Source: a virus (lineage: Duplodnaviria; Caudoviricetes). Taken from it: a stretch of DNA of 64,000 nucleotides. This document shows positions 1 through 64,000 of the stretch, piece after piece; within the stretch, counting starts at the first letter, position 1; the number at the start of each line of letters is the position of its first letter. The notes under the pieces were generated by a model, which was not told the origin of the DNA, searched no databases, and saw only the letters and a list, made by a program, of their open reading frames with translations. The translations under genes and the position numbers were made by a program. The stretch spans positions 1 through 64,000 of the IMG/VR virus record IMGVR_UViG_3300029305_003514; one strand, given 5' to 3'.

Positions 1-2
1 AG

Positions 3-1237
3 AAACAAGAAACGACTGATGAACCTAAAAAACAAGAATCTACCGATAACTCTAGTAAAGAGATCACTGAGGCAGAAAAACAAGCTGCTGCAGAAAAAAA
101 AGAAAATGAAGAAAAAGAAAAACAAATTGCCTTAAATAATGAATTAATCAAACAAGAAGGTACATTAAACTATCTTGAAAAAGAAGCAAAAAAATCAGCG
201 AAAATTATTAGCAATACATGGAATGACGGACAGGCAGAAGAATACGAGCAATTACTTGTATTAATACAGAAATATAAAAAATCTAAAGAATTACTTTCAG
301 AACAAGAACTTGCAGATATTAAAAGAATTATATCTGGATATCAAGAACAAGCAAAGACAATTAAAGAAACTGCTGAGGCAAATAAGAAAGCAAAGAAAGA
401 TGCCGCAGAAGCTCAAAAGAAAGCAAAAAATGCTTTTGGTGCAAAAGAAATTACAAGTGCTTCTGGTCGTATGGATGACGCAGAAGCATATGGCAGACAG
501 TTTAATCAGTCCGCTAAGGTACAAGACCAATTAGAAAAAGTACGCCAAGTTTATAATCAACTTAAAATAGAGCAAGAAAAATTAGCTAATTCTACTGAAG
601 CGGTTACTCAAGAGCAGGAAAACGCATTTAAGGATTTGGTTAATGCTTTTGGTAGAGAATTTGGGAATCTTAAAGCTATTATTTCTGATTCTGAAAAGGC
701 AGTTAAGAATAGTAAATTTAAACCTGTAGATGTAGACCCTTCTACTGTTGCCGACATGAATAAATTAAAGGCAGCAATGCAACAGGCAATTCTTTCTAGT
801 GAACAAGGAAAGGTTAAATTCGGAAAGTTTAATGAAGAGCTTAATGTCATGGAATATCGAGTTCAGGAAGCCGCTGGTAAGTGGGTTCATTTTACTGCAC
901 AGCTTGATGCTACCGGAACTAAAATTATTGGCACTAATTCTAAATTAAAAAAGACCACTGCGCTTTGGAGAGAACTTGCAGATACAATATCTAGTAAATT
1001 TAAAAGTGCAATTGGTAATATTACTGGTTATGATTTACTTTATAGAATAATTAATGAGGTTAAGCGTGGAATCACTTACGTAAGAGAAATTGATTCTGCC
1101 ATGACTGAGTTAAAAAAGGTAACTAATGAAACAGAAGAAACCTATGCAAGATTTTTACAGACTGCTTCTAAAACAGCAGATAGAATTGGTAGTACGGTAA
1201 AAGATGTAACTACTATGACTGCCGATTGGTCTAGGCT
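3..1237 (+). CDS. Tail tape measure protein, exon 1 (5'-truncated by window edge)
   Basis: Frame is open from position 3 through ORF 471..1271. It contains the TP901-type TMP core start (IDSAMTELKKVT...TADWSRL), which continues in exon 2. Confidence 0.9.
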
Positions 1238-2281
1238 TAAATATTTAGGTCTCCTATATGGCGACATATAGGCAAACACCCATCTCAAAACGGTGGAACT
1301 CCAGAGATGGACAATACCGTGGGTAATGTAAAATTTTAATATTTCATTTATATAACTTCATTTTTAATGAAGTTTATTTTATTTATATTGAAGGTGATAA
1401 AATGCCTAAAAGATTGGATTTAACAGGTAATATTTATGGCGAATTAACTGTTATAGAAATGTTATATGGATATAAGATGTCAAATACCAGTAAAGCAAGA
1501 ACATATTGTAGATGTGGTTCTAAAAATGGTGATGAAGTAATTGTTAGGGCTGATGCTCTTCAATCTGGGGCAACTAAAAGTATGAAGGGTGCTGGCAAAA
1601 CTGGGAAATCAATAAATATCAAAGGAATGAAATTTGGTTTATTAACAGCAATAAAGCCTACAGATCAAAGAGCTTCAAATGGTTCAGTTATTTGGGAGTG
1701 CTTGTGTGATTGTGGTAATACAACATATGTTCAAGTTGGAAATTTAATGCGCCATCATACTTTATCGTGTGGTTGTCGGCATCAAAGCAAATGGGAAATG
1801 TTTATAAGTGATTATCTTTCTTCATTAAATATAGTATTTCATCCACAAAAACGCTTTATAGATTGTAAAAATAGAAAACAAACAGATACTCTTCCTTTTG
1901 ATTTTTATCTACCAGATTATAATATTTGTATAGAATACGATGGAGAACATCATTATCGTCCTATTGATGCATGGGGAGGATATGAAAAATTTCTTATAAA
2001 CCAAGATAATGATAATATAAAAAATGAATATTGTAAAAATAATAATATAGAATTACTTCGTTTGCCATATACATATTCTAAAGATGATATTAAAAATGAA
2101 ATATTAAATATTTTAAGTCCCGTAACGATCACAGCTTAATTGGTAACAATTGGGCGTATGGTGGGCACCTTTTATTAGGTGAAGGTATGATCTGATCTGC
2201 ACATATAATCTAAAAAAATGAAAGTGCAGAGATAGGCAGAAATGACCTATCCACTTATATATTATAAGGAGTAACAAAATG
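1238..2281 (+). mobile_element. Group I self-splicing intron in tape measure gene (1044 nt)
   Basis: P1 helix 1233-1252 has a U.G pair at T1237/G1248. P2 is cctatatg/catatagg. P/Q-like elements aaaacggtggaac and aataccgtggg are present, P7 is gatca/tgatc, P9 hairpins follow, and the terminal base is G2281. Splicing restores AGG CT|T GGA TAT = R-L-G-Y in frame. Confidence 0.92.
1402..2139 (+). CDS. Intron-encoded homing endonuclease, Vsr-like/PD-(D/E)xK (DUF559-like) with N-terminal Cys-rich DNA-binding repeats
   Basis: C-terminal LPFDFYLPDYNICIEYDGEHH motif, N-terminal DLTGxxYGxLTV and WECLCDCGN...SCGC repeats, SD gaaggtga, and location inside the intron. Confidence 0.85.
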   Translation: MPKRLDLTGNIYGELTVIEMLYGYKMSNTSKARTYCRCGSKNGDEVIVRADALQSGATKSMKGAGKTGKSINIKGMKFGLLTAIKPTDQRASNGSVIWECLCDCGNTTYVQVGNLMRHHTLSCGCRHQSKWEMFISDYLSSLNIVFHPQKRFIDCKNRKQTDTLPFDFYLPDYNICIEYDGEHHYRPIDAWGGYEKFLINQDNDNIKNEYCKNNNIELLRLPYTYSKDDIKNEILNILSPVTITA

Positions 2282-5200
2282 TGGATATACATTAAAAGAA
2301 GCGTCTGCTCTTGCAGAAAGCACAGGTATTCTACTTAATGTATCGGAATTCCAAGATGCAAATCAAGCATCTGAAGCGCTAATTAGCACTATTCAGGCAT
2401 ATGGATATGCTGCTGATGAAAGCATGCAAGTTGTTGATATACTTAACGAGATAGGAAATAATTTTGCCGTTTCAAGTGATGGAATTGCAACGGCATTACA
2501 AACATCGGCAAGCGCACTTATGTCTGCGGGCAACGATTTAAATAAATCTGTCGCACTCGTTGCAGCTGCAAACAAGGTAATTCAGGATCCAAGTCAAGTA
2601 GGTGCAGCATTACGTACTATTGCCCTTCGTATTCGCGGTACTTCAGTTGAAGTTCTCGAAGAGATGGGCGAGGAAACTGACGGCGTAGTTGAAAGCGTCA
2701 GCAAATTACAAGAAAAAGTAAAAGCAATCACCGGAGTTGATATTCTTGAAGAATCCGGTGCATATAAAGATACATATCAAATACTTAAAGAATTAGCAGA
2801 AGTTTGGGATGATGTTGGTAAAACAGATCCTAAGGGTCAAGCTGCACTTCTTGAACTTTTAGCAGGTAAAAATCGTTCGAATGCTCTAGCAGCCATCTTG
2901 GGCAACCTAGAGGATTTAGATGATGCATATAAAGCGGCTCTTGATGCAGAAGGTTCTGCGCAAAAAGAGTTAGATACTTATTTAAACTCAATAGAAGGAA
3001 GAATTAAGAAATTTACTACCGCTCTTCAAACTATGTGGATGAACCTTATTGATTCCGATGTAATTAAACAAGTTGTTGATTTTGGAACTGGTTTAATTAA
3101 AATTCTTGATAAAATAAATCAAATCCCCGTAGTTGGCCCTTGGATATCATTAAGTCTGATTATTGGTACATTTATTGGTTTGTTAAAGGGTATTCCTGCG
3201 TTGCTTGGCAAAATTGGAGTATTGACAAATATAAATGCTGCTGCTAAAAAAGAAGAAGCTAAACAAACCACTGTATTGTCTGCTGCAATTAAAGAAGAAA
3301 ATGCATCGAGAACAGCGAATGTTGCAGCCACCAATGCTGAAACTGCGGCAATTAAAGCAAATACAGCAGCGCAAATTGAAAATAATAAAGCACATGCAGG
3401 TGAAGTTTTTGATGTATGGGATACATCCGAGACACTTGAAAAAAAACTAGGTGACAATATTGAAGATGCTGGTTATGGTGTTGTTGGAGAGGTTGATGAT
3501 TTAGCAACCAGCGCCACCAAAGCAGCGAATAACATAGATGATGCGGCCGAAGCCGTAGATGATTTAACAGATGCTGGATATGGAATTGTCGGAGTAGCAG
3601 AAACTTTTGATGATTTAAGTGATAGTGGTAAAGCCACGAAAAAAGTAGTTAAAGAAGTGGCTGAGGAAGCTATTGAAGGTGCCGTTGAAGCTGGTGTCGC
3701 TAGTACGGCAGCAGGAGCTGCTGCGGGAGCTGCGGGAGGTAAGTTGGCCGCGTTAGGTACTAGCATTACGACATTCTTTTCTTCTCCTCTTGTTATGATA
3801 CTGGCAGCTGCAGCTGCAATAGGAGCTGTTGTGGTTGCTGTTGATTATTTTACAGTTTCTTTTAAAGAAGCCAGAGAACAATTAGAAAAAACTACTCAAG
3901 ATCTTGAAGATACTAGAGAAGGATTAAAGTCCTTAAATAAAGAATTTGAAACAATTGATGATACTATTAAAAAATTAGAAGAAAAAGGTAATCTTACTTT
4001 TACTGAAAAACAAGAACTTGATAATCTTAAAGCTCAACGAGAAGAATTAGAAGCTATTTTAGCTCTTGAACAACAAAAAGAACAACGTTTAATGAGGCAA
4101 CAGGCCAGAGAGGCCAAACAGGCATTTGATAAAGATGCTGATATGAATACTAGCGAGCAAGCAGTCTTCAAAGGGTATTTGCCAAATGGACAAAGAGATT
4201 ATGAAATAGTAGAAGTTGAACCAAAAATGAAACAATTAATTGGTCAATACGAAAGAAGCAAAATCGATTCGGATAAGGCTCTACAAGAATTATTAATGGC
4301 AGAAGAAGCATTGGCTGATGCAAATGCAGATACAACCAGCCCTGACCGCGATCAGAAATTAAAAGCAGCACAGGATGTTCACAAAAAAACACAAAAGGCA
4401 TATGAGGACGCAAAAGCAAATGCAGACCAAATAGAGCAAGCTATACAAGATCAGCTTGATAAAATAGAAGAAATGTATGGTACTTTGGAGTGGCAATCTG
4501 GAGCTGAGCTTGAACCTTGGCAAAAAGAATTAAATGCAATGCTTACAGAAATATATGCATTACAAGATAGTGGCCGTATAGCAATAGCTGAAACTGAAAA
4601 GAGTTGGCAGGCTGCGTTTAGTCGTATGAATTTACAGTCCCCTTATCAAGATGTAATTAAAGACCTTAAATCTGGCGATGCTAATTTAATTCAGCAACTT
4701 CAAAATAGTATTTATCGATTAGATGAAGATACTCAAACTTGGACTGGTGGCCTTGAACAAATAAGTAATCCAAGACTTAAAGCTTTTGTCCAATCTTTAA
4801 TGGATGCCGGTATTATATCTGGTTTTACTACCGAAGAAATACAAAGGGTTATAGATGCATATTCTGGCTTAAATGAGCAAACAGAAAAACAAACAGTTGC
4901 TGGTAAAAAGCTCGAGCGTTCTCAAAAGCGTCTTGAGTATTATAAAAAATATAAAGAATTGCGTGGATATACTAAAGAGCTTAGAGAGAGTAGGAAAAAA
5001 CTTTCTGAATTAGACGAAACAACCAGAAAAAATATTAATACAACTCTAATTCAAATGAATACTCTTGCAGCAGAAATCGATGCATATGATATTCTTGGTG
5101 AAACCATAGAAGAAGCTAAAAAAGCTTTTGATGAATTTGAAAAAGCTAAAAATACCGATGAAGAACGCGATAGACTTGAGCCTCTTAGCGAAATGTTTGA

Positions 5201-8200
5201 ATCTATTATTAATGGCTTCCATAAAGGAGAGCTTGGTTCCGAAACATTTAAAGCCGCAATGGAAGGACTTGTTCCTCCAAGCGTATATGAAGATATCGAT
5301 ACTTTAGAAGGTAAACTTGATGCTATCTGGAAGTATATGGATCAAGATCTTAATAAGTATTTTTCTATTAAATTTGATGATAAGGGACTTATAGAAGAGG
5401 TTAAAGTTACCACCGCAGATATTGAACGCTTTGTAGGCGATGCCGTAACTAAAGGTTTAATGTCCAAAAATGAAGATGGAAGTTTTACTGTTCTTGAAAC
5501 AAATTTTGAAAATTTTGCCAAAAGTATAGGACTTACTGAATCTGCTTTATATGCTCTTTTTGTTCAAATAGATAAACTTGATGCCGATTGGCTTACGGGT
5601 GACGGAACATCGATTTTTGATTCTTTTAATATGGACTCAGAGAGTAATTTATACAGAACAATTACTCAATTAGCGGAATTAGAAGATAAATTTATTAATG
5701 GTAAAATTAGTGCTAAAGAATATATTGAGCAGTATGATAAACTTCAGGAACAATTGGCTAAAAATTCCGATGCATCATTAGATGATATTTTTAATTATCA
5801 AAAAGCAGCAGACGATGTTATTAAGTTTTCCAATCAATTAGAAGAAGCCCATAAAAAATTAAATAGCTTAAGATCAGCAGGAGAAAGTGAAGCGGTAATA
5901 CAAACTCAATTAACTGAAATTACAAATATAGCAAAATTATTACAGGACGCTTTGCAGACAAAGAATAAATTGGGTGAACCTACTGAAATAGAAATTACAG
6001 CTAGCTTCGATTCGTTGATGACTCAATTAAATGATACAAAACAACAGTGGGAGGCACAGGGTCTTTCAATTCCTCTTTATCTTAGTGATGGCGAACTTAA
6101 TGATCAATTAATTAAAAAGCTTGAAGATGGTACATATGAAGTAAGCATCGATCCACAAATTAAAGAACTTACTCCAGAAGCCAAGACAATTCTTCAAAAA
6201 TATGTAGACCTCACCAATCAACAAAATGCGTTAAATATATATCTTGAAAATGAAGAAGAGACTAAGAGTAAAATTGAAGAGATTGAAGGTGAAGTTCAAT
6301 CTTTAACAAAAGCAATAGAAAACATTCCTGACCCAGATATTGATGCTACTGAAGCTTATAAAGCAGTTAAGAGCGTAGTGGATGAAGTTGCAAAACTTAA
6401 AGATAAAACTATAACAATAACTACTGTTCATGAAACTGTAGGTGGCGGTAGTCAAGCATTTGGGACTGCTTCTACTGGAGGGAGTGAATTATCTGGAACT
6501 GCTCATAGTAGCGGCTCGGCCTATGCAGAAGGCGATTGGGGATTAAAGAGTAATGAGAAAAATGCTCTTGTTGGTGAACTTGGCCCCGAAACAGTAGTAG
6601 ATCCTCATACTGGAAGGTACTATACTGTTGGTAATAATGGCGCAGAACTTGTAGATCTTCCTAAAGATGCAATTATATTTAATCATCGTCAAACCGAGGA
6701 GCTCTTTAAAAATGGTCATATTAATTCTCGTGGCAAAGCTTACGCACAAGGTAATGCATATGTAGGAACCGACTTTACTATTTTTGATAAGTATAAAAAT
6801 GAAGAAGCTTATGGAAAGCCCGGAACTGGGTTAGAAGATTCTATTTCAGATGCAAGTGCTAAAATTGACGAATTATTTGATTGGTTTGAAGTACTTATTG
6901 AAGAAATGGATACTCAAATTAGTCTGATGGAGGCTCAACTTGAAAATTCTGTTGGCGTTGACTCTAAACAAGGTATTTATAGTAGCCTTATTGATGCAGA
7001 ACAAACAAAGATGGATGCGCTTAATAAAGGCATTGAGCTTTATACAGAGCAGGCAAATAAATTTTTAGCTAAAATTCCAGCAGCATATAAAAAATTGGCA
7101 GAAGATGGCGGAATAAAAATTACTGATTTTAGTGGAGAAGCAAACGAAAAAACACTTGAGGCTATTAAGAATTATCGTGAGTGGTCACAAAAGGCAGCCG
7201 AATTAAATGTTCAATTAGAAGAATCTAAAGCTTTAATCTCTGATCTTCGTGTTCAAACCCAAGACATGATTGCTACTGAGTATGAAAATAAGATCGATCT
7301 AATTACCCATCTCAATGATGCCCTTGAATCAGAAATAGATTTACTTGAAGAAAAAGGTCAACGCTCTTCTGCGAAATTCTACGAAGAGATGATTCAAAAT
7401 AGCGAATCTCAACTTGATCTTCTAGAACGACAGCGTGATGAAATGCAGGACGAGCTTGATTCTGCTGTTAGCTCTGGTGACGTTAAAAAATATTCTGATG
7501 ACTGGTATGAAATGGTTAATGCCATTTATGAAGTTGATGAAGCTATTATTGATTCTAAAATTAGTGTTGAAGAATTTAATAATGCTATTCAGGAGCTACA
7601 TTGGGATAATTTTGAGAAAATCCTTGATAGAATTTCTGCTATATCCGATGAGGCTGAACAATTAAGAGATTTAATTGATGACGATGATATTACAGAAGAA
7701 TTCGATCCTAAACAGTGGAGCAAGGACGGACTGACCGCACTTGGTCTTGTTGCTCAGCAAATGGAGAATGCTCAATATCGTTCTGAATTATATGCAAAAG
7801 AAATAGAGTATTTAAATGCTGAATTTAAGAAGGGCAATTATAGTCAAGATGAATACAATGAGAAACTAAAAGAACTCAAAGATAATCAATGGGATGCTAT
7901 TGATGCTTATGAGTCTGCAAAAGATGCAATAATTGATCTCAACAGAACTCGTGTTGATGCTATTAAGGATGGTATTCAAAAAGAAATCGATGCTTATGAA
8001 GAACTTATTAATAAACGTAAAGAAGATCTTGACGCACAAAAGGACGCGCATGATTGGGCGAATGAAGTTGAAGACCATACAAAGAATATAGAAGCCATCC
8101 AGAGACAAATTGATGCAATGGCGGGGGACAATTCTGCTGCGGCTATAGCTAAACGTAAACAACTACAAGAAGAATTGGCTACTGCTCAGGAAGAATATGA

Positions 8201-9260
8201 CGAAGCTTTATATGATCGTTCTATCGAAACCCAGCAACAAGCTTTAGATAAAAGCCTTGAAATTTATCGCCAAGAGCAAGAGGCAAAAATGGAAGAACTT
8301 GATGCTTGGCTTGAAAAAGAAGAGGCGATAATTGCAGAAAGCTATGCAACTATTTCTGCTAATACGGAAGCAATCCATGCCAATATTGAAGCAATTTCTG
8401 ATAAGTATGGAATAGAAATTGAAAATAATGTTGTTAATCCTTGGACTGCGGGCATTACAGCTCTTGGCACATATGGTACTGAATTAGATACTGCAACAAG
8501 CAAATATGTTGAAATGCTCGGTAGAGTCAAGCAAGAACTTATAGACTTACAGGAGACTGCTGACAAAACCGCTGTATCAATTATCAATGCTACAAATAAA
8601 ACTTCTAGCAATACTATATCTGTTGGCAAAAGTCCCGCTCCATCTAATCCTCCTTCTACTCCTACTACATCTAGTGGTTATAGTACCGGGCAACAAGTAA
8701 CTGTTAAATCTAGTGCTACTCATTTTGCTCGTGATGGTGGTAACGGTACTAAAATGCAAAGATGGGTTCCCGGTAGTACATTTACTGTTATGCAGGTCGA
8801 TGGAAACCAGGTTCTTATTGGAATTCCTGGTCAGGGTTATACCGGTTGGGTAAATAAGAATGATTTAATTGCGAAATATGCTAAGGGAACTACTGGAGTT
8901 AAAAATGATCAACTTGCATGGATAGATGAGAACGGCTTAGAAGAACTTGTTATGCATGCTGAAGGCGGCAAATTAACATATTTAACCAAGGGTTCATCTG
9001 TTATTCCACATGATATTACTGAGAATCTTATGGAATTAGGCAAGGTTGATCCTAAAACTTGGTTGGAAAATAATCGTAAAACTAGTGTGCCTGCAAGCTT
9101 TGTAACAAATAATAATACAATTGATTTAAGCTTCGGCTCATTAATTAATATTGAGCATGCAGATAGAGATTCTATACCTGAAATTCAGGATGCTGTGAAG
9201 AAGCAAATGGATGCTTATATGAAAAATATTAATTCTAATCTCAAGAGATTTACAAGATGA
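2282..9260 (+). CDS. Tail tape measure protein, exon 2
   Basis: GYTLKEASALAESTGILLNVSE continues in frame into ORF 2424..9260. It has long coiled coils, hydrophobic segments, an ALVGELGPE motif and a C-terminal SH3-like segment (GYTGWVNKNDL). Confidence 0.92.
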
Positions 9261-9264
9261 TTTA

Positions 9265-9292
9265 TAGGGGCTGAGCAATCAGCCCCTTATTT
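9265..9292 (+). terminator. Intrinsic terminator-like hairpin after TMP
   Basis: ggggctga-gcaa-tcagcccc followed by ttattt. Confidence 0.65.
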
Positions 9293-9309
9293 ATAAAGGA
9301 GGTGTACAA

Positions 9310-10767
9310 ATGGCAGTATACCAAAAGAAATTTACATTTAATAATCGAAGCAATAAAGATTTTGGATTAATTGTAACACGTTTTAATCCAGATAATGGCG
9401 AGGTAGACAGTTACTTAACAACAGAGTCTGTATATAGTGATAGCTTTAATGGTACTAAACGTCATGATTATGGCGCAAAATATAATGCCACTACTATCCT
9501 ATATATTACTATGGTGAAAAATAATTATGCAGATTTTTCTCGCAAAGAACTTAGAGAAGTACTTAATTGGTTAACCAATTTAAATAAAGTGTCTTGGCTT
9601 GATTTATATAATGATGACACCCAAGAATTTGCATTTGCTTTTCTTGGAAGAGTAATCAATGTAAAATTGCAAAAATTAGATGCCCGCATAGTTGGTATTA
9701 ATGTTGAGTTTGAATCTGTTAGTCCGTGGGCTTATTCTAACGTAAATCATAATGAAATGACTTTAGATGGAACTAAAACTCTTTATTCTATTTGTAATTG
9801 TTCTGACGAATCTTCAATATATGTTTACCCAAATGTAACGTTTATTAATAAAACAGCTAATGGAAGTTTACATATATTAAATCGTACTACAGGAGAGGAA
9901 ACACTTATACAAAATCTCGGTATGAGTGAAACAATTACATTAGATAGTAATAAGATTATATATTCAGATAAGTCAAATAAAGTTTTTGGTAATGACTTTA
10001 ATTCTAACTGGCTTAGATTTATACAAGGATATAATCATTTAGAAATTACTGGTTTCGGCCATTTAATTATTGAACATAGAGATATTATTAAAGTTGCTGA
10101 CGCCTTTGATGATGCAGATGCTATGAATACAGAAAAGGCAAATAAAAATTCATTATTTTTAGCTCATATTCATCTTATGACTAACGAATGGATTTTAAGT
10201 GATAAATTAACAAATGGTAAAATTACATATTATCAGCCAATTACAAATTTAAGTGTCACACCAAATTCTTTAATTAATATGCAGCCAACAAATGTTCAAC
10301 TTTTATCTATTCAAGCAGAAGGTGTAGAGTTGCAACTTGTTAATGATAATGGCAAAGTAATTGCTTATTCATATGGTGGAGTTTTATCAAATAATTACGA
10401 AATACAAATCACTATCGAAGAAACTGATGTTGAAATAAGCCATCGCTATGGCGTGGCAAATCTTTTTGCTGATTCTTGGGCTGGTCAGGGCAACACATAC
10501 ACTCAGCCTGTTTATTTACCGAATTTAACTAAAAATTCTATTATAGATATTGATTTGACAGAAATGCAAGAAGCCATGTTGGAAAGTGACGGCACCACAT
10601 TAATTATTACTAATGAAAATAAAAATGCGGTAGCTTATGCCCTTGGATTTAAACCAGATACTGATTATCAAATCAATCTTATTATTACTGAAACCGTAAC
10701 GCAATCTAATAAGGCTAGAATGTGGAACGAAGAAAATCTGCCCTATGCAGAACCAATTTATTTTTAG
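9310..10767 (+). CDS. Distal tail protein (Dit) with C-terminal duplicated extension
   Basis: Directly follows TMP. N-terminal FTFNNRSNKDFGL...FESVSPWAYS...WLRFIQGYNHL resembles siphophage Dit. Confidence 0.75.
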   Translation: MAVYQKKFTFNNRSNKDFGLIVTRFNPDNGEVDSYLTTESVYSDSFNGTKRHDYGAKYNATTILYITMVKNNYADFSRKELREVLNWLTNLNKVSWLDLYNDDTQEFAFAFLGRVINVKLQKLDARIVGINVEFESVSPWAYSNVNHNEMTLDGTKTLYSICNCSDESSIYVYPNVTFINKTANGSLHILNRTTGEETLIQNLGMSETITLDSNKIIYSDKSNKVFGNDFNSNWLRFIQGYNHLEITGFGHLIIEHRDIIKVADAFDDADAMNTEKANKNSLFLAHIHLMTNEWILSDKLTNGKITYYQPITNLSVTPNSLINMQPTNVQLLSIQAEGVELQLVNDNGKVIAYSYGGVLSNNYEIQITIEETDVEISHRYGVANLFADSWAGQGNTYTQPVYLPNLTKNSIIDIDLTEMQEAMLESDGTTLIITNENKNAVAYALGFKPDTDYQINLIITETVTQSNKARMWNEENLPYAEPIYF

Positions 10768-10791
10768 TAGTTTTAGAAAGGAGGTTCTATC

Positions 10792-13422
10792 TTGAGACTG
10801 CCAAAAAATCTTTTATCGGACTCTTATAGAGCACCGGCAGTATATTTATGTCAAACCAGTAAAGAACGTATAGGCGAATTGACTGTTAATAATTTCAAAG
10901 GCACATTCAAGTGGAACGCCTATAGCGAAATTTCATTTGATATTGACAGAAATTATTGTGACATTAATATGGGTGATATTAATATTAATCCATATTATGA
11001 TTTAGTTGAGGCTTTACGTCTTGTTGAAGTTGAGGGATTTGGATTTTTTCAACTACAAGATCCAGAGGTTGATAGTGATGGTATCAAAGAAACAAAATCT
11101 ATTAAGGCCAACTCTTCTGAGTATGATTTGTCACAAAGATATCTTGAAAATTTCATTATAAATAAAGGTATATCTGGTAGTATTGACGGTGTTCAATTAT
11201 ATGACCAAAATGATGCGACACATTCATTATTACATTTGGTTATTGCGGAAAAGGCTCCAGATTGGAAAATTGGACATGTCGATGCTGAGCTTGCTACTCA
11301 ACGTAGATTTTTTGAAATTGATAGAAGTACCGTATACGACTTCTTAATGAATGATTTATGCGAAACATTTAAGTGTGTAATAGAGTTTGATACATATGAT
11401 AATACAATTAATGTCTATGCAGAAGAAACTGCAGGCATGGATACTGACGTATCAATTACTTTTGAAAATTTATCAAATAAAATTAATATAAAATATTCTG
11501 CAGATGATATTAAAACTGTATTAACTGTTAAGGGCGCAGATGATTTAAATATTCGTGAAGTTAATTATGGTTTGCCGTATATTACTGATTTATCATATTA
11601 TCATACTATTGACTGGATGGGTCAGGATTTATATGATGCATATGCAAATTATTTACAAATAGTTGAGGATAATAAAGAGGTATATTTAAAATCTAAAAAT
11701 GATGCTCGTGTATATAGTAAGGAAATTTCAGATTTTAAAAATAGAGTTGATGAAAATTTAACTGATGCTAAAATTAATGATTTTTATGATTTTATTTTAG
11801 CGCTATATAAAACCAATACAGTTGATGCAGAAAAAATGAGCGTACTTGATGCAAATTTCGCATATATTAATCGTTATTCATGGTCAGAATTTAAGTCAGC
11901 AATGGAGGATGTCTCATATACGGTTGATCAAAAAGAAATAGCAATTTTAAAAATACTTTCAATTATTTGGGATGCGTATGGATTAAATACATTAAAAATA
12001 TATGAGTCTTCTTATAAAGAAAGACAAGCTGCAGAAGTTGCTCAAGGAATGTCCAATCTTACAAATGAAAATTATTATCAATATCATGCTACATTCACCA
12101 TGTTGAATTCCGTGCAAAATGATATTGCTGAAAGAAATACATCAATTAATACAGTGCAAAAAAATTTAGATAATGTTAATGCACAAATTTCTAAAATTGC
12201 AGAAAATGTATCTTTGCAAAATAATTTAACTCAAGAACAGATAATACGTCTTGCCCCTTTTTTACGTGAAGATGAGTATTCTGATGATAATTTCATAGTG
12301 ACAGAAACTGAAACCGATGATCAAAAATTAGAAACACAGGAAGAATTATTAAAAGCGGGCTATACTGAGTTGCGCAAAATTAGCGAACCTAAATTATCAT
12401 TTACTACTGAGGTTTTAAATGTATTTGCACTTGATGAATTTGCGCCAATTGTAAATCAATTCCAGCTTGGCAATATGATAAAAATTGAATTGCGCCCCGA
12501 TTATGTTAAAAAATCTCGTTTGTTAGAGGTCGAAATTTCTTTTGATAATCTAAAAGATTTTAGTGTAAAATTTGGAGACTTATTATCTGTGCGCGATGAA
12601 GCTGATATTCATGCGGATTTATTATCGCAAGCAATTAACGCTGGTAAAAGCGTAGCAAATAATTCTTCTAAGTGGCAAAAAGGATCAGATGCAGCCAATT
12701 CCATTCAGCAAGCAATCAATCAAGGTTTGCTAGATGCTACAACTGAAATTAAAGCTATGGATGGCACCCAAGCTATCAGCATAGATAAATATGGTATACA
12801 TCTTCGCAAAGAAGAAAATGGAGTAATAGATCCTGAACAAGGCTGGATTGTATCAAATAAATTTTTATACACGGATGATGCTTGGAAAACCACAAAATCA
12901 GTATTTGGTAAATTTACATATAAAGACCAAGAAAGATGGGGTATCTTAGCAGATGCTCTTGTTGGTGGATATGTTGCGGGTTCGCAAATTGAAGGTGGCG
13001 AGATTCGAATTGGGCAAATTCCAGGAACAGACGATTATACATTTGTTGTTACATCTGACGGCAAAGTTCAAATTAATGCATGGGGCGGAGAAATTGCAGA
13101 TAGAGTAGATAAAATTGAAGATAGTATTAACACCTATACTATATCAATAGAATCAAGTAATCTACCAGTATTTGATGAAAATATACGTAATACTCGATTG
13201 ATATGTAGTATTATTCAAAATGGGCAAAAAATTGAAGCACCAATTGGAACAACATATACATGGATTCGTTCTTCTAGCGATGAATTGTCTGATGAATTAT
13301 GGAATAAAGATTCGTCTCATAAAAATCTACTTAATAATGATCTTGTAATAGAATCTAGTGATGTAGAAAATAGTGCTCGTTTTATATGTGAAGTATATAT
13401 ACCAGAAGATGATATATCATAA
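10792..13422 (+). CDS. Tail-associated (Tal-like) baseplate hub / minor structural protein
   Basis: Follows Dit. Prophage tail-protein-like N-terminus, central coiled coil and IDKYGIHL motif. Confidence 0.7.
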   Translation: MRLPKNLLSDSYRAPAVYLCQTSKERIGELTVNNFKGTFKWNAYSEISFDIDRNYCDINMGDININPYYDLVEALRLVEVEGFGFFQLQDPEVDSDGIKETKSIKANSSEYDLSQRYLENFIINKGISGSIDGVQLYDQNDATHSLLHLVIAEKAPDWKIGHVDAELATQRRFFEIDRSTVYDFLMNDLCETFKCVIEFDTYDNTINVYAEETAGMDTDVSITFENLSNKINIKYSADDIKTVLTVKGADDLNIREVNYGLPYITDLSYYHTIDWMGQDLYDAYANYLQIVEDNKEVYLKSKNDARVYSKEISDFKNRVDENLTDAKINDFYDFILALYKTNTVDAEKMSVLDANFAYINRYSWSEFKSAMEDVSYTVDQKEIAILKILSIIWDAYGLNTLKIYESSYKERQAAEVAQGMSNLTNENYYQYHATFTMLNSVQNDIAERNTSINTVQKNLDNVNAQISKIAENVSLQNNLTQEQIIRLAPFLREDEYSDDNFIVTETETDDQKLETQEELLKAGYTELRKISEPKLSFTTEVLNVFALDEFAPIVNQFQLGNMIKIELRPDYVKKSRLLEVEISFDNLKDFSVKFGDLLSVRDEADIHADLLSQAINAGKSVANNSSKWQKGSDAANSIQQAINQGLLDATTEIKAMDGTQAISIDKYGIHLRKEENGVIDPEQGWIVSNKFLYTDDAWKTTKSVFGKFTYKDQERWGILADALVGGYVAGSQIEGGEIRIGQIPGTDDYTFVVTSDGKVQINAWGGEIADRVDKIEDSINTYTISIESSNLPVFDENIRNTRLICSIIQNGQKIEAPIGTTYTWIRSSSDELSDELWNKDSSHKNLLNNDLVIESSDVENSARFICEVYIPEDDIS

Positions 13423-13434
13423 GGAGGTGTTAAA

Positions 13435-16400
13435 ATGGCAAAATACACATCTAATTCAATTACTATTATAGATAATTTAGATAATATTAATTTAGAATTA
13501 ATTATATCTAGTAATTTACCTAATACTCAGGTTCTTAGCAAAGGAGTTTATTCTCCATCATGGGAAGACACGCCGTTAGTTTTAACACCTTCCGTTTATG
13601 TTAGGAATAAACAAGTTTCAAATCCAGATATTGTATGGCAAAGACGATCTGGAGGATTAGAATATACTTCTAATTTTATTTCTGGAGAATCTATTGTTAA
13701 TGGAATATTAACTATTAATAAAAATATTTTAAATGCCAATGAAAATAGTATAGTTACATATAAATGTACTGTTACATATGGAGGAGCTTCACGTTCTGAA
13801 GAAGTAACTTTTGCCATAAATATTATAGGTTCTGATGGTAAAGATGGTTCTAGTGTTTCTGTTAAAGGCTCTGCTTACACTTCAGAGGCTTCTTATGTAG
13901 TAGGTAATAATTATTATCTTTATTCTGATTCTGGATTAACTACGCAAATAAAAGGCGCTCAACTTGGTGATTCATATCTTGTTGGCGGTCATTTATTTGT
14001 ATATAGCGGAGATACGAATTTTAAATTTCAATGTGTTGGCAATATTAAAGGTGTAGGAATTACATCTATTACTGGCCCCGTATCAAGTGGATTAGAGGAT
14101 GAATATACAATTCATTATTCGGACGGAACTACTTCGACATATACGGTTGTTAATGGTGCAAGCGTTAAAGGTTTAGATTTATATGCATCCACATATACTG
14201 TGCCTTATGATAGTCAGGGTAATTTAAAAAATAATTCAGATATTATTTTAACGGCGCATCAGCAAAATTCTACTTCGCCCATAACATGGACAACCACAGA
14301 TAATGTCACTCTTAGCGGAAGCGGCAATATTAGAACTCTTTCTGCGAGTGCTTTTAATGATAGAGATTCTATACAAATTTCAATTAGTGCAGACGGATTA
14401 AGCGATGTGGTCACTATAGTAAAAATACAAGACGGTTTGACTGGTTCTAAAGGAGAATCGTCTTTTATAACATATAATGATAGCGCATCTACTCCTAGCA
14501 CTCCTACTGGCTCAGGCAATACAAATGGATGGCACACCAATATGACTAGTGCTTCTGTTTGGATGAGTCAAAAGGTTGCGGCGAATATTGCTTCTGGTAC
14601 ATGGGGAGCACCAGTTAAAATTAAAGGTAGTGACGGAAAAGGTGTTGCGAGTACTGCTGTTACCTATCAAGTATCAAGCTCTAGCTCCGCAGCTCCTACA
14701 GGAACATGGAATACAACACTGCCTGCTGTGGGTGACAATCAATACCTTTGGACAAGAACAATAATGACTTTTACTGATGGTACTACATCTACTGGATATA
14801 GTGTAGGTGGTGCTGGAGCAAACGGCATAGATGGACGCGGCATTGAAACTACTACCGTTACCTATCAAGCTGGAACAAGTGGAACTATTCAACCTACAGG
14901 AGTATGGTCTTCTACTATACCATCCGTTGCCGCAAATCAATATCTTTGGACAAGGACTGTTTTAACATATACCGATAATACTGAGAGCACATCATATAGC
15001 GTTGGTAGAATAGGCGCTAGCGGCGTAGATGGATATACTGTATTATTAACCAATGATAGTCATACATTTGCTGGTTCTACTAGCGCTGCCATTGCAGGAA
15101 ATACAACTTGTAATGTTATAGCATATAAAGGTGCGACACAGATTGCTTCTACAATTGGAACTATTGCTAATATTCCTACAGGAATGAGTGTATCTATATC
15201 TAATAATGGAACATCAAATGCTTCATTTACAGTTACCGTCACTACAAGTATGGTTACTAGAAGTGGAGTGCTTACAGTGCCTGTAACAGTAGATGGTAAA
15301 ACTTTTAATAAAAACTTCTCATACTCCATTGCATTAAAGGGTGACGCTGGTACATCAAGTGTATTATTTCAAATATACTCTGATACTGGATTTGTATTTC
15401 ATAATGAGGAAAGTATTACTTTAAAATTACAAAAATTATATGGAGCAACCAATATTGCTCTAAGTGGCACTACTAAAGTCCAATGGAGTAAATTGGTTGG
15501 TGGAAGTTGGATTAATACATGGAAATATGATAGCGGTGATACTACTAATGTAGCTACTACTGAAGAAACATTAGTTGTTAAACATAATGAAGTCGATGGA
15601 ACTCAATTATATCGTTGCGTTTTAACATATGGTGGAAAAACATATAGTGATATTGTTACTATTACAAATAAGATAGATGTTTATCAGTCTGAAATTATTT
15701 CATTAGGTGGAAACGTCCTCAATGGTGGAGAAAAAGGAATTATAGCTTATGCTTCAATATTTTATGAGACAGATGAAGTAGATGCAATGCTATGTCCAAT
15801 TTATTTAGAAGGCTCCACTCCTATTGATAATCAAATATATTATGTTCTTGAAGGTAATAATATTGTAACTAAAAAATATTCAAGTGGTGCATGGGCAAAT
15901 GACACCACCATTAAACAAGAATATATGTATTCTTGGTTTATTTTAGACAAATATACTGGTCAACAACAATCTATTGGTAGCGGTAAAGTAATATATATTA
16001 CTAATGAAGCTATATCTAAATCTGGAATTGTGCAGTGTAAAATTGGAGATATCTCTGTATGTACAGAAACATTCACGGATGGCAACGATCCAATTATTAG
16101 TGCCGAGCAACCAGATGTTACAACCGTAGGTCAATTATGGCTAAATACTGAGGATGGTATTTTATATGCTTATAGGGCCGCTAATAATGCTTGGGAACCT
16201 GTTAATTCTGGTCAAAATAGAACATATACTTCTGCGCCAATAATTAGAGCGGATTGTTGTTATTATAAAAAAGGCGACCTTTGGATTGTTGGAGAGTCAG
16301 ATTCTTCATATACAGATGCAAAGGTTGGCACACTTCTTATTGCAACAAATAGTCTTTCCGATGGAGCAGATGGCTGGTCTGCAGCAACATGGAAGAATAG

Positions 16401-17112
16401 ATTGGCTATAGACTGGGAAAATAAACTATATTATGATGAAGCACTTAATAATATTAGTGATTATCAACAAAGATTAAGTGCATATATGAATTTTGATGTA
16501 GATGGGTTAAAGATTGGCGCTACAAATACTGATTTTTATACTAAAGTTACACCTTATGATTTAGGGTTTTATCAGGGAGTAGAAAAAGTTGCATATATTA
16601 GTAATAATAAAATGTATAATACTTCTCTTGAAGTTTCAAACGGTGTTCAAGTTATAAATCATAAAAGCAATGATCAACCAAATCCACAAAAACCATATTT
16701 TATGTTAGGCAATTACAAATTTATTATTGAGGAAAATAATAGTATGTCTATTGCTTATTCGTTATTGACTGCGCCGCAGCCCAATGTTGTTAAGTATACT
16801 GTAGCATCTACTTCCTTAGATATTCATTTTGGCCCATGGTCAACTAGTGACTCTTATGGATATAGGTCTAATTTTGATGCCACTACATTGGCAACGATTA
16901 AATTATTTACAGTAGAAGGTATAGAAATATCAACAACAAAAACATATGCTAATCCATATATAAGGATTACTTCATCTTCCGCATTACCATCTACTTTTAT
17001 AGTTCAAATACCCGCACATTCAGTATATAATCAAGGGGTTTCTGGAAACACTCTTGGATATGATATTACAGATGTGGGTAATGATACAATTGCATTAACA
17101 ATAAATAAATAA
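13435..17112 (+). CDS. Tail fibre / host-specificity minor structural protein
   Basis: Thr/Ser/Gly-rich with short collagen-like GxxGxDG segments and two copies of VTYQxxxSxxxxPTGxWxxTxPxVxxNQYLWTRT. Confidence 0.75.
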   Translation: MAKYTSNSITIIDNLDNINLELIISSNLPNTQVLSKGVYSPSWEDTPLVLTPSVYVRNKQVSNPDIVWQRRSGGLEYTSNFISGESIVNGILTINKNILNANENSIVTYKCTVTYGGASRSEEVTFAINIIGSDGKDGSSVSVKGSAYTSEASYVVGNNYYLYSDSGLTTQIKGAQLGDSYLVGGHLFVYSGDTNFKFQCVGNIKGVGITSITGPVSSGLEDEYTIHYSDGTTSTYTVVNGASVKGLDLYASTYTVPYDSQGNLKNNSDIILTAHQQNSTSPITWTTTDNVTLSGSGNIRTLSASAFNDRDSIQISISADGLSDVVTIVKIQDGLTGSKGESSFITYNDSASTPSTPTGSGNTNGWHTNMTSASVWMSQKVAANIASGTWGAPVKIKGSDGKGVASTAVTYQVSSSSSAAPTGTWNTTLPAVGDNQYLWTRTIMTFTDGTTSTGYSVGGAGANGIDGRGIETTTVTYQAGTSGTIQPTGVWSSTIPSVAANQYLWTRTVLTYTDNTESTSYSVGRIGASGVDGYTVLLTNDSHTFAGSTSAAIAGNTTCNVIAYKGATQIASTIGTIANIPTGMSVSISNNGTSNASFTVTVTTSMVTRSGVLTVPVTVDGKTFNKNFSYSIALKGDAGTSSVLFQIYSDTGFVFHNEESITLKLQKLYGATNIALSGTTKVQWSKLVGGSWINTWKYDSGDTTNVATTEETLVVKHNEVDGTQLYRCVLTYGGKTYSDIVTITNKIDVYQSEIISLGGNVLNGGEKGIIAYASIFYETDEVDAMLCPIYLEGSTPIDNQIYYVLEGNNIVTKKYSSGAWANDTTIKQEYMYSWFILDKYTGQQQSIGSGKVIYITNEAISKSGIVQCKIGDISVCTETFTDGNDPIISAEQPDVTTVGQLWLNTEDGILYAYRAANNAWEPVNSGQNRTYTSAPIIRADCCYYKKGDLWIVGESDSSYTDAKVGTLLIATNSLSDGADGWSAATWKNRLAIDWENKLYYDEALNNISDYQQRLSAYMNFDVDGLKIGATNTDFYTKVTPYDLGFYQGVEKVAYISNNKMYNTSLEVSNGVQVINHKSNDQPNPQKPYFMLGNYKFIIEENNSMSIAYSLLTAPQPNVVKYTVASTSLDIHFGPWSTSDSYGYRSNFDATTLATIKLFTVEGIEISTTKTYANPYIRITSSSALPSTFIVQIPAHSVYNQGVSGNTLGYDITDVGNDTIALTINK

Positions 17113-17125
17113 GGAGGTGCTATAA

Positions 17126-19282
17126 ATGGCAACAAGTGGATCTTTTACTACTACGTCCTATGAAGGCCGTAGTTTAACATTTTCTTGGAGTAGAACAAGT
17201 ACAAATATAGCAAACAATACTTCTACAATAGCATGGTCTGTTACTGGTAGTGGTTCTTATACTGCTGGTTGGGTTACATGTGGTGATATTGACGTAGTCA
17301 TTAATGGCACCACTGTCTATAATAGTTCTTCGGATAATCGTGTTAATGTATGGAGCGGAACAACTGTTGCAAGTGGAACCACTACTATTACACATAATGC
17401 CGATGGTAGTAAATCATTTTCTGTCAGTGTGAATGCGGCGATTTATACTTATGCACAAAACTGTAGTGGCAGTGGGACTTTTGCATTAGATGCTATTCCT
17501 AGAGCATCTAATATTGATAAGATTACAAATGCAAGTGGTACTGCGATAGCCACTATAGATACCAACAATGCCATTAGAGTATATTTTACACCTAAATCAA
17601 CTACATTTAAGTATAGAGTAACGGTTACCATGAATGGGCAAACTTATCAAAACAATTCTGCGGGCGTTAGTGTAACTAGTACGGCTCAAACTTATTATCA
17701 AACTTCCGCAATTCCTCATACATGGATTCCAAATGCAACTTCTGGAACACTTACCTGTAAACTTGAAACATTAAATGGAACAACTGTAATCGGCACAAAT
17801 ACAAAAACCATTTCTATGACTGTGCCCGCCTCTGTTGTGCCTACACTTGGTACTCTTTCATCTACCCCATATAATACAAACTCAATAATTAATGGTTGGG
17901 GTATCTATGTTGCAAATTATACTAAAGCAAGACTAACCTGTACTGCATCTGGAAATGGTGGATCAACTATTAAAAGTTTTCAAATTAGTGGAGCAGCTAC
18001 AACTACAATCAATGGAACTTCATTAAGTTATGATGCAGCATTATCTTCTGGCGGAAATAAAACTTTTAATGTTATAGCTATTGATAGTAGAGGAAGATCT
18101 AGTGCAAGCAAATCTGTGACTATTAATGTAGGAACATATTTTACTCCATCTATATCATCCTTTGGTGTTATTAGAACAGATACAAACGGAAATGCTAGTG
18201 AAAATGGTACTGCGGCAAAATTATCATTTGCTGGCAGTTATTCAAATATTGGCGGTAATGCGTCTACTGCAAAATTTTCATATAAATTATCTACTGCAAC
18301 AACATATACTACAATTAGTACTACTGTTGCTGGTATAAATGGTGGCATTAATGGCGGTATTATTGTAAGTAATGTATCTTTTAGTACTGCCAGTGAATAT
18401 GATTTTCAGATTCAAATATCTGATTCATTAGGTAATTCCGTATCTAGAACTGTTCGACTTGGTACGGTTACTAGGACTATGAACGTAGCCAAGTATGGCA
18501 ACGGTGTTGCAATAGGTAAAATGTCAACAATAGCAAATAAAACAGATGCAGGCAAACTTGAGGTTGGTTGGGATGCTGATTTTGATAAGAATGTTAATAT
18601 TGACGGTAATATTGCAGTTTGGGGAACATCTGTAGTTAATGGCAATACTACATTAGGCGGCGCATTAACAACCACAGGTGCAATTAATTCTAAAAATAAT
18701 ATTAACATGGGTGGCTTAAATGGACAAACTGGCGAGTTATCTATTAGATTTTCAAATCCAACCACCTCCACATATCCTCATAATACATATTTTTATGGCG
18801 GTAATCCAAGTAATGTAAATGCGATTGGTTGTTATGATGGTAAAAATAATCGAGCAGTTTGGAGTTACAACGACACAAATAATTCTCTTTCGTTTGGCAA
18901 TAGTAATGCTGCTATATATTTTAATGGTAGTAAAATGGCCGATTTTGTTGTAGAACAAGGAGCTTCTGGAGTTTGGAGATATCGTAAATGGAATAGCGGA
19001 TTTGCTGAATGTTGGGGATATCATACTGTAAGCGGATTAAACATCAGTACAGCTTGGGGAAGTTGGTATTCTTCTCCAGCAATTGTATTGCCATCATTCC
19101 CATTCACCTTTTCTGGCACTCTCGATATTCACGTTAGTTGGGAAAGTGATTTTTCTGCAATTATAGACGGAGTTGGCAAAAGAGAATCGACAAAAGCAGG
19201 ACAAGTATATTTATATAGACCTGTTGCACAAACAAATGTAAATGGTAGATTTTCAATATATGCATATGGTAAATGGAAGTAA
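17126..19282 (+). CDS. Siphovirus minor structural / receptor-binding protein (DUF859-like N-terminus)
   Basis: NIANNTSTI...ALDAIPRAS N-terminus and a C-terminal ADFVVEQG..WRYRKWNSGFAECWG domain typical of Firmicutes phage tail tips. Confidence 0.75.
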   Translation: MATSGSFTTTSYEGRSLTFSWSRTSTNIANNTSTIAWSVTGSGSYTAGWVTCGDIDVVINGTTVYNSSSDNRVNVWSGTTVASGTTTITHNADGSKSFSVSVNAAIYTYAQNCSGSGTFALDAIPRASNIDKITNASGTAIATIDTNNAIRVYFTPKSTTFKYRVTVTMNGQTYQNNSAGVSVTSTAQTYYQTSAIPHTWIPNATSGTLTCKLETLNGTTVIGTNTKTISMTVPASVVPTLGTLSSTPYNTNSIINGWGIYVANYTKARLTCTASGNGGSTIKSFQISGAATTTINGTSLSYDAALSSGGNKTFNVIAIDSRGRSSASKSVTINVGTYFTPSISSFGVIRTDTNGNASENGTAAKLSFAGSYSNIGGNASTAKFSYKLSTATTYTTISTTVAGINGGINGGIIVSNVSFSTASEYDFQIQISDSLGNSVSRTVRLGTVTRTMNVAKYGNGVAIGKMSTIANKTDAGKLEVGWDADFDKNVNIDGNIAVWGTSVVNGNTTLGGALTTTGAINSKNNINMGGLNGQTGELSIRFSNPTTSTYPHNTYFYGGNPSNVNAIGCYDGKNNRAVWSYNDTNNSLSFGNSNAAIYFNGSKMADFVVEQGASGVWRYRKWNSGFAECWGYHTVSGLNISTAWGSWYSSPAIVLPSFPFTFSGTLDIHVSWESDFSAIIDGVGKRESTKAGQVYLYRPVAQTNVNGRFSIYAYGKWK

Positions 19283-19337
19283 GCGAACCTCCTAGAGAGG
19301 ATAAAAGATAAATATTTTATAATGGGAGGTGAACTTA

Positions 19338-19955
19338 ATGGGCGATATAATTAAAGCAATAGAATTTTGTAAAATGCCTGGTTATATAGCCGCTATTTTA
19401 ATTATTGGATTTTTAATCCTTCAATTAATTGGAGAAGTTGCAGAATCAATGGGTAAAGTTGTTCCTGAATTTGTTAAAATACGAAAATTTTTTAAAAGAA
19501 AAAAAGATGAAAAAACACAATATCAGGAACTTCTTATTAATGTAAAAAAATCTTTAGATGAAATTAATGCTCATTATAGTACAGATAATATTACTAAAAG
19601 AAATGAATGGATGAATTGGGTAAATAGCCGCGCAGAGGTATATGATGAAGCATTAAATGACTTAAGAGAATTAAAAGATTCTTTGAAGTCTAATAATGAA
19701 TTAACGCTTGGTTTATATATCAATGTAAATAGAAATAGAATCATTGATTTTGCAAGCAAGGTGATTAATGAAGATGTAGCTGTTTCGAGAGAAGAATTTA
19801 ATAGAATATTCAAGGTTCATGATGAATATGAAGATATTCTTAATCAGCATAATAAAACAAATGGCGAAGTTGATGTAGCCTATCGTATTATAACAGAAGC
19901 TTATGAGACACATATGAAAAATCATTCATTTATTGAAGATCGAATGGGTTATTAA
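19338..19955 (+). CDS. Holin-like membrane protein
   Basis: One N-terminal TM helix followed by a coiled coil, last gene of the tail operon, SD ggaggtg. Confidence 0.5.
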   Translation: MGDIIKAIEFCKMPGYIAAILIIGFLILQLIGEVAESMGKVVPEFVKIRKFFKRKKDEKTQYQELLINVKKSLDEINAHYSTDNITKRNEWMNWVNSRAEVYDEALNDLRELKDSLKSNNELTLGLYINVNRNRIIDFASKVINEDVAVSREEFNRIFKVHDEYEDILNQHNKTNGEVDVAYRIITEAYETHMKNHSFIEDRMGY

Positions 19956-19994
19956 AAAAATAAGGGGACAGCTTATGCTGTCCCCTTATTTTTT
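19954..19994. terminator. Bidirectional intrinsic terminator
   Basis: aaaaaaataaggggacagc-ttat-gctgtccccttatttttt between convergent genes. Confidence 0.85.
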
Positions 19995-20153
19995 ACGTTT
20001 TAAATTATTTTTTTCTTTCAAATATTCCTCCACTATATATTTTAATAAATTATTGACAGATCTATTCTGTTTGACCGCTTCTATTTCTATACGTAATTTT
20101 AATTCTTGTGGAATTCTAAATGTTATTGTTTGTGTGCCTTCTTTCATGACCAT
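19986..20153 (-). CDS. Arc-like ribbon-helix-helix DNA-binding protein (55 aa, not in ORF track)
   Basis: MVMKEGTQTITFRIPQELKLRIEIEAVKQNRSVNNLLKYIVEEYLKEKNNLKRKK has the Arc-family FRIPxELK...RSxN pattern. SD GAGGTG. Confidence 0.8.
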   Translation of the reverse strand: MVMKEGTQTITFRIPQELKLRIEIEAVKQNRSVNNLLKYIVEEYLKEKNNLKRKK

Positions 20154-20189
20154 TAGTATCACCTCAGAAATATTATAATAATTTAAAAA

Positions 20190-20300
20190 AGTGATGTCAA
20201 GGTGCTTGACAATAGTGCTTCCATAGTGCTATCATAAATTCATGGTGGTGATTGCACCTAAATGAATATAAACGGAAGGGAAGTGCTAACAATGAGCATC
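20190..20300 (+). promoter_or_regulatory. SigA-type promoter with GTGCT direct repeats upstream of the tubR/tubZ-like operon
   Basis: TTGACA at 20206-20211 and TG-c-TATCAT ending 20235. Repeats ggtgct 20201, atagtgct 20212, atagtgct 20223, aagtgct 20281. Confidence 0.6.
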
Positions 20301-20543
20301 AATCGAACTCATTTGATTTTAATTACAATATTATCCAAATACAAAGCTACATCAGCAGGTACTGCTATTACAACGGAGGAAATTAAGAACTATTGCGCAA
20401 TAGGTAAAAGCGACACAACTCTAAATAGAGCATTTCGTTTTCTTAAAACAGAAGGCTATATTGAACAAGGTGTTAAGGATGGAAAATTTTTCACGTATTA
20501 TGTCACAGAAAATGGTTTAAATTTATTAAAGGAGATGATATAA
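20292..20543 (+). CDS. Winged-helix DNA-binding protein (TubR-like)
   Basis: wHTH pattern (TTLNRAFRFLKTEGYIEQG...YYVTENG) directly upstream of the tubulin gene. Start placed at the ATG after ggaagggaag. Confidence 0.65.
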   Translation: MSINRTHLILITILSKYKATSAGTAITTEEIKNYCAIGKSDTTLNRAFRFLKTEGYIEQGVKDGKFFTYYVTENGLNLLKEMI

Positions 20544-21557
20544 ATGAAAGAACAATTTGGTGTAATAGGATTAGGGCAAGCTGGCGGCAATATCGCTAAT
20601 TTATTTGAAAACAAAGGATATAATACTGTATATGTAAATACAAGTTTAGAAGATTTAAATACTATTAAGGGCGTGCATAAATTGCATATAACTGGTGCTG
20701 ATGGTGCCGCAAAGGATCGTAAAAAGGTATTACAACTTGCTATGGAGTCATTTGGAGACATAGTGCAAAAAATAGAAAATATAATTACTCAAGAACACAT
20801 TATTGTTGTTTATAGTTCTTCTGGTGGTACAGGTAGTGGATTATCTACTCCAATACTCAAATATCTTGCTCAGATTGGCAAAACATGTATTCCAGTAGTA
20901 ATATTGCCCGATGATGCAGTTGAGTCTGCAAAGGCCTGTGAGAACGCATATAACGCATGTATAGAATTAATGTCAATTCAAGGACTTGGTGCTACTTTTT
21001 TACTTGATAATTCAAGAGGAGACAAATTTGCTATTAATAATAGATTTATTTGTGAACTTGATTCTTTTATCAATATTAAAAGTTCAAGTATGTATGGTAA
21101 TATGGATAAATCAGAACGTAGATTAATGTTATCATGTCCTGGTGTCGCTGTTATTAGTAAACTAAGTAAAGCACGTAGTATCGCTCCAGAAATTATCGAA
21201 TCGTTATATAATGGTATTTATGCAGAAATAGAAAGTAAAACAGCTTATTATTTAGGAGTAAGCACATCAAACAAATCATTTGATATTAACCACGTAGTAT
21301 CTGCAATAGGCGGTGTTTATGATACATTTTCTGGCCTATCAGAATCAACCACAATATCTATAGTAACTGGACTTCAATGGCCTCAAAAAAGAATTTTAAA
21401 ATTTAAGAATAAATTTGAGGAAACTGTCAAGAATATAAATGGCGGTAACTTCATGAATATTTCACCATTGGAGCCACTAAAGGGGTTATCATTTACAAGA
21501 GAGCAAGTTGTACCTACTAACCCAAGGGACTTGCTGATGGGGTTATTAAATGGGTAA
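20544..21557 (+). CDS. tubZ: Tubulin/FtsZ-family GTPase (TubZ/RepX-like)
   Basis: IGLGQAGGNIA, GADGAAKDR and the tubulin signature SGGTGSG. Confidence 0.85.
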   Translation: MKEQFGVIGLGQAGGNIANLFENKGYNTVYVNTSLEDLNTIKGVHKLHITGADGAAKDRKKVLQLAMESFGDIVQKIENIITQEHIIVVYSSSGGTGSGLSTPILKYLAQIGKTCIPVVILPDDAVESAKACENAYNACIELMSIQGLGATFLLDNSRGDKFAINNRFICELDSFINIKSSSMYGNMDKSERRLMLSCPGVAVISKLSKARSIAPEIIESLYNGIYAEIESKTAYYLGVSTSNKSFDINHVVSAIGGVYDTFSGLSESTTISIVTGLQWPQKRILKFKNKFEETVKNINGGNFMNISPLEPLKGLSFTREQVVPTNPRDLLMGLLNG

Positions 21558-21559
21558 TA

Positions 21560-21594
21560 GAAAGGGCCACCTTAATTGGTAGCCCTTCTTTTTT
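21560..21594 (+). terminator. Intrinsic terminator
   Basis: aagggccacc-ttaatt-ggtagccctt followed by a T tract. Confidence 0.65.
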
Positions 21595-21719
21595 GACTAT
21601 AATCACTCGCAATAATTATAGTATGCGTAAACATAAAAATACATAGATATTTTTTATGTTTATATAATATCACATCTTCTTTTATTATTCAATAAAAATA
21701 TAAGAGCAGTTATCTGCTC

Positions 21720-23657
21720 TTATAAATATCTTGATATCCATGTGTTAAGTTTAATAATAGTTTCAAATTGTGCATTAAGGTTACAGTATCTGTAGATAGT
21801 ATCAATGTCAGTACATATATTGAAACCTCTCAACATATCATTTTTAGATGCGATACATATATACGGAGGGTGATCTGCCTTATGTCTTTTCTCTGTTTGT
21901 TTAACAAATCCTTTTTCTATAAATTCATCTATTATAGGAACTATTGCATAATTCGCAATGGTATCATATTTACGGATCTCGTTAAGAAGTTTTATTTTTC
22001 CAAAGCTATTAACATTAGAAATATAATTTATAATAGTTCTTTTTATTCTATCTTCTTTTGACATTCTCATAATAGTTTGATCTTTAAAAATATTTCCCAA
22101 TTCTCCACGAAGTTGCACTTCAATAGACTGATCTTCATATACATATATTTTTTCAATTAAAGTTTCTAATTGCCTTTTACTTATTTTTGGCGAATTAATA
22201 ATTTCATCGAACAAACCTAATGCCGTTGTAAAGTTACGTTTTATATTACTTCTATTTTTATCCATATTTTCATATTCATTAATTTGGGCTTGTAGATTAT
22301 TAATTTTATTTAATTTTTCTTTTTGCATTTCATCATATGTTTGAGCAATCATTTCCGCCATTGCAGAATCAGCATCTGCACCTTTAATATCTCTAATTTT
22401 TTGTTGCATTATAATTTTTAACTCTTCTTGTGCAACTTTGATATTTTCTTTAATCATTTTTAGTTTTTTATCTTTACCATTACTTTGTTTCAATTGCTCG
22501 TACATTATACTATCTAATGACTCAATCATACTTTTCATTGCGCTTCTACATAATATTAGGTAGTCTTGTACAATTAAATCAAGTTCTTTTTTATTGATGC
22601 TATGCGCGGAGCAGGCAGACACTCCTCTTTCTCGATATACCCTACATGCATATGATGTGATTCCTTCGTTATTATAATGGGCGACGGTTAAGGAACTTTT
22701 ACAATCTCCACAAAATAATAATCCTCCATATAAATTATCATATTTTCTTGCACCTTTATATGCATTACTTTCTCTTCTTCTTTCATTTATAGATTGCACT
22801 AAATTAAATAATTCAAATGAAATTATTGGAGGATGTGCATTTTCGAATACCTCTTGTTCTTCTTCTGGAAGATGCTTTTGATCACCATGGATGCCGTTTC
22901 TAATTGTTTTTCTTAATCTTAATGTACCAATATAAAAATCATTTTGAATAATTCTTCTAATAGCATTTGTCTCCCATCCACTTGCTACTTTTATTTTGGA
23001 CATTATTCCTTTTTCTTTCTTACGGAGGTCAAGTAACATACTTGGTGTTGGTACTCCCATTTCATTAAGTATCTTTGCAGTTTTTTTATATCCACCACCA
23101 TCTGCATATATTTCAAATATTTTTTTGACCCACATAGCCGCTTCTTCATCTATGTAATATTTTGTTTTTACATATGGGTCTTTAATATAACCATAAGGAA
23201 CACTCATTATAAGATTGCCATTCTCTTGCATATTTTTCATAGCATTACGAACTTTTTTACTTCCGTCTTTTACATATCTTTCATTATACCAAGTTTTAAT
23301 TCCAACAATATCATCATCGTCTACTTCGCTATCATAATTATCATCAATCATGATAATTCTAACGCCATGTTTTCTAAGTCTTTCTAAAATAAGCAGAACT
23401 CCTGCATTATGTCTTCCAAGTCTGGATAAGTCTTTAATTAAAAGTACATCTACAAGATTTTCATCAACTAGATGTTGTATTTCATTAAAGCCTGGTCTAT
23501 CCATGGTATATCCAGTATACCCATCATCTTCATAGATTTCATCTACAACGAGACCGTGTTGTTTTGCATATTTGTTAATAATATCCTTTTGATTTTCAAT
23601 TGATACATATTTTTTTCTTAAATCGTCTTTTGATAGACGAGCGTATCCTAATACCAT
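21720..23657 (-). CDS. Large serine recombinase (integrase)
   Basis: YARLS catalytic Ser, DDGYTG, DLSRLGR, PYGY recombinase domain, CGDC zinc ribbon and coiled coil. Confidence 0.92.
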   Translation of the reverse strand: MVLGYARLSKDDLRKKYVSIENQKDIINKYAKQHGLVVDEIYEDDGYTGYTMDRPGFNEIQHLVDENLVDVLLIKDLSRLGRHNAGVLLILERLRKHGVRIIMIDDNYDSEVDDDDIVGIKTWYNERYVKDGSKKVRNAMKNMQENGNLIMSVPYGYIKDPYVKTKYYIDEEAAMWVKKIFEIYADGGGYKKTAKILNEMGVPTPSMLLDLRKKEKGIMSKIKVASGWETNAIRRIIQNDFYIGTLRLRKTIRNGIHGDQKHLPEEEQEVFENAHPPIISFELFNLVQSINERRRESNAYKGARKYDNLYGGLLFCGDCKSSLTVAHYNNEGITSYACRVYRERGVSACSAHSINKKELDLIVQDYLILCRSAMKSMIESLDSIMYEQLKQSNGKDKKLKMIKENIKVAQEELKIIMQQKIRDIKGADADSAMAEMIAQTYDEMQKEKLNKINNLQAQINEYENMDKNRSNIKRNFTTALGLFDEIINSPKISKRQLETLIEKIYVYEDQSIEVQLRGELGNIFKDQTIMRMSKEDRIKRTIINYISNVNSFGKIKLLNEIRKYDTIANYAIVPIIDEFIEKGFVKQTEKRHKADHPPYICIASKNDMLRGFNICTDIDTIYRYCNLNAQFETIIKLNTWISRYL

Positions 23658-23692
23658 TTATAATCACCTCTGGATTATTATACCACAACGTG

Positions 23693-23860
23693 TCACCTCA
23701 GTACAATGAAGTTTAATAAAATTTTTTTCATATCTTTATCGCCGCTCCTCAAAAATACCACCGTTTTATCTTTATTTTGTTTTTTTAATTCATACATTTC
23801 TTCTTTTGTAGTATCTTTATTTATTGGAATATATACTATTCCTTTATCTATATACTTCAT
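23693..23860 (-). CDS. Small hypothetical protein upstream of recombinase (55 aa)
   Basis: Strong SD AGGAGG before MKYIDKGIVYIPI... Confidence 0.6.
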   Translation of the reverse strand: MKYIDKGIVYIPINKDTTKEEMYELKKQNKDKTVVFLRSGDKDMKKILLNFIVLR

Positions 23861-23877
23861 AATACCTCCTATAAAAA

Positions 23878-23903
23878 TAAAAGGGTGGCAAACCGCCACC
23901 CTT
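23878..23903 (-). terminator. Intrinsic terminator ending the nucleotide-metabolism operon
   Basis: aagggtggc...gccaccctt, with a T tract on the minus strand. Confidence 0.7.
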
Positions 23904-23930
23904 GTACGCTTTACTTTAATTTTGTATTGT

Positions 23931-24629
23931 TTAACCCGAAATAGTATAAGTACAATTATCAGTACTTTCAATGGCGGTTGCATTACATTTTGTAGCATCA
24001 GCCCCTAAGCAATCAGCATAAGCAGAGGCAAGAGTCACCGAATCATCAAGTGTACAATCTCTAACACTAGAAGCCATATAATTCATAGTCGCATAAACTG
24101 CACTTGTGCCCTGCGCACTATAATCATAATTTACTGCATAATCTGCTTTAATTCCGATGTTCTGCGCTTCCTTAACAGCATCCATATTGGCACCGAGGAA
24201 CATAAACTTCCATCCATGGCCATTAGTCTGATGCTTAATCATCTTTTCAATATCGCTCTTCTTAAACTTATGGCTAGAATTTTCTTCACCATCAGTTGTA
24301 ATTACAAATAAAACACTATCAGGCTTTTCACTACCGAGTTCATCATGTCTATTCTGAACCTGATTAATGGTTTCTCCAATTGCATCTAGCATTGCGGTGC
24401 CGCCATACGCAGAATAATCGGAAGAGGTCATAGGCTTTATTTCATGAATATCAACACCATTATGCAGAGTTTTCCATGTAGTATCAAATAGAACGGTTGT
24501 TAGAGTTGCCTTGCCATCTAATGCCTTCTGACTTTCAATAAATCCATTGAAGCCGCCAATAGTATCTCCTGCTAAATGTGCCATTGAGCCAGACTTGTCA
24601 ATTACGAAAATGATTTCTGTATGATTCAT
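23931..24629 (-). CDS. von Willebrand factor A domain protein
   Basis: MIDAS motif IDKSGSM, GGTAMLDA, ITTDGEENSS. Confidence 0.85.
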   Translation of the reverse strand: MNHTEIIFVIDKSGSMAHLAGDTIGGFNGFIESQKALDGKATLTTVLFDTTWKTLHNGVDIHEIKPMTSSDYSAYGGTAMLDAIGETINQVQNRHDELGSEKPDSVLFVITTDGEENSSHKFKKSDIEKMIKHQTNGHGWKFMFLGANMDAVKEAQNIGIKADYAVNYDYSAQGTSAVYATMNYMASSVRDCTLDDSVTLASAYADCLGADATKCNATAIESTDNCTYTISG

Positions 24630-24641
24630 TTTTGTTCCTCC

Positions 24642-25091
24642 TTAATTTCCCGTGCTGCCAAATCCACCTTGACGAATGGTAGTGCTATCATCGTCATCTG
24701 TAACAAGATAATTAATAAACATGCCCTGTCCAATTCTATCTCCCATATGAATTTCATATGGAGTTTCTCCAAGATTAAATAAACGAAGTCCGATATTACC
24801 ATCATTATCAGGATTATTTGCATAATCTGCTTCTACCCATCCCTGAGTATTAGCAAGCATAATTGGCTGTTTACCCATAGAACTGCGGACATTAAGTAAG
24901 AGAGCTTCGTTGGTTTCAAAAATAGCTTTCACATCCGTCCAGATTATTGATGACTGATGCGGCTGAATTGTAATATCAACTGGAGAATAAAAATCATATG
25001 CAACGCTACTCTTTGTTGCACGAACAGGTAGTTTAATATCTACATTTGGAACTTTACGATATTCGTCTTTAACTACTTCAAAATATCTCAT
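24642..25091 (-). CDS. dut: Trimeric dUTPase
   Basis: RSSMG, GWVEADY, GDRIGQG and RQGGFGSTG motifs. Confidence 0.92.
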   Translation of the reverse strand: MRYFEVVKDEYRKVPNVDIKLPVRATKSSVAYDFYSPVDITIQPHQSSIIWTDVKAIFETNEALLLNVRSSMGKQPIMLANTQGWVEADYANNPDNDGNIGLRLFNLGETPYEIHMGDRIGQGMFINYLVTDDDDSTTIRQGGFGSTGN

Positions 25092-25387
25092 TAAAACCAC
25101 CAGCCTAATAGTTTATTCATAGTTGGAAAATAGTCATCATCAAATAGATATTTTCCATCAAGCTGGATACTACCATAATCTTTAATATATTTAGACATTA
25201 GCTCGTTCAGTTCATTCCACTTAACTTCAATTTCTGCCTTGCGAACCTTCTTTTCTTCTTCTAGCTTTGCGGCCTTTAGCTTCTTTTCTGCGATTTCTCT
25301 ATCCTTAAAACATCTTGCCTCGCAGTCCATTCTTTCCTTTAGGTCTTCATACTTTCTACCGCAAATACCACATACATAATCTTTCAT
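25091..25387 (-). CDS. Hypothetical protein, N-terminal CxxC, coiled coil
   Basis: Translationally coupled within the operon. Confidence 0.6.
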   Translation of the reverse strand: MKDYVCGICGRKYEDLKERMDCEARCFKDREIAEKKLKAAKLEEEKKVRKAEIEVKWNELNELMSKYIKDYGSIQLDGKYLFDDDYFPTMNKLLGWWF

Positions 25388-25389
25388 AA

Positions 25390-25578
25390 TTAATCCTCCT
25401 TGATTTTATAATAAAGTCCACAATGACATTCTCCTTCTTCTTGCTCTCTAAATTCTTTACAAATACATTTAGTATCAGGATTTTTAAAGAGTCTACATGG
25501 ACAATAGCCATCATTTTCTTTTAATTTTTCTTTAAATTCTTTTACAAATTCTTTATCTGGATTTAATTTAATTGCCAT
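25390..25578 (-). CDS. Ferredoxin:thioredoxin reductase catalytic-subunit-like protein
   Basis: GYCPCR...CICKEF...ECHCGLY (CPC/CxC/CHC motifs). Confidence 0.85.
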   Translation of the reverse strand: MAIKLNPDKEFVKEFKEKLKENDGYCPCRLFKNPDTKCICKEFREQEEGECHCGLYYKIKED

Positions 25579-26051
25579 TAACTAATCCTCCTAGCGTATT
25601 GATTTAGTGAAGCGAGATTAACTCCTAAAACTTCATCATAATGAGATTCTTGATTTGGAATAAATCTTCCAAATTTAACAATAATATTTCGATATGCACC
25701 AAGATAGAGAATCCGATTTTTAATCTCTTCTTCTTTATATCCTGTGTAAATAACAATATCGTCTAAAGTTTTAGTTCTTAATAAGCTTACTAAATCTTTT
25801 AGATCATGCCAGTCATCAAAAGGTTCTAATCCACCAATTACAATTGATTTTGTAATTGGATTTGCCATATAACGATTAATTAAATCCTGAATATTAATAT
25901 TTATATTAGGAGAGGTAGCGAGTGCGCTGTTTTGGCACACTCGCTTTCCACATTCTTTTTCACATTTCCATGTGCATGAAGGGAACCCTATAAACATTGA
26001 TGGTTTAGAATAATTAACAAAATCTTCATCTATTAATTGTTTGATAATCAT
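25578..26051 (-). CDS. nrdG: Anaerobic RNR activase (radical SAM)
   Basis: CTWKC...CQN, GGLEPF and IYTGY; adjacent to nrdD. Confidence 0.85.
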   Translation of the reverse strand: MIIKQLIDEDFVNYSKPSMFIGFPSCTWKCEKECGKRVCQNSALATSPNININIQDLINRYMANPITKSIVIGGLEPFDDWHDLKDLVSLLRTKTLDDIVIYTGYKEEEIKNRILYLGAYRNIIVKFGRFIPNQESHYDEVLGVNLASLNQYARRIS

Positions 26052-27973
26052 TCAAGATCACTCTTCCTATTTAAGTTCATCCAGTCTCGCATAGAAAATT
26101 CGGCCTTACGTTCTTTTGAATAAGTCTTTTCAGGAGTTAGGAATCCAACAATTCTCTGATAAGTCGTAACTTTTTCTTCGCCGCAGATAGGACACTTATT
26201 GCCATAAAAGCCATGATTGTTTTTACAAGCACTAATTCTAGTGCAGAACGCAAAATATACAACACCCGTATCTGCAATATGATTGAGTAGATCCCACGCT
26301 GTATCAAAATCAGTAAGAGGTGCATCAATATTAATATGAGCAATAGAACCACCGTTACATGCTTTATCAAGAATTGCGCTTAGCTTGATTTTTTCATTTA
26401 GAGTAGTCTTAACGCCAAGAGGAATCCACTGATTACCATAAAGAGGAAGTTCATATGTTTCATCTGGGTAGAAGAACATATCTTTTTGCATTAAAATAGA
26501 AGCGGCTCTTTCACCCGGGATCTGTTCAATATTTGCCTGGTAGTTCTTATCAGATGTAAACTTATTCTTTTCTTCATTAATAGTAGAAAGAATAGTTTTA
26601 GCAAAATTAACTCCGTCTTCTGTATAATAGGTATATCCAAATTCATCTTTATAGGTCATACCATATTTCTGTAAGGTTTCATAAATACCAATAATACCGA
26701 TGGTGTTATACTGAGAAGACATATTCATAATATTATAAGAATAATTAGGTAATAAACCTTTTTCAATATTTCTTGCAATAATACTTCTTACAGAATCAAG
26801 AGTCTTTAAACAAAGAATAACCTTGTCTTTTAACAGTTCTATATAATCTGCAGGAGTTTCACTTTCGTAAGCAATTCTAGCAAGATTAATTGTATTAACT
26901 TTAATACTGCCAACTTCTAAAGCAGATCCACCAATACTATTAAAATATCCTAGATTCTTTACATCAGAAACGAGTCTGCAACAATTGCTTAAGCTTGTGA
27001 TGTCATCACTAATAAAGAAGTTACTATCTGCCCATTTCATATTATGCCTACAAGCCCATTTAGCAAATTCTTCATCTACAAATTTTCCATTCTGTCTAAG
27101 CAAAGAATAAGAAAGAACAGGGAATGTCATCATATTCTGGCTACGCACATTACTAACAACATTCATAAATGCCTTTTCATATTCGATAATATTATCAATC
27201 TCATCAATAACAAATGAACCATCTGGATATTCCTTGCCTCCAAATAGAGATTCTAGATAAGGTCTATCAAAAATTGAGAAATTTGTAAATGCTGACTGAT
27301 TTACTCTTAGATAAGGCTGATTGAGTTTATAAATAATTCTTTGAAATTCTTGATCTCTATAATACTCAGGAGATTTAATACAATATCCATTTTCACAATC
27401 CTTCTTCCAGAAATAATAAGAATAAATCAAAAAAGAAGGAAGTCCACAAGCACCACTTGATCTGTTAGATGTCCAACTTACAAACTCCCCAACAAAATCA
27501 GTATAAGTTGTTAAATGCTGAGGAGGTTGTGCATTAAAATTCTCGATAAAATACAAACCCTTATTTACTAAATCTTCAATGTCATATGCAAAGCAATAAG
27601 GAACATAAGTAGAACTTGCGGCGTCATGTAGATAATAATGACCATCCCATTCATTCTTAAGCCAATCATTCGCAGTTTTAAATCCATACTTCTTATTAAT
27701 TTCATGATAAATCTTATTAAAAGCAAGAAGTTTAGAATGAGGCTTGCTCATTTCTGCGGTCAGAGAACATATGTCTTTTGTGCCAACATTAGCGTTGCCA
27801 TCAATAGAAGCGTCAGCGACTGTTTGTTTATCAACAAAGTTATCAATAAAATCAGTATAGCTTAGCTGTTCATCTGAAAATCCATTCAGCTTTGCCATTT
27901 CTGTGCCATATTCGTTAATAAGCTTATTATATTGAGTTGTAAAATTCTTATCTAATTTAATGCTAATATCCAT
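26048..27973 (-). CDS. nrdD: Class III anaerobic ribonucleoside-triphosphate reductase
   Basis: YLHD, PYC, SNCCRL finger loop, C-terminal Zn site (CPICG) and glycyl-radical motif RIVGFL. Confidence 0.93.
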   Translation of the reverse strand: MDISIKLDKNFTTQYNKLINEYGTEMAKLNGFSDEQLSYTDFIDNFVDKQTVADASIDGNANVGTKDICSLTAEMSKPHSKLLAFNKIYHEINKKYGFKTANDWLKNEWDGHYYLHDAASSTYVPYCFAYDIEDLVNKGLYFIENFNAQPPQHLTTYTDFVGEFVSWTSNRSSGACGLPSFLIYSYYFWKKDCENGYCIKSPEYYRDQEFQRIIYKLNQPYLRVNQSAFTNFSIFDRPYLESLFGGKEYPDGSFVIDEIDNIIEYEKAFMNVVSNVRSQNMMTFPVLSYSLLRQNGKFVDEEFAKWACRHNMKWADSNFFISDDITSLSNCCRLVSDVKNLGYFNSIGGSALEVGSIKVNTINLARIAYESETPADYIELLKDKVILCLKTLDSVRSIIARNIEKGLLPNYSYNIMNMSSQYNTIGIIGIYETLQKYGMTYKDEFGYTYYTEDGVNFAKTILSTINEEKNKFTSDKNYQANIEQIPGERAASILMQKDMFFYPDETYELPLYGNQWIPLGVKTTLNEKIKLSAILDKACNGGSIAHINIDAPLTDFDTAWDLLNHIADTGVVYFAFCTRISACKNNHGFYGNKCPICGEEKVTTYQRIVGFLTPEKTYSKERKAEFSMRDWMNLNRKSDLE

Positions 27974-27976
27974 AAA

Positions 27977-28177
27977 TTACTGCTCCTTAATCCAATTTGT
28001 TGCTTGAACAAAATCCATCATTTTACCATCGACTTCAAGATTAGGAACAGATAATAATCCTTTGCTAACCATTATATCGACATCGTTAACTTCTACATAA
28101 TTAATTCCAGCATTTTGTAGCTTCTTTTCTAGGACGTTACATTTTGGACAATGAGTGCTATATAAAATAACTTCCAT
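27977..28177 (-). CDS. Glutaredoxin/NrdH-like redoxin
   Basis: CPKC active site and SVPNL cis-Pro motif. Confidence 0.85.
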   Translation of the reverse strand: MEVILYSTHCPKCNVLEKKLQNAGINYVEVNDVDIMVSKGLLSVPNLEVDGKMMDFVQATNWIKEQ

Positions 28178-28182
28178 TTACA

Positions 28183-28884
28183 TCACTCCTTATTTAAAAT
28201 TTCTTCTAATTCTTTCTTTGTGGGATAGGCTCCACAACTATGTTTTAATTCAGGGCACCAAAGCATTGCCTGGCAATTCGGTACAAGCTTATCTTTTAGT
28301 TCAGGCAAAAGTTCAAGAGTAGCCTTTTTCATTTCAATAGCCAATTCTCGAATCTTATCTTCTGCTCTAACACAAAGTCTCATGTTCATAAAATGGATCA
28401 ATGCTTCAATAGTCATGCCGAAAACAAATGAACTATTTGTTGCCATTGGAAGAACATATCTTGCAGATTCATTAGCTCTTTCATGTGATTCAGTTTTCTC
28501 ATATACATAAGACTGAATTTCTCCATACAGACTCGCTGTATTTTCCATATGTGCAACATACTTCTTAACCAAAGAATCATTTGTTATAATTTCAGTGGGA
28601 ATAGAATATTCAAAGTTGTCTTCATTTACATAACGAAAACTACGAACGTTCTTCATAACACCCTGCTCATGTCTAACTGCCTGATCAACGGTAAATCTGG
28701 GGCAATCATCAATCTGGAATAAAATATATCTTGCACGAGAACCAGAAAAATGTCCGCTACGCATACATCCTTTTCCAATAAGTTCTGGCTTATCTGTTTC
28801 TGTAGCATAACAACACTTTGAAGCTTCGCCCCAGTAATAAAAGAGATTTTTAACCTCTTCGGGATTTAAAATAGATACCTTCAA
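28183..28884 (-). CDS. thyX: Flavin-dependent thymidylate synthase
   Basis: GHFS, QAVRH...SFRY, ARYVLP and MRLCVRAEDKIR. Confidence 0.88.
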   Translation of the reverse strand: MKVSILNPEEVKNLFYYWGEASKCCYATETDKPELIGKGCMRSGHFSGSRARYILFQIDDCPRFTVDQAVRHEQGVMKNVRSFRYVNEDNFEYSIPTEIITNDSLVKKYVAHMENTASLYGEIQSYVYEKTESHERANESARYVLPMATNSSFVFGMTIEALIHFMNMRLCVRAEDKIRELAIEMKKATLELLPELKDKLVPNCQAMLWCPELKHSCGAYPTKKELEEILNKE

Positions 28885-29450
28885 GTCGCCATCATCTCCT
28901 CATATATATTATTAATTTTATTTACAGCCGCACTAATCTCATTCCAATTAGAACAACGATAAATCGAATATGCCTCATCGTGAACATCACGATTCCATGG
29001 ACGGTCAAAACAAATGCGATCATAATGAAGTCCGTTGAGCAATGTTTCCATCTTATCTTCAATCATTACATCGCATTTAAACAGCCATTTGTGTTTCATG
29101 GATATAATATGACTTTCATCAATAAATGGAAAATAAGTCTGAACCCAATGAATCTTTCGTTCATATGTGCAAGGAATTGCATCTGTTACTATATAAACCT
29201 GATGACCCGCATTAACAAATTTCTGCAATACATTTTTAGAACCACCAATAGGAGTGAGGTGGTTATAAATATTTGCATCCGAATAGATTTCTATCATTTT
29301 TGTGGCATCATTAACATTTAGAATATCAGCAACGTCATACTCCTTGAAATCTTCAAGTTTATAATTTGTTCCATACTTCTTATTGTATGTTGATATCACA
29401 TGTTCTCTAAGATTGCACAAAACATCATCCATATCAATTAAAATAGTCAT
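28881..29450 (-). CDS. 5'(3')-deoxyribonucleotidase (HAD family)
   Basis: IDMDDVL, MIEDK and FDRPWN. Confidence 0.85.
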   Translation of the reverse strand: MTILIDMDDVLCNLREHVISTYNKKYGTNYKLEDFKEYDVADILNVNDATKMIEIYSDANIYNHLTPIGGSKNVLQKFVNAGHQVYIVTDAIPCTYERKIHWVQTYFPFIDESHIISMKHKWLFKCDVMIEDKMETLLNGLHYDRICFDRPWNRDVHDEAYSIYRCSNWNEISAAVNKINNIYEEMMAT

Positions 29451-29457
29451 AACTTCC

Positions 29458-29940
29458 TCACTTTCTTAATTTTCCGCCCTTGCTACTAATCTTTATTTGA
29501 CTAAATTCCTGCATTAATTCTTCAAAAGGTTTATTAGCTTGGCATGTTTTATCTGTAATAGTTAAATCATTGCGCTGACGAGGTATATATGTACGATTAT
29601 TCTGACGCTCATATAATTTGGTAGAATTACTTTGAACTTTTTGCATAGCTGCTTTAAAGTTTTGACCATTCTGTGTTTTAAAATAATCATACATTTCTTG
29701 TAGTAACTGGTTCTCATCTTTGGCACGGCGACGCTTTTGGCGCAATTCACGAATCTGCTTATACATTTGATATCCTTCTCGGGCATTCTTAGGAGAGGAT
29801 AATTCACATTCATGAAGTAAATCATTTAATTCTCCTTCTGTTCGAGTGATGATATCAACATTTAATTCATAAGTAGTTATAACCTGTTTATAGATCTGCA
29901 TAATAGTAGAGCAATGATCATTTACAATATTACTTTCCAT
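29458..29940 (-). CDS. Hypothetical coiled-coil phage protein
   Basis: DLLHECEL...RQKRRRAKDE; SD ggag. Confidence 0.6.
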   Translation of the reverse strand: MESNIVNDHCSTIMQIYKQVITTYELNVDIITRTEGELNDLLHECELSSPKNAREGYQMYKQIRELRQKRRRAKDENQLLQEMYDYFKTQNGQNFKAAMQKVQSNSTKLYERQNNRTYIPRQRNDLTITDKTCQANKPFEELMQEFSQIKISSKGGKLRK

Positions 29941-29950
29941 AACTTCTCCG

Positions 29951-30505
29951 TTAATTTTGTATTGTTTCAATCTCTATAATCTTTTTTAAGACCTCGAATG
30001 CTTTATCAGCATTAAGATTGCTTATAGAATAATCAAAACCTGCATGAGCTTTAAATTTAAGAAACTGTTCCATTTCGGAACCGATTCTTTTGGTTAGTAC
30101 TTCTGGCTTGTCTCCACGAATCATTGCCCTGTCAATGCGTACTTCAATTGGAACGTTGATATAAATTGTGCAAAAATCTATATCTGTAATATTGAGATCT
30201 TCAATACTGGCAATTCCAATTGGATCAATTATATATATATTGTTCTGATATAGCTGATCTACAGTTGACCAATAATGATAACCACTAATATTTGTATAAG
30301 CGGCAATATTATTATCGGCTTTCATTTTCTCGTATGTTGCATCATCTACAAATACATGAGTGTCGCCTTCACCCTTACGCTTAGGGCGAGTAGTATAGCT
30401 AATAATTTGATTTAGATTTAATTCTTCGCAAAGTTTATTTGCTAATGTTGTTTTCCCGCAAGACGTTTCACCAGCAATAAGAAAAAGTTTATGTTTCAAT
30501 TGCAT
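29951..30505 (-). CDS. gmk: Guanylate kinase-like protein (C-terminal part of fused ORF 29951..31288)
   Basis: GETSCGKTT P-loop and SYTTRPKR..EG motif; has its own SD (GGGGTG) and ATG at 30505. Confidence 0.85.
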   Translation of the reverse strand: MQLKHKLFLIAGETSCGKTTLANKLCEELNLNQIISYTTRPKRKGEGDTHVFVDDATYEKMKADNNIAAYTNISGYHYWSTVDQLYQNNIYIIDPIGIASIEDLNITDIDFCTIYINVPIEVRIDRAMIRGDKPEVLTKRIGSEMEQFLKFKAHAGFDYSISNLNADKAFEVLKKIIEIETIQN

Positions 30506-31288
30506 CACCCCTACTTTATATTCTTGGATATTATATTTTTTAAAAAGATGTTTTTGCGGTGCAAATTCTTTAAAATATTTAACTTCTGCATTTAATCTTG
30601 CTATAATCGCATCCGTTTTATTATAAAACGATCCAAGATTTATGTTTTTTCTATGAAACATAATTGTAGCTTTCCAACGTTGTGAGTGTTTATCCCAATA
30701 AACGCCAGTAACTCCAGATTTATTATCAATACGTTTAGAGGCGTTATGGGCATTTTGATATCTATCACATGGCCGTAAATTTTCTTTACGATTATTCATT
30801 GGATTTCTATCAATATGATCATGCCATTTTCCTAAAATAATTTGTGGTATAGTTATAACCTTACCGGTTAACGGATCTGTTGTTTGTAATTCATTATATG
30901 TATCTGTTCGTTTGTGTGAACGCCAAGCATATTCTTTTATTTTATCATAATCTTCTAAATCAAAATAAAATTCAATATCTGTATTTGTAGTCCATCCAAT
31001 TCCATATTCACCTGATAAATCATATTTATTATATTTTTTATTTGCAATCACTGAATTTTGTCTGGCTACACATCCACAATTACGAACTCCGTTAATTCTT
31101 GTCAGCCTATTACCTTCAAATATTTTTTCAGTATTGTTATCACATGAGCATTTACATAACCATTGATCTCTATATCTGCCATGTCCATTATGATCGTTAG
31201 GATAAAATTTATCTTCAACACGTTTAATAACAGTTAACATGCCAAAAGATTGTCCTGTTAAATCATTCTTTACTTTCGCAATTTGCAT
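30506..31288 (-). CDS. HNH-AP2 homing endonuclease, in frame with gmk and with no intervening stop
   Basis: DHIDRNPMNNRKENLR (HNH), NKSGVTGVYWDK...INLGSF...AIIARLNAE (AP2), and an N-terminal DLTGQSFGMLTV/WLCKCSC domain. Confidence 0.85.
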
Positions 31289-31550
31289 CGAGATCCCCTC
31301 CAAATTTAGGGATTTCTACTTTAACATCAATAGCCTTCTGACAGAAATCGCGCACATTTTTTACAATACGTTTCATGTCATTCATACTACGTTTTCCTGG
31401 CTGACGCATACTTTCATCAATAATATTAGCAATTACCATTGCCATGGATCTCCCGCCAAGTAGCATAGCCTGAGTACGAACTTTTTCTAGTACTTCATTT
31501 ACAGATTCTTTAAGCTTTTCTTCATCAATATTCTTAATATTTTCGTCCAT
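31263..31550 (-). CDS. Hypothetical protein
   Basis: ORF immediately downstream of a motif-bearing promoter. Confidence 0.55.
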   Translation of the reverse strand: MDENIKNIDEEKLKESVNEVLEKVRTQAMLLGGRSMAMVIANIIDESMRQPGKRSMNDMKRIVKNVRDFCQKAIDVKVEIPKFGGDLDANCESKE

Positions 31551-31622
31551 CACAATTACCCCTTTCAATAATTTTGTACTGTAATTGTATCATAAAATAT
31601 CTCATTTGTCAAGTGCTTAATA

Positions 31623-31811
31623 TTACTTACAAGGACAATCATTACAATTAATATTGTCATGCGTCTTACTCATAATATTACGCAACTCATCTACAATATT
31701 AAGATAACATCCTCTAGATGCCTGCCACTTATTATCTACATACAAATCGTAAATATTATCTCCACGAAGCTTAATGGTAAAATTATGCATAGTCTTATTA
31801 TTCATAATCAT
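31623..31811 (-). CDS. Hypothetical protein
   Basis: Coupled to the ligase stop codon. Confidence 0.5.
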   Translation of the reverse strand: MIMNNKTMHNFTIKLRGDNIYDLYVDNKWQASRGCYLNIVDELRNIMSKTHDNINCNDCPCK

Positions 31812-33736
31812 TCTCCAATCATCTGTAAAAATTCTTCTTCTGAAATAACTGGAATATTTAATTCCATGGCTTTTTTATATTTGCTGCTACTAGAAGATTC
31901 ATTAGTTAATAGATAGTCTGTCTTTTTAGAAACAGATCCTGCTGTCTTTGCACCTAAAGAAACAATCTTTTCATTAATCGAATCTCTGGTGAAATGATTG
32001 AGTTTACCAGTTACTACAATAGTCTTTCCAGTAAATTGATTTGTTGCGACTTCCTGCTTTTCAGGAATAATAAAATTCATTTCATCGGCAAGGCGGCCAA
32101 CATCAATGATATATTCATCAAAAAATTTAACCAAATTGTCTGCCATAACTTCGCCAAAATCATCTAGCTGCGTGAAATCATATTCATGATTCCACATATC
32201 CCATAATGTATTCCAATCACCATTGCAGGCTTTAGAAATGGTCTTTGAAGCAGATAGACCAATATTAGGAATACCAAGAGCGCAAATAAAATTTTCCAAC
32301 TTTACATTTCTTGAATCCTCTATAGATTTTAACATATTTAAAACAGACTTTTCACCAAATCCTTCAAGAGATATAAGTTCATCCTTATAGGCAGAAAGAT
32401 AATAAATACTTCTATAATTATGGATAAAATTATGTGAAATTAGAGTCTCCAGTATTGCCTCTGATATTCCTTGAATATTCATTGCTTTGCGAGATACAAA
32501 ATGAGTAAATTTACCAAGCTTTTTGCCAGAACAATTGTCGTTAGTACAAATTAAAACTTCAGAATCATTTTCTTTAACAATCTTTGTTAAAGCTTCACAA
32601 ACTGGACAATAACTTGGGAGAGCAATATAATCAGGTTTTCTTTTTTCTGCAGAAATATTTCTTTTTACCTGAGGGATTATTTGATTAGCTTTAAAGACCT
32701 CAATAGTATCTCCAACATGCAAATCTAATTTAGTCAAAATAGAAACATTATGCACAGATGCTCTTTCGACTGTAGTACCATCAATTTCAACGGGTTCAAA
32801 TACAGCAGTAGGTGTAAGCACCCCTGTTTTACCCATAGTCCAATCAATACCTAAAAGCTTTGTCTCGTATAGTTCATCATAAAATTTAAATGCATATGCA
32901 GCATTGTTATGATGTGAAGTTGAACCTAGACCTTCTCCATATTTAATATCATCAAATCTTCCAACTAAACCATCTATTGGATATCCATATTCTTTTGCCC
33001 GATCAATTAAAAACTCTTTAGCATCCCAATCAAAAGAACTTACCCATGGTACAACAAGAAATCCCTGCTTCTCAATCGAAATTAATTTATTCAAGAAACT
33101 ATTTTCATCCTCAAATCCTTTGACTACATTCCACGCCACAAATGTTAATGGTCTTTTTGCACATTCTCTTGAATCAAGTAGTCTAATGCTTCCTGATGCG
33201 AAATTTCTTGGATTTTTATATTCTGTAGAAAATGGCTTAAAGTCATTATATGTACAAATTATTTCACCATCAATGATAAGTTCATTCTTATATTGAATGT
33301 TTTTAGGGATGCTTTTAACGGTCTTAATATTATGAAGTATATCTTCTCCAATTTCACCATTTCCACGAGTTTCTGCAGATACTAATTCGCCATTTGCATA
33401 TCTTAAACTACATGTCAAGCCATCCATCTTTAACATGCCTATAACTGATTTGGCACCGAAATATCTAACGAATTCATTCCAATCTTTTGTTTTATCTAAA
33501 GAAAGCATAGGATGATTATGTTTAACCTTAGTTAGTTCAGTCTTAACTTCATAGCCGACGGTTTGGGTAGGAGAAGTGGCTAGAATAAATCCAGTTTCTT
33601 CTTCGAGAGAAACTAATTCATCAAATAGTTGATCGTATTCAAAATCAGAAACCTCGGGGCGAGACTCATTATAATATAGATCACGATGATAATTAAGTTG
33701 CTCAACAAGTTCTTTAATTCTATCAATTTTATCCAT
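31808..33736 (-). CDS. ligA: NAD-dependent DNA ligase
   Basis: HPMLSLDK, KMDG adenylation motif, NPRNFASG, Zn finger, HhH and BRCT (GSVSKKTDYL). Confidence 0.95.
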   Translation of the reverse strand: MDKIDRIKELVEQLNYHRDLYYNESRPEVSDFEYDQLFDELVSLEEETGFILATSPTQTVGYEVKTELTKVKHNHPMLSLDKTKDWNEFVRYFGAKSVIGMLKMDGLTCSLRYANGELVSAETRGNGEIGEDILHNIKTVKSIPKNIQYKNELIIDGEIICTYNDFKPFSTEYKNPRNFASGSIRLLDSRECAKRPLTFVAWNVVKGFEDENSFLNKLISIEKQGFLVVPWVSSFDWDAKEFLIDRAKEYGYPIDGLVGRFDDIKYGEGLGSTSHHNNAAYAFKFYDELYETKLLGIDWTMGKTGVLTPTAVFEPVEIDGTTVERASVHNVSILTKLDLHVGDTIEVFKANQIIPQVKRNISAEKRKPDYIALPSYCPVCEALTKIVKENDSEVLICTNDNCSGKKLGKFTHFVSRKAMNIQGISEAILETLISHNFIHNYRSIYYLSAYKDELISLEGFGEKSVLNMLKSIEDSRNVKLENFICALGIPNIGLSASKTISKACNGDWNTLWDMWNHEYDFTQLDDFGEVMADNLVKFFDEYIIDVGRLADEMNFIIPEKQEVATNQFTGKTIVVTGKLNHFTRDSINEKIVSLGAKTAGSVSKKTDYLLTNESSSSSKYKKAMELNIPVISEEEFLQMIGE

Positions 33737-33740
33737 TATG

Positions 33741-33929
33741 TCACCTCAACATATTTGCAAGTATTACCATAAGTTCATCATCTTCTATATAAAAAATATC
33801 CTTCTGATACTCTAGCTGTATATATCTTGCAATATTGCTAAAAATTTGCCCACATCTTAAATCGGGATACCTAGACCATAGTGTTGCAAAATCATCGCAA
33901 AAAGGTTTAATTCTATTTGGATCACGCAT
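33741..33929 (-). CDS. Conserved small phage protein (MRDPNRI family)
   Basis: MRDPNRI...W..YPDLRxGQ...FYIEDD pattern. Confidence 0.65.
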   Translation of the reverse strand: MRDPNRIKPFCDDFATLWSRYPDLRCGQIFSNIARYIQLEYQKDIFYIEDDELMVILANMLR

Positions 33930-33938
33930 TGCTGCTCC

Positions 33939-34235
33939 TCACCTTCTTCCTAAATATTCCCAATAGCAATAATCATAACATGCTTCTTCGTTTGTAAATC
34001 CAATTTCATGATAATGTTTTTTATTTAATATATATTCTTTGACCTCTTCTGTAAATTCATCAAAAATTACAAATGGCCAATCAATAATTGTATGTGGCCG
34101 ATCACATTCGTCTACATCTGCAATCCATCCGTACATATAGTCGTACCACAATTCCTTAGGATGGCCGTGGTGATTAATCCATATCTGATCATCAATTTTT
34201 GGTTTATGAATATTTACTTCAATCATTATTGACAC
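33939..34235 (-). CDS. Hypothetical protein
   Basis: ORF with SD within the operon. Confidence 0.5.
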   Translation of the reverse strand: MSIMIEVNIHKPKIDDQIWINHHGHPKELWYDYMYGWIADVDECDRPHTIIDWPFVIFDEFTEEVKEYILNKKHYHEIGFTNEEACYDYCYWEYLGRR

Positions 34236-34355
34236 CTCTTAAGAAATTTTCTAATTCTAGTTTTCTATTATCTAATTCGTCCTGACTAATAACATTTTCT
34301 TCTGCGCCATCAATTTTCTTCCCAAAATTATAGAAGTGATCATGGGTTTCTATAA

Positions 34356-34850
34356 TCATTGTTTTACCCTCTTATTTTGTACAAGTCTTTTAAACTTAGT
34401 ATCATTATTTTGGATGTATTTATCAATCAATCTACTTTGATCTTTTGTCTCAGCATAAGCAGTTATTGAAAGAGTCTTATCCCAATTCAAATCATAAGTA
34501 TCATTGATTATATTGGTAATTTTATTTGCCGCCAAAAAGTCTCTAAACTTCTTCATTTCATCAACATCGTCAGACAAAATAACGTTCACATAAGTTCTGT
34601 CTTTACTAAATCTATTATTAAACGCAATAGCTAGGCAACAGCCAACACCACTTGCGATAGATACAATTATAATTGAAAGCATACCATCACTTTCAACAAT
34701 GTTTTTAGTAATAAGAAAATAAATAAAATTAGATAAACCTAATGATATACCAGCCAATATACTTTTATTATGCTGTACAAGAATAGTTTTTGCTGTGCCA
34801 AGCATATTATCTAGCATTTTTGCAAAGAATAAAATAATTAAAGTTGTCAA
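34356..34850 (-). CDS. Membrane protein, DUF5698/DUF2179-like
   Basis: Three N-terminal TM helices (FFAKMLDNMLGTAKTILV) followed by a small soluble domain. Confidence 0.6.
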   Translation of the reverse strand: MTTLIILFFAKMLDNMLGTAKTILVQHNKSILAGISLGLSNFIYFLITKNIVESDGMLSIIIVSIASGVGCCLAIAFNNRFSKDRTYVNVILSDDVDEMKKFRDFLAANKITNIINDTYDLNWDKTLSITAYAETKDQSRLIDKYIQNNDTKFKRLVQNKRVKQ

Positions 34851-34874
34851 GCTATCGCCCCCTTTTTAAAATTT

Positions 34875-35201
34875 TTATGTATTAATATCTTTTACTTCGC
34901 CAAACTGTTTAGAAAACTCAATTAAAATGTCTTCCATTTCAGATGGATAAATAGGTATATTACCACCATAATAATCATGCATATATTTCATAAATCTAGC
35001 CGCACCATGAAAAAATATTTTCCAGTAAAGTTCAATTATCTCTTCTGGAGTTTTTAACTCTTTTTCCTCATAACAATCAAACCAATACTCTTTATTGATA
35101 TAATCGGTATCTGGATCAAATGTACTTACTCGATACATTCCTCTATCTTTGTCATAATCTACGAAGAAATCATTGCTTTCAGCAATTCTAATTAAACTCA
35201 T
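34875..35201 (-). CDS. Hypothetical protein
   Basis: SD gaaggtga before MSLIRIAES. Confidence 0.5.
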   Translation of the reverse strand: MSLIRIAESNDFFVDYDKDRGMYRVSTFDPDTDYINKEYWFDCYEEKELKTPEEIIELYWKIFFHGAARFMKYMHDYYGGNIPIYPSEMEDILIEFSKQFGEVKDINT

Positions 35202-35445
35202 ATAAATCACCTTCTTCATCTGGAGACCCATGTATACCAAATAACTGATTATCCCAAAGACATTCTCTTGCTTTGATAGACATGCCGACAAGTTCATCAA
35301 TTAACTTCTTTAAATCTTCAACATTATGACAACCATCGTAATCACATCCGATTGCCCAGATATCAAATAGCCATTCATCTACGCAATCTGGTTCAGCTCT
35401 TTCTACATCGTACTCTTCATCATACCAAAGTTTCATATCTTTCAC
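35188..35445 (-). CDS. Hypothetical acidic protein
   Basis: Overlapping ORF within the operon. Confidence 0.5.
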   Translation of the reverse strand: MKDMKLWYDEEYDVERAEPDCVDEWLFDIWAIGCDYDGCHNVEDLKKLIDELVGMSIKARECLWDNQLFGIHGSPDEEGDLYEFN

Positions 35446-35992
35446 CGCTTAAAATTCGTATATAATGTTTATCATATAAATTTCTTAAAAATTCTTCTGA
35501 TGGAACTTTATTTGTTTTTAACATTTCATAAAATACATCGTTGAAAAAATCTTTTTGAACCTGATGCATCTTTAATGGCTTAGATGATTTATTTTTCCAC
35601 CAATCGTATTCTTTTTGGAAGCTAAAACTCTTTCCATTATAAGCTCTGCCCGCACCAAGATAATCACAAAGCATCTCTATAGTTTCTTTATATGGCATAC
35701 ATAATGGCATACCACCATTATCAAAATTATCCTGCCAATGTTCGTAGTGATGTTTATTTACTCCCTTATGATGAAGCCAAGCCTTTGAATATCCATTAAT
35801 CTTTTTACATTGATCTATGGGAGATGAAGTACCAGTATAATACTTTACACCTTCAAAAAACTCGATAGGATGAAATTTTGAAAAATCATGTAAAAATCCT
35901 CTTAGTGGAATTCTAAATTGAATTGAATAATAAAATACCCAAAACTTATGTTTTAATACTGTTTTTAGATGGCCAAAAAATTTATGAATCAT
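35420..35992 (-). CDS. DUF5662-like HD-type hydrolase
   Basis: HDFSKF, AWLHHKGVNKHH and EMLCD. Confidence 0.75.
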   Translation of the reverse strand: MIHKFFGHLKTVLKHKFWVFYYSIQFRIPLRGFLHDFSKFHPIEFFEGVKYYTGTSSPIDQCKKINGYSKAWLHHKGVNKHHYEHWQDNFDNGGMPLCMPYKETIEMLCDYLGAGRAYNGKSFSFQKEYDWWKNKSSKPLKMHQVQKDFFNDVFYEMLKTNKVPSEEFLRNLYDKHYIRILSGERYETLV

Positions 35993-36010
35993 GACTTACT
36001 CTCCAAGTGA

Positions 36011-36469
36011 TTATCGTAGCATTTCTCCAACAACCTTGCTAACAATCTTCATATCAACCTTGCCTCTTAGATGTACAGAAACAAGCTTCATAATTACACC
36101 ACGATTAGTCTTATCAACTTCTAGTCCAACTTCCTTCATGCAATTAAGAATCATACCTTCAATTACGGTGGGATCAATAATAAGCTGCGGTGCAAATTCA
36201 TTAATAATTTTAAGCTGCTCGTTATATTCTGCCATCTTTTCAGTTCTATCTGCGGGGCAAGTATCAATCATTTCCTGCGTAGTCTTCTTGCACTTTAAGA
36301 GAACTTCATTTACCATTTCCTCAGTAATATTGTCTCGGCAATTCTTATCAATAGCCGCTTTCTTAACGCTTGCTATAAGGTCGGTAATTACGCCCTTACG
36401 AAATTTATTTCCATTCTTCATAGCCTGAATCATCTCAGACTGTAGCTTTTCTAACGTCATATTACTCAA
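36011..36469 (-). CDS. GatB/YqeY domain protein
   Basis: AMKNGNK...IINEFAPQ...GVIMK...GKVDMKIVSKVV. Confidence 0.85.
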   Translation of the reverse strand: MSNMTLEKLQSEMIQAMKNGNKFRKGVITDLIASVKKAAIDKNCRDNITEEMVNEVLLKCKKTTQEMIDTCPADRTEKMAEYNEQLKIINEFAPQLIIDPTVIEGMILNCMKEVGLEVDKTNRGVIMKLVSVHLRGKVDMKIVSKVVGEMLR

Positions 36470-36617
36470 CCCTCCAAACCAGTTAATCTAGCTATCATCA
36501 TGCTAAATAAAACTATCCAATATTGAGGTGTTTTAACAGAATACCCAGAAATATACATAGTCGCACATACAATAACTACAACAATGAAATATATTAAAGT
36601 AGAAATTTTAATCATTC

Positions 36618-36929
36618 TTAATTCTCCCTTGTAATAAAATCATATACATCTTCCCAAGTATTAATAACTACCGGAATACCATCGACTATAATATCTCCAA
36701 ATTCAAGATCTTCAAGCCAATCACGCTCAAATGCAAAATAACTAACCCATCCATCGCTATCATTAAGATCTTCTTCAAGAAGATTAATAACAATATCAAA
36801 AGGTTCAGTTATATAAAATCCACAAAAGTCATTATTCAAACATTTCAAGGCATCATCTACTGCGCTCATTTTTCTATCAAGTTCCTGAAGGGAATTAATT
36901 GCCTTAACAAAAGTTTCCTTACTAATCAT
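36618..36929 (-). CDS. Hypothetical protein
   Basis: SD ggaggag; acidic phage ORF. Confidence 0.55.
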   Translation of the reverse strand: MISKETFVKAINSLQELDRKMSAVDDALKCLNNDFCGFYITEPFDIVINLLEEDLNDSDGWVSYFAFERDWLEDLEFGDIIVDGIPVVINTWEDVYDFITREN

Positions 36930-36930
36930 A

Positions 36931-37212
36931 TTAAACTCCTCCATTATGACGTTTATTATGTATTGGATTTACTGGCACGAAATTTTTATAATTATTGCAC
37001 GAGTTACATTCTGTAATAAATCCGCAATCAAATTCGCATCCGTAAACGTAATAACCATTATTGCAATAATCACAAATGTTTATTTTGCTGTCTTGAATCA
37101 ATTCATTTTTAATCTGCTTTATCTTTTTCAAATGCTGAAGTTCATGAAGTTTACATAAATAATCATTCGTAAATTCCTTTTTGCAAAAATCACATTTATA
37201 AACCGTTGTCAT
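36931..37212 (-). CDS. Cys-rich zinc-finger-like hypothetical protein
   Basis: YKCDFC...C..HE and further CxxC motifs. Confidence 0.55.
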   Translation of the reverse strand: MTTVYKCDFCKKEFTNDYLCKLHELQHLKKIKQIKNELIQDSKINICDYCNNGYYVYGCEFDCGFITECNSCNNYKNFVPVNPIHNKRHNGGV

Positions 37213-37418
37213 TTCTTAGGTCTACCTCTTTTCTTCTCTGGGGCAACATCATCTTTTACTGGCGCTTCGGGCTTTTCCATCCAATGGGTAACTCTTAGAT
37301 ATGTACTCCATCGCTTATTAGAATAAATACATACTTTCATCTGGCCCTCTTCGGTGTAGACGAGCACTTCTTTACCATTAGGAGGCGGATTAGCTACCGC
37401 ATCATTCCACACATTCAT
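37209..37418 (-). CDS. DUF551-like protein
   Basis: W...PP...VLV...VTHWMEKPEAP; C-terminal KKRGRPKK AT-hook-like tail. Confidence 0.65.
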   Translation of the reverse strand: MNVWNDAVANPPPNGKEVLVYTEEGQMKVCIYSNKRWSTYLRVTHWMEKPEAPVKDDVAPEKKRGRPKK

Positions 37419-37519
37419 TTCAATTCCTCCATTAATTTTGTATCGTAAGTATACTACATTAATTTTGTTTTGTCAATATGGTAAAAATGCCCAAAGATTT
37501 CTCCTTGGGCATGTATATT

Positions 37520-38392
37520 TTAGTGAGCATTTAAATCATATTCATGAAGTAAATCAATTTGTTTTTTAAGAAAGTGTGGTAAATTATTATAGTATTTAGT
37601 ATTCATAAATGGGCCCATATGATTTCCTATAAGCCATGCAATTTCTATACAATCTTTTTCAAACATACCGTATGAAACCCAAGATCCCACATTATCATGT
37701 GAATAAAAATGGGCAACATCAGTATCGTTACCTTTAGTATCCTTAAATGCTTTAACATAAGGTTTACCAATATCATGAACAAATGCAGCTAGTTGAATAT
37801 TGACAGCAACATTATTTTTTATTGCAAGATTATATGCTTCAACACAATGATCAAGAATATTTAAACTATGATGAGGATTATCATGAGGAATGTCCATTGT
37901 GTTCATCATGTTGATAGCGTAATTATCTATATCAAAATCTTGAGGCTTAATAATTTTAATTACATCAATTCCTTCATCATAATAAACTGGTTGAAATCTT
38001 TTAAGCATTTTATCAATTACTGCTTTACCAACAGTACGTTTTCTAGCTGCATCTCTCTCAATACAAGTTTCAATTGGTGCCCAAATTACATGTGCTTCAA
38101 TTTGTACAAACTTAGGACAAAGAGAAATAATAGAAGCTCTATCTTTTCTTGTAATATTTGTTGCATCATACACAACATCGGTGCCCATATTTAAAGCAGC
38201 GATAGCTCTTTCCTGCATAAAAGAAAATACTTCATGCGGATCTCCTTGGATAGATTCATCTCCATACAATTGTCTTCTAATATCATCAGAAGATAAACGA
38301 TATACTCGATGATCTTCCATATATTTTACTGCATATGTAGATTTCCCGCTGCCAGGGATTCCAACTAAGAGGATAAGTTTTACTCTGTCCAT
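37520..38392 (-). CDS. Polynucleotide kinase (AAA_33) fused to an HD domain
   Basis: GIPGSGKST, SSDDIR and DATN motifs; HDNPHH...H...HDIGKP HD domain. Confidence 0.85.
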   Translation of the reverse strand: MDRVKLILLVGIPGSGKSTYAVKYMEDHRVYRLSSDDIRRQLYGDESIQGDPHEVFSFMQERAIAALNMGTDVVYDATNITRKDRASIISLCPKFVQIEAHVIWAPIETCIERDAARKRTVGKAVIDKMLKRFQPVYYDEGIDVIKIIKPQDFDIDNYAINMMNTMDIPHDNPHHSLNILDHCVEAYNLAIKNNVAVNIQLAAFVHDIGKPYVKAFKDTKGNDTDVAHFYSHDNVGSWVSYGMFEKDCIEIAWLIGNHMGPFMNTKYYNNLPHFLKKQIDLLHEYDLNAH

Positions 38393-38409
38393 AATATCAG
38401 TCCTTTTTT

Positions 38410-39219
38410 TTATTCCTCAATTTCTTTCTTGAACGAATGCTTTAAAATATTGATAAGAACGCCATTCATAATATCATCTACTTCTTTATCAATGACAATT
38501 TCATAATTATCCATATAAGCCTGCTTAACCATTTTTACAATTTCAACACAATTATCTGCAAGATCAATAGCATCTTCAAGAGAATATCCATACCCAGATT
38601 TTACGCTAATTAAATAATTCGGGCGAGTTGGAATAAGACATTCTGCATACGGAACTCCATGAATATATCTTTTAAGAAATTCTTCACAGCGCAAAATATG
38701 ATGAAGTTGTTTGTTATCGTAACCATACTTCTCAATCTTCTCTCTTAGTCCTTCATATGGGTGACATAAAGCTTTACGCTTTTCAAAAACCATGCCTGCA
38801 ATGCAATTTACTGCTGCATAATTGTTATAATGAGCAATACGTTCATTGTTATCAAACATTGGCTGATATAAATCTTCATACTCAGGATTTAAATATTTGT
38901 ATTTACTAAAGAGGATCTCGATAAAGTTGATATTCTGTTTCCTGAAACATTCATGCATTAATCGAATGTCTTTTAAATCGATATGAGAATTATCTTCTTT
39001 GATGAGCGTAGTGCTTACAGGCTTCTTATTAAGAACAAAATCGGTAAATGATGGAATTAAAATTACCTTAGTATCGATGTCGCTTCCTTCATAATCTAAG
39101 TTATAGTTCTGGGAGCCTTGTAAAAAGACTCCCAAAACATTATGACCAAGAGAGGTTACATAATTAAAATCTTCTATAAGACGTTGATTAATCTGTTTTT
39201 CTCTTTTCTCCATATCCAT
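38410..39219 (-). CDS. Pol-beta-superfamily nucleotidyltransferase
   Basis: GSQNYNLDYEGSDID (GS...DxD) and NFIEILFS. Confidence 0.8.
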   Translation of the reverse strand: MDMEKREKQINQRLIEDFNYVTSLGHNVLGVFLQGSQNYNLDYEGSDIDTKVILIPSFTDFVLNKKPVSTTLIKEDNSHIDLKDIRLMHECFRKQNINFIEILFSKYKYLNPEYEDLYQPMFDNNERIAHYNNYAAVNCIAGMVFEKRKALCHPYEGLREKIEKYGYDNKQLHHILRCEEFLKRYIHGVPYAECLIPTRPNYLISVKSGYGYSLEDAIDLADNCVEIVKMVKQAYMDNYEIVIDKEVDDIMNGVLINILKHSFKKEIEE

Positions 39220-39228
39220 AATTATTAA

Positions 39229-39427
39229 TCACCTTTTTTCACTTGAAAATACTGGTCTTAAAAGACATAAAATAAGCCAGATACCTGTTGCAATCTTCAA
39301 AGAGAAATTTATATTAAAACAGATACAGATTAGCTTAACCAATCCAATTGTTATGGCCCAACTTAATGTAAGTGCGAGAATTATTATAAATAGCATAACA
39401 ATAATATGTTCTTTATTCTTCATACAT
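39229..39427 (-). CDS. Small membrane protein
   Basis: Two hydrophobic helices; start codon uncertain. Confidence 0.45.
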
Positions 39428-39464
39428 TTACTTAGATTATTCTTCATTTATATCACCTACTTTG

Positions 39465-40160
39465 TTAATTTATATTCTGTATCTTATTAAGTTTACTCCA
39501 ATTATACCAACCATAAATACAATTAGCAGTCCAAGCAATATACATTGCTACCATAGACCAGTTTCCTGCAACAAACCATAGTTTAATACAGAATATATCA
39601 ATGAGTAGCCACCAAATCCACTGTTCACGATAACGACGAACCATTAAAATCTGTGCAAAAATTGCCATAACATTAGTTGCCGCATCAGTATAAGCTTGGG
39701 CGCTTCCAATACCATTAAGCCAATAGCCCATAATAATAGTTGCAATAACCGTTCCTACGATGGATATAATCCATTGTGCAGTAGAAAATTTCTTTGCTGT
39801 AATATCCGAAGTACCATCGTCATTCTTAGTCATATTATTCTTCCATACAAAAATGCCCCAAATCATAGTGACGAAATAAAAGATATTTTCAAGTACTTCT
39901 CCATAAAAACAATTCTGCCAAGCAAGAAATAGATAGGTTACAGTTTGTACAAATCCAATAAAGTAAAAAGACAACTTGCCCTTTGCACAAAGCACTACAG
40001 AAATAACTCCTGCAATACCTGCAATAATATTTAGAAGGGTATCTGGAGAAACGCAGAATACAATAATCTGTAGTGCAAGCATAGATAACATAAACAATTT
40101 TTCAAAAGTGTTATAGCCAGTCCAAAATTCGTTTTTTATCCACTGTTTAATGTTTGCCAT
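39465..40160 (-). CDS. pnuC: Nicotinamide riboside transporter PnuC
   Basis: Multi-TM protein with AQILMVRRYREQWIWWLLID and YGWYNW; coupled to nadR. Confidence 0.9.
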   Translation of the reverse strand: MANIKQWIKNEFWTGYNTFEKLFMLSMLALQIIVFCVSPDTLLNIIAGIAGVISVVLCAKGKLSFYFIGFVQTVTYLFLAWQNCFYGEVLENIFYFVTMIWGIFVWKNNMTKNDDGTSDITAKKFSTAQWIISIVGTVIATIIMGYWLNGIGSAQAYTDAATNVMAIFAQILMVRRYREQWIWWLLIDIFCIKLWFVAGNWSMVAMYIAWTANCIYGWYNWSKLNKIQNIN

Positions 40161-41262
40161 TTTCAATAATCTCCCTTACATCATCTACAATTCTCTTAAA
40201 ATTATTCCAATAACCACCATCAAGAATTGTTACCTTATCCCAATTACCAGAATTCTTAATATTCTTACAAAGAATTTCAAATAGTTCCCAACGCTCTTTC
40301 ATCCCAGAATGTGCCATATATCGTTCGTGATCATCAACAAACAAACCATGAGGGCACAGTAAATAAATTTTATCCCACTTAGACTTGCGGGTTAACTCAT
40401 CTGCCATTATAGCAATTTTTTCAAACTCTGCTTCGGTAAGAGCACAAGTATCATCTTTTGCATAATACTCTGCATACATACGAGTTACCATAGAATCAGA
40501 ATCTGCAAAGAAAATTCCATGATTTGCAGGAGAATTGATAAGCTTCTTATTCAGGTTATATTGTCCTTCAAGAAATGCCATATAATCAGCGCTGTCAAGT
40601 TCCCAGTCAGAAACGCAACTATCACGCATATAATCTCTTGCCCATTCATGACTATAGGGTGCATTAAAATACTTGCCTAAATCTGCGGTCATAGTGGTTT
40701 TTCCTTCGGATGCCGTGCCACAAATTAGAATATTAGTACTAAATACTCTACGGAAAGGGAAGGTAATTTTATCCCAATGCTTAATAGGGTTGTTACGAAT
40801 CATAGTAGCACAAATGGGATTCTCTGCTACCCTATCTACCAGAACAGCGTCTTCGTTTCGTTCAAGTAAATCATTGTAATAATTCTCGTCTCCAACATAC
40901 CAACGGCGATTTACTGCGGAGTCCTTAACCGCCTTACTCCAAATTCTATTAAATTCCTTCATCCAACCAGACCAACCATTTGGATACTCTGCAATACCAA
41001 GCTCGCTATCATTAATACTGTATACTGCAACGAAATCATCATCTGCAAAAAATTCACGGACGTAACGGTAGCGCTTAGTATGAGGCATTAGGGGCTCTCC
41101 TTTATCACCATCATACCCACAAGAAATAACAATACAGCCACCATCACATTCTTTCTTTGCCCTCATAATTAAATCTAAATGCCCCTGATGAAGAGGGGCA
41201 AAAGATCCAAAAACAATACCAATAGTATTACCACTCAAAGGTTTCTGATAAGCATGTAACAT
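40147..41262 (-). CDS. nadR: NadR-like bifunctional NMN adenylyltransferase / ribosylnicotinamide kinase
   Basis: FGSFAPLHQGH (HxGH) and GTASEGKTT P-loop; no N-terminal HTH. Confidence 0.9.
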   Translation of the reverse strand: MLHAYQKPLSGNTIGIVFGSFAPLHQGHLDLIMRAKKECDGGCIVISCGYDGDKGEPLMPHTKRYRYVREFFADDDFVAVYSINDSELGIAEYPNGWSGWMKEFNRIWSKAVKDSAVNRRWYVGDENYYNDLLERNEDAVLVDRVAENPICATMIRNNPIKHWDKITFPFRRVFSTNILICGTASEGKTTMTADLGKYFNAPYSHEWARDYMRDSCVSDWELDSADYMAFLEGQYNLNKKLINSPANHGIFFADSDSMVTRMYAEYYAKDDTCALTEAEFEKIAIMADELTRKSKWDKIYLLCPHGLFVDDHERYMAHSGMKERWELFEILCKNIKNSGNWDKVTILDGGYWNNFKRIVDDVREIIENGKH

Positions 41263-41264
41263 AT

Positions 41265-42731
41265 TTATTCTCCTTCTATACTTTCTGCTTCTTCTATATC
41301 AGGAGCTTCGGCTTCAACTTTAACGATACCCTCTAGAGCTTTGAAAGACCAGTTCTTATGTTTATAAGCACAGAACTTAGGACGATTCAGAATACGCACT
41401 ACTACACCTTCGCGCACATGAGTTTTACCAATTGGATCGGGGCCATCATAGAACTGCTCGGCCATAGCCTTAACAAAGTTACCTGCATCATAGTAACACT
41501 TAAAATCTGCCTGCATGGTATCATATTCATCAAGATACTTGGTGAAGACACAATAATCATCAGGAATAGTACCCTTCCACATTACAGGAACAGTTTTTAC
41601 ACCCATTTGCTCACAACGATAACGCATAAAGTCAGGAGTGTATTCAACCACATCGCCATCTTCATTAGTCATAGTCATACGATAAACATAGATTTCAGAC
41701 TGAGGAGCGGGTTCATACATTTTTGCCTCGTTTACGGTTGAAGTAATGTCTCCGATACACATAGTCCCACTAATCATCTGGAAAGGAGACTCCTTCTTTC
41801 CATCTGGATAACATCCATAACTGAAAGTAGTAGTCTTACCATACTGCTTAACAAATTCCTTATCATTCAGCTTCTTATTGTCAGCAGTAGACATAATAGG
41901 AGTGCCAGTATGAGTGAAACCTACAACTTCGTAGAAAATCTCTTCGCCCTTCCAAAGCTTGCCCTCAAAGAACTTAGAATGCTGCTCACGGAACTCGTTG
42001 GAGCCATAATATCCACCATCATAATCCTCAAGAACAACACGGCGAGTACCAGACACATAACCCCAATCGTAAATAGGAGTGCCCTCACGCTTACAAATCT
42101 TGTCCCATAGAGTGCGCTTATAGCCCTTAAATACGGGCAGATAAGCAGTTCTTTGACTGGTGCCATGCATCTTTAGAGTAATCTCAATTTCATCACCAGG
42201 CTTAAATGCGGCCAGATTGTATGCAAGCTGCTCAGTATCAGCATGTTCGGTAAAAAGAGGAGCTATATTTATTTTCTTTTTGCGGGTTTTATTTCCACCA
42301 TCGCTAGTATGACTCCGGGGATTACGGCGAGGAATATATTTATTACAGATTGCATGACCATTGAAAACATCAATTCTATCTCCTTCCTTAAGAGTGGTAA
42401 TATCACCAAAAGATTCAAGAGACTTTAGAGGAAGAAACAAGCCATCAGACTTTTCGCCACGAAGCTTAATAGCAGTAATATTGCGCTTAGATTCATCCAT
42501 GTAACCGCCAATATTATTGCCTGCATCATCTTTCTTACGAAGCAGATTATTAGCCTCTGCAAACTCAACACTTACCTGTCCGTCAGAAGGGAAATAAATA
42601 CCAAGCTGATTATCAGTATAATCCATAGAAACAATTACAGTATTTCCAAAACATTCACCCATCTGCAGACGATCAGCATTAGGATGAGGTCTCAAATTCT
42701 TAATCCTAGTAATAAATGCTGTATAAGCCAT
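41265..42731 (-). CDS. ATP-dependent RNA ligase with N-terminal OB/tRNA-binding-like domain
   Basis: HPNADRL N-terminus, LKMHGT (motif I), YEVVG, REGVV and YKHK. Confidence 0.85.
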   Translation of the reverse strand: MAYTAFITRIKNLRPHPNADRLQMGECFGNTVIVSMDYTDNQLGIYFPSDGQVSVEFAEANNLLRKKDDAGNNIGGYMDESKRNITAIKLRGEKSDGLFLPLKSLESFGDITTLKEGDRIDVFNGHAICNKYIPRRNPRSHTSDGGNKTRKKKINIAPLFTEHADTEQLAYNLAAFKPGDEIEITLKMHGTSQRTAYLPVFKGYKRTLWDKICKREGTPIYDWGYVSGTRRVVLEDYDGGYYGSNEFREQHSKFFEGKLWKGEEIFYEVVGFTHTGTPIMSTADNKKLNDKEFVKQYGKTTTFSYGCYPDGKKESPFQMISGTMCIGDITSTVNEAKMYEPAPQSEIYVYRMTMTNEDGDVVEYTPDFMRYRCEQMGVKTVPVMWKGTIPDDYCVFTKYLDEYDTMQADFKCYYDAGNFVKAMAEQFYDGPDPIGKTHVREGVVVRILNRPKFCAYKHKNWSFKALEGIVKVEAEAPDIEEAESIEGE

Positions 42732-42733
42732 TT

Positions 42734-43093
42734 TTACTCTCCTTCTTTATTATTAATTTCTTTATTTATAATTTCTGCTTCATGGCTAATTGCACTTTCA
42801 AGATTATCATGTGTATAAATGGTACCATCAGAGCACATCCATTCAGCCGAAATCAACTTTAAACGAGATTTAATTTTGTTTTTCTGTGTCTTAGAAATAG
42901 AATTATTATCAACATAAAATTCAGGCGGAACTAATAATGACATTCTAACAGTTTGCCATCCATTACCTTGCTGTTTAACAGCAAGACTAGGAACATAAAT
43001 AATTGCAGTAGGATAATTCCCATCGCTGTGAATACTGTAAACACGAACGATTTCGCCAGTCTTACGCATTCTCATTTCAATATAATCTTTCAT
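42734..43093 (-). CDS. Hypothetical protein
   Basis: First gene after a motif-bearing promoter. Confidence 0.55.
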   Translation of the reverse strand: MKDYIEMRMRKTGEIVRVYSIHSDGNYPTAIIYVPSLAVKQQGNGWQTVRMSLLVPPEFYVDNNSISKTQKNKIKSRLKLISAEWMCSDGTIYTHDNLESAISHEAEIINKEINNKEGE

Positions 43094-43194
43094 TATCTGT
43101 TCCTCCATTAATTTTGTACTGTAAATATATCATATATTTTACTTAAAATCAATATGGCAAAGTAGCCAAGATTTTCCTTGGCTACTTGTCTATA

Positions 43195-43770
43195 TTACAC
43201 AGAAACTTTTTTATAACCATTTGCAAGTAACAAAATTTCATCTAATGTTCTTGGTGTATAACCCATATAAGACTTCATCGCTCCGCAGTTATACATTTCA
43301 CACTCTTTAGTATATAATTCTTTCATCAAATACTTAGTGTGTTCCATCATATTAGCTTCAAATGAATTATGTACATGCCCGTATAGATGAATCCAGCTAT
43401 AAAAATGATTTTTAAAACAAGGAATAGGATAATGACACAAAACTACTTTTCTACCTTCATCATTAACTTCGAGATAATCTGTTATTTTAGCAAACTTCTT
43501 AACAAACTTACTATCATTACATCTATCATGATTACCCTTTATTAATATCTTCTGACCATTCAATGAATTAAGCACAGAAAGTGCTTCATCCATCTTACAC
43601 CAAAACATATCTCCAAGGATATAAACAATATCACCCTTATCAACCGTTTTATTCCAACGCCTAATAAGTTCTTTATTCATTTCCTCAACATCTTTAAAAG
43701 GTCTATTATCAAATGCAATACAGTTGGCATGACCATAATGCCAATCTGCAATATAAAATTGTTTAGACAT
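43195..43770 (-). CDS. Calcineurin-like metallophosphoesterase
   Basis: ADWHYGH, LGD, GNHD, HYP and GHVH. Confidence 0.9.
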   Translation of the reverse strand: MSKQFYIADWHYGHANCIAFDNRPFKDVEEMNKELIRRWNKTVDKGDIVYILGDMFWCKMDEALSVLNSLNGQKILIKGNHDRCNDSKFVKKFAKITDYLEVNDEGRKVVLCHYPIPCFKNHFYSWIHLYGHVHNSFEANMMEHTKYLMKELYTKECEMYNCGAMKSYMGYTPRTLDEILLLANGYKKVSV

Positions 43771-43773
43771 GTG

Positions 43774-44157
43774 TTATCCCTCACATAACATAAACAACTT
43801 ACTCAGCGCTATTCCATTAGCTTTAGCAAGTCCTACTGCACGATCACATATATCATAATTATCCTTTGCTCCAAGACTAGAAATATAATCAGTCAACTTT
43901 TCATAAGAGCCTTCTTTTGACTGCCATCCAAAAAGAGTGTTATTATTTATAACAACAACATCATAAATAGATCCACCTGCTCCATTAGAAAAATAACACC
44001 AAGCGCCTTCTACAGAAGAATTATTAATCAGCTTCGCATCAGATTTTTCTAACTCGACTACCTTATATTTATCTCCTGAATATGTAATATTATATTTAAT
44101 ATCCATATCATTAAGAGCATTTTCAATCTTGCCGCGTGCTAAAACTTCTACTTTCAT
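43774..44157 (-). CDS. Hypothetical protein
   Basis: Coupled ORF. Confidence 0.5.
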   Translation of the reverse strand: MKVEVLARGKIENALNDMDIKYNITYSGDKYKVVELEKSDAKLINNSSVEGAWCYFSNGAGGSIYDVVVINNNTLFGWQSKEGSYEKLTDYISSLGAKDNYDICDRAVGLAKANGIALSKLFMLCEG

Positions 44158-44936
44158 AGTTCATCGTCCTCTTCAATCTTCTTCTTTAGCATTACAATTG
44201 CGTCCTTGACATCCTTACGTGAAATATTTTCATTAACCCATGAGATATAATCAGGGTCTGACTTATGCACATCAATTAATTTTTGACCTCTATATTTGCC
44301 AAAAGACAAAGTATATGTATCTAAATCAATAACCTGAGGTTCCTGATGTTTTGGAGCTTCATAAACCTCAAATGCCATGGTTAGATCTTTACGAGAAGCA
44401 AGATAGTCAGCCAAATGTACAAATTCTTGATACTTATCAGAAGGTTTCTGCAATTCAACTTTGGTTTTTTTATCTACATTCCACTGTCCCATGTGAGACT
44501 CAATACAATGAGCAATAAATTCCTTTTCTTCATTATTAAGCCCATTAGTTTCACGCACTATATTTGCCATGCGAATAGGGTGATCAAATCTTGTGTACTT
44601 AGATTTTACATAATCATCCTGCTCACCGCTCTTTCTGCCGTCATGAACAAGTCCTGCTACACGCATTAGATCCATTTCTCTGTCAGTAAAACCCTTATTA
44701 TACTGCTCTAATTCAAAAAAGAAATTCAAGAATCTTACTACGGCTACCTGATGGCGCATTAATCCACCATGTCCAAGAGAATATTCGGGATGATATTTGC
44801 CAGTTGAACTAGCGCCGACTTCCCAAATATACTGCGGCAGATTGTCTACAAGTGCAGTTGCAAATTCTCTAATATCTTTATTAACAATTGTATTTAAAAC
44901 TGGTTCAACTAATTTCATCTGTTCGTTAGTCATCAT
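44154..44936 (-). CDS. HD-domain phosphohydrolase with C-terminal FGKY domain
   Basis: ASSTGKYHP, GGLMRH, HDGRK, SHMGQW and HLADY; C-terminal LSFGKYRG...DPDYISW. Confidence 0.85.
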   Translation of the reverse strand: MMTNEQMKLVEPVLNTIVNKDIREFATALVDNLPQYIWEVGASSTGKYHPEYSLGHGGLMRHQVAVVRFLNFFFELEQYNKGFTDREMDLMRVAGLVHDGRKSGEQDDYVKSKYTRFDHPIRMANIVRETNGLNNEEKEFIAHCIESHMGQWNVDKKTKVELQKPSDKYQEFVHLADYLASRKDLTMAFEVYEAPKHQEPQVIDLDTYTLSFGKYRGQKLIDVHKSDPDYISWVNENISRKDVKDAIVMLKKKIEEDDEL

Positions 44937-45102
44937 ATTCCTCCTCAATATCAAGCACAATTTTGTCAATGTGGCCGCAACATTCACACTCTTCTTTCCA
45001 ACTAGACATAATCATTTTTTCAATGTTCTTCTTGGAAAGTTTGTGTTTCTTTAGATAACACTTCTTGCATAGAACAGCTTCTTCGTACATAATTTCTTCT
45101 CC

Positions 45103-45510
45103 TTAATTCCATATTTCTTTTGCGAATCCGCCATATGTAGTATAATAAATCTTTCTGATTCCCAAAGATTTTATTAACGCTTCACAGCTCTGACAAGGTT
45201 TTGCCATTGCTTTATCACCATTTTTAAATTCACGATATATATAAATGCTGCAGTTTTTCCAATCTATATCTTTTTTATTCATAATATGCGTCAATGCACT
45301 AATTTCAGCATGTAAGCTATGCGGAGTATCTTCAGAAAATCTTTTTATATTCATTCTCTTTTGTATAGGATGACTTTTGGTTGTATTAAATCCACTAGAT
45401 ATAATATGGCGACCATTTGTTACAACACAACCTACATGAACTCTATCATAATCAGACATATATGATACTGCTTTTGCAGCATTAAAAAATGCTATATCTC
45501 TTTTATTCAT
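45103..45510 (-). CDS. Zinc-dependent cytidine/dCMP deaminase family protein
   Basis: HAE and PCQSC motifs; VGCVV..IISSGFN. Confidence 0.85.
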   Translation of the reverse strand: MNKRDIAFFNAAKAVSYMSDYDRVHVGCVVTNGRHIISSGFNTTKSHPIQKRMNIKRFSEDTPHSLHAEISALTHIMNKKDIDWKNCSIYIYREFKNGDKAMAKPCQSCEALIKSLGIRKIYYTTYGGFAKEIWN

Positions 45511-46621
45511 GTGTTTCTCCAGTTTGTCTAAGCATTAAGATAATACCTTTTAATATTTGAACTATATATTCAATATCATCTTGAGTTAATGAATCACTAA
45601 CAGTAATACGAATTGTATTTAATGCCTGCTCGTTTGTTAATCCTATGGCTATCAATGTTGAGCTTGGGATGGATTCTCCGCTACTACATGCTGACCCTGC
45701 AGATATATATATGCCATATAGGCTTGCCATTGTTACAAAGTCTGATGCTTTTATACCATCTATAGTAAGTGAAATATTATTGTATAAACGATTAGAATTT
45801 AATTCTGGCCCATTTAAATATACATCAGGGATTTCCAATAGCTTAATGGCTAGCTCATCACGAATTAGTCTTGTATTGGCATTTTTCTCTTCTTGAAATT
45901 TGCGGGCTAATTCTAATGCTTTTCCCATTCCTGCAATAGCCGCAACATTATATGTGCCGCCTCTACGATAATTTTCTTGAGATCCACCAATCAAAGGATT
46001 GAGATTAATCCCATTTCGGCAATACAGAAATCCAATACCTTTAGGGCCATTAAACTTTTGCGCTGATACAGACATCATATCAATACCAAGTTCTTTTACA
46101 TTAATACGTTGCTCTGGATAAAGCTGTGTCGCATCAACATGAAAGATATTATTATAGCGATGTATGAATTTAGAAATTGATTCAAGGTCTTGAATAACTC
46201 CGATCTCACTATTTGCCGCATGGACTGAAACCAGCCAATTATGTGCGCCAAGATCGACCAAAGTACTATTATCTAAAATAATATTACCTTTAACATCATT
46301 ATTAAAATAAAGCGGATCTTGACAAATAGTTTCAATAGATTTATGCTCTAACCTTGTTGTACATATCTTTTTAGCTGCTGTAAAAGCAAGACTATTTGCT
46401 TCACATGCACCACTTGTAAAAATAATTTCTTCCGGAAGACATCCAATATCTGCGGCAATTTGATCCCTTACTCTCTCAACAATTTCTTTAGCATCTGAAC
46501 CTAATTGATGTTGAGAAGATGGGTTGCCATAATGATTTAACATCGTATCATAAACTACATCTGCAACTTCTTTATACGGTCGAGTCGTTGATGCATTATC
46601 TAAAAAATACCCTTTCATCAT
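45503..46621 (-). CDS. iscS: Cysteine desulfurase (IscS/NifS family)
   Basis: LDNASTT, GNPSS, FTSGACEAN, HVDATQ, SAQKFNGPKG and SAGSACSS. Confidence 0.92.
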   Translation of the reverse strand: MMKGYFLDNASTTRPYKEVADVVYDTMLNHYGNPSSQHQLGSDAKEIVERVRDQIAADIGCLPEEIIFTSGACEANSLAFTAAKKICTTRLEHKSIETICQDPLYFNNDVKGNIILDNSTLVDLGAHNWLVSVHAANSEIGVIQDLESISKFIHRYNNIFHVDATQLYPEQRINVKELGIDMMSVSAQKFNGPKGIGFLYCRNGINLNPLIGGSQENYRRGGTYNVAAIAGMGKALELARKFQEEKNANTRLIRDELAIKLLEIPDVYLNGPELNSNRLYNNISLTIDGIKASDFVTMASLYGIYISAGSACSSGESIPSSTLIAIGLTNEQALNTIRITVSDSLTQDDIEYIVQILKGIILMLRQTGETHE

Positions 46622-46687
46622 GTCACCTTTCTTTAATTTTGTATTGTAATTATATCATACATTACTTAATTTGTCAATAGTATAAAA

Positions 46688-46713
46688 AGAAAAGGGCGTA
46701 TAAAAACGCCCTT
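46688..46713 (-). terminator. Terminator ending the tRNA cluster transcript
   Basis: aagggcgt...acgccctt, with a minus-strand T tract. Confidence 0.65.
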
Positions 46714-46903
46714 AGATGTGAAATTATATGGATATATAGAAGGGGTTGGTATCTTTTAATTTAACTGAGAGATACCGAACTCAGTTCAACAAAGCGGGAG
46801 GACTATCCTCCATACTGTATTCTGCTGATCTTTTCATTGGCATATACCTCCTTGTTGAATTAACTCTTAGGTCAGTTAGCCACACATATTACATTTGTTC
46901 ACA

Positions 46904-46978
46904 TGGAGCTGGTAACAGGACTCGAACCTGCAACCCAGTGATTACAAATCACTTACGCTACCATTGCGCCATACCAGC
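46904..46978 (-). tRNA. tRNA-Thr(UGU)
   Basis: Cloverleaf; anticodon arm AGTGA-TTTGTAA-TCACT; encoded CCA. Confidence 0.93.
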
Positions 46979-47009
46979 AAATATGTCACCTTAGTGACAA
47001 GTTTAAACT

Positions 47010-47168
47010 TTATCTTTGATTCCTTAGTATATATCTAAGATATTCAAATGCCGCAGTTAGTTCTGCATTAGCATAATCCAACATATCTTCAGAGCAATTA
47101 TTAAAAAGAAATTCGGCATATTCAAGCCTATCTTTTGCATATCTTAATTCATCTTTTTCATTAAACAT
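47010..47168 (-). CDS. YaaL/DUF2508-like small protein (52 aa, not in ORF track)
   Basis: MFNEKDELRYAKDRLEYAEFLFNNCSEDMLDYANAELTAAFEYLRYILRNQR; SD AGGAG. Confidence 0.55.
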   Translation of the reverse strand: MFNEKDELRYAKDRLEYAEFLFNNCSEDMLDYANAELTAAFEYLRYILRNQR

Positions 47169-47304
47169 TGTAATTCTCCTAATTGAATAATTAAGCTGGC
47201 TACTGCACCTTGTACTTCGGCATCAACACCAGTAATCGGTAACGATGCAGGCACCGTCTCCTTTAAGGCTAATCCTTTCAAGCAATATTTAAGTCTCACT
47301 TACT

Positions 47305-47399
47305 TGGCGGAGCAGATTGGACTTGAACCAACACGACAAGCAGAGCTCATCTACTGGCTGTTTAGCAAACAGCTGCCTTACCATTAGGCTTACTGCTCC
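47305..47399 (-). tRNA. tRNA-Ser(GCU)
   Basis: Anticodon arm GCTGT-TTGCTAA-ACAGC, long variable arm, G73 and CCA. Confidence 0.92.
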
Positions 47400-47533
47400 T
47401 CATCTTTATGTTTCTTCTTGCGCGAATATTTAAATCCTTTACCCTTTTTGGGAGTTATTTGTGTTCCTCGTCTCTTAAACTGAAGATATTCTCTTAATTC
47501 CTCAGGGGTTTTCTTAAAAATACTTTTATCCAT
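47390..47533 (-). CDS. ArfA-like basic micro-protein (47 aa, not in ORF track); stop codon inside tRNA-Ser
   Basis: MDKSIFKKTPEELREYLQFKRRGTQITPKKGKGFKYSRKKKHKDEEQ with SD AAGGGAG. The KKGKG..Y.RK.KH motif resembles ArfA. Confidence 0.65.
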   Translation of the reverse strand: MDKSIFKKTPEELREYLQFKRRGTQITPKKGKGFKYSRKKKHKDEEQ

Positions 47534-47555
47534 AATTAAACTCCCTTCTTTTAAT

Positions 47556-47629
47556 TGGTGGAAAATGTCGGAATCGAACCGCTACCCATGCTCCCAAGGC
47601 AAGTGTGTTACCATTACACTACATTCTCC
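47556..47629 (-). tRNA. tRNA-Pro(UGG), atypical acceptor/T stems
   Basis: Anticodon loop CTTGGGA, TTCGATT T-loop and CCA; folds best with an 8-bp acceptor stem and 4-bp T stem. Confidence 0.8.
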
Positions 47630-47735
47630 ATATACCTTTTAAACTGGCTCATGCAAGAGCGTCCTCTCGTTCTAACCAGTTATAAGGTGAACACAATTCA
47701 TAGTGTTCCTCTGCATGATTTAATAGAACCTTACT

Positions 47736-47811
47736 TGGGGGCGGTGGCTGGATTCGAACCAGCGATTCCTAGCTTATGGGGCTAGTGAGATGACCACTTC
47801 TCTACACCGCT
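47736..47811 (-). tRNA. tRNA-Met(CAU), initiator-like
   Basis: CTAGC-CCCATAA-GCTAG, 1x72 mismatch, A11:U24 and CCA. Confidence 0.88.
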
Positions 47812-47926
47812 ATATTACGCCTAGCGTCCGCAGAACCTCGTTGCGCACCGATAGGTTTTTAACAGAGATAGCAGTAAAAGTAATGAGCTGAACCGCACAA
47901 ACGTTAACATAACCAACTAGGCTGAC

Positions 47927-48002
47927 TGGTTGGGCTGGCGGGATTCGAACCTGCGGAATGACGGAGTCAAAGTCCGTTGCCTTACCACTTGGCTACAGCC
48001 CA
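47927..48002 (-). tRNA. tRNA-Gln(UUG)
   Basis: ACGGA-CTTTGAC-TCCGT, U1:A72 and CCA. Confidence 0.93.
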
Positions 48003-48221
48003 ATATTAATATGGTCTGTCCCACTGTCAAGCGTCTTTCCGCTTTGTCATTTGGTATCTTTATAAAGCGAGGCCGCACATGACCTCAAAATAAATCGTCC
48101 GACGCATCTATTCTCAGCATTGTTAATTCTTAATCGTTATCGGAACCAAATAGCTACTTAAGGTTACGGCTTCTACCTTCGATGTACATATTATTTATTT
48201 TTTGTGCTACTCTATAAAGAT

Positions 48222-48297
48222 TGGTGTTCCCTGCGGGATTCGAACCCACGACCCTTTGATTAAAAGTCAAATGCTCTACCGACTGAGCTAAGAGAAC
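48222..48297 (-). tRNA. tRNA-Lys(UUU)
   Basis: TTTGA-CTTTTAA-TCAAA and CCA. Confidence 0.95.
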
Positions 48298-48300
48298 ATA

Positions 48301-48377
48301 TGGTACCGGTGGCAGGACTCGAACCTGTAAAAACTAGTTCCTAAGACTAGCGCCTATGCCAATTCGGCTACACCGGC
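48301..48377 (-). tRNA. tRNA-Leu(UAG) lacking the long variable arm
   Basis: CTAGT-CTTAGGA-ACTAG; variable region is only TTTTT; A73 and CCA. Confidence 0.88.
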
Positions 48378-48448
48378 ATGTAAAGAGCAACTCGGATTTG
48401 AAGATTCCACTTTTATCTCTCCGATATAACTACATTGCTCTATGTGGA

Positions 48449-48524
48449 TGGCTCCTCGTACTGGGCTCGAACCAGTGACCCTGCGGTTAACAGCCGCATG
48501 CTCTACCTACTGAGCTAACGAGGA
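48449..48524 (-). tRNA. tRNA-Asn(GUU)
   Basis: TGCGG-CTGTTAA-CCGCA, G73 and CCA. Confidence 0.95.
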
Positions 48525-48533
48525 ATATGTAAT

Positions 48534-48872
48534 TGATAGAATTGATATCCTACACTCTAACCTAGCCCTAAGGCTGCTAGAACCTCTCCAATAATTTTGT
48601 ATTGCTTTCCACGCCTCGGAATATCAATTGAAGTCTATCGTTGTACAATTACTAGGTACTTCTTCCTAGGTCAAATCTCTACTTAATCCCGCCTATTCTG
48701 GGTATCGATATGACTTGACTGCTTATGCCATTAAGCATCGAAAGATTTTAATAAACCATCTTCCACACTCAGGTAAACTTATTATTCTTTCGTATAGGCT
48801 AATACCTGGCTCTCATAGGCTTGATTTGCATTTTCTTAAATAGAGTGCTAATCCCTATTCCCATCTCTATCA
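48534..48872 (-). ncRNA. Putative structured ncRNA (about 340 nt) in the tRNA cluster
   Basis: Ends pair (tgataga/tctatca), long-range cactcta/tagagtg and aattgatat/atatcaatt pairings, and no ORF in the track. Confidence 0.5.
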
Positions 48873-48919
48873 TTATAGTTAATGAACCAGCCAAGATATA
48901 TCATTTCACTTGGACTTCT

Positions 48920-49006
48920 TGGTGGCCCAGACCGGACTCGAACCGGTACGCTGTTGTCAGCAAGGGATTTTAAGTCCCTGGTGTCTGCCAATTCCACCAC
49001 TGGGCC
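48920..49006 (-). tRNA. tRNA-Leu(UAA)
   Basis: AGGGA-CTTAAAA-TCCCT, long variable arm and CCA. Confidence 0.95.
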
Positions 49007-49073
49007 ATAACTTTAATTTTGTATCGTAATTATATCATATATTTTTCAATTTGTCAATAGATTTTATAAAGTT

Positions 49074-49531
49074 TTTGCTACGCATCCAGCCTGGAGGTCA
49101 ACCTAAGGATATTGGCCACTAATCCAAACCTTTAATCCAGGATTTTATAAATCTTTGTGGGCTCCGCATTATCGTTTTATGTATATATCTTTAATTATAT
49201 CATCATCTATATTATTAATTATATTAAATATTTTAACGATAATACTTCTTAGCCCTCTTTACATCTTTAACCAAATGACCTTTGAAGCGCCAACCCATGG
49301 CGCAATAAAAAACTTTAAACCTTGAACTCTAAACCTTAAACTTTCAACTTTGATCTTTACAGTAAATATTTAATATAAAAATCCTTTAACATAAAAGATC
49401 TTAGCATTACAGATTAACAGTCTGTCGCACCAATTGTTTTGAGGCCACTTTATTTAAATATTTTATCTCCCTCTAAGCGGCCAAAAAAGAATAGAGAAGT
49501 AGTCATTTTAGGTTTTCGGATGCGTAGCAAA
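49074..49531 (-). ncRNA. Putative structured ncRNA (about 460 nt) with a 14-bp closing stem and heptamer array
   Basis: Perfect inverted repeat tttgctacgcatcc (49074-49087) / ggatgcgtagcaaa (49518-49531), many internal helices and no ORF. Confidence 0.7.
49310..49358 (-). repeat. Seven tandem heptamers (consensus AAAGTTT on the minus strand)
   Basis: AAAGATC AAAGTTG AAAGTTT AAGGTTT AGAGTTC AAGGTTT AAAGTTT. Confidence 0.85.
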
Positions 49532-49540
49532 TTAGTCTAC

Positions 49541-50194
49541 TTAATATTCAATTGTAATAGTAGTAGTTGCGTTCGAAACGCTTAGAGCCGAATCAATTTC
49601 AGTATTAAACTTATCAATCTCATCAGCAAGTTCTTCAATCATCTTGGTGACATTAAGAGGATCAATTAGGTCATAAGTGTTATTCTCAATGTAAGTCTTA
49701 CGAAGAGCCTTCATTGCATCGCCATCAATAGACATCTTAGCATCCTTAGGCTGCGCAGCAATAACATCAAGAATATACTTTTCCGCTCTCTTTTCAATAG
49801 CTTCGCCGCTATTGCGATTCAGTTCCATCTGCGCGGTTACATTCTGACTTGCAACAACACGCATATAATAATCCTTAAACTTCATGCCGTGATTTTTCAT
49901 CTCAATGGCTTCAGCAACAGTGTACTCAACATTATCAACCTTAACCTTTGTAGTCGCATTAGAAAGTACAACTGCTCTCTTAATAGCATTACGGCGGTTA
50001 ATCAGATCGGTAACCTTATTATGACAAGCTCTTATATGATCCTTGAATTCATTAATAGTCTTACCCTGAATCTTCTCGTTAGAATGCTTATTTGCAATTA
50101 CATAAGTTCCTTCGGTAATAGCCTTATTAATACGGCTATCAATAACCTTAAGTTCTGCAAGTGCACGATGAATAGTCATCTGTTCCTTATTCAT
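49541..50194 (-). CDS. Conserved coiled-coil protein (resembles the DIP1984/'septicolysin'-annotated hypothetical family)
   Basis: MTIHRALAELK...YTVAEAIEMK...LIDPL...EIDSALSVSNATTTITI; strong SD AGGAGGAG. Family assignment is from recall only. Confidence 0.7.
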   Translation of the reverse strand: MNKEQMTIHRALAELKVIDSRINKAITEGTYVIANKHSNEKIQGKTINEFKDHIRACHNKVTDLINRRNAIKRAVVLSNATTKVKVDNVEYTVAEAIEMKNHGMKFKDYYMRVVASQNVTAQMELNRNSGEAIEKRAEKYILDVIAAQPKDAKMSIDGDAMKALRKTYIENNTYDLIDPLNVTKMIEELADEIDKFNTEIDSALSVSNATTTITIEY

Positions 50195-50230
50195 AATTAA
50201 CTCCTCCTAAATTTTGAACTTTATAATCTC

Positions 50231-50305
50231 TGGTATACCCTAGAAGTATCGAACTCCCATTTCTCGGTTCGTAGCCAAGCGTTCTATCCATTAAACTAAG
50301 GGTAT
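50231..50305 (-). tRNA. tRNA-Arg(ACG)
   Basis: CTTGG-CTACGAA-CCGAG and CCA. Confidence 0.92.
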
Positions 50306-50405
50306 ATATTGTGCTGACACAGAACCCACTTGTCAGCTTTGTGACTCCACTCAACATCGTCACTTTCCGTCATTATTATATCACATTAATTTTGTATTGT
50401 CAATA

Positions 50406-50684
50406 TCAAAGTTCAGCTACTGCATCCTTAAGCGCCTTTGCAGCCTTAAACTTAACAACCTTCTTAGCAGGAACAGTGATCTCGTCACCAGTCTGAGGAT
50501 TGCGTGCGGTACGTGCTGCCTGCTCGTTGATTACAAGCTTACCAAAGCCCGGATACTCGAAATCCTCACCAGAAGTAAGAGTATTAATAATAGCATTCAT
50601 AACACTCTCAACAGTTTCCTTAGCTGCAACCTTGGTGGTCTCGCGGCCCTCAGCGTACTTCTCAATAAATTCAGTCTTGTTCAT
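50406..50684 (-). CDS. hup: HU histone-like DNA-binding protein
   Basis: MNKTEFI, GFGK, ARTARNPQTG and FKAAKALKDAV. Confidence 0.95.
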   Translation of the reverse strand: MNKTEFIEKYAEGRETTKVAAKETVESVMNAIINTLTSGEDFEYPGFGKLVINEQAARTARNPQTGDEITVPAKKVVKFKAAKALKDAVAEL

Positions 50685-50746
50685 TTCAATTTCTCCTTTG
50701 TTGTTTTAATTTTGTACTGTAATTATATCATATTATTTTGGGTTTG

Positions 50747-51079
50747 TCAAGAGGTTTTCTTATTATATTTAGAAAATTTTGAGCACATATTATTTATATC
50801 CTTGATAAAATACTCTACCCTCTTATCAAAACTCTTATAATAACGATCCATAATGCGCTTCTTAGCAATCTGCTTGCCGATTTCAACATCAAACTTATCA
50901 GCAGGATCACATGTCACCACTACTCTAAAAGAATGAGGCATAAGACACTTCTCATTATAATAATATGCAAAGTTTCCACTATCAACAATCTTATTGATCT
51001 TCTTGATAACATCAAATCTTGTTCCATTAAGAACAGCGACAATCTGCTTCTTTTCTTCATTCGTATAATACTTAATCAT
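50747..51079 (-). CDS. Conserved phage hypothetical protein
   Basis: CDPADKFDVEIGKQIAKKR motif; has its own promoter. Confidence 0.6.
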   Translation of the reverse strand: MIKYYTNEEKKQIVAVLNGTRFDVIKKINKIVDSGNFAYYYNEKCLMPHSFRVVVTCDPADKFDVEIGKQIAKKRIMDRYYKSFDKRVEYFIKDINNMCSKFSKYNKKTS

Positions 51080-51137
51080 CTTTTTGCTCCTTTGAATTAA
51101 TTTTGTATCGTGATTATATCATATAAAAATTGACTTG

Positions 51138-51926
51138 TCAATAGGTTTTTGCAAAAATTGTATTTTCTAACAATGCCACTCTAGTCATCAATCCTACTCC
51201 ACCAGGAACAGGAGTAATAAGGGCAGAATCACTATAATTGCTTTTATCTACGTCGCCATATAGTCTGCCATCTTCTCCACGACTAATACCGACATCAATA
51301 ATTATTTTTTCATCAATTACATGCTTAATAAGCCCAATCTTACCAGTTGCACTAATAACAATGTCGGCAATACTAATTAGAGCATATAGATCCACCTTAT
51401 CTGTATGACTGTTACACCAAATAACTGTAGCATTATTTTTTGTCAGCAAATCAACCATAGGCTTGCCAACTTCTCCACGTCCAATGACACAACAAACCTT
51501 ACCATCTACACTTCTGCCCAGACTATCTAAAATCATCATGACTCCCTTTGGAGTACATGGAATAAATTTTGAATTAGGCTTAAACCCATCTACATCCTTA
51601 TCATCTACAATAGAATTTAAAATTGCATCTTTATCCAAATGTTCTGGCAGTGGAAGCTGTACAATAATACCATTAATTTCATCATTGGAATTAAGAGATT
51701 TAATTAACCTAATTATTTCATCAGTATCTACAGAATTATCATAATGGAAATGCGCAAACTTAATACCAACTTCTTCACAATCATTCTTCTTGCCCTTGAT
51801 ATAAGAGTTTGAAGCAGGATTATCTCCTACCTGAATGACCGCAAGCCCAACATTCAAATTATTAGCCTGAATATGCTCTTTTAATTCCTCTTTATAACGA
51901 TTGGCAATTTCTTTACAATTAATCAT
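51138..51926 (-). CDS. folD: Methylenetetrahydrofolate dehydrogenase/cyclohydrolase
   Basis: VGDNPASNSY, GIIVQLPLP, KDVDG, PCTP, IDVGI and TPVPGGVG. Confidence 0.95.
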   Translation of the reverse strand: MINCKEIANRYKEELKEHIQANNLNVGLAVIQVGDNPASNSYIKGKKNDCEEVGIKFAHFHYDNSVDTDEIIRLIKSLNSNDEINGIIVQLPLPEHLDKDAILNSIVDDKDVDGFKPNSKFIPCTPKGVMMILDSLGRSVDGKVCCVIGRGEVGKPMVDLLTKNNATVIWCNSHTDKVDLYALISIADIVISATGKIGLIKHVIDEKIIIDVGISRGEDGRLYGDVDKSNYSDSALITPVPGGVGLMTRVALLENTIFAKTY

Positions 51927-52082
51927 ATTATACTCCTACATCTTAAAGAATCTTATTCAAACGAGGATTATACCAACCGTCATAACGACCATTACGAAAA
52001 ATAAGACGTACCCAAGGAAGAATAGTCACATAGATACTCCCATTATCATTGCGCTTAATCATTACATACACACCTTTCTTTT

Positions 52083-52340
52083 TTAATTATTTAACATCTT
52101 TGCCCCACAATCGGGGCAAAAGGATGTTTTTTCGCCTTTTAATACATTACAAATAGAACATTTATAAACAGATATAACTTCTCGACGATCATGACTGAGT
52201 GTAAATGCCTTTTCCCATTTACCCTGCGGTATAAGATCTTTATAGTCGATGGTGGGTGCGCTGTGTATTACCTGAGCAGGACAAGTGCAATTTTCCCATC
52301 TTTTTGACACTATCAGCGCATCAGCATCAATCAGTCGCAT
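52083..52340 (-). CDS. Small Zn-ribbon phage protein
   Basis: MRLIDADAL...CSIC...FCPDCGAKM. Confidence 0.7.
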   Translation of the reverse strand: MRLIDADALIVSKRWENCTCPAQVIHSAPTIDYKDLIPQGKWEKAFTLSHDRREVISVYKCSICNVLKGEKTSFCPDCGAKMLNN

Positions 52341-52641
52341 CGCTTTCTCTCCTCATCCTCGCTCCACAATTAGGACAAAAATTATATCTTTCATATCCAC
52401 CCTTATGACACATGGAACAACTAACTTTTGTAGACCACTTTGCAGCACTCTTCGATGGTATAACTCTTTCCCACTCCCCCTGCGGAACAAGGTCTTTATA
52501 GTCGAGGGTGGGGGTTTCTTCTACACATCTAAGCGCTTTTCTGATTGTTTCTTGCTGAAACTGTTTTGGAAAACCCTCACGGAGATTATCTCGTATTTCG
52601 ATAAGCCCCTTTACAACTATATTAGCATCAATCGATCTCAT
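52327..52641 (-). CDS. Small Zn-ribbon phage protein (paralogue of 52083..52340)
   Basis: MRSIDAN...CSMC...FCPNCGARM. Confidence 0.7.
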   Translation of the reverse strand: MRSIDANIVVKGLIEIRDNLREGFPKQFQQETIRKALRCVEETPTLDYKDLVPQGEWERVIPSKSAAKWSTKVSCSMCHKGGYERYNFCPNCGARMRRESDATD

Positions 52642-52772
52642 CGCTTTCCTCCTTCTCACATTGCCTGCCGCACAAAATGCTACAGAGCAATCCTAATTTA
52701 TCAGAAATAACAATCAATGTAATGGCTATAATAACTTGAGACATAGCTTGAACAATCTCAAAGTAGCTTGCA

Positions 52773-52931
52773 TCAGTCATCGCTTTCCCTCCGTTCTAAA
52801 GCATCGGCTATTCGTCTTAACTGTTGAGGTACATTTATTAAATAATCTACTGCGCATATAAATAAAAATAAACCTACGCCTGCCCATATTATATAACCAA
52901 TTGTAAATAAAATAGCAGTAAACCAATCCAT
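52773..52931 (-). CDS. Small membrane protein
   Basis: Hydrophobic helix followed by LRRIADALE. Confidence 0.5.
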   Translation of the reverse strand: MDWFTAILFTIGYIIWAGVGLFLFICAVDYLINVPQQLRRIADALERRESDD

Positions 52932-53227
52932 CACTCCGACCGCCTTTCTCCATAGCTGCAAAAGTCATCAAACCTCTTTATCATTTCGTGATGCCAACAA
53001 GTACCTGTGTTTGGTGCAGCTATTTCATCGGGGTCAAATTTCTGACATTTTTCACACCTAACCACTTCCACGACATCGGCAGCAGGAAGTTTTTCAACCT
53101 TTCTATAATATCCATGAGATAATTTAAGTAATATATCCTCCTCATAACTCACAGGTGGCTCTGAGAATATATAAGACTTCCTGCTAATCAAATCTAAAAC
53201 TGCTTGCCGCTTTATATATTCATCCAT
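52931..53227 (-). CDS. Small Cys-rich phage protein
   Basis: PAADVVEVVRCEKC...DDFCSYGERR. Confidence 0.7.
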   Translation of the reverse strand: MDEYIKRQAVLDLISRKSYIFSEPPVSYEEDILLKLSHGYYRKVEKLPAADVVEVVRCEKCQKFDPDEIAAPNTGTCWHHEMIKRFDDFCSYGERRSE

Positions 53228-53239
53228 TATTAACTCTCC

Positions 53240-53452
53240 TTAGTCCCACTCACCAATATCTTTGTTGTAGTATTCTCTGAAAGTTCTACCATCTTCAGAA
53301 ACATATCTGAGCAACCGATCATGATATTTCAACGCTTTCATTGCAGCGTTTTCTTCGGTAAAATATTGCTCGAAAGTAATATTGGTGCCACTGCCAAGGG
53401 CTTCCAATTCTTCGTCAAACACAACGTATCGCAAAATTTTCTTTTCATTCAT
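53240..53452 (-). CDS. Hypothetical protein
   Basis: ORF within the small-gene array. Confidence 0.5.
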   Translation of the reverse strand: MNEKKILRYVVFDEELEALGSGTNITFEQYFTEENAAMKALKYHDRLLRYVSEDGRTFREYYNKDIGEWD

Positions 53453-53602
53453 TATTAGCCATCCTACTTATTTCTTCCAACTGTTCTTCAGCTGGATTCT
53501 CCTGAATAAATAAACTCCCAACATGACAGCATACAGGACAAATATTATTTAATGGCGGTCTTTCCATTTTTGTATATGCACCACAAATTTCACACTCAAT
53601 AA

Positions 53603-53776
53603 TCATTTAATTCTCCTATTCCAGAGGCTTTCTAAAAACTGATCATAGTAAAGAGGAATTAGTTTAGTTATATATCCTCTAATTTGCGCCTCACATTTTG
53701 TACAAATAACCATCGGAATAGGCTTTTCTATATATTTTGCTTCTCCCCCACAAAACGGACACGGTTTAAGTTTCAT
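53603..53776 (-). CDS. Lar-like restriction-alleviation family Zn-finger protein (57 aa, not in ORF track)
   Basis: MKLKPCPFCGGEA...CTKC...WNRR. Confidence 0.7.
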   Translation of the reverse strand: MKLKPCPFCGGEAKYIEKPIPMVICTKCEAQIRGYITKLIPLYYDQFLESLWNRRIK

Positions 53777-53966
53777 GTTTAACCCTCGTTTTCCTTAATC
53801 ATTCATACCCTTTTGAATAAGACTTATCCACCCTACCCATTTGAATTTCGTTCCATCTGTATACTTTATACATACATCAACAAATCCCAATGTAAGTAGG
53901 CAAAATAATATTGCTATGCTATTGCATAATACTTTGTTCATTTTTTCCGCTATATCTCCTATCATA

Positions 53967-54182
53967 TTATTCACCCTCCTTCGGCGGTTCGGGCAGCGGC
54001 ATCCAGTAAAGCGGCTTTTTCGTTCTGAAACAATTTGCTGTATCAATCCACAAGTTATCTTCCCAAAACAAAATTACACGCTTGTGCCATTTATGTGTTC
54101 CGTGAGCATAAGCACAAATCACGCACAAATATTCACCGTTTTCTTTCGGCAGCCTATCCTTAACGCTTATCCATTCAGCCAT
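53967..54182 (-). CDS. DUF551-like protein
   Basis: EWISVKDRLP...YWMPLPEPP. Confidence 0.75.
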   Translation of the reverse strand: MAEWISVKDRLPKENGEYLCVICAYAHGTHKWHKRVILFWEDNLWIDTANCFRTKKPLYWMPLPEPPKEGE

Positions 54183-54462
54183 CGGACTCACTCCATTCTC
54201 CATTCCAAGACATAATCTTGCCACCAAAAGGAATATTATAATCCTCTAACTGTTTCATTGCAATATCTCGTTCCCATCGTACTTGTTCAAATACACCTCT
54301 TGATACAACTTGAGCGGTAGGAGTCATCTGTATTGCTTTTTCAAATCGTAAAAGCAGTTTTCTAACTTCTTCGGCAGTCATATCTTTATCTGCTCTTACA
54401 GTTTCTGCAAAAATTTGATAACAATCATTATTCAGCCTACGCCGTTCTATGTACTCAGTCAT
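54175..54462 (-). CDS. Hypothetical phage protein
   Basis: MTEYIERR...WERDIAMKQL; SD AAAGGTAG. Confidence 0.55.
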   Translation of the reverse strand: MTEYIERRRLNNDCYQIFAETVRADKDMTAEEVRKLLLRFEKAIQMTPTAQVVSRGVFEQVRWERDIAMKQLEDYNIPFGGKIMSWNGEWSESDG

Positions 54463-54598
54463 ATTCTCACTACCTTTAATTTTGTATTGTATACTAGTAA
54501 AAAACAATCAAGGAAGCGTTTTATGTTGTTTGAAGAGTTTTGCGCTACTCCCTTGATTGCTTTAAACTATATCATAGATTTTATGATTTGTCAAGAGG

Positions 54599-57500
54599 TT
54601 ATAAATCAATATTTACAAGATAATTTGAAATCCAGGGTTCAACTTCTGACAGCTTTATCCAATTTCCATCCTCATCTTTTCTTGATTTATTTCTCATTTC
54701 AGAATAAAACTTAAGTACACAACCAACATCAAATGGATTATTTTGATACATACTCTTTTTAACCTTATAAGTTGTTGTCTTGCCAGTAGATAATTCGTAA
54801 ACTGTTGCCTTTGGCGAATATTTACAATCAAGCTTCATTACATATCCCATATCTTCTTTTTCAGGCAATACAAGAGAAATATATCCCAAGTATTCCTGCT
54901 CTGCCGCAATGCGTGTTTGAATAGGCAACTCCATATAAGGCACCATTGAGCAAAGGTCTCTAAGAAATGCGTCTGGATCTGTAAGTTTATACTGTTTTTC
55001 TGTCTGAGTACTATACTTTTCAATTAACTCTACTGGAATGCTGCCAAGCTTATCCTTCTTAATAATCTTCTTTCCTGCATACATATCATATAACTTTGCA
55101 ATATGTATAAGGGTGCCCGCAGAGCCAAATTCAGAAAAATAATCCAATCGAATAAGAATATCGCGCTGTTTTGTGTTTCCTGGGAAGACTTTCAATAAAT
55201 CTGTAAATGAATTAAATTTTTCATCTTTCATTTCATATAATTTATTAGATACCTCTTCATTGAGGAATTTAACAGAAGCTACACCTTTATAGATACTATT
55301 ACTCTGCTTATCCATATTATAATCTGCTTTTGAATATCTAAACTTAATAGGATTAATATTAATCCCAATCTTTTGAGCATATTTTGTAATTGCAACAATT
55401 TTATCTTCTTTGTCTCCAAAGATATTAAATGCTGCAGTTAAAAATTCAAGAGGATAATAATAACGCAAAAATCCACAAATATATCCAATGCAACTATATG
55501 CATCAGAATGATTCCAAGAAAAGCCATATGATGATGCATCTAAGATAATTTGCAAGAATGGCTTAATAACTTCTGCGCATCGTTCCTTGGTAATATCGTA
55601 ATGTGTAGATGAATATTCAATAAATCTACGCTCAATTTCAGGTAGTAACTGTTCTGTGCCTTTCTTTTTTGCAATACCTCTACGAACATTATCACTTTCT
55701 GCATTTGAATATCCACAAAACTTAACAAGGAATTGCATAATAGTTTCCTGCATACAAACTCTACCAGCTTCTGGAGCTAAAAAATCATTAAGTTCTTTAA
55801 AACCATTATCATAAAATACTCCATTTGCTACTTCATCACGATAACTTGCGCATGCGGGTCTAAGCAATCCGTTACCAAAGGAAAACCATTTAATATATGA
55901 AAAATCTTCACTATTTTCTTTGGCTTTCTTAATGACATCATCAGACATAAACTTTTTAAGATATGCTGCTGCGCTATCTGATTCCCATTGGAAAATCATT
56001 GTAGTATCATTACGAATACTATTCCAAACCGCCTCATCATTCAAATTTACATTATCTGGAGTTAGTCTATTTATACCAACAAGTTTACAACATTCATTGA
56101 TAACACCAATATTATCAAGACCAAGAATATCTAACTTTACATACATCTGATCATCTAAACCATGCATATCTAACATTGAAACAGGATAATCAGATGTAGA
56201 AAGACTACAAAGACCAACATCCGCTTCTATTTCCTTATCACTAACAAGAACACCACTAGGATGAGATCCAATAGACACAATTGTTCCAGATACAATATCT
56301 ACATATTTAAATACTTCTGCATACTTTGTTCTCCATTTATTATCAATTGTACCATCGGGATTTACCGCATCGCTAATTTGCTGCGCAACATCAAGAGAAA
56401 TATTTAAGGCTCTACAAACATCTTTAATTGCACCTTTTGTTGCAATAGTATTAAATGTAATTATTTCACTTGTTTTAATATGTGGTAAATTCATTTTATC
56501 ATGCAATAAGAAATACTTAATTTTTTCTCTATCTTTAGAACAGTAATCAGTATCAATATCGGCATTTGTTACACGTCCTGGATTCATAAATCTAAAAAAG
56601 TTTAAATTAAACTTCATACTATCCATCTGAGTAATTCCAAGAATATAAGCAATCAGACTACCAGATACTGAGCCACGGCCATATCCACATTGAATATCAT
56701 TTTCCCGTTCCCATTCTCTTAAATATGTTTCTAGAAGCATAAAATCAATTGCTCCAACTTTTTTATAAACTTCATATTCTTCTCTAATTTGCTTAATAGC
56801 CTTAGCTCTTGGATATCTTTCTTTTAAATATGGATGATTTTCATATGCTGCATTAATCTTTTTCTTAAAAGTTATATCTGGATCATCATAAATATGCGGA
56901 TATTTAGTATTTCTATCTATATTAAAAGATTCTACTATATCAGCAATTTTATTTGTATTTTCAATAGCCTCAAGATAAACTTCTTCTGGCAATGCCCCTT
57001 GTTTTTTGTATGCATCACAAAGTTCATCATATGATTTAAAAGTCAAATCCCATCCATCTTCTTCGCCAAAATTAATGTTTTTACTAAGCTGAAGAATTCT
57101 TCTGCCTTCAGAATGCTCCTCATTAAGAGAATGAGTATCTGTACCGGCAATTAAAGGAATTTTGTATTTATTATGTATTTCTACAAGCTTTTTATTATAT
57201 GCAATCTGATCCGCTACATTATGATGCTGGATTTCAAGAAAGCATCTAGTTTTGTTTTTTGCGAGAAATTTAATAAAACAATTTTGAATTACATCATCCG
57301 CTCTATTAAGAATTCCGCCAAGACATGCAGTTGTAATAATAACATTATCTGATGTGGCAAAAAGATCATTTAACTCAATTCTAGGAGCGTAATAATAATG
57401 TCCGTCATGTCGATTGAATGATTTAGTAGCAAGTCTGTTAATTTCTCTGACACCATCCCAATTTTTTGCAATTAATACACAGTGCCAGTTATCACGCAAT

Positions 57501-57763
57501 TTAATCGGAGATCCATCTACATCGATATCAATTCTCTCAGTAATATAGAATTCCTCTGCGTGAATATACTTCATTCCTGCTTTTTCAATAGCTTCTTTTT
57601 TGCCATGCCAATCAAACGTCGAGCCGTGCTCAGAAAATGCAAGCGCAGTCATACCAAGTTCAGCAGCTTTTTTTACATATTCCTGATACTTTGTAACAGA
57701 GTCAATGTTTGTAACTCCATTAGATAAATCACTATGTAAATGATATACTACATAATTTTTCAT
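54599..57763 (-). CDS. dnaE: DNA polymerase III alpha subunit (family C)
   Basis: PHP domain HLHSD, GRGSVSGS, ADIDTD, HPSG, KLDILGL and YGFSWNHS. Confidence 0.95.
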   Translation of the reverse strand: MKNYVVYHLHSDLSNGVTNIDSVTKYQEYVKKAAELGMTALAFSEHGSTFDWHGKKEAIEKAGMKYIHAEEFYITERIDIDVDGSPIKLRDNWHCVLIAKNWDGVREINRLATKSFNRHDGHYYYAPRIELNDLFATSDNVIITTACLGGILNRADDVIQNCFIKFLAKNKTRCFLEIQHHNVADQIAYNKKLVEIHNKYKIPLIAGTDTHSLNEEHSEGRRILQLSKNINFGEEDGWDLTFKSYDELCDAYKKQGALPEEVYLEAIENTNKIADIVESFNIDRNTKYPHIYDDPDITFKKKINAAYENHPYLKERYPRAKAIKQIREEYEVYKKVGAIDFMLLETYLREWERENDIQCGYGRGSVSGSLIAYILGITQMDSMKFNLNFFRFMNPGRVTNADIDTDYCSKDREKIKYFLLHDKMNLPHIKTSEIITFNTIATKGAIKDVCRALNISLDVAQQISDAVNPDGTIDNKWRTKYAEVFKYVDIVSGTIVSIGSHPSGVLVSDKEIEADVGLCSLSTSDYPVSMLDMHGLDDQMYVKLDILGLDNIGVINECCKLVGINRLTPDNVNLNDEAVWNSIRNDTTMIFQWESDSAAAYLKKFMSDDVIKKAKENSEDFSYIKWFSFGNGLLRPACASYRDEVANGVFYDNGFKELNDFLAPEAGRVCMQETIMQFLVKFCGYSNAESDNVRRGIAKKKGTEQLLPEIERRFIEYSSTHYDITKERCAEVIKPFLQIILDASSYGFSWNHSDAYSCIGYICGFLRYYYPLEFLTAAFNIFGDKEDKIVAITKYAQKIGININPIKFRYSKADYNMDKQSNSIYKGVASVKFLNEEVSNKLYEMKDEKFNSFTDLLKVFPGNTKQRDILIRLDYFSEFGSAGTLIHIAKLYDMYAGKKIIKKDKLGSIPVELIEKYSTQTEKQYKLTDPDAFLRDLCSMVPYMELPIQTRIAAEQEYLGYISLVLPEKEDMGYVMKLDCKYSPKATVYELSTGKTTTYKVKKSMYQNNPFDVGCVLKFYSEMRNKSRKDEDGNWIKLSEVEPWISNYLVNIDL

Positions 57764-57819
57764 ACTACATCCTCACCATTTACTTTAATTTTGTATTGTA
57801 TAGGCTATCATAAATAATC

Positions 57820-59430
57820 TTATTTGTCAAGCACTTTCACATAATCATTCATAGTTAATTGTAAAAAACGATTTCGACCATAATAAGGGGAGGCTAAAGT
57901 ACCAACGCCAATAAACTCTCCATTATTATCCATAGTCTCCCATGACATATCATTCCACTTTACTAAAATAACTCCAGTATCTTCATCGACAATCTTTAAA
58001 TGTTTTTTACTAGAAAATGTTTCAACACTATAATTATTAGTTCTAATCAGTACCTTAACTGAGGGCCAGCCATTTCCACTAATTCTATTTAAAGCACTCA
58101 ACTGCTTTATAAGCTGATCATCCACTTGATCGGCGCTTATCTCGATGTCTGCCTCAATCTCACACTTAAATTCAATATCTTTTAAAACATCTTCAATAAC
58201 TCTCTTAAATTCTTCAAATTTATCCTTATCGATAAAAGCACCTGCGGCTAATGGATGTCCCTGACAAAGACATAATCCTGTTTTATTTGCTATCTCTAGA
58301 AAGTTATCAACTCCTACGGCTCTCATACTGCCCGCAAATTGATTTCCTCTATCACGCAAAATAAACAACGGTCTTTGATATATGCTCAAAAGTCTATTTC
58401 CTATTAATCCACTAATATCTCCATCGACATCACCAAGGAAAAAGAACATACATTTTTTATCTAACTGGCTTTCTCCTTGCTCTAATAAATCATCAATTAA
58501 AGAATCTACAAGATTATTTTGATTTTCCTTACATTTCTTTAATTCATTAACAAGATTATTAATCTCATACTCATCATCTGCAATAAATAAATTCAATGCT
58601 TTTTCATTTTCAGACATTCTCATGGCCGCATTAACAAGAGGCGCAATAGAAAACTGTATTGACTCCGTATTAAATTGATAATTACCTATCATTTTCTGAA
58701 CAATTGGATTTTTAAAATCCGCCAATCCCTTATTAACAATATATCTATTTTCAGGGCTTGCCATAGAACACATATCGGCGGTAATTCCTATAGCCCCATA
58801 TACCCATAGCATATCTGCATAATCTGTTAAATTCATATAATCTGCATATAACACATATTTTAAACAAACTCCCGCACCAGATAAATCTTCATTTGGATAA
58901 TCTACTGCAGAACTGACAAGCACAAATGGCACATCAGAATTGATAAGCTTATCTTCAACAATATGATGATCAAAAACAACTAACTCAACTCCTAAATCTG
59001 TAATTCTTTTATAAATTGCAGGGTCATTATTGAGGCTATCCACTATTATCATTACATCAATTCCATCTAAAAGAGATAAGTCAAAATCCTCAACACCATG
59101 TTTTTTGCCTTTATTGATAGTGTATACCACATCAGCACTTGACATTTCAAGATATTTTACAATAATTGCTGCAGCGCTAATACCATCTGCATCAACATCG
59201 CCCAAGACAAGAAATTTTTCTCCCATAGTAATCGCACCATCAATAATGGCATACGCTTCTTCTATCCCATTCATATCTTCAAAAGGAATCATTGCGTCTT
59301 CAGATGGATGTAAAAACTCCTGCAAATCTTCTATTCCTCTATCTCTAAGAAGAATATTTATAATTTCATCATTATACATACCATGACAATCATATTTCGC
59401 AGTTAAATTCTTAATCATAATTTTATTCAA
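57820..59430 (-). CDS. recJ: RecJ-like DHH ssDNA exonuclease
   Basis: GDVDADG, DHH, SGAGV, APLVNAAMR, GSMR and GHPLAAG. Confidence 0.9.
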   Translation of the reverse strand: MNKIMIKNLTAKYDCHGMYNDEIINILLRDRGIEDLQEFLHPSEDAMIPFEDMNGIEEAYAIIDGAITMGEKFLVLGDVDADGISAAAIIVKYLEMSSADVVYTINKGKKHGVEDFDLSLLDGIDVMIIVDSLNNDPAIYKRITDLGVELVVFDHHIVEDKLINSDVPFVLVSSAVDYPNEDLSGAGVCLKYVLYADYMNLTDYADMLWVYGAIGITADMCSMASPENRYIVNKGLADFKNPIVQKMIGNYQFNTESIQFSIAPLVNAAMRMSENEKALNLFIADDEYEINNLVNELKKCKENQNNLVDSLIDDLLEQGESQLDKKCMFFFLGDVDGDISGLIGNRLLSIYQRPLFILRDRGNQFAGSMRAVGVDNFLEIANKTGLCLCQGHPLAAGAFIDKDKFEEFKRVIEDVLKDIEFKCEIEADIEISADQVDDQLIKQLSALNRISGNGWPSVKVLIRTNNYSVETFSSKKHLKIVDEDTGVILVKWNDMSWETMDNNGEFIGVGTLASPYYGRNRFLQLTMNDYVKVLDK

Positions 59431-60439
59431 CTTCCTTATGCTCTACTAATTGTTCGTTTAAAATCTCTTCATATTTTTCCTTGCCCATATCTGTTGGGCT
59501 TGCTTTACTTGGAATATCAAGATCCAATGAAGCATCCCAATACCAAATATCAACATCTCTCATAGGAGCAAGAGATTTTAAAAATTTTATATTTTTAATT
59601 ATTTGTTCAAGTTCTAATCCTTCATCAAAAGCTATAATAATTTTCTTTGGCTGTAATTGTAAAATTGCTTTAGCCTGAAATTCACTTATATTATTTGATC
59701 CAATCCCAACAACATTCTTATGCCCAAATGTATAAGCTTGCATACATGCTTTTTCTGATTCTACAACTACTACATCATTTCCATATAAATATTGATAACA
59801 TTGCGAATAATTAAATAGAGAATATGAAATATTGCCACTAACTGGGTAATAGTATTTATTTACTCCGTCAATAACATTTCCATTATATCTACTCTTTATT
59901 GCAATAATTTGTCCTTTATCATTTCTCCATGGAAAAACTATGCCGTTATTTTCTACATCAAAACATACATCATATAGCCTTTGAGTTTCTAAAGAAATTC
60001 CATCTTTTAACCAAAGATTGTTACCTATTTTCAAATACTGATCCAATATTGATTCGTCATAGGTTTTTTGATCAATATTCCTTTTATTAATTATTTTAGA
60101 ATACACCCCGCCAAACAATTCTCTTCTTTCTGCGGGCTGCCAATCATCAGATAAATTCAAAACTCTTTTAATCGAATTTAAAACTGATTTGAAATTAGTA
60201 TTCTTTTCTTTTATTATATATGAAATAATATCCGCACGTTCTCCACGAACATAATCCATCACATTAAGATATTCATCATCTAATCTAATGTTTATATTTT
60301 GACCGCCGCTACTATTTCTGGCAAATCTTATATTATTATTGCGAATATTAATATGTTCAAAATCAAACTCTTCAAGGAGTGCGCGAATGCTCTCTGGATT
60401 ATTTAATAATTGTTTTTTTAATTCTTGGATCACACCCAC
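59423..60439 (-). CDS. dnaG: DnaG-like primase (TOPRIM)
   Basis: IVFPWRN, VVESEK and IAFDEG TOPRIM motifs; follows the helicase. Confidence 0.8.
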   Translation of the reverse strand: MGVIQELKKQLLNNPESIRALLEEFDFEHINIRNNNIRFARNSSGGQNINIRLDDEYLNVMDYVRGERADIISYIIKEKNTNFKSVLNSIKRVLNLSDDWQPAERRELFGGVYSKIINKRNIDQKTYDESILDQYLKIGNNLWLKDGISLETQRLYDVCFDVENNGIVFPWRNDKGQIIAIKSRYNGNVIDGVNKYYYPVSGNISYSLFNYSQCYQYLYGNDVVVVESEKACMQAYTFGHKNVVGIGSNNISEFQAKAILQLQPKKIIIAFDEGLELEQIIKNIKFLKSLAPMRDVDIWYWDASLDLDIPSKASPTDMGKEKYEEILNEQLVEHKEVE

Positions 60440-60453
60440 GTCACTCCTTTCGT

Positions 60454-62016
60454 TTATGAATTTATACTTTTATGAGTGGGTCTGCATTTTGCTGTTTCAT
60501 AAAAAGTACAATGATCGCCATCGTATCTAACTAAATATGCTACTCCAGAGTCTCCAGAGTCAATACCTCTACGACTCTTCTCTACAAATAAACACCTATA
60601 TACATTTTCTGGCTTAGGTAAAAAGGGTTCTTCCACCCAACCTTCATCCTTTTTTACACTTCTAAATGGTTTTAAATCATATACTCCTCCTTGAATTAAT
60701 TCATCAGGGTATACTTTTCTAAATAATATTAAATTAGATAAAACTTCTTTGACTGCCTTACTATTGCTAAGACAAAATGCATCCATCCACAATCTTCCAA
60801 GAGTATTGATTGCTAACTGAATTGTCATTAATCCAATAACATCATATCTTTTTGCAATTCCATCAAGCTCTTTACTATCTGCGACTAGCTGCAGCCAAAA
60901 ATTATCATTTGTTCCATTAGATGTTGTGATCTTAAATGTATCTACTAAGAAAGCACTAATGCCATCACGTTGAATATGCTTTTTTATAATACGGCAAGTT
61001 AATTTGGCATCTGCATCAGATAAAGCAACCATTTTAATTTGTTTTTCATAGTTTTCTCTCCAATATATTCTTGCCTTTTTAATCATTTCTTTATCTTCAT
61101 CTGTAAGATCACCACTTGCCAATTTCTTTTTTGGTAATTTATTATAATTAAAATAACGATATAGAATCCAAATTAAGAAACCTTGTTTAAAATCGCTCAA
61201 TCCCATTTCGTTACTTACAATTAAAATGCTTTGCCCATTTACTACGAGTGACATTAATATACCAATCATAAAAGTAGTTTTACCTACGCCAGAATGTGCT
61301 CCAAATGCAGACAATGTACCACTTTTGAGTCCTAGAATATTGTTAGATAAAAATGGGAAAGTTGAAATTTTATCTCCGTTTACATCTAAACCAGCATCGC
61401 CAAATGGTATTCCGACTTCTTCTCCAGATGCAAGTTTATTGATAAAATCTTCATCGAAATCAATATAGCCCTCTTCAATGATTTTATTTGAAGATACGGT
61501 TCCTAATACGCTTAATTGTCCCTCATAAAAATCCAATACTTCCTGTGCGGTAAGTTTATCAAACATCTCATAAGGGATTCTTTTCTTTCCATTTTCCAAT
61601 GTTATTTCATCAAAAAGATTAAATCCTTTTTCATATAAATTTAAGCAAATATTGCTTTTCCTAAGACTATCAAGATGTGCATCAAAATTCTTTATATTAC
61701 AAGAATCCGCAACATTTTGCATCTTTTTCCAACCGCCAAATGATTCAATGCCCTCTTTTTCACTTTCAGATGCGTGAGTTAATATAGTAACTTCATCTGC
61801 TACAGTACATCCACGATCTCTTAATCCTTTGAGAAGAGAAAATAAAAACCTGCCATCTTTTGTAATATAATCTGTTGGTTTCAACATAGAATCATCTAAT
61901 AGTAATAAATCATTAGCAATACAACCAATAGTATTGCCTTCGATTTCTCTTCTTCCCTTTAATAATTCTTTTCTATATTTATCATAAGCTCCAACAATAA
62001 AATCATCTTTCTTCAT
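60454..62016 (-). CDS. dnaB: DnaB-like replicative helicase
   Basis: AHSGVGKTT, SNEM, VDTFK, TIQL and EKSRRG. Confidence 0.88.
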   Translation of the reverse strand: MKKDDFIVGAYDKYRKELLKGRREIEGNTIGCIANDLLLLDDSMLKPTDYITKDGRFLFSLLKGLRDRGCTVADEVTILTHASESEKEGIESFGGWKKMQNVADSCNIKNFDAHLDSLRKSNICLNLYEKGFNLFDEITLENGKKRIPYEMFDKLTAQEVLDFYEGQLSVLGTVSSNKIIEEGYIDFDEDFINKLASGEEVGIPFGDAGLDVNGDKISTFPFLSNNILGLKSGTLSAFGAHSGVGKTTFMIGILMSLVVNGQSILIVSNEMGLSDFKQGFLIWILYRYFNYNKLPKKKLASGDLTDEDKEMIKKARIYWRENYEKQIKMVALSDADAKLTCRIIKKHIQRDGISAFLVDTFKITTSNGTNDNFWLQLVADSKELDGIAKRYDVIGLMTIQLAINTLGRLWMDAFCLSNSKAVKEVLSNLILFRKVYPDELIQGGVYDLKPFRSVKKDEGWVEEPFLPKPENVYRCLFVEKSRRGIDSGDSGVAYLVRYDGDHCTFYETAKCRPTHKSINS

Positions 62017-62017
62017 A

Positions 62018-62641
62018 TTACACCTCGTCTTCAAGAGCACTTAATCCTCTACGTTTTTTCTTAGAGGAAATAACAGGTTGATATATTTCACAGTCAACCT
62101 GAATTTTTACTGGCTCAGGATCAATCTGTTTGTTATAATTAGGTAAATCATTTTTTAGAATTGCAGAAAAATATCTAATACGAGGATATTCCTGGCCTTC
62201 TAGCCATTTAATTGCTTTTTCAAGACGATCCTTATTCTCCTGTAAATAAGCAAGAATTTTTTTATCATCATCACAAATATAACGCCACATCTTCATTTCT
62301 CTAAATAAAGCAGGGTTATTAATTCTATAACCAAAAATATTAGCTACTATTTCATAAACAGGATCTACTATATTAGGATTTTTATTTCCTTCTTTTTCAA
62401 TAATCTTCTGTTTTTCTTTTTTGCGCTGCATTTCTTTTTCGTAAGCTCTTTTGGTTTCTTCTAATTTTCTTTGCTTTTCTTCTTCTTTAATCCTTTTAGC
62501 TTCCTCTTCTTTTTTCTGCTTTTCAAAAATTTTTAGATTATATTCTTCTTCATTACAATAATAAAATTTGCCGCCACCAGTAGGTGCCTGAAAAGCATTT
62601 TCTTTATCTATTTGTTTACCACACCAACGACATTTTGGCAC
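62018..62641 (-). CDS. Zn-binding replication-associated protein (possible helicase loader)
   Basis: CRWC...YYC N-terminus and RYFSAILKN; directly upstream of the helicase. Confidence 0.5.
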   Translation of the reverse strand: MPKCRWCGKQIDKENAFQAPTGGGKFYYCNEEEYNLKIFEKQKKEEEAKRIKEEEKQRKLEETKRAYEKEMQRKKEKQKIIEKEGNKNPNIVDPVYEIVANIFGYRINNPALFREMKMWRYICDDDKKILAYLQENKDRLEKAIKWLEGQEYPRIRYFSAILKNDLPNYNKQIDPEPVKIQVDCEIYQPVISSKKKRRGLSALEDEV

Positions 62642-62656
62642 AATTCCACCTCCTAT

Positions 62657-62692
62657 AAAAAAACAAAGAGGAGGGGCATTCGCCCCTCCTTC
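62657..62692 (-). terminator. Intrinsic terminator
   Basis: gaggggc-attc-gcccctc, with a minus-strand T tract. Confidence 0.7.
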
Positions 62693-62696
62693 TATA

Positions 62697-63854
62697 TTAG
62701 GCCAGAGCCTCTAGTGCCTTATTTAGAATTTCGGCATCATGAACTTCATTGAGTTTACCACCAAGAATTTCCTTAACAATCTTCTTAGTATTTGCATCAG
62801 CTGCCTTATGAAGTTTACGAATCTGATCCTTGATAGCCTCTTCATCAAAATCATCTTCTAAATCAAAAGGGGCTTCGTCTTCATCGGAAGGATCAGGAAG
62901 ATTTGTAATTTCCTCTTCAATCTCCTCAAGCTCTTCCTTTTCGATTTCAGGTTCAGGTTCCTTTACAGGTGCGGGCTTCTTTGCCTTCTTAGGCTTAACT
63001 CCCTTAGAATTTATCTTTTCCTGAATAGCGTCTTCGACTGCCTTAATAAATACTTCTGCGCTTAGATCAATCTTATTAGTAATATATTCAAAATGAGACT
63101 TAGTATCAATAGCATTATCGTCATCTGCAAATACCATAACACGTTTTCTATCTACAAGATCACCAATTTTACCAACTTTCTTAGTAAATGCATTTGTCTT
63201 TTCTTCTACATTCTCAATATTGGACTCCCAATAACACATTGCAACAAGATTAACCTTATCCTTTAATGCATTATAATATTTATTATCCAAATTACAAGTT
63301 AACTGTTCGAACTGAATCTTAGTAATAATATCTTCTTTAGTCTTAGTTTTAGTGTGACCAATTTCAAGAATACTATATCCAGCTTCCTGCAACTTAATTA
63401 TCTGCTGAATCATCAAGGTAGTTACTCTATTTTCTCCACCCTGAAATCCCTTGTATGCCTGCTTAATGCTCTTAGCTTTTTCATTAATCTCACATGTTGC
63501 GTTCCATTCTGCTACAACATAATCTTCAATAATTCTTGCATATTCATCCAAACTATCAATTGCAACAAATTTAGTATCAGGATATGCATCTCTATTATCA
63601 CAAAGTTCTTTTACAATTTCTTTAAAAATCTTAAAGTTAGGTGCCGCGTCACCAAATGCGTCAGGAATATGTCTAGGTCTATTTTCACCACCGCATGTAA
63701 TAATGAACGTACCTTCATTACTACCAGTTATAATCTTTCCAATTTCATATACTAATGTAGTCTTACCAATACCGCCAACACCATTAATAATATAACTATA
63801 ATCTTCAAACTTTTCACTCATTTTGTAGGTTATACCAAATTTACGTTCAGCCAT
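62697..63854 (-). CDS. AAA_24 / Sak4-like ATPase (ssDNA annealing/recombination)
   Basis: GVGGIGKTT, AIDSLD and IGH motifs; acidic linker. Confidence 0.75.
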   Translation of the reverse strand: MAERKFGITYKMSEKFEDYSYIINGVGGIGKTTLVYEIGKIITGSNEGTFIITCGGENRPRHIPDAFGDAAPNFKIFKEIVKELCDNRDAYPDTKFVAIDSLDEYARIIEDYVVAEWNATCEINEKAKSIKQAYKGFQGGENRVTTLMIQQIIKLQEAGYSILEIGHTKTKTKEDIITKIQFEQLTCNLDNKYYNALKDKVNLVAMCYWESNIENVEEKTNAFTKKVGKIGDLVDRKRVMVFADDDNAIDTKSHFEYITNKIDLSAEVFIKAVEDAIQEKINSKGVKPKKAKKPAPVKEPEPEIEKEELEEIEEEITNLPDPSDEDEAPFDLEDDFDEEAIKDQIRKLHKAADANTKKIVKEILGGKLNEVHDAEILNKALEALA

Positions 63855-63871
63855 TTATATCATTCCCTTTC

Positions 63872-64000
63872 TTATAGATCTTCTTCATCTTCAACCTGTA
63901 CTACCTTAATAGCAGGGGCCATATCGGTAATATTAAAAGGAGTACACTCTGTCTTTCCCTTATTCTGACGCATATTCAAACCAGAAAATCTAAGCTCAGA
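63872..64000 (-). CDS. C-terminus of a probable ssDNA-binding protein (truncated by window edge)
   Basis: Acidic tail ...QVEDEEDL*, upstream of the Sak4-like gene. Confidence 0.4.
   Translation of the reverse strand, partial: SELRFSGLNMRQNKGKTECTPFNITDMAPAIKVVQVEDEEDL

What the first reader, a model, noticed from the sequence alone, without database searches (positions are those of the whole stretch)
47305..47555. ArfA-like ribosome-rescue micro-protein whose stop codon sits inside tRNA-Ser: RNase P would make a non-stop mRNA
Seen in sequence: a 47-aa ORF (47390-47533, minus strand, good SD) lies between tRNA-Pro and tRNA-Ser. It reads ...LQFKRRGTQITPKKGKGFKYSRKKKH, and its last 10 nt, including TAA, are the first 10 nt of mature tRNA-Ser. 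Established: E. coli ArfA contains [23 protein letters not shown]. ArfA (via RNase III cleavage) and Bacillus BrfA (via an internal terminator) are made from non-stop mRNAs, so tmRNA tagging destroys them unless trans-translation is saturated. Inference: 5' maturation of tRNA-Ser removes the stop codon and gives the same tmRNA-sensing feedback by a different route, tRNA processing. The phage would then carry a backup ribosome-rescue factor that accumulates when host defences fragment RNA.
Basis: partly seen in the sequence, partly recalled or inferred. Interest (0 to 1): 0.88.

Follow-up and report, generated by a model that had tools for sequence, protein, structure and literature searches.

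The report
Phage ArfA-like peptide overlapping tRNA-Ser
A large phage of gut Firmicutes carries, inside its tRNA cluster, a real 47-residue gene whose tail matches the ribosome-docking tail of the bacterial rescue factor ArfA and whose stop codon lies inside the next tRNA, so tRNA maturation should leave its message without a stop codon; the rescue activity and this regulation are both untested.

Summary
Observation confirmed. The ORF 47533..47390 (-) has a good SD and sits 22 nt after tRNA-Pro. Its TAA is nt 8-10 of tRNA-Ser(GCU).

The gene is real: pN/pS is 0.05-0.19. It belongs to a family of at least 131 clusters found in large Bacillota phages of gut and rumen.

The window ORF alone is a weak ArfA match (Pfam 9.2 bits against a cut-off of 25.5). 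The family is a clear match:
- 46 of 61 members hit PF03889.
- hhalign against ArfA gives 93-95% probability.
- The family profile finds only ArfA chains in the whole PDB.

The similarity covers the mRNA-tunnel tail (ArfA residues about 25-47). It does not cover the RF2-activating N-terminus.

KH-type members sit in tRNA arrays, and one clade lies about 400 nt from a phage tmRNA.

The gene has no convincing promoter of its own and lies in a tRNA polycistron. RNase P cleavage would therefore leave a non-stop mRNA ending two residues after KH, which equals ArfA's minimal active length.

The ORF runs into a tRNA in at least five clades (Ser, Val, Gly, His, Trp). Most relatives, however, have ordinary stops, so tmRNA-coupled control is plausible but not a family trait.

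This scan has flagged other phage ArfA-like peptides on other DNA. I class this one as a new variant of a known kind.

The parts
49029..49057 (-). Consensus sigma-70-type promoter (TTGACA-17-TATAAT with TG) driving the tRNA/ORF transcription unit
   Evidence: 12/12 match, directly upstream of tRNA-Leu(UAA) at 49006
46904..49006 (-). Array of 9 tRNA genes (Leu, Asn, Leu, Lys, Gln, Met, Pro, Ser, Thr) interspersed with small ORFs
47556..47629 (-). tRNA-Pro(UGG), which ends 22 nt before the ORF's ATG
   Evidence: 45.4 bits
47541..47548 (-). Shine-Dalgarno GAAGGGAG, 7 nt before the ATG
   Evidence: read from the sequence; conserved in relatives
47390..47533 (-). 47-aa ArfA-tail peptide gene, stop codon included
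   Evidence: purifying selection; family of 131 representatives
47408..47449 (-). Residues 29-42, KKGKGFKYSRKKKH: a variant of the ArfA mRNA-tunnel tail KKGKGSYxRKxKH
47390..47399 (-). 10-nt overlap of the ORF 3' end (G-GAG-CAG-TAA) with nt 1-10 of tRNA-Ser; predicted RNase P cut between 47400 and 47399
   Evidence: invariant in all relatives
47305..47399 (-). tRNA-Ser(GCU), class II with long variable arm and encoded CCA
   Evidence: 54.4 bits; cloverleaf forms in context; compensatory changes in the anticodon stem among relatives
46692..46713 (-). Intrinsic terminator that closes the tRNA/ORF unit
   Evidence: 8-bp stem with 5 GC pairs plus T-run, followed by a second perfect promoter at 46677-46649

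Best explanation
The ORF is a genuine gene for a small basic peptide. Its family is carried by large phages of gut and rumen Bacillota, typically inside their tRNA arrays. Its C-terminal half is the ArfA-type tail (KKGKG..RKxKH). In ArfA this tail threads into the empty mRNA tunnel of a ribosome stalled at the 3' end of a broken message. The N-terminal helix (EELxEYLxF) is inferred to recruit or activate a class-I release factor that frees the ribosome. The gene has no convincing promoter of its own: it is transcribed from the promoter at 49057-49029 within a tRNA polycistron that ends at the terminator at 46713-46692. Its stop codon is nt 8-10 of tRNA-Ser. Every transcript on which RNase P has matured tRNA-Ser therefore ends at 47400, two residues after KH, with no stop codon. 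By analogy with ArfA and BrfA, the product of that non-stop message would be SsrA-tagged and degraded while host trans-translation has spare capacity, and would accumulate when it is saturated. Shown: gene reality, family, tail similarity to ArfA, tRNA-array and tmRNA association, transcription-unit layout, and the geometry of the overlap. Inferred: ribosome binding, release-factor recruitment, the extent of processing before translation, and tmRNA coupling.
For: Real gene: pN/pS is 0.05-0.19 against relatives with pS 0.48-0.68, and there are 131 representative clusters.
ArfA tail: 46 of 61 members hit PF03889, best E 4.5e-7. Individual members score 18-28.5 bits on profile positions 22-44. 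hhalign gives 93.5% and 95.4%. The family profile hits only six ArfA chains in 177,635 PDB sequences, E 2.5e-4 to 1e-3. Real ArfA scores 19.5-25.7 bits on the family HMM against a maximum of 9.6 for shuffles. Some members share a 13-residue string, KKGKGSYKRKAKH, with an Enterobacterales ArfA.
Context: KH-type members lie in tRNA arrays. In L029, L030 and L078 a phage tmRNA lies about 400 nt downstream.
Single transcription unit. The tRNA-Ser cloverleaf folds in context.
Junction: kept in three diverged variants with different flanking tRNAs. The ORF also runs into tRNA-Val (L100, stop at nt 8-10), tRNA-Gly (L017, L036/L028), tRNA-His (L012) and tRNA-Trp (L099).
Length: the truncated product would end at H42+2, and ArfA stays active when cut at N47, which is H45+2 (PMC5378476).
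Against: The window ORF itself is below every curated threshold: PF03889 at 9.2 bits, E 1.1, and no NCBIfam hit. Against an ArfA HMM, 6 of 2000 shuffles reach its score. It has Phe where the family has the motif Ser, plus a one-residue insertion. Pfam aligns only the tail, and the N-terminal alignment to ArfA's RF2-binding patch is weak. A shared, highly basic tunnel-binding motif could be convergent. Most family members have ordinary stop codons: 5-14 nt before tRNA-Glu, 23-26 nt before tRNA-Val, or with no tRNA nearby. The 'FKKGE' subtype never sits near tRNAs. Non-stop synthesis is therefore not required for the family's function. A ribosome translating the unprocessed precursor would reach the TAA and could delay RNase P. 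There are no expression or RNA-end data.
Confidence: 0.45

Rival explanations
1. It is an ArfA-like rescue peptide, but the stop-in-tRNA overlap is incidental. It would be a by-product of tight packing and tRNA shuffling in the array. The peptide would be made with normal termination from the unprocessed precursor, or its short extra tail would be irrelevant, so expression is effectively constitutive, as for relatives with ordinary stops.
For: Most relatives end with ordinary stops and many have no tRNA nearby. Only about 3 codons separate KH from the tRNA, so the absence of an earlier stop is expected by chance. U8-A9-R10 of tRNAs often reads as a stop. The overlap itself enforces co-inheritance, which would explain the conserved junction. 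Close relatives L012 and L097 enter the tRNA in different frames because of a 2-nt indel, so the part inside the tRNA is not selected as protein.
Against: No convincing promoter or terminator separates the ORF from tRNA-Ser, and the tRNA folds in context. Some non-stop message is therefore unavoidable once RNase P acts. The arrangement recurs with five tRNA identities. It is established that B. subtilis-type hosts uncouple transcription from translation, which favours processing before the ribosome arrives.
Confidence: 0.27
2. The peptide uses an ArfA-type tail to enter the vacant mRNA tunnel but does something other than release-factor-dependent rescue. Examples would be blocking or marking free 30S/70S particles to favour phage messages, competing with tmRNA-SmpB, or recruiting a different partner. 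The tail would be shared or convergent, and the N-terminus unrelated to ArfA.
For: Pfam and PDB matches cover only ArfA residues about 25-47. The N-terminal 20 residues have no significant match: there is only a weak DUF4224 hit below the cut-off. ArfT and ArfA are thought to share a similar basic tail without common descent (PMC6299226).
Against: hhalign extends the alignment to ArfA 14-30 and pairs Y16 and F19 with L19 and F25 of ArfA's RF2-binding patch (PMC5378476). The size and the position of the tail match ArfA. The location among tRNAs and beside a phage tmRNA fits rescue better than inhibition.
Confidence: 0.2
3. It is not a functional gene: a chance ORF in a tRNA spacer with a chance lysine-rich resemblance to ArfA.
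For: The ORF is very short and lysine-rich, and its single-sequence scores are below threshold.
Against: There is strong purifying selection, a conserved SD, 131 diverged homologous clusters, and family-level ArfA matches far above composition-matched shuffles.
Confidence: 0.03

Closest known systems
ArfA (YhdL), Pfam PF03889; PDB 5MDV, 5MGP, 5U4I, 5H5U, 7OJ0
   Same: Both are small peptides (mature ArfA is 52-55 aa). The KKGKG(S)Y-RK-KH tail sits at the same distance from the N-terminus. Aromatic and aliphatic residues, and an F-(K/R)-x-R stretch, lie just upstream. The gene layout makes the stop codon absent from the processed mRNA. The predicted truncated product ends at the position equivalent to ArfA's minimal active length.
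   Different: The window ORF fails the Pfam threshold and has F for S plus a one-residue insertion. The N-terminal minidomain is not recognisably shared. The hosts are Bacillota phages, not beta- or gammaproteobacteria. The truncating device would be RNase P at a tRNA, not RNase III or a hairpin inside the ORF, and only 3 residues would be lost rather than about 17. Most family members have normal stops.
BrfA (YqkK) of Bacillus subtilis (PMC6881298)
   Same: [quoted passage not shown] The regulatory logic is the same as proposed here.
   Different: BrfA is reported to have no obvious sequence similarity to ArfA. Its truncation comes from an intrinsic terminator inside the ORF. It is chromosomal and restricted to Bacillaceae. 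I did not compare sequences directly.
ArfT of Francisella (PMC6299226)
   Same: It is a 40-aa peptide with a basic KKGGS-type tail thought to bind the vacant tunnel, which shows that such tails recur in rescue factors.
   Different: [quoted passage not shown]
Phage genes already annotated as ArfA (e.g. Citromicrobium phage vB_CbaS-RXM g10, PMC8953757) and other phage ArfA-like peptides flagged earlier in this scan
   Same: These are phage-borne ArfA-type peptides, some beside tRNAs or a phage tmRNA.
   Different: They are annotation-level only and are described with ordinary stop codons. None is reported with its stop codon inside a tRNA, and none from Bacillota phages as far as I could find.
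tRNA punctuation of mitochondrial mRNAs
   Same: mRNA ends are created by excising flanking tRNAs, which leaves messages without a complete stop codon.
   Different: In mitochondria the stop codon is completed by polyadenylation. Here the message would stay stop-less and become a rescue substrate.

Membership tests
ArfA (Pfam PF03889) | Score at or above the curated Pfam gathering threshold (25.5 bits) | tested here: not met
   The window ORF scores 9.2 bits, E 1.1. Relatives straddle the threshold: P0167 28.5, P0173 26.3, P0138 25.5, others 18-25 bits. 46 of 61 members match at E<=1.
ArfA (Pfam PF03889) | Conserved KGKGS motif and basic tail that occupies the mRNA tunnel (ArfA aa 31-48; PMC5378476, PMC6299226) | tested here: met
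   The family consensus is KKGKGSYxRKxKH, and the window has the variant KKGKGFKYSRKKKH. hhalign gives 93.5-95.4%. The only PDB profile hits are ArfA, aligned to residues 29-47.
ArfA (Pfam PF03889) | N-terminal hydrophobic minidomain (A18, L19, L24, F25) that binds the RF2 switch loop and beta-sheet | tested here: inconclusive
   Pfam aligns only profile positions 22-44. One hhalign run extends to ArfA 14-30 and pairs Y16 with L19 and F19 with F25, at low column confidence. AF2 predicts a helix at residues 10-20.
ArfA (Pfam PF03889) | Synthesised from a non-stop mRNA, so that trans-translation represses it | not testable with these tools
   The sequence shows that the stop codon lies inside tRNA-Ser within one transcription unit. 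Most relatives have ordinary stops.
ArfA (Pfam PF03889) | RF2-dependent hydrolysis of peptidyl-tRNA on non-stop ribosomes | not testable with these tools
   This needs biochemistry or genetics.
ArfA (Pfam PF03889) | Distribution limited to beta- and gammaproteobacteria (PMC6881298, PMC11633108) | tested here: not met
   The phage's DNA polymerase III alpha is nearest to those of Clostridioides, Thomasclavelia and Bacillus phages. Full-length family hits are in Eubacteriales, Acutalibacteraceae, Clostridia, Bacilli and Carnobacterium MAGs.
BrfA (YqkK) | Sequence homology to B. subtilis BrfA | not tested
   No BrfA sequence was retrieved. No family other than ArfA recurred in the Pfam scan of 61 members, and NCBIfam gave nothing.
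BrfA (YqkK) | Intrinsic terminator inside the coding region, ahead of the stop codon | tested here: not met
   No credible terminator lies inside the ORF: the only terminator-like hit between the ORF and 46999 is the weak one at 47351-47335, inside tRNA-Ser. In relatives without a tRNA, hairpins lie after the stop codon, or enclose it in one case.

The most novel reading that the evidence does not exclude
In several clades of Bacillota phages an ArfA-like rescue factor has been wired to tRNA maturation. RNase P cleavage of the downstream tRNA removes the stop codon, so the factor is made from a non-stop message. It would therefore be destroyed by tmRNA tagging unless trans-translation is saturated. 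This would be a third, independently evolved route to the same feedback (after RNase III for ArfA and an internal terminator for BrfA), and the first in a virus. It would also extend ArfA-type, release-factor-dependent rescue to hosts thought to have only tmRNA and RQC.
Probability: 0.3. Interest if true: 0.85.

Novelty: new variant of a known kind. Interest (0 to 1): 0.62.

Why it matters
Release-factor-dependent rescue factors are thought to be narrowly distributed: ArfA in beta- and gammaproteobacteria, BrfA in Bacillaceae, ArfT in Francisella. Here a large, unannotated ArfA-tail family sits in phages of Clostridia and Bacilli, inside tRNA arrays and sometimes beside a phage tmRNA. That suggests phages routinely bring ribosome-rescue capacity along with tRNAs, plausibly to keep ribosomes available when messages are cut during infection or defence. 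The stop-in-tRNA design gives a simple, testable case in which tRNA processing sets the translational fate of a neighbouring message. The family also supplies many natural N-terminal variants on one conserved tunnel anchor, which is useful for working out how such peptides choose and activate release factors.

Tried and rejected
- Single-sequence searches gave nothing. phmmer of the ORF against the PDB had no hit, NCBIfam had none, and tblastn against 50,697 isolated phage records gave only a chance hit. P0148 also found nothing there, possibly because of low-complexity masking.
- The DUF4224 hit (18.1 bits, below the cut-off of 22; 6 of 61 members) was judged a weak similarity of the helix only and not pursued.
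- The window's own genome has no PF03889 hit, no RF-1 domain protein and no tmRNA.
Narrower ones worked.
- Complex prediction of the peptide (alignment A3) with RF2_BACSU returned no verdict (score 0.09, mark 0.32). I count this neither for nor against binding.
- The AF2 monomer (pLDDT 71, helix at 10-20, extended tail) is too small and too extended for a meaningful fold search, so I ran none.
- I looked for BrfA-like internal terminators or ArfA-like hairpins ahead of the stop codon in relatives without a tRNA. None was convincing; hairpins follow the stop, or enclose it in L056.
- A control count of ORFs running into tRNA 5' ends was confounded: the loci were selected for this family, and alternative frames of tRNAs and of the gene itself are counted. 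I do not use it.
- Apparent long read-through forms P0130, P0133 and P0141 come from gene calls made with TAG=Q or TGA=W. Under table 11 they stop earlier.

Full report
**1. The observation**

The minus strand of 47100-47800 carries tRNA-Pro(UGG) at 47629-47556. After it come a 22-nt spacer with the SD GAAGGGAG (47548-47541), an ATG at 47533, a 47-codon ORF, and TAA at 47392-47390.

ARAGORN places tRNA-Ser(GCU) at 47399-47305. Rfam agrees on the 5' end (54.4 bits). The last ten bases of the ORF, GGAGCAGTAA, are therefore nt 1-10 of the tRNA, and the RNase P site falls inside codon 45.

The tRNA has a perfect 7-bp acceptor stem, a long variable arm and an encoded CCA. Its cloverleaf is the predicted fold in the context of the whole ORF.

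**2. Is it a gene?**

Three close variants exist in animal-gut metagenome assemblies (P0001-P0003, 81-94% identical). I read them on ten contigs.

- Between the window and these variants, synonymous sites are nearly saturated (pS 0.48-0.68), while pN is 0.03-0.13. This indicates strong purifying selection on the protein.
- The SD is conserved.
- An exhaustive HMMER search found 131 representative clusters at E<=1e-3. The consensus is roughly MDKRIFKKxxEELQxYLxFRRRGxxVxxKKGKGSYxRKxKHKx.

The gene is real and belongs to a large unnamed family. PHROGs gives only phrog_37108, of unknown function.

**3. Relation to ArfA**

On its own the window ORF is a weak match:
- PF03889 scores 9.2 bits, E 1.1, against a cut-off of 25.5.
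- NCBIfam and the PDB give nothing.
- Against an HMM of enterobacterial ArfA it scores 8.8 bits, a score that 6 of 2000 composition-matched shuffles reach.

The family is a different matter:
- 46 of 61 members hit PF03889 at E<=1, best 4.5e-7.
- Individual members score 18-28.5 bits, straddling the gathering score.
- Profile-profile comparison with 20 enterobacterial ArfA sequences gives 93.5% and 95.4% probability.
- A profile of the family, searched against all 177,635 distinct PDB sequences, returns only six sequences. All are ArfA, at E 2.5e-4 to 1e-3.
- Real ArfA proteins score 19.5-25.7 bits on the family HMM, against at most 9.6 for their shuffles.
- Some members carry KKGKGSYKRKAKH, identical over 13 residues to an Enterobacterales ArfA picked up in the same scan.

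The matched region is ArfA residues about 25-47. According to PMC5378476, residues 31-48 lie in the vacant mRNA tunnel, and ArfA stays active when truncated at N47 but not much further.

The N-terminal half is not matched by Pfam. One hhalign run extends to ArfA 14-30 and pairs Y16 and F19 of the phage peptide with L19 and F25 of ArfA's RF2-binding patch, but with low confidence. AF2 predicts a helix at residues 10-20 and an extended tail.

I conclude that the tail is shared with ArfA, probably by descent, though convergence on a tunnel-binding motif cannot be excluded. The effector half is remodelled. The window ORF is a divergent member, with F for the motif's S and a one-residue insertion, a subtype also seen in P0124, P0156 and P0187.

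**4. Host and context**

The window is part of a 162,354-bp IMG/VR virus record, 99% complete and 34.5% GC.

- Its DNA polymerase III alpha is closest to those of Clostridioides, Thomasclavelia and Bacillus phages.
- It encodes an anaerobic NrdD, an NAD-dependent ligase, a weak (sub-threshold) RNA-ligase-like protein and a serine recombinase.
- Full-length family members in the species-genome collection lie in MAGs of Eubacteriales, Acutalibacteraceae, Clostridia, Bacilli and Carnobacterium.

ArfA is reported to be restricted to beta- and gammaproteobacteria and BrfA to the B. subtilis group. Most Firmicutes have only tmRNA and RqcH (PMC6881298, PMC11633108). An ArfA-tail family in Bacillota phages therefore lies outside the known range.

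**5. Association with the translation apparatus**

I assembled 69 dereplicated loci from IMG/VR, metagenomes and MAGs.

- Members that keep the KH motif mostly lie inside tRNA arrays, often 22-70 nt after a tRNA.
- A subtype ending in FKKGE has no tRNA within the flanks.
- In one clade (L029, L030, L078) a phage tmRNA lies about 400 nt downstream, at Rfam 75-100 bits with tag DNNYFDSHMAA.

This association supports a role in translation or rescue. It is not proof.

**6. Transcription and the stop codon**

A perfect extended -10 promoter lies at 49057-49029, just before the first tRNA. A strong intrinsic terminator lies at 46713-46692, after tRNA-Thr, and is followed by another perfect promoter. 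Between them there are only weaker promoter-like matches and no credible terminator.

The ORF is thus co-transcribed with tRNA-Pro and tRNA-Ser. Any RNA on which RNase P has cut at 47400|47399 ends ...CAU AAA GAU GA. It encodes 44 residues ending KHKD and has no stop codon. That end is H42+2, the equivalent of ArfA's minimal active truncation at H45+2.

This much follows from the sequence and from established tRNA biology. How much of the message is translated before it is processed is unknown.

**7. Is the junction conserved?**

Within the window's clade it is conserved. All three variants keep the ORF fused to tRNA-Ser at the same base, although the upstream tRNA is Pro, Met or a different Met and the downstream genes differ. 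The tRNA shows compensatory changes in its anticodon stem, so it is functional.

Across the family, the ORF runs into a tRNA without a prior stop in several other clades:
- L100: tRNA-Val, with TAG at nt 8-10, the same geometry as the window.
- L017 and L036/L028: tRNA-Gly, with the stop at nt 15-17.
- L012: tRNA-His, with the stop at nt 13-15.
- L099: the ORF reads through an entire tRNA-Trp.

L012 and its 95%-identical relative L097 enter the tRNA in different frames because of a 2-nt indel. The portion inside the tRNA is therefore not selected as protein. L097's tRNA has a defective acceptor stem, so this case is weaker.

Against the hypothesis, at least as many clades have a normal stop close to a tRNA:
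- 5-14 nt before tRNA-Glu: L011, L016, L060, L027, L047-50, L070, L073, L098, L101.
- 23-26 nt before tRNA-Val: L034, L038, L044.

The majority of loci have a normal stop with no tRNA nearby, and I found no internal terminator or hairpin ahead of the stop in them. Non-stop synthesis is thus a recurrent option, not a family rule.

**8. Mechanism and odds**

I put about 0.65 on the peptide being a ribosome-rescue-type factor that docks in the empty mRNA tunnel.

I put about 0.35-0.45 on most of its message in this phage being non-stop through RNase P and hence coupled to trans-translation capacity.

The main rival (0.27) keeps the rescue function but treats the overlap as incidental packing. A second rival (0.2) keeps the tunnel anchor but proposes another activity. 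A modelling attempt with B. subtilis RF2 gave no verdict, and expression data could not be obtained.

**9. Novelty**

Phage genes have been annotated as ArfA before (PMC8953757), and other agents in this scan flagged several phage ArfA-like peptides on other genomes. A phage ArfA-like gene is therefore not new in kind.

The following are not described in the papers I could search:
- this Bacillota-phage family;
- its systematic placement in tRNA arrays;
- the stop codon embedded in a tRNA, so that RNase P would create the non-stop message.

I rate it a new variant of a known kind, of moderate to high interest, with a cheap and decisive experimental path.

Noticed in passing
L029:2036-2376, L030:2034-2379, L078:1534-1873: Phage-encoded tmRNA genes (Rfam 75-100 bits; ARAGORN tag DNNYFDSHMAA in L030) lie about 400 nt downstream of the ArfA-like ORF, separated from it by tRNA-Arg. 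These are 115-120 kb IMG/VR phages.
   Followed up: partly
L028:2631-3129: A ROOL RNA (RF03087, 236 bits, cut off by the locus end) lies about 1 kb downstream of the ArfA-like ORF in a 90-kb phage contig.
   Followed up: no
L060:1031-1103: ARAGORN calls a tRNA with anticodon UUA (an ochre suppressor) in the tRNA array that carries an ArfA-like gene. Several family members were gene-called only with TAG=Q or TGA=W (L098, L100, L101), so stop-codon recoding may occur in some of these phages.
   Followed up: no
window 47010-47168 (-): A 52-aa ORF between tRNA-Ser and tRNA-Thr, acidic and probably helical (my reading of the sequence), is called at the same position in related contigs L005-L010. 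It has no Pfam family.
   Followed up: partly
window 41265-42731 (-) and 45503-46621 (-): A 488-aa protein gives weak matches, below both Pfam cut-offs, to the PHA02142 OB-fold and RNA-ligase domains. A class-V aminotransferase (cysteine-desulfurase-like) gene begins directly after the terminator of the tRNA unit. Together these could form an RNA-repair or tRNA-modification theme around the tRNA array.
   Followed up: no
L064:1477-1641 (also L096): A Carnobacterium MAG carries a 52-aa ORF with an unrelated N-terminus but the same tail, KKGKGSYKRKPKH. It ends 3 nt before a tRNA-Ser(GCU).
   Followed up: no
L065-L068: Patescibacteria and alphaproteobacterial (Rhodospirillales, Thalassospiraceae) MAGs encode small proteins with the identical tail KKGKGSYKR(K/R)PKH but with other N-termini. 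ArfA-tail proteins therefore extend beyond the beta/gamma range quoted in the literature.
   Followed up: no
P0183, P0185, P0200, P0214, P0218, P0222, P0234, P0236: In these family representatives the frame shifts within the A-rich KKGKG codons (they read KKVKAL...). This may be homopolymer sequencing error or real slippage at the lysine run.
   Followed up: no
L011, L016, L060, L047, L073, L034, L038; P0126, P0138, P0171, P0253: Members with an ordinary stop often end in ...CA or ...WA (RCA, DCA, ACA, AWA, EWA). This is an unexplained recurrent C-terminus, most often directly before tRNA-Glu.
   Followed up: no
L031:1620-1700: The ORF is followed by what looks like the 5' half of the tRNA-Gly found intact in L036 and L028. 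This is a tRNA remnant, evidence of turnover at these junctions.
   Followed up: no

Follow-up and report, generated by a model that had tools for sequence, protein, structure and literature searches.

The 64,000-nucleotide window analysed here, taken from a tailed phage record of 162,354 bp (99% complete), carries on its minus strand a structured RNA of about 460 nt. Judged by covariation, profile similarity and synteny, this RNA is a divergent full-length member of a family whose 5' end is the Rfam motif RAGATH-27. The hallmark of the family, among the aligned homologues, is a tract of seven-nucleotide repeats (heptads). The RNA starts just after the stop codon of a gene encoding an all-helical protein of 217 residues, which belongs to a family of about 210 aa. 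The explanation that we favour, with a probability of about one half, is that the protein and the heptad RNA form a phage ribonucleoprotein (RNP) with autoregulation. The features of the locus are collected in Table 1.

Table 1. Coordinates of the protein gene, the structured RNA and their surroundings in the 64,000-nucleotide window
Feature	Position	Strand	Remarks
Next consensus promoter, ahead of tRNA-Leu(UAA)	49029..49057	-	16 nt past the 3' end of the RNA
Complete structured RNA (~460 nt), P1 5' strand through P1 3' strand	49073..49532	-	Covariation, nhmmer, synteny
P1 3' strand UGGAUGCGUAGCAAAA	49073..49088	-	Invariant GGCUG motif (49087-49091) ahead
3' domain hairpin (P6 + P7)	49090..49141	-	Loop takes both pseudoknot strands; AAAAUCC (49140-49146) precedes
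P7 GGA/UCC	49123-49125 / 49107-49109	-	96.6% paired, 3 double-changed pairs
P6 CCUGG/CCAGG	49137-49141 / 49090-49094	-	100% paired, 3 double-changed pairs
Main heptad array, seven in-phase AARRNUY units	49310..49358	-	After invariant CUGUAAAG motif (49355-49362)
5' domain, RAGATH-27-like	49442..49529	-	Conserved single strand CGAAAACC..AAAU and hairpin P2
Hairpin P2	49476-49481 / 49444-49449	-	6/6 pairs with double changes
Pseudoknot PK1 5' strand GACUACU	49498..49504	-	Partner AGUGGCC 49114-49120 within P7 loop
Pseudoknot PK2 5' strand AAACC	49511..49515	-	Partner GGUUU 49126-49130
P1 5' strand AUUUGCUACGCAUCCG	49517..49532	-	Partner 49073-49088; 16 pairs, 10 double-changed, 99.3% paired
217-aa helical protein gene	49541..50194	-	phrog_1491 match; ATG at 50194; homodimer predicted
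Two heptads AAAGUUC AAAAUUU	50209..50222	-	Abut Shine-Dalgarno AGGAGGAG (50201-50208) of the 217-aa gene
tRNA-Arg(ACG)	50231..50305	-	Leading element of the putative transcription unit
Sigma-70 consensus promoter, TTGACA-17-TATAAT with TG	50375..50403	-	12/12 positions match

A preliminary description of this DNA had placed a perfect 14-bp inverted repeat at 49074-49087 and 49518-49531, closing an ORF-free element. The repeat was located at these positions, and adding an outer A-U pair and an inner, invariant G-U pair extends it to the 16-bp helix P1. No credible ORF was found inside the element, the only frames, of 48 and 56 aa, being unconserved and on the opposite strand. The intergenic regions of the homologues vary by indels of arbitrary length, and a protein-coding reading was rejected. 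Folding energy was below that of shuffled sequence on both strands (z of -3.56 on the minus and -4.51 on the plus strand).

Covariation was scored over 47 base pairs in alignment A3, which contains 29 non-redundant homologues of the full-length RNA. Pairing reached 95.2%, versus 76.7% in shuffles, and the covariation score was 0.550, versus 0.207 in shuffles, none of the 500 shuffles attaining the observed value. When the partners were slid, the score fell to 0.065-0.101. Compensatory, two-sided changes were found in 30 of the 47 pairs, which supports a real, discrete and closed structured RNA on the strand of the gene. The minus strand is fixed by the invariant G-U pairs (column pair 22/627 is G-U throughout; 14/635 is G-U in 22 of the 29 sequences). 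In the fold read from the aligned homologues, P1 clamps both ends of the RNA, and the 5' strand (CGAAAACC...GACUACU) docks in the loop of the P6/P7 hairpin via two pseudoknots. PK1 has 7 pairs, 6 of them double-changed, and is 95.6% paired, with one A.C mismatch in the window copy. PK2 is more weakly indicated, since it is mostly invariant with one pair changing from CG to UA.

The internal helices proposed earlier fared unequally. Covariation upholds cctgga/tccagg (P6), ggccactt/aagcggcc (P2) and gggct/agccc, and to a lesser degree aaacct/aggttt (PK2). The pairings attatcgtt/aacgataat and gcgcca/tggcgc correspond to lineage-specific inserted hairpins, and for gatcttt/aaagatc a local hairpin is the better explanation. 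The run of seven tandem heptamers was recovered independently by Tandem Repeats Finder (period 7, 7.1 copies, 49310-49359). Further AAAG units begin at 49283, 49268, 49260, 49156 and 49133. AAAG is counted 12 times in the RNA versus 4.0 in shuffles (about 3-fold enriched). Variable hairpins lie beside the array, which is placed between the 5' strand and the 3' hairpin, and the alignment revealed no conserved partner with which it pairs. Its columns are conserved in all 29 sequences; in more distant members, JSF10 and phiL47 among them, the heptad consensus has drifted.

The RNA family, which the preliminary description did not recognise, proved to have a catalogued fragment: its 5' 86 nt are RAGATH-27 (RF03100), a motif that Weinberg et al. 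described in their 2017 survey (PMC5737381). The window copy lies below the Rfam cut-off. Scanning 521 nt with cmscan aligned the model fully (positions 1-86) at 31.6 bits and E 0.022, against a gathering score of 76.1, and the comparison with Rfam gave nothing else for the element or its surroundings. Both parts of the RAGATH-27 consensus, a CGAAAAC..AAAC strand and then a hairpin with UAGA...AAAGAA, are present in the 5' 88 nt of the window copy. The gathering score was reached by eight tested loci, seven of them at 88-97 bits and Dulem virus 39 at 77.2. Searching IMG/VR with a pattern of the RAGATH-27 consensus retrieved 50 loci, 48 of which have the protein gene directly upstream. In 46 of these 48, an HMM built from the window clade matched the full-length RNA with nhmmer (positions 6-402 aligned in 46/50 loci), and the remaining 2 end inside the RNA. 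P1, PK1, P6 and P7 are retained when the window clade and the RAGATH-27 loci are aligned jointly (A3). On this comparative evidence, each bona fide RAGATH-27 match is the 5' end of this same full-length RNA. An earlier 17-mer pattern was set aside because about half of its IMG/VR matches were chance occurrences with neither RNA nor gene; eight such loci served as negative controls for model R1, which covers the 3' domain and gave no match in those tested.

The Rfam model describes 86 nt, in which the only helix is a 7-bp hairpin and the 5' strand is left unpaired. Here the same strand forms P1 and both pseudoknots by pairing with a 3' domain that lies 300-400 nt further on. The catalogued motif also has neither the heptad array nor a protein partner. 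We found no paper discussing RAGATH-27 in a literature search, and scanning T5, JSF10, phiL47 and AR1086-1 against Rfam returned no family at E up to 1. An orphan 86-nt motif thus becomes a defined RNA of 300-460 nt with a partner gene. The same step from motif to full RNA came before the discovery of function for RAGATH-18 and HEARO.

The tie between the RNA and the upstream gene, claimed from the single locus, holds across phages. A P1-closed element lies 6-28 nt past the stop codon in 79 of the 80 loci found via the protein; in the window the stop codon is at 49541-49543 (minus strand) and P1 begins 8 nt further on. Synteny persists down to about 30% protein identity and in phages of both Gram-positive and Gram-negative hosts, the layout of gene plus gap being shared by T5 and by Klebsiella, Vibrio, Lactococcus, Clostridioides and Brevibacillus phages. 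In T5, JSF10, phiL47, SecTim467, AR1086-1, BIS47, Rebecca and Pontus, the gene is followed by an unannotated gap of 360-830 nt that contains a P1-closed element with the same CG|AAA and GGC|UG junctions. The gap and the 3' motifs are present in phiPsa300, without an assigned P1. Model R1 matched Dulem virus 39 (7.8e-9), AR1086-1 (3.4e-5), SecTim467 (1.2e-3) and phiL47 (3.4e-3), in every case at the precise position expected for the 3' end, and so detects the 3' domain in unrelated cultured phages. With the same model T5 was missed and JSF10 gave only a borderline value (E 0.28). The homology of the T5 and JSF10 elements is proposed from their architecture and from motifs read in the sequence. 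The putative T5 RNA, of about 357 nt, corresponds to LR597655.1 43178-43534 (minus strand), and the T5 protein homologue is VUF55327.1. A literature search returned nothing on an RNA downstream of the T5 homologue. The long non-coding RNAs of ICP1 and phage K lie at different loci, and the Minerva preprint deals with another system. SecTim467 carries a skipping-rope RNA between the gene and the RNA. An insert in the RNA of Erwinia phage Rebecca was considered as a permuted tRNA, a reading that ARAGORN did not confirm.

The element had been assigned to a tRNA region downstream of tRNA-Arg, and tRNA-Arg(ACG) was mapped there. From the consensus promoter ahead of it to the RNA, no terminator-like site was found. 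This promoter (50403-50375) would thus drive tRNA-Arg, the 217-aa gene and the RNA as a single unit. The RNA is bounded at its 3' end by the next promoter. Given a single transcription unit, the RNA would be the 3' UTR of the gene or be cut from it.

The 217-aa protein matches phrog_1491, a profile labelled 'tail fiber protein', with E 1.4e-49 (residues 3-216 on positions 2-210 of 211). Searches of Pfam, NCBIfam, PADLOC and the PDB, by sequence and by profile, were uninformative and gave no known RNA-binding fold. Foldseek searches of the PDB and the ESM Atlas returned nothing informative, and BFVD only uncharacterised phage proteins. The top structural match was the uncharacterised 3kdq (Z 10.9, rmsd 7.7, 151 residues aligned). 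That the protein is an oligomer, as had been suggested, agrees with the prediction of a homodimer, which scored 0.67 versus 0.00 for the best of three controls. Among solved structures, 20 of 30 pairs of one chain reach 0.67, compared with 1 of 23 single chains. Between runs, at least 84% of the contacts were common, and the pLDDT of the partner was at least 87. The protein is thus predicted to self-associate as a homodimer.

Two heptamers had also been noticed at the ribosome-binding site of the gene itself, and they are found there directly ahead of AGGAGGAG. Heptads next to the Shine-Dalgarno are far commoner in the homologues than upstream of other genes. AARGNUY occurs in 17 of 33 homologue 5' UTRs versus 5 of 74 control UTRs from the same loci (Fisher 5e-7, relatedness ignored), in genomes that are AT-rich and with about half of the homologues having no strict heptad there. 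In-phase pairs of heptads were counted in 14/33 homologues and 2/74 controls. Within the window itself the corresponding figure is 2 of 35 UTRs. Comparing each 5' UTR with the array of its own locus, we detected no lineage-matched flavour of heptads (no own-versus-other signal).

The RNP with autoregulation that we favour is suggested by the strict synteny, the enrichment of heptads in 5' UTRs and the predicted homodimer. In this scheme, the host polymerase would transcribe tRNA-Arg, the gene and the RNA early, as one unit. The protein, as a symmetric dimer, would bind the heptads and coat the tract, forming a phage RNP. Once the tract is saturated, free protein would bind the two heptads beside its own Shine-Dalgarno and lower its own translation. 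Our best guess is that the RNP acts early and in a role linked to RNA or translation, given the promoter and the tRNA neighbourhood. A broader version can be held only tentatively, somewhat short of an even chance: a widespread new class of phage RNP, in which a dimeric helical protein polymerises on the heptad track of a doubly pseudoknotted 3'-UTR RNA, the same heptads at the ribosome-binding site feed back, and the particle is conserved from phages of gut Bacillota to T5 and acts early on host RNA metabolism or translation.

The synteny could also reflect co-transcription alone, or a cis role of the RNA as a 3' UTR. A core that is large, pseudoknotted and highly conserved, with closed ends suggesting a stable and discrete RNA, would suit a machine made of RNA only, acting as a multimer or by catalysis like ROOL and GOLLD, in which the heptads provide structural or inter-RNA contacts and the gene is linked by the transcript only. 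Location among phage tRNA genes is shared with ROOL and GOLLD as described in PMC5737381, and complexes of RNA alone are reported for both (10.1101/2024.12.08.627333). We nevertheless regard this machine as unlikely. The same protein family, at about 30% identity, precedes the RNA in phages of Bacillota and of Proteobacteria, with every other neighbour changed, and co-transcription alone does not account for this. The heptads are also present at the ribosome-binding site of the gene, and Rfam gave no match to ROOL or GOLLD: with permissive filters, cmscan of 4.5 kb and of 521 nt returned neither ROOL (RF03087) nor GOLLD (RF01998) at E up to 10. Quite unlikely, in our estimate, is a decoy whose single-stranded, A/U-rich heptads titrate a host RNA-binding protein or ribonuclease, the phage protein being a chaperone or unrelated. 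The tract repeats a short motif roughly a dozen times and lacks a conserved pairing partner, and expression from a consensus host promoter would be early. Sponges of the CsrB and RsmZ type titrate by repeated short motifs, and R-N|W-U-U, to take one example, resembles the preference of enterobacterial RNase E. However, the hosts (E. coli, Vibrio, Lactococcus, Clostridioides, Brevibacillus) differ in RNases and RNA chaperones while the heptad frame is constant, GGA motifs of the CsrA type are absent, and a decoy does not account for the strictly linked phage protein.

Still less probable is a 3' UTR with no function in trans, acting purely in cis to stabilise or terminate the mRNA ahead of it or to shield that mRNA from the following promoter. 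It would fit an RNA beginning 8 nt past the stop codon and, in the window, a promoter within 16 nt of its end; a terminator follows the RNA in SecTim467 and phiL47. Yet a stabiliser or terminator would need far less than 300-460 nt, two covarying pseudoknots and a set of invariant motifs, and the RNA sequence is better conserved than the flanks of the protein gene. An element acting at the DNA level, either a MITE or an iteron or origin bounded by terminal inverted repeats, is effectively refuted, despite its perfect 14-bp terminal repeat and internal direct repeats. The preliminary description had named a MITE as an alternative; the element occurs once in the 162-kb record, and therefore it is not a MITE. 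In more than 130 loci it keeps the same position after a single gene family, and the compensatory changes and strand-specific G-U pairs reveal selection on RNA pairing. These RNA-level changes and the single copy also dispose of the iteron reading.

By analogy, the favoured RNP would recall CsrA with CsrB or RsmZ, TRAP and HutP, where an oligomeric protein recognises a short motif that recurs along a dedicated RNA and is also present close to a ribosome-binding site. The UAG-N4 sites of HutP have a period of 7 nt, equal to that of the heptads. The likeness to TRAP and CsrA drawn earlier does not extend to the protein, which has no sequence or fold similarity to them or to HutP; Pfam, NCBIfam, PDB sequence and fold searches gave no match, and distant kinship could escape these. 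The motif that the protein would recognise is AARRNUY and not GGA, GAG or UAG, and, unlike in those systems, the heptads sit inside a large scaffold with pseudoknots. In being intricate, carried by phages and often found beside tRNA genes, the RNA resembles the large phage and prophage RNAs ROOL and GOLLD, whose function is given as unknown (PMC5737381). It is smaller than these (300-460 nt), has a periodic single-stranded heptad tract and is strictly linked to one protein gene, a link not reported for them in the text consulted. Conserved structured RNAs that start where a protein gene ends also include the omega-RNAs of TnpB and IscB and RAGATH-18. The latter, which like RAGATH-27 entered the catalogue as an orphan RAGATH motif, proved to be the partner RNA of an IS607 TnpB encoded just upstream (PMC11061315). 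The gene-then-RNA layout is the sole common trait: searches with the 217-residue all-helical protein revealed no nuclease, Pfam or other known domain, and its RNA is single-copy and without transposon context. If the pair is an RNP, it would be a new system of protein-RNA recognition, combining a track of 7-nt period with a fold without characterised relative. Hundreds of large phages with tRNA genes carry this pair of gene and RNA, among them T5, which is genetically tractable.

These results also bear on annotation. The neighbours of the 217-aa gene are tRNA genes, HU and FolD, with a host-type promoter ahead, and the tail module of the window lies elsewhere (2424-19282). The phrog_1491 homologue of phiL47 is orf109, outside the structural genes of that phage (ORFs 157-182). 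Fold searches with the 217-aa protein gave no fibre-like fold. The "tail fiber" label carried by phrog_1491 across records of T5-like, Vequintavirinae and 949-like phages is probably wrong, and several small "hypothetical proteins" that GenBank records place within the RNA are likely to be spurious.

A structured element closed by a perfect 14-bp inverted repeat and carrying a run of heptamers had been claimed in the ORF-free stretch that follows the 217-aa gene. A repeat search retrieved both the inverted repeat and the run, the latter as a period-7 array of 7.1 copies (49310-49359), and the stretch folded better than shuffles on both strands (z of -3.56 and -4.51). The two heptamers reported at the RBS, AAAGUUC AAAAUUU (50222-50209), do adjoin AGGAGGAG and the ATG of the gene. 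In addition, another perfect inverted repeat, 15 bp long and consisting of A/T throughout (49219-49233 / 49364-49378), joins an AU-rich hairpin insert specific to the window to the sequence immediately 5' of the heptad array; relatives do not conserve it, and it may reflect chance or a lineage-specific pairing.

DNA similarity was recognisable across the non-coding stretch in all 13 IMG/VR loci retrieved via the protein, and in a first alignment of 11 sequences RNAalifold gave 37 pairs, with compensatory changes in 20. Further loci were gathered via the protein profile (80) and via an RNA pattern (50). From the gathered loci an alignment of 29 sequences was built, no two being more than 92% identical, and every column pair was scanned for stacked, covarying helices; alignment of the variable middle is not reliable. 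The resulting model comprises 47 pairs in seven helices, 30 pairs showing changes on both sides. Pairing cells amounted to 95.2%, versus 76.7% in shuffles, and the covariation score to 0.550 versus 0.207; none of 500 shuffles reached 0.550, and the score fell to 0.065-0.101 when the 3' partners were slid by 1 to 3 columns. Both PK1 and PK2 join the 5' single strand to the P6-enclosed loop, which makes the core a double pseudoknot; PK1 of the window's copy contains one A.C mismatch. All 29 sequences have G-U at the inner pair of P1, and 22 have it at another pair. These pairs would be A.C on the opposite strand, and thus the RNA and the gene share one reading direction. A MITE or another DNA-level element was excluded by the single copy, the fixed position and the RNA-type covariation.

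Coordinates of the putative transcription unit, the promoters on its strand and the RNA helices in the window
Feature	Coordinates	Strand	Observation
sigma-70 promoter upstream of HU	50750-50722	-	perfect TTGACA-17-TATAAT with TG
sigma-70 promoter upstream of tRNA-Arg (then 217-aa gene and RNA)	50403-50375	-	perfect TTGACA-17-TATAAT with TG
tRNA-Arg(ACG)	50231-50305	-	first in the stretch tRNA-Arg, 217-aa gene, RNA element
217-aa protein gene	49541-50194	-	between tRNA-Arg and element
ORF-free stretch, 458 nt	49074-49531	-	3' of 217-aa gene
sigma-70 promoter right after element, serving tRNA-Leu	49057-49029	-	perfect TTGACA-17-TATAAT with TG
P1 (closing helix)	49517-49532 / 49073-49088	-	double changes in 10/16 pairs
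PK1 (pseudoknot)	49498-49504 / 49114-49120	-	double changes in 6/7 pairs
PK2 (pseudoknot)	49511-49515 / 49126-49130	-	weak support
P2	49476-49481 / 49444-49449	-	double changes in 6/6 pairs
P5	49356-49360 / 49147-49151	-	tentative, nearly invariant; weakly supported
P6	49137-49141 / 49090-49094	-	3 pairs with double changes
P7	49123-49125 / 49107-49109	-	3 pairs with double changes

The sole Rfam match was RAGATH-27 (RF03100), which scored 31.6 bits over the first 88 nt of the RNA; its gathering score is 76.1. A pattern derived from the RAGATH-27 model consensus led to 50 viral loci, and in 48 of them the gene immediately upstream is homologous to the 217-aa gene (46-49% identity). Of these, 46 match the HMM of the window's clade over its full length, the RNA of the other two being cut by the locus end; eight tested loci passed the Rfam cut-off. 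Consequently, the catalogued 86-nt RAGATH-27 corresponds to the 5' end of an RNA of 300-460 nt, and the window's RNA is a divergent member of this family. A literature search found no paper discussing RAGATH-27.

Conversely, starting from the protein, an element closed by P1 and beginning 6-28 nt after the stop codon was found in 79 of 80 loci. This is a large protein family: clustering gives 4389 groups at 90% identity and 2311 at 50%, and homologues at about 30% identity occur in 745 cultured-phage records. We inspected ten cultured-phage records, nine at about 30% identity (T5_ev219, JSF10, Pontus, BIS47, phiPsa300, Rebecca, phiL47, SecTim467 and AR1086-1) and Dulem virus 39 at 50%. All ten have an unannotated gap of 360-830 nt after the gene. 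Nine gaps hold an element closed by a helix of 10-21 bp with identical CG|AAA and GGC|UG junctions; phiPsa300 has the 3' motifs, but no closing helix was resolved there. A covariance model built on the 3' domain matched Dulem virus 39 (7.8e-9), AR1086-1 (3.4e-5), SecTim467 (1.2e-3) and phiL47 (3.4e-3), in every case precisely where the 3' end had been predicted. It was marginal for JSF10 (0.28) and matched neither T5 nor any of nine control loci. Read from the sequences, PK1 is compensatory between T5 and BIS47 (AUCUUA/UAAGAU versus AUCUUG/CAAGAU). From architecture and motifs, with no significant model score, the T5 and Vibrio-phage RNAs appear homologous. Since every other neighbouring gene differs between these phages, the gene and the RNA form the unit. 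We regard it as shown that the element is an RNA of the RAGATH-27 family which is conserved, forms pseudoknots and is coupled genetically to the gene for phrog_1491.

The source record is a tailed phage of 162,354 bp, 99% complete. Its tail module, including a 2278-aa tape-measure-like protein, lies on the plus strand of the window, and the minus strand has a long block with ten tRNA genes (within 46904-50305), the HU gene, FolD and others. This strand carries three perfect sigma-70 promoters. No terminator-like site was found between tRNA-Arg, the 217-aa gene and the element, which argues for one early transcription unit; we infer that the element is the 3' UTR of the gene or a product processed from that transcript. 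The two tRNA promoters have a downstream block of about 20 nt in common (49007-49027 and 50380-50400). The second ncRNA candidate of the preliminary description, about 340 nt without ORFs that separate tRNA-Asn from tRNA-Leu(UAA) (48534-48872), had no Rfam match in a scan of 46500-51000.

Pfam, NCBIfam and PADLOC have no family for the 217-aa protein. In PHROG, phrog_1491 is labelled 'tail fiber' with no visible basis: the gene is outside the tail module in the window, and in phiL47 the homologue is orf109, the structural genes being ORFs 157-182. The AlphaFold model of the 217-aa protein is confident (pLDDT 91.6) and consists of long helical hairpins with small-sheet caps, and the invariant positions of the family include a twice-repeated S-N-A-x-T motif. 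The best structural match was 3kdq, an uncharacterised Corynebacterium protein (Z 10.9 over a background of about 7, rmsd 7.7, 151 of 152 residues aligned). Prediction with two copies scored 0.67 (best control 0.00), and among proteins of solved structure 20 of 30 one-chain pairs and 1 of 23 single chains reached that mark; runs had at least 84% of contacts in common and pLDDT of at least 87. This supports a symmetric homodimer, as model confidence rather than measurement.

In the RNA alignment, an invariant CUGUAAAG is followed in all members by in-phase heptads that begin with AA, continue with purines at positions 3 and 4 and have U at position 6. Up to seven strict heptads are consecutive, followed by additional AAAG units (8-15 AAAG per RNA in the window's clade, 3-4 in shuffles); the unit drifts in distant members, e.g. 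UUAAGNN in JSF10. In the column scan the tract had no conserved pairing partner, and it is therefore probably displayed as a single strand. We favour, with a probability of about 0.5, a mechanism in which the dimeric protein would bind this track on RNA from its own transcript, forming an RNP. Among the alternatives, an RNA-only machine of the ROOL/GOLLD kind is less likely. ROOL and GOLLD have the phage and tRNA neighbourhood in common with our RNA (PMC5737381), and their Rfam models did not match it. Still less probable is a decoy for a host factor, and a purely cis-acting 3' UTR element ranks lowest.

Beyond RNP formation, the protein might repress at the heptads adjoining its own RBS, a plausible step that we hold more tentatively. 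AARGNUY occurs within 40 nt upstream of 2 of the 35 Shine-Dalgarno-bearing ORFs of the window, the 217-aa gene being one. It was found upstream of 17 of 33 non-redundant homologues versus 5 of 74 other ORFs of the same loci (Fisher 5e-7), and in-phase pairs upstream of 14 of 33 versus 2 of 74; owing to relatedness among the sequences and the AT-richness of the genomes, the p-values overstate this enrichment. The heptad flavour of a locus's UTR showed no specific match to its own array.

Several other features were observed around the module. In Rebecca (Erwinia phage, MK514281.1), the variable part of the RNA (L171, ~1945-2010) holds T-arm-like GCAGGUUCGAUUCCUGU and D-arm-like GUAGCUCAGUCGGUUAGAGC in permuted order, and ARAGORN gives no tRNA there. 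In a related phage contig (L003:4125-4242) and in matching stretches of L005, L006, L008 and L010, the RNA is separated from the following tRNA-Met by a second block of conserved non-coding sequence, about 110 nt long; it contains AGGAGG, a possible micro-ORF of ~14 codons starting at an ATG, and a GGAGGA...UCC hairpin, with no Rfam match in L003 or L008. Upstream of the module, the tRNA region of L003 carries a drum RNA (527-637, RF02958, 72.4 bits). In Dulem virus 39 (PP511791.1), the small hypothetical CDSs XCD07466.1, XCD07536.1 and XCD07538.1 within or adjoining the RNA and tRNAs (L014:2205-2662) are probably annotation artefacts; Rfam tRNAs at L014:2272-2363 and 2118-2201 are absent from the record's table for that stretch. 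In SecTim467 (Brevibacillus phage, KT151957.1), CDS SECTIM467_11, which overlaps the P1-closed RNA on the opposite strand, is probably spurious. The same locus carries a BsrG-type RNA (L084:3672-3946, RF01412, 119 bits) and, exactly between the phrog_1491 gene and the P1-closed RNA, a skipping-rope RNA (L084:3137-3214, RF02924, 67.6 bits).
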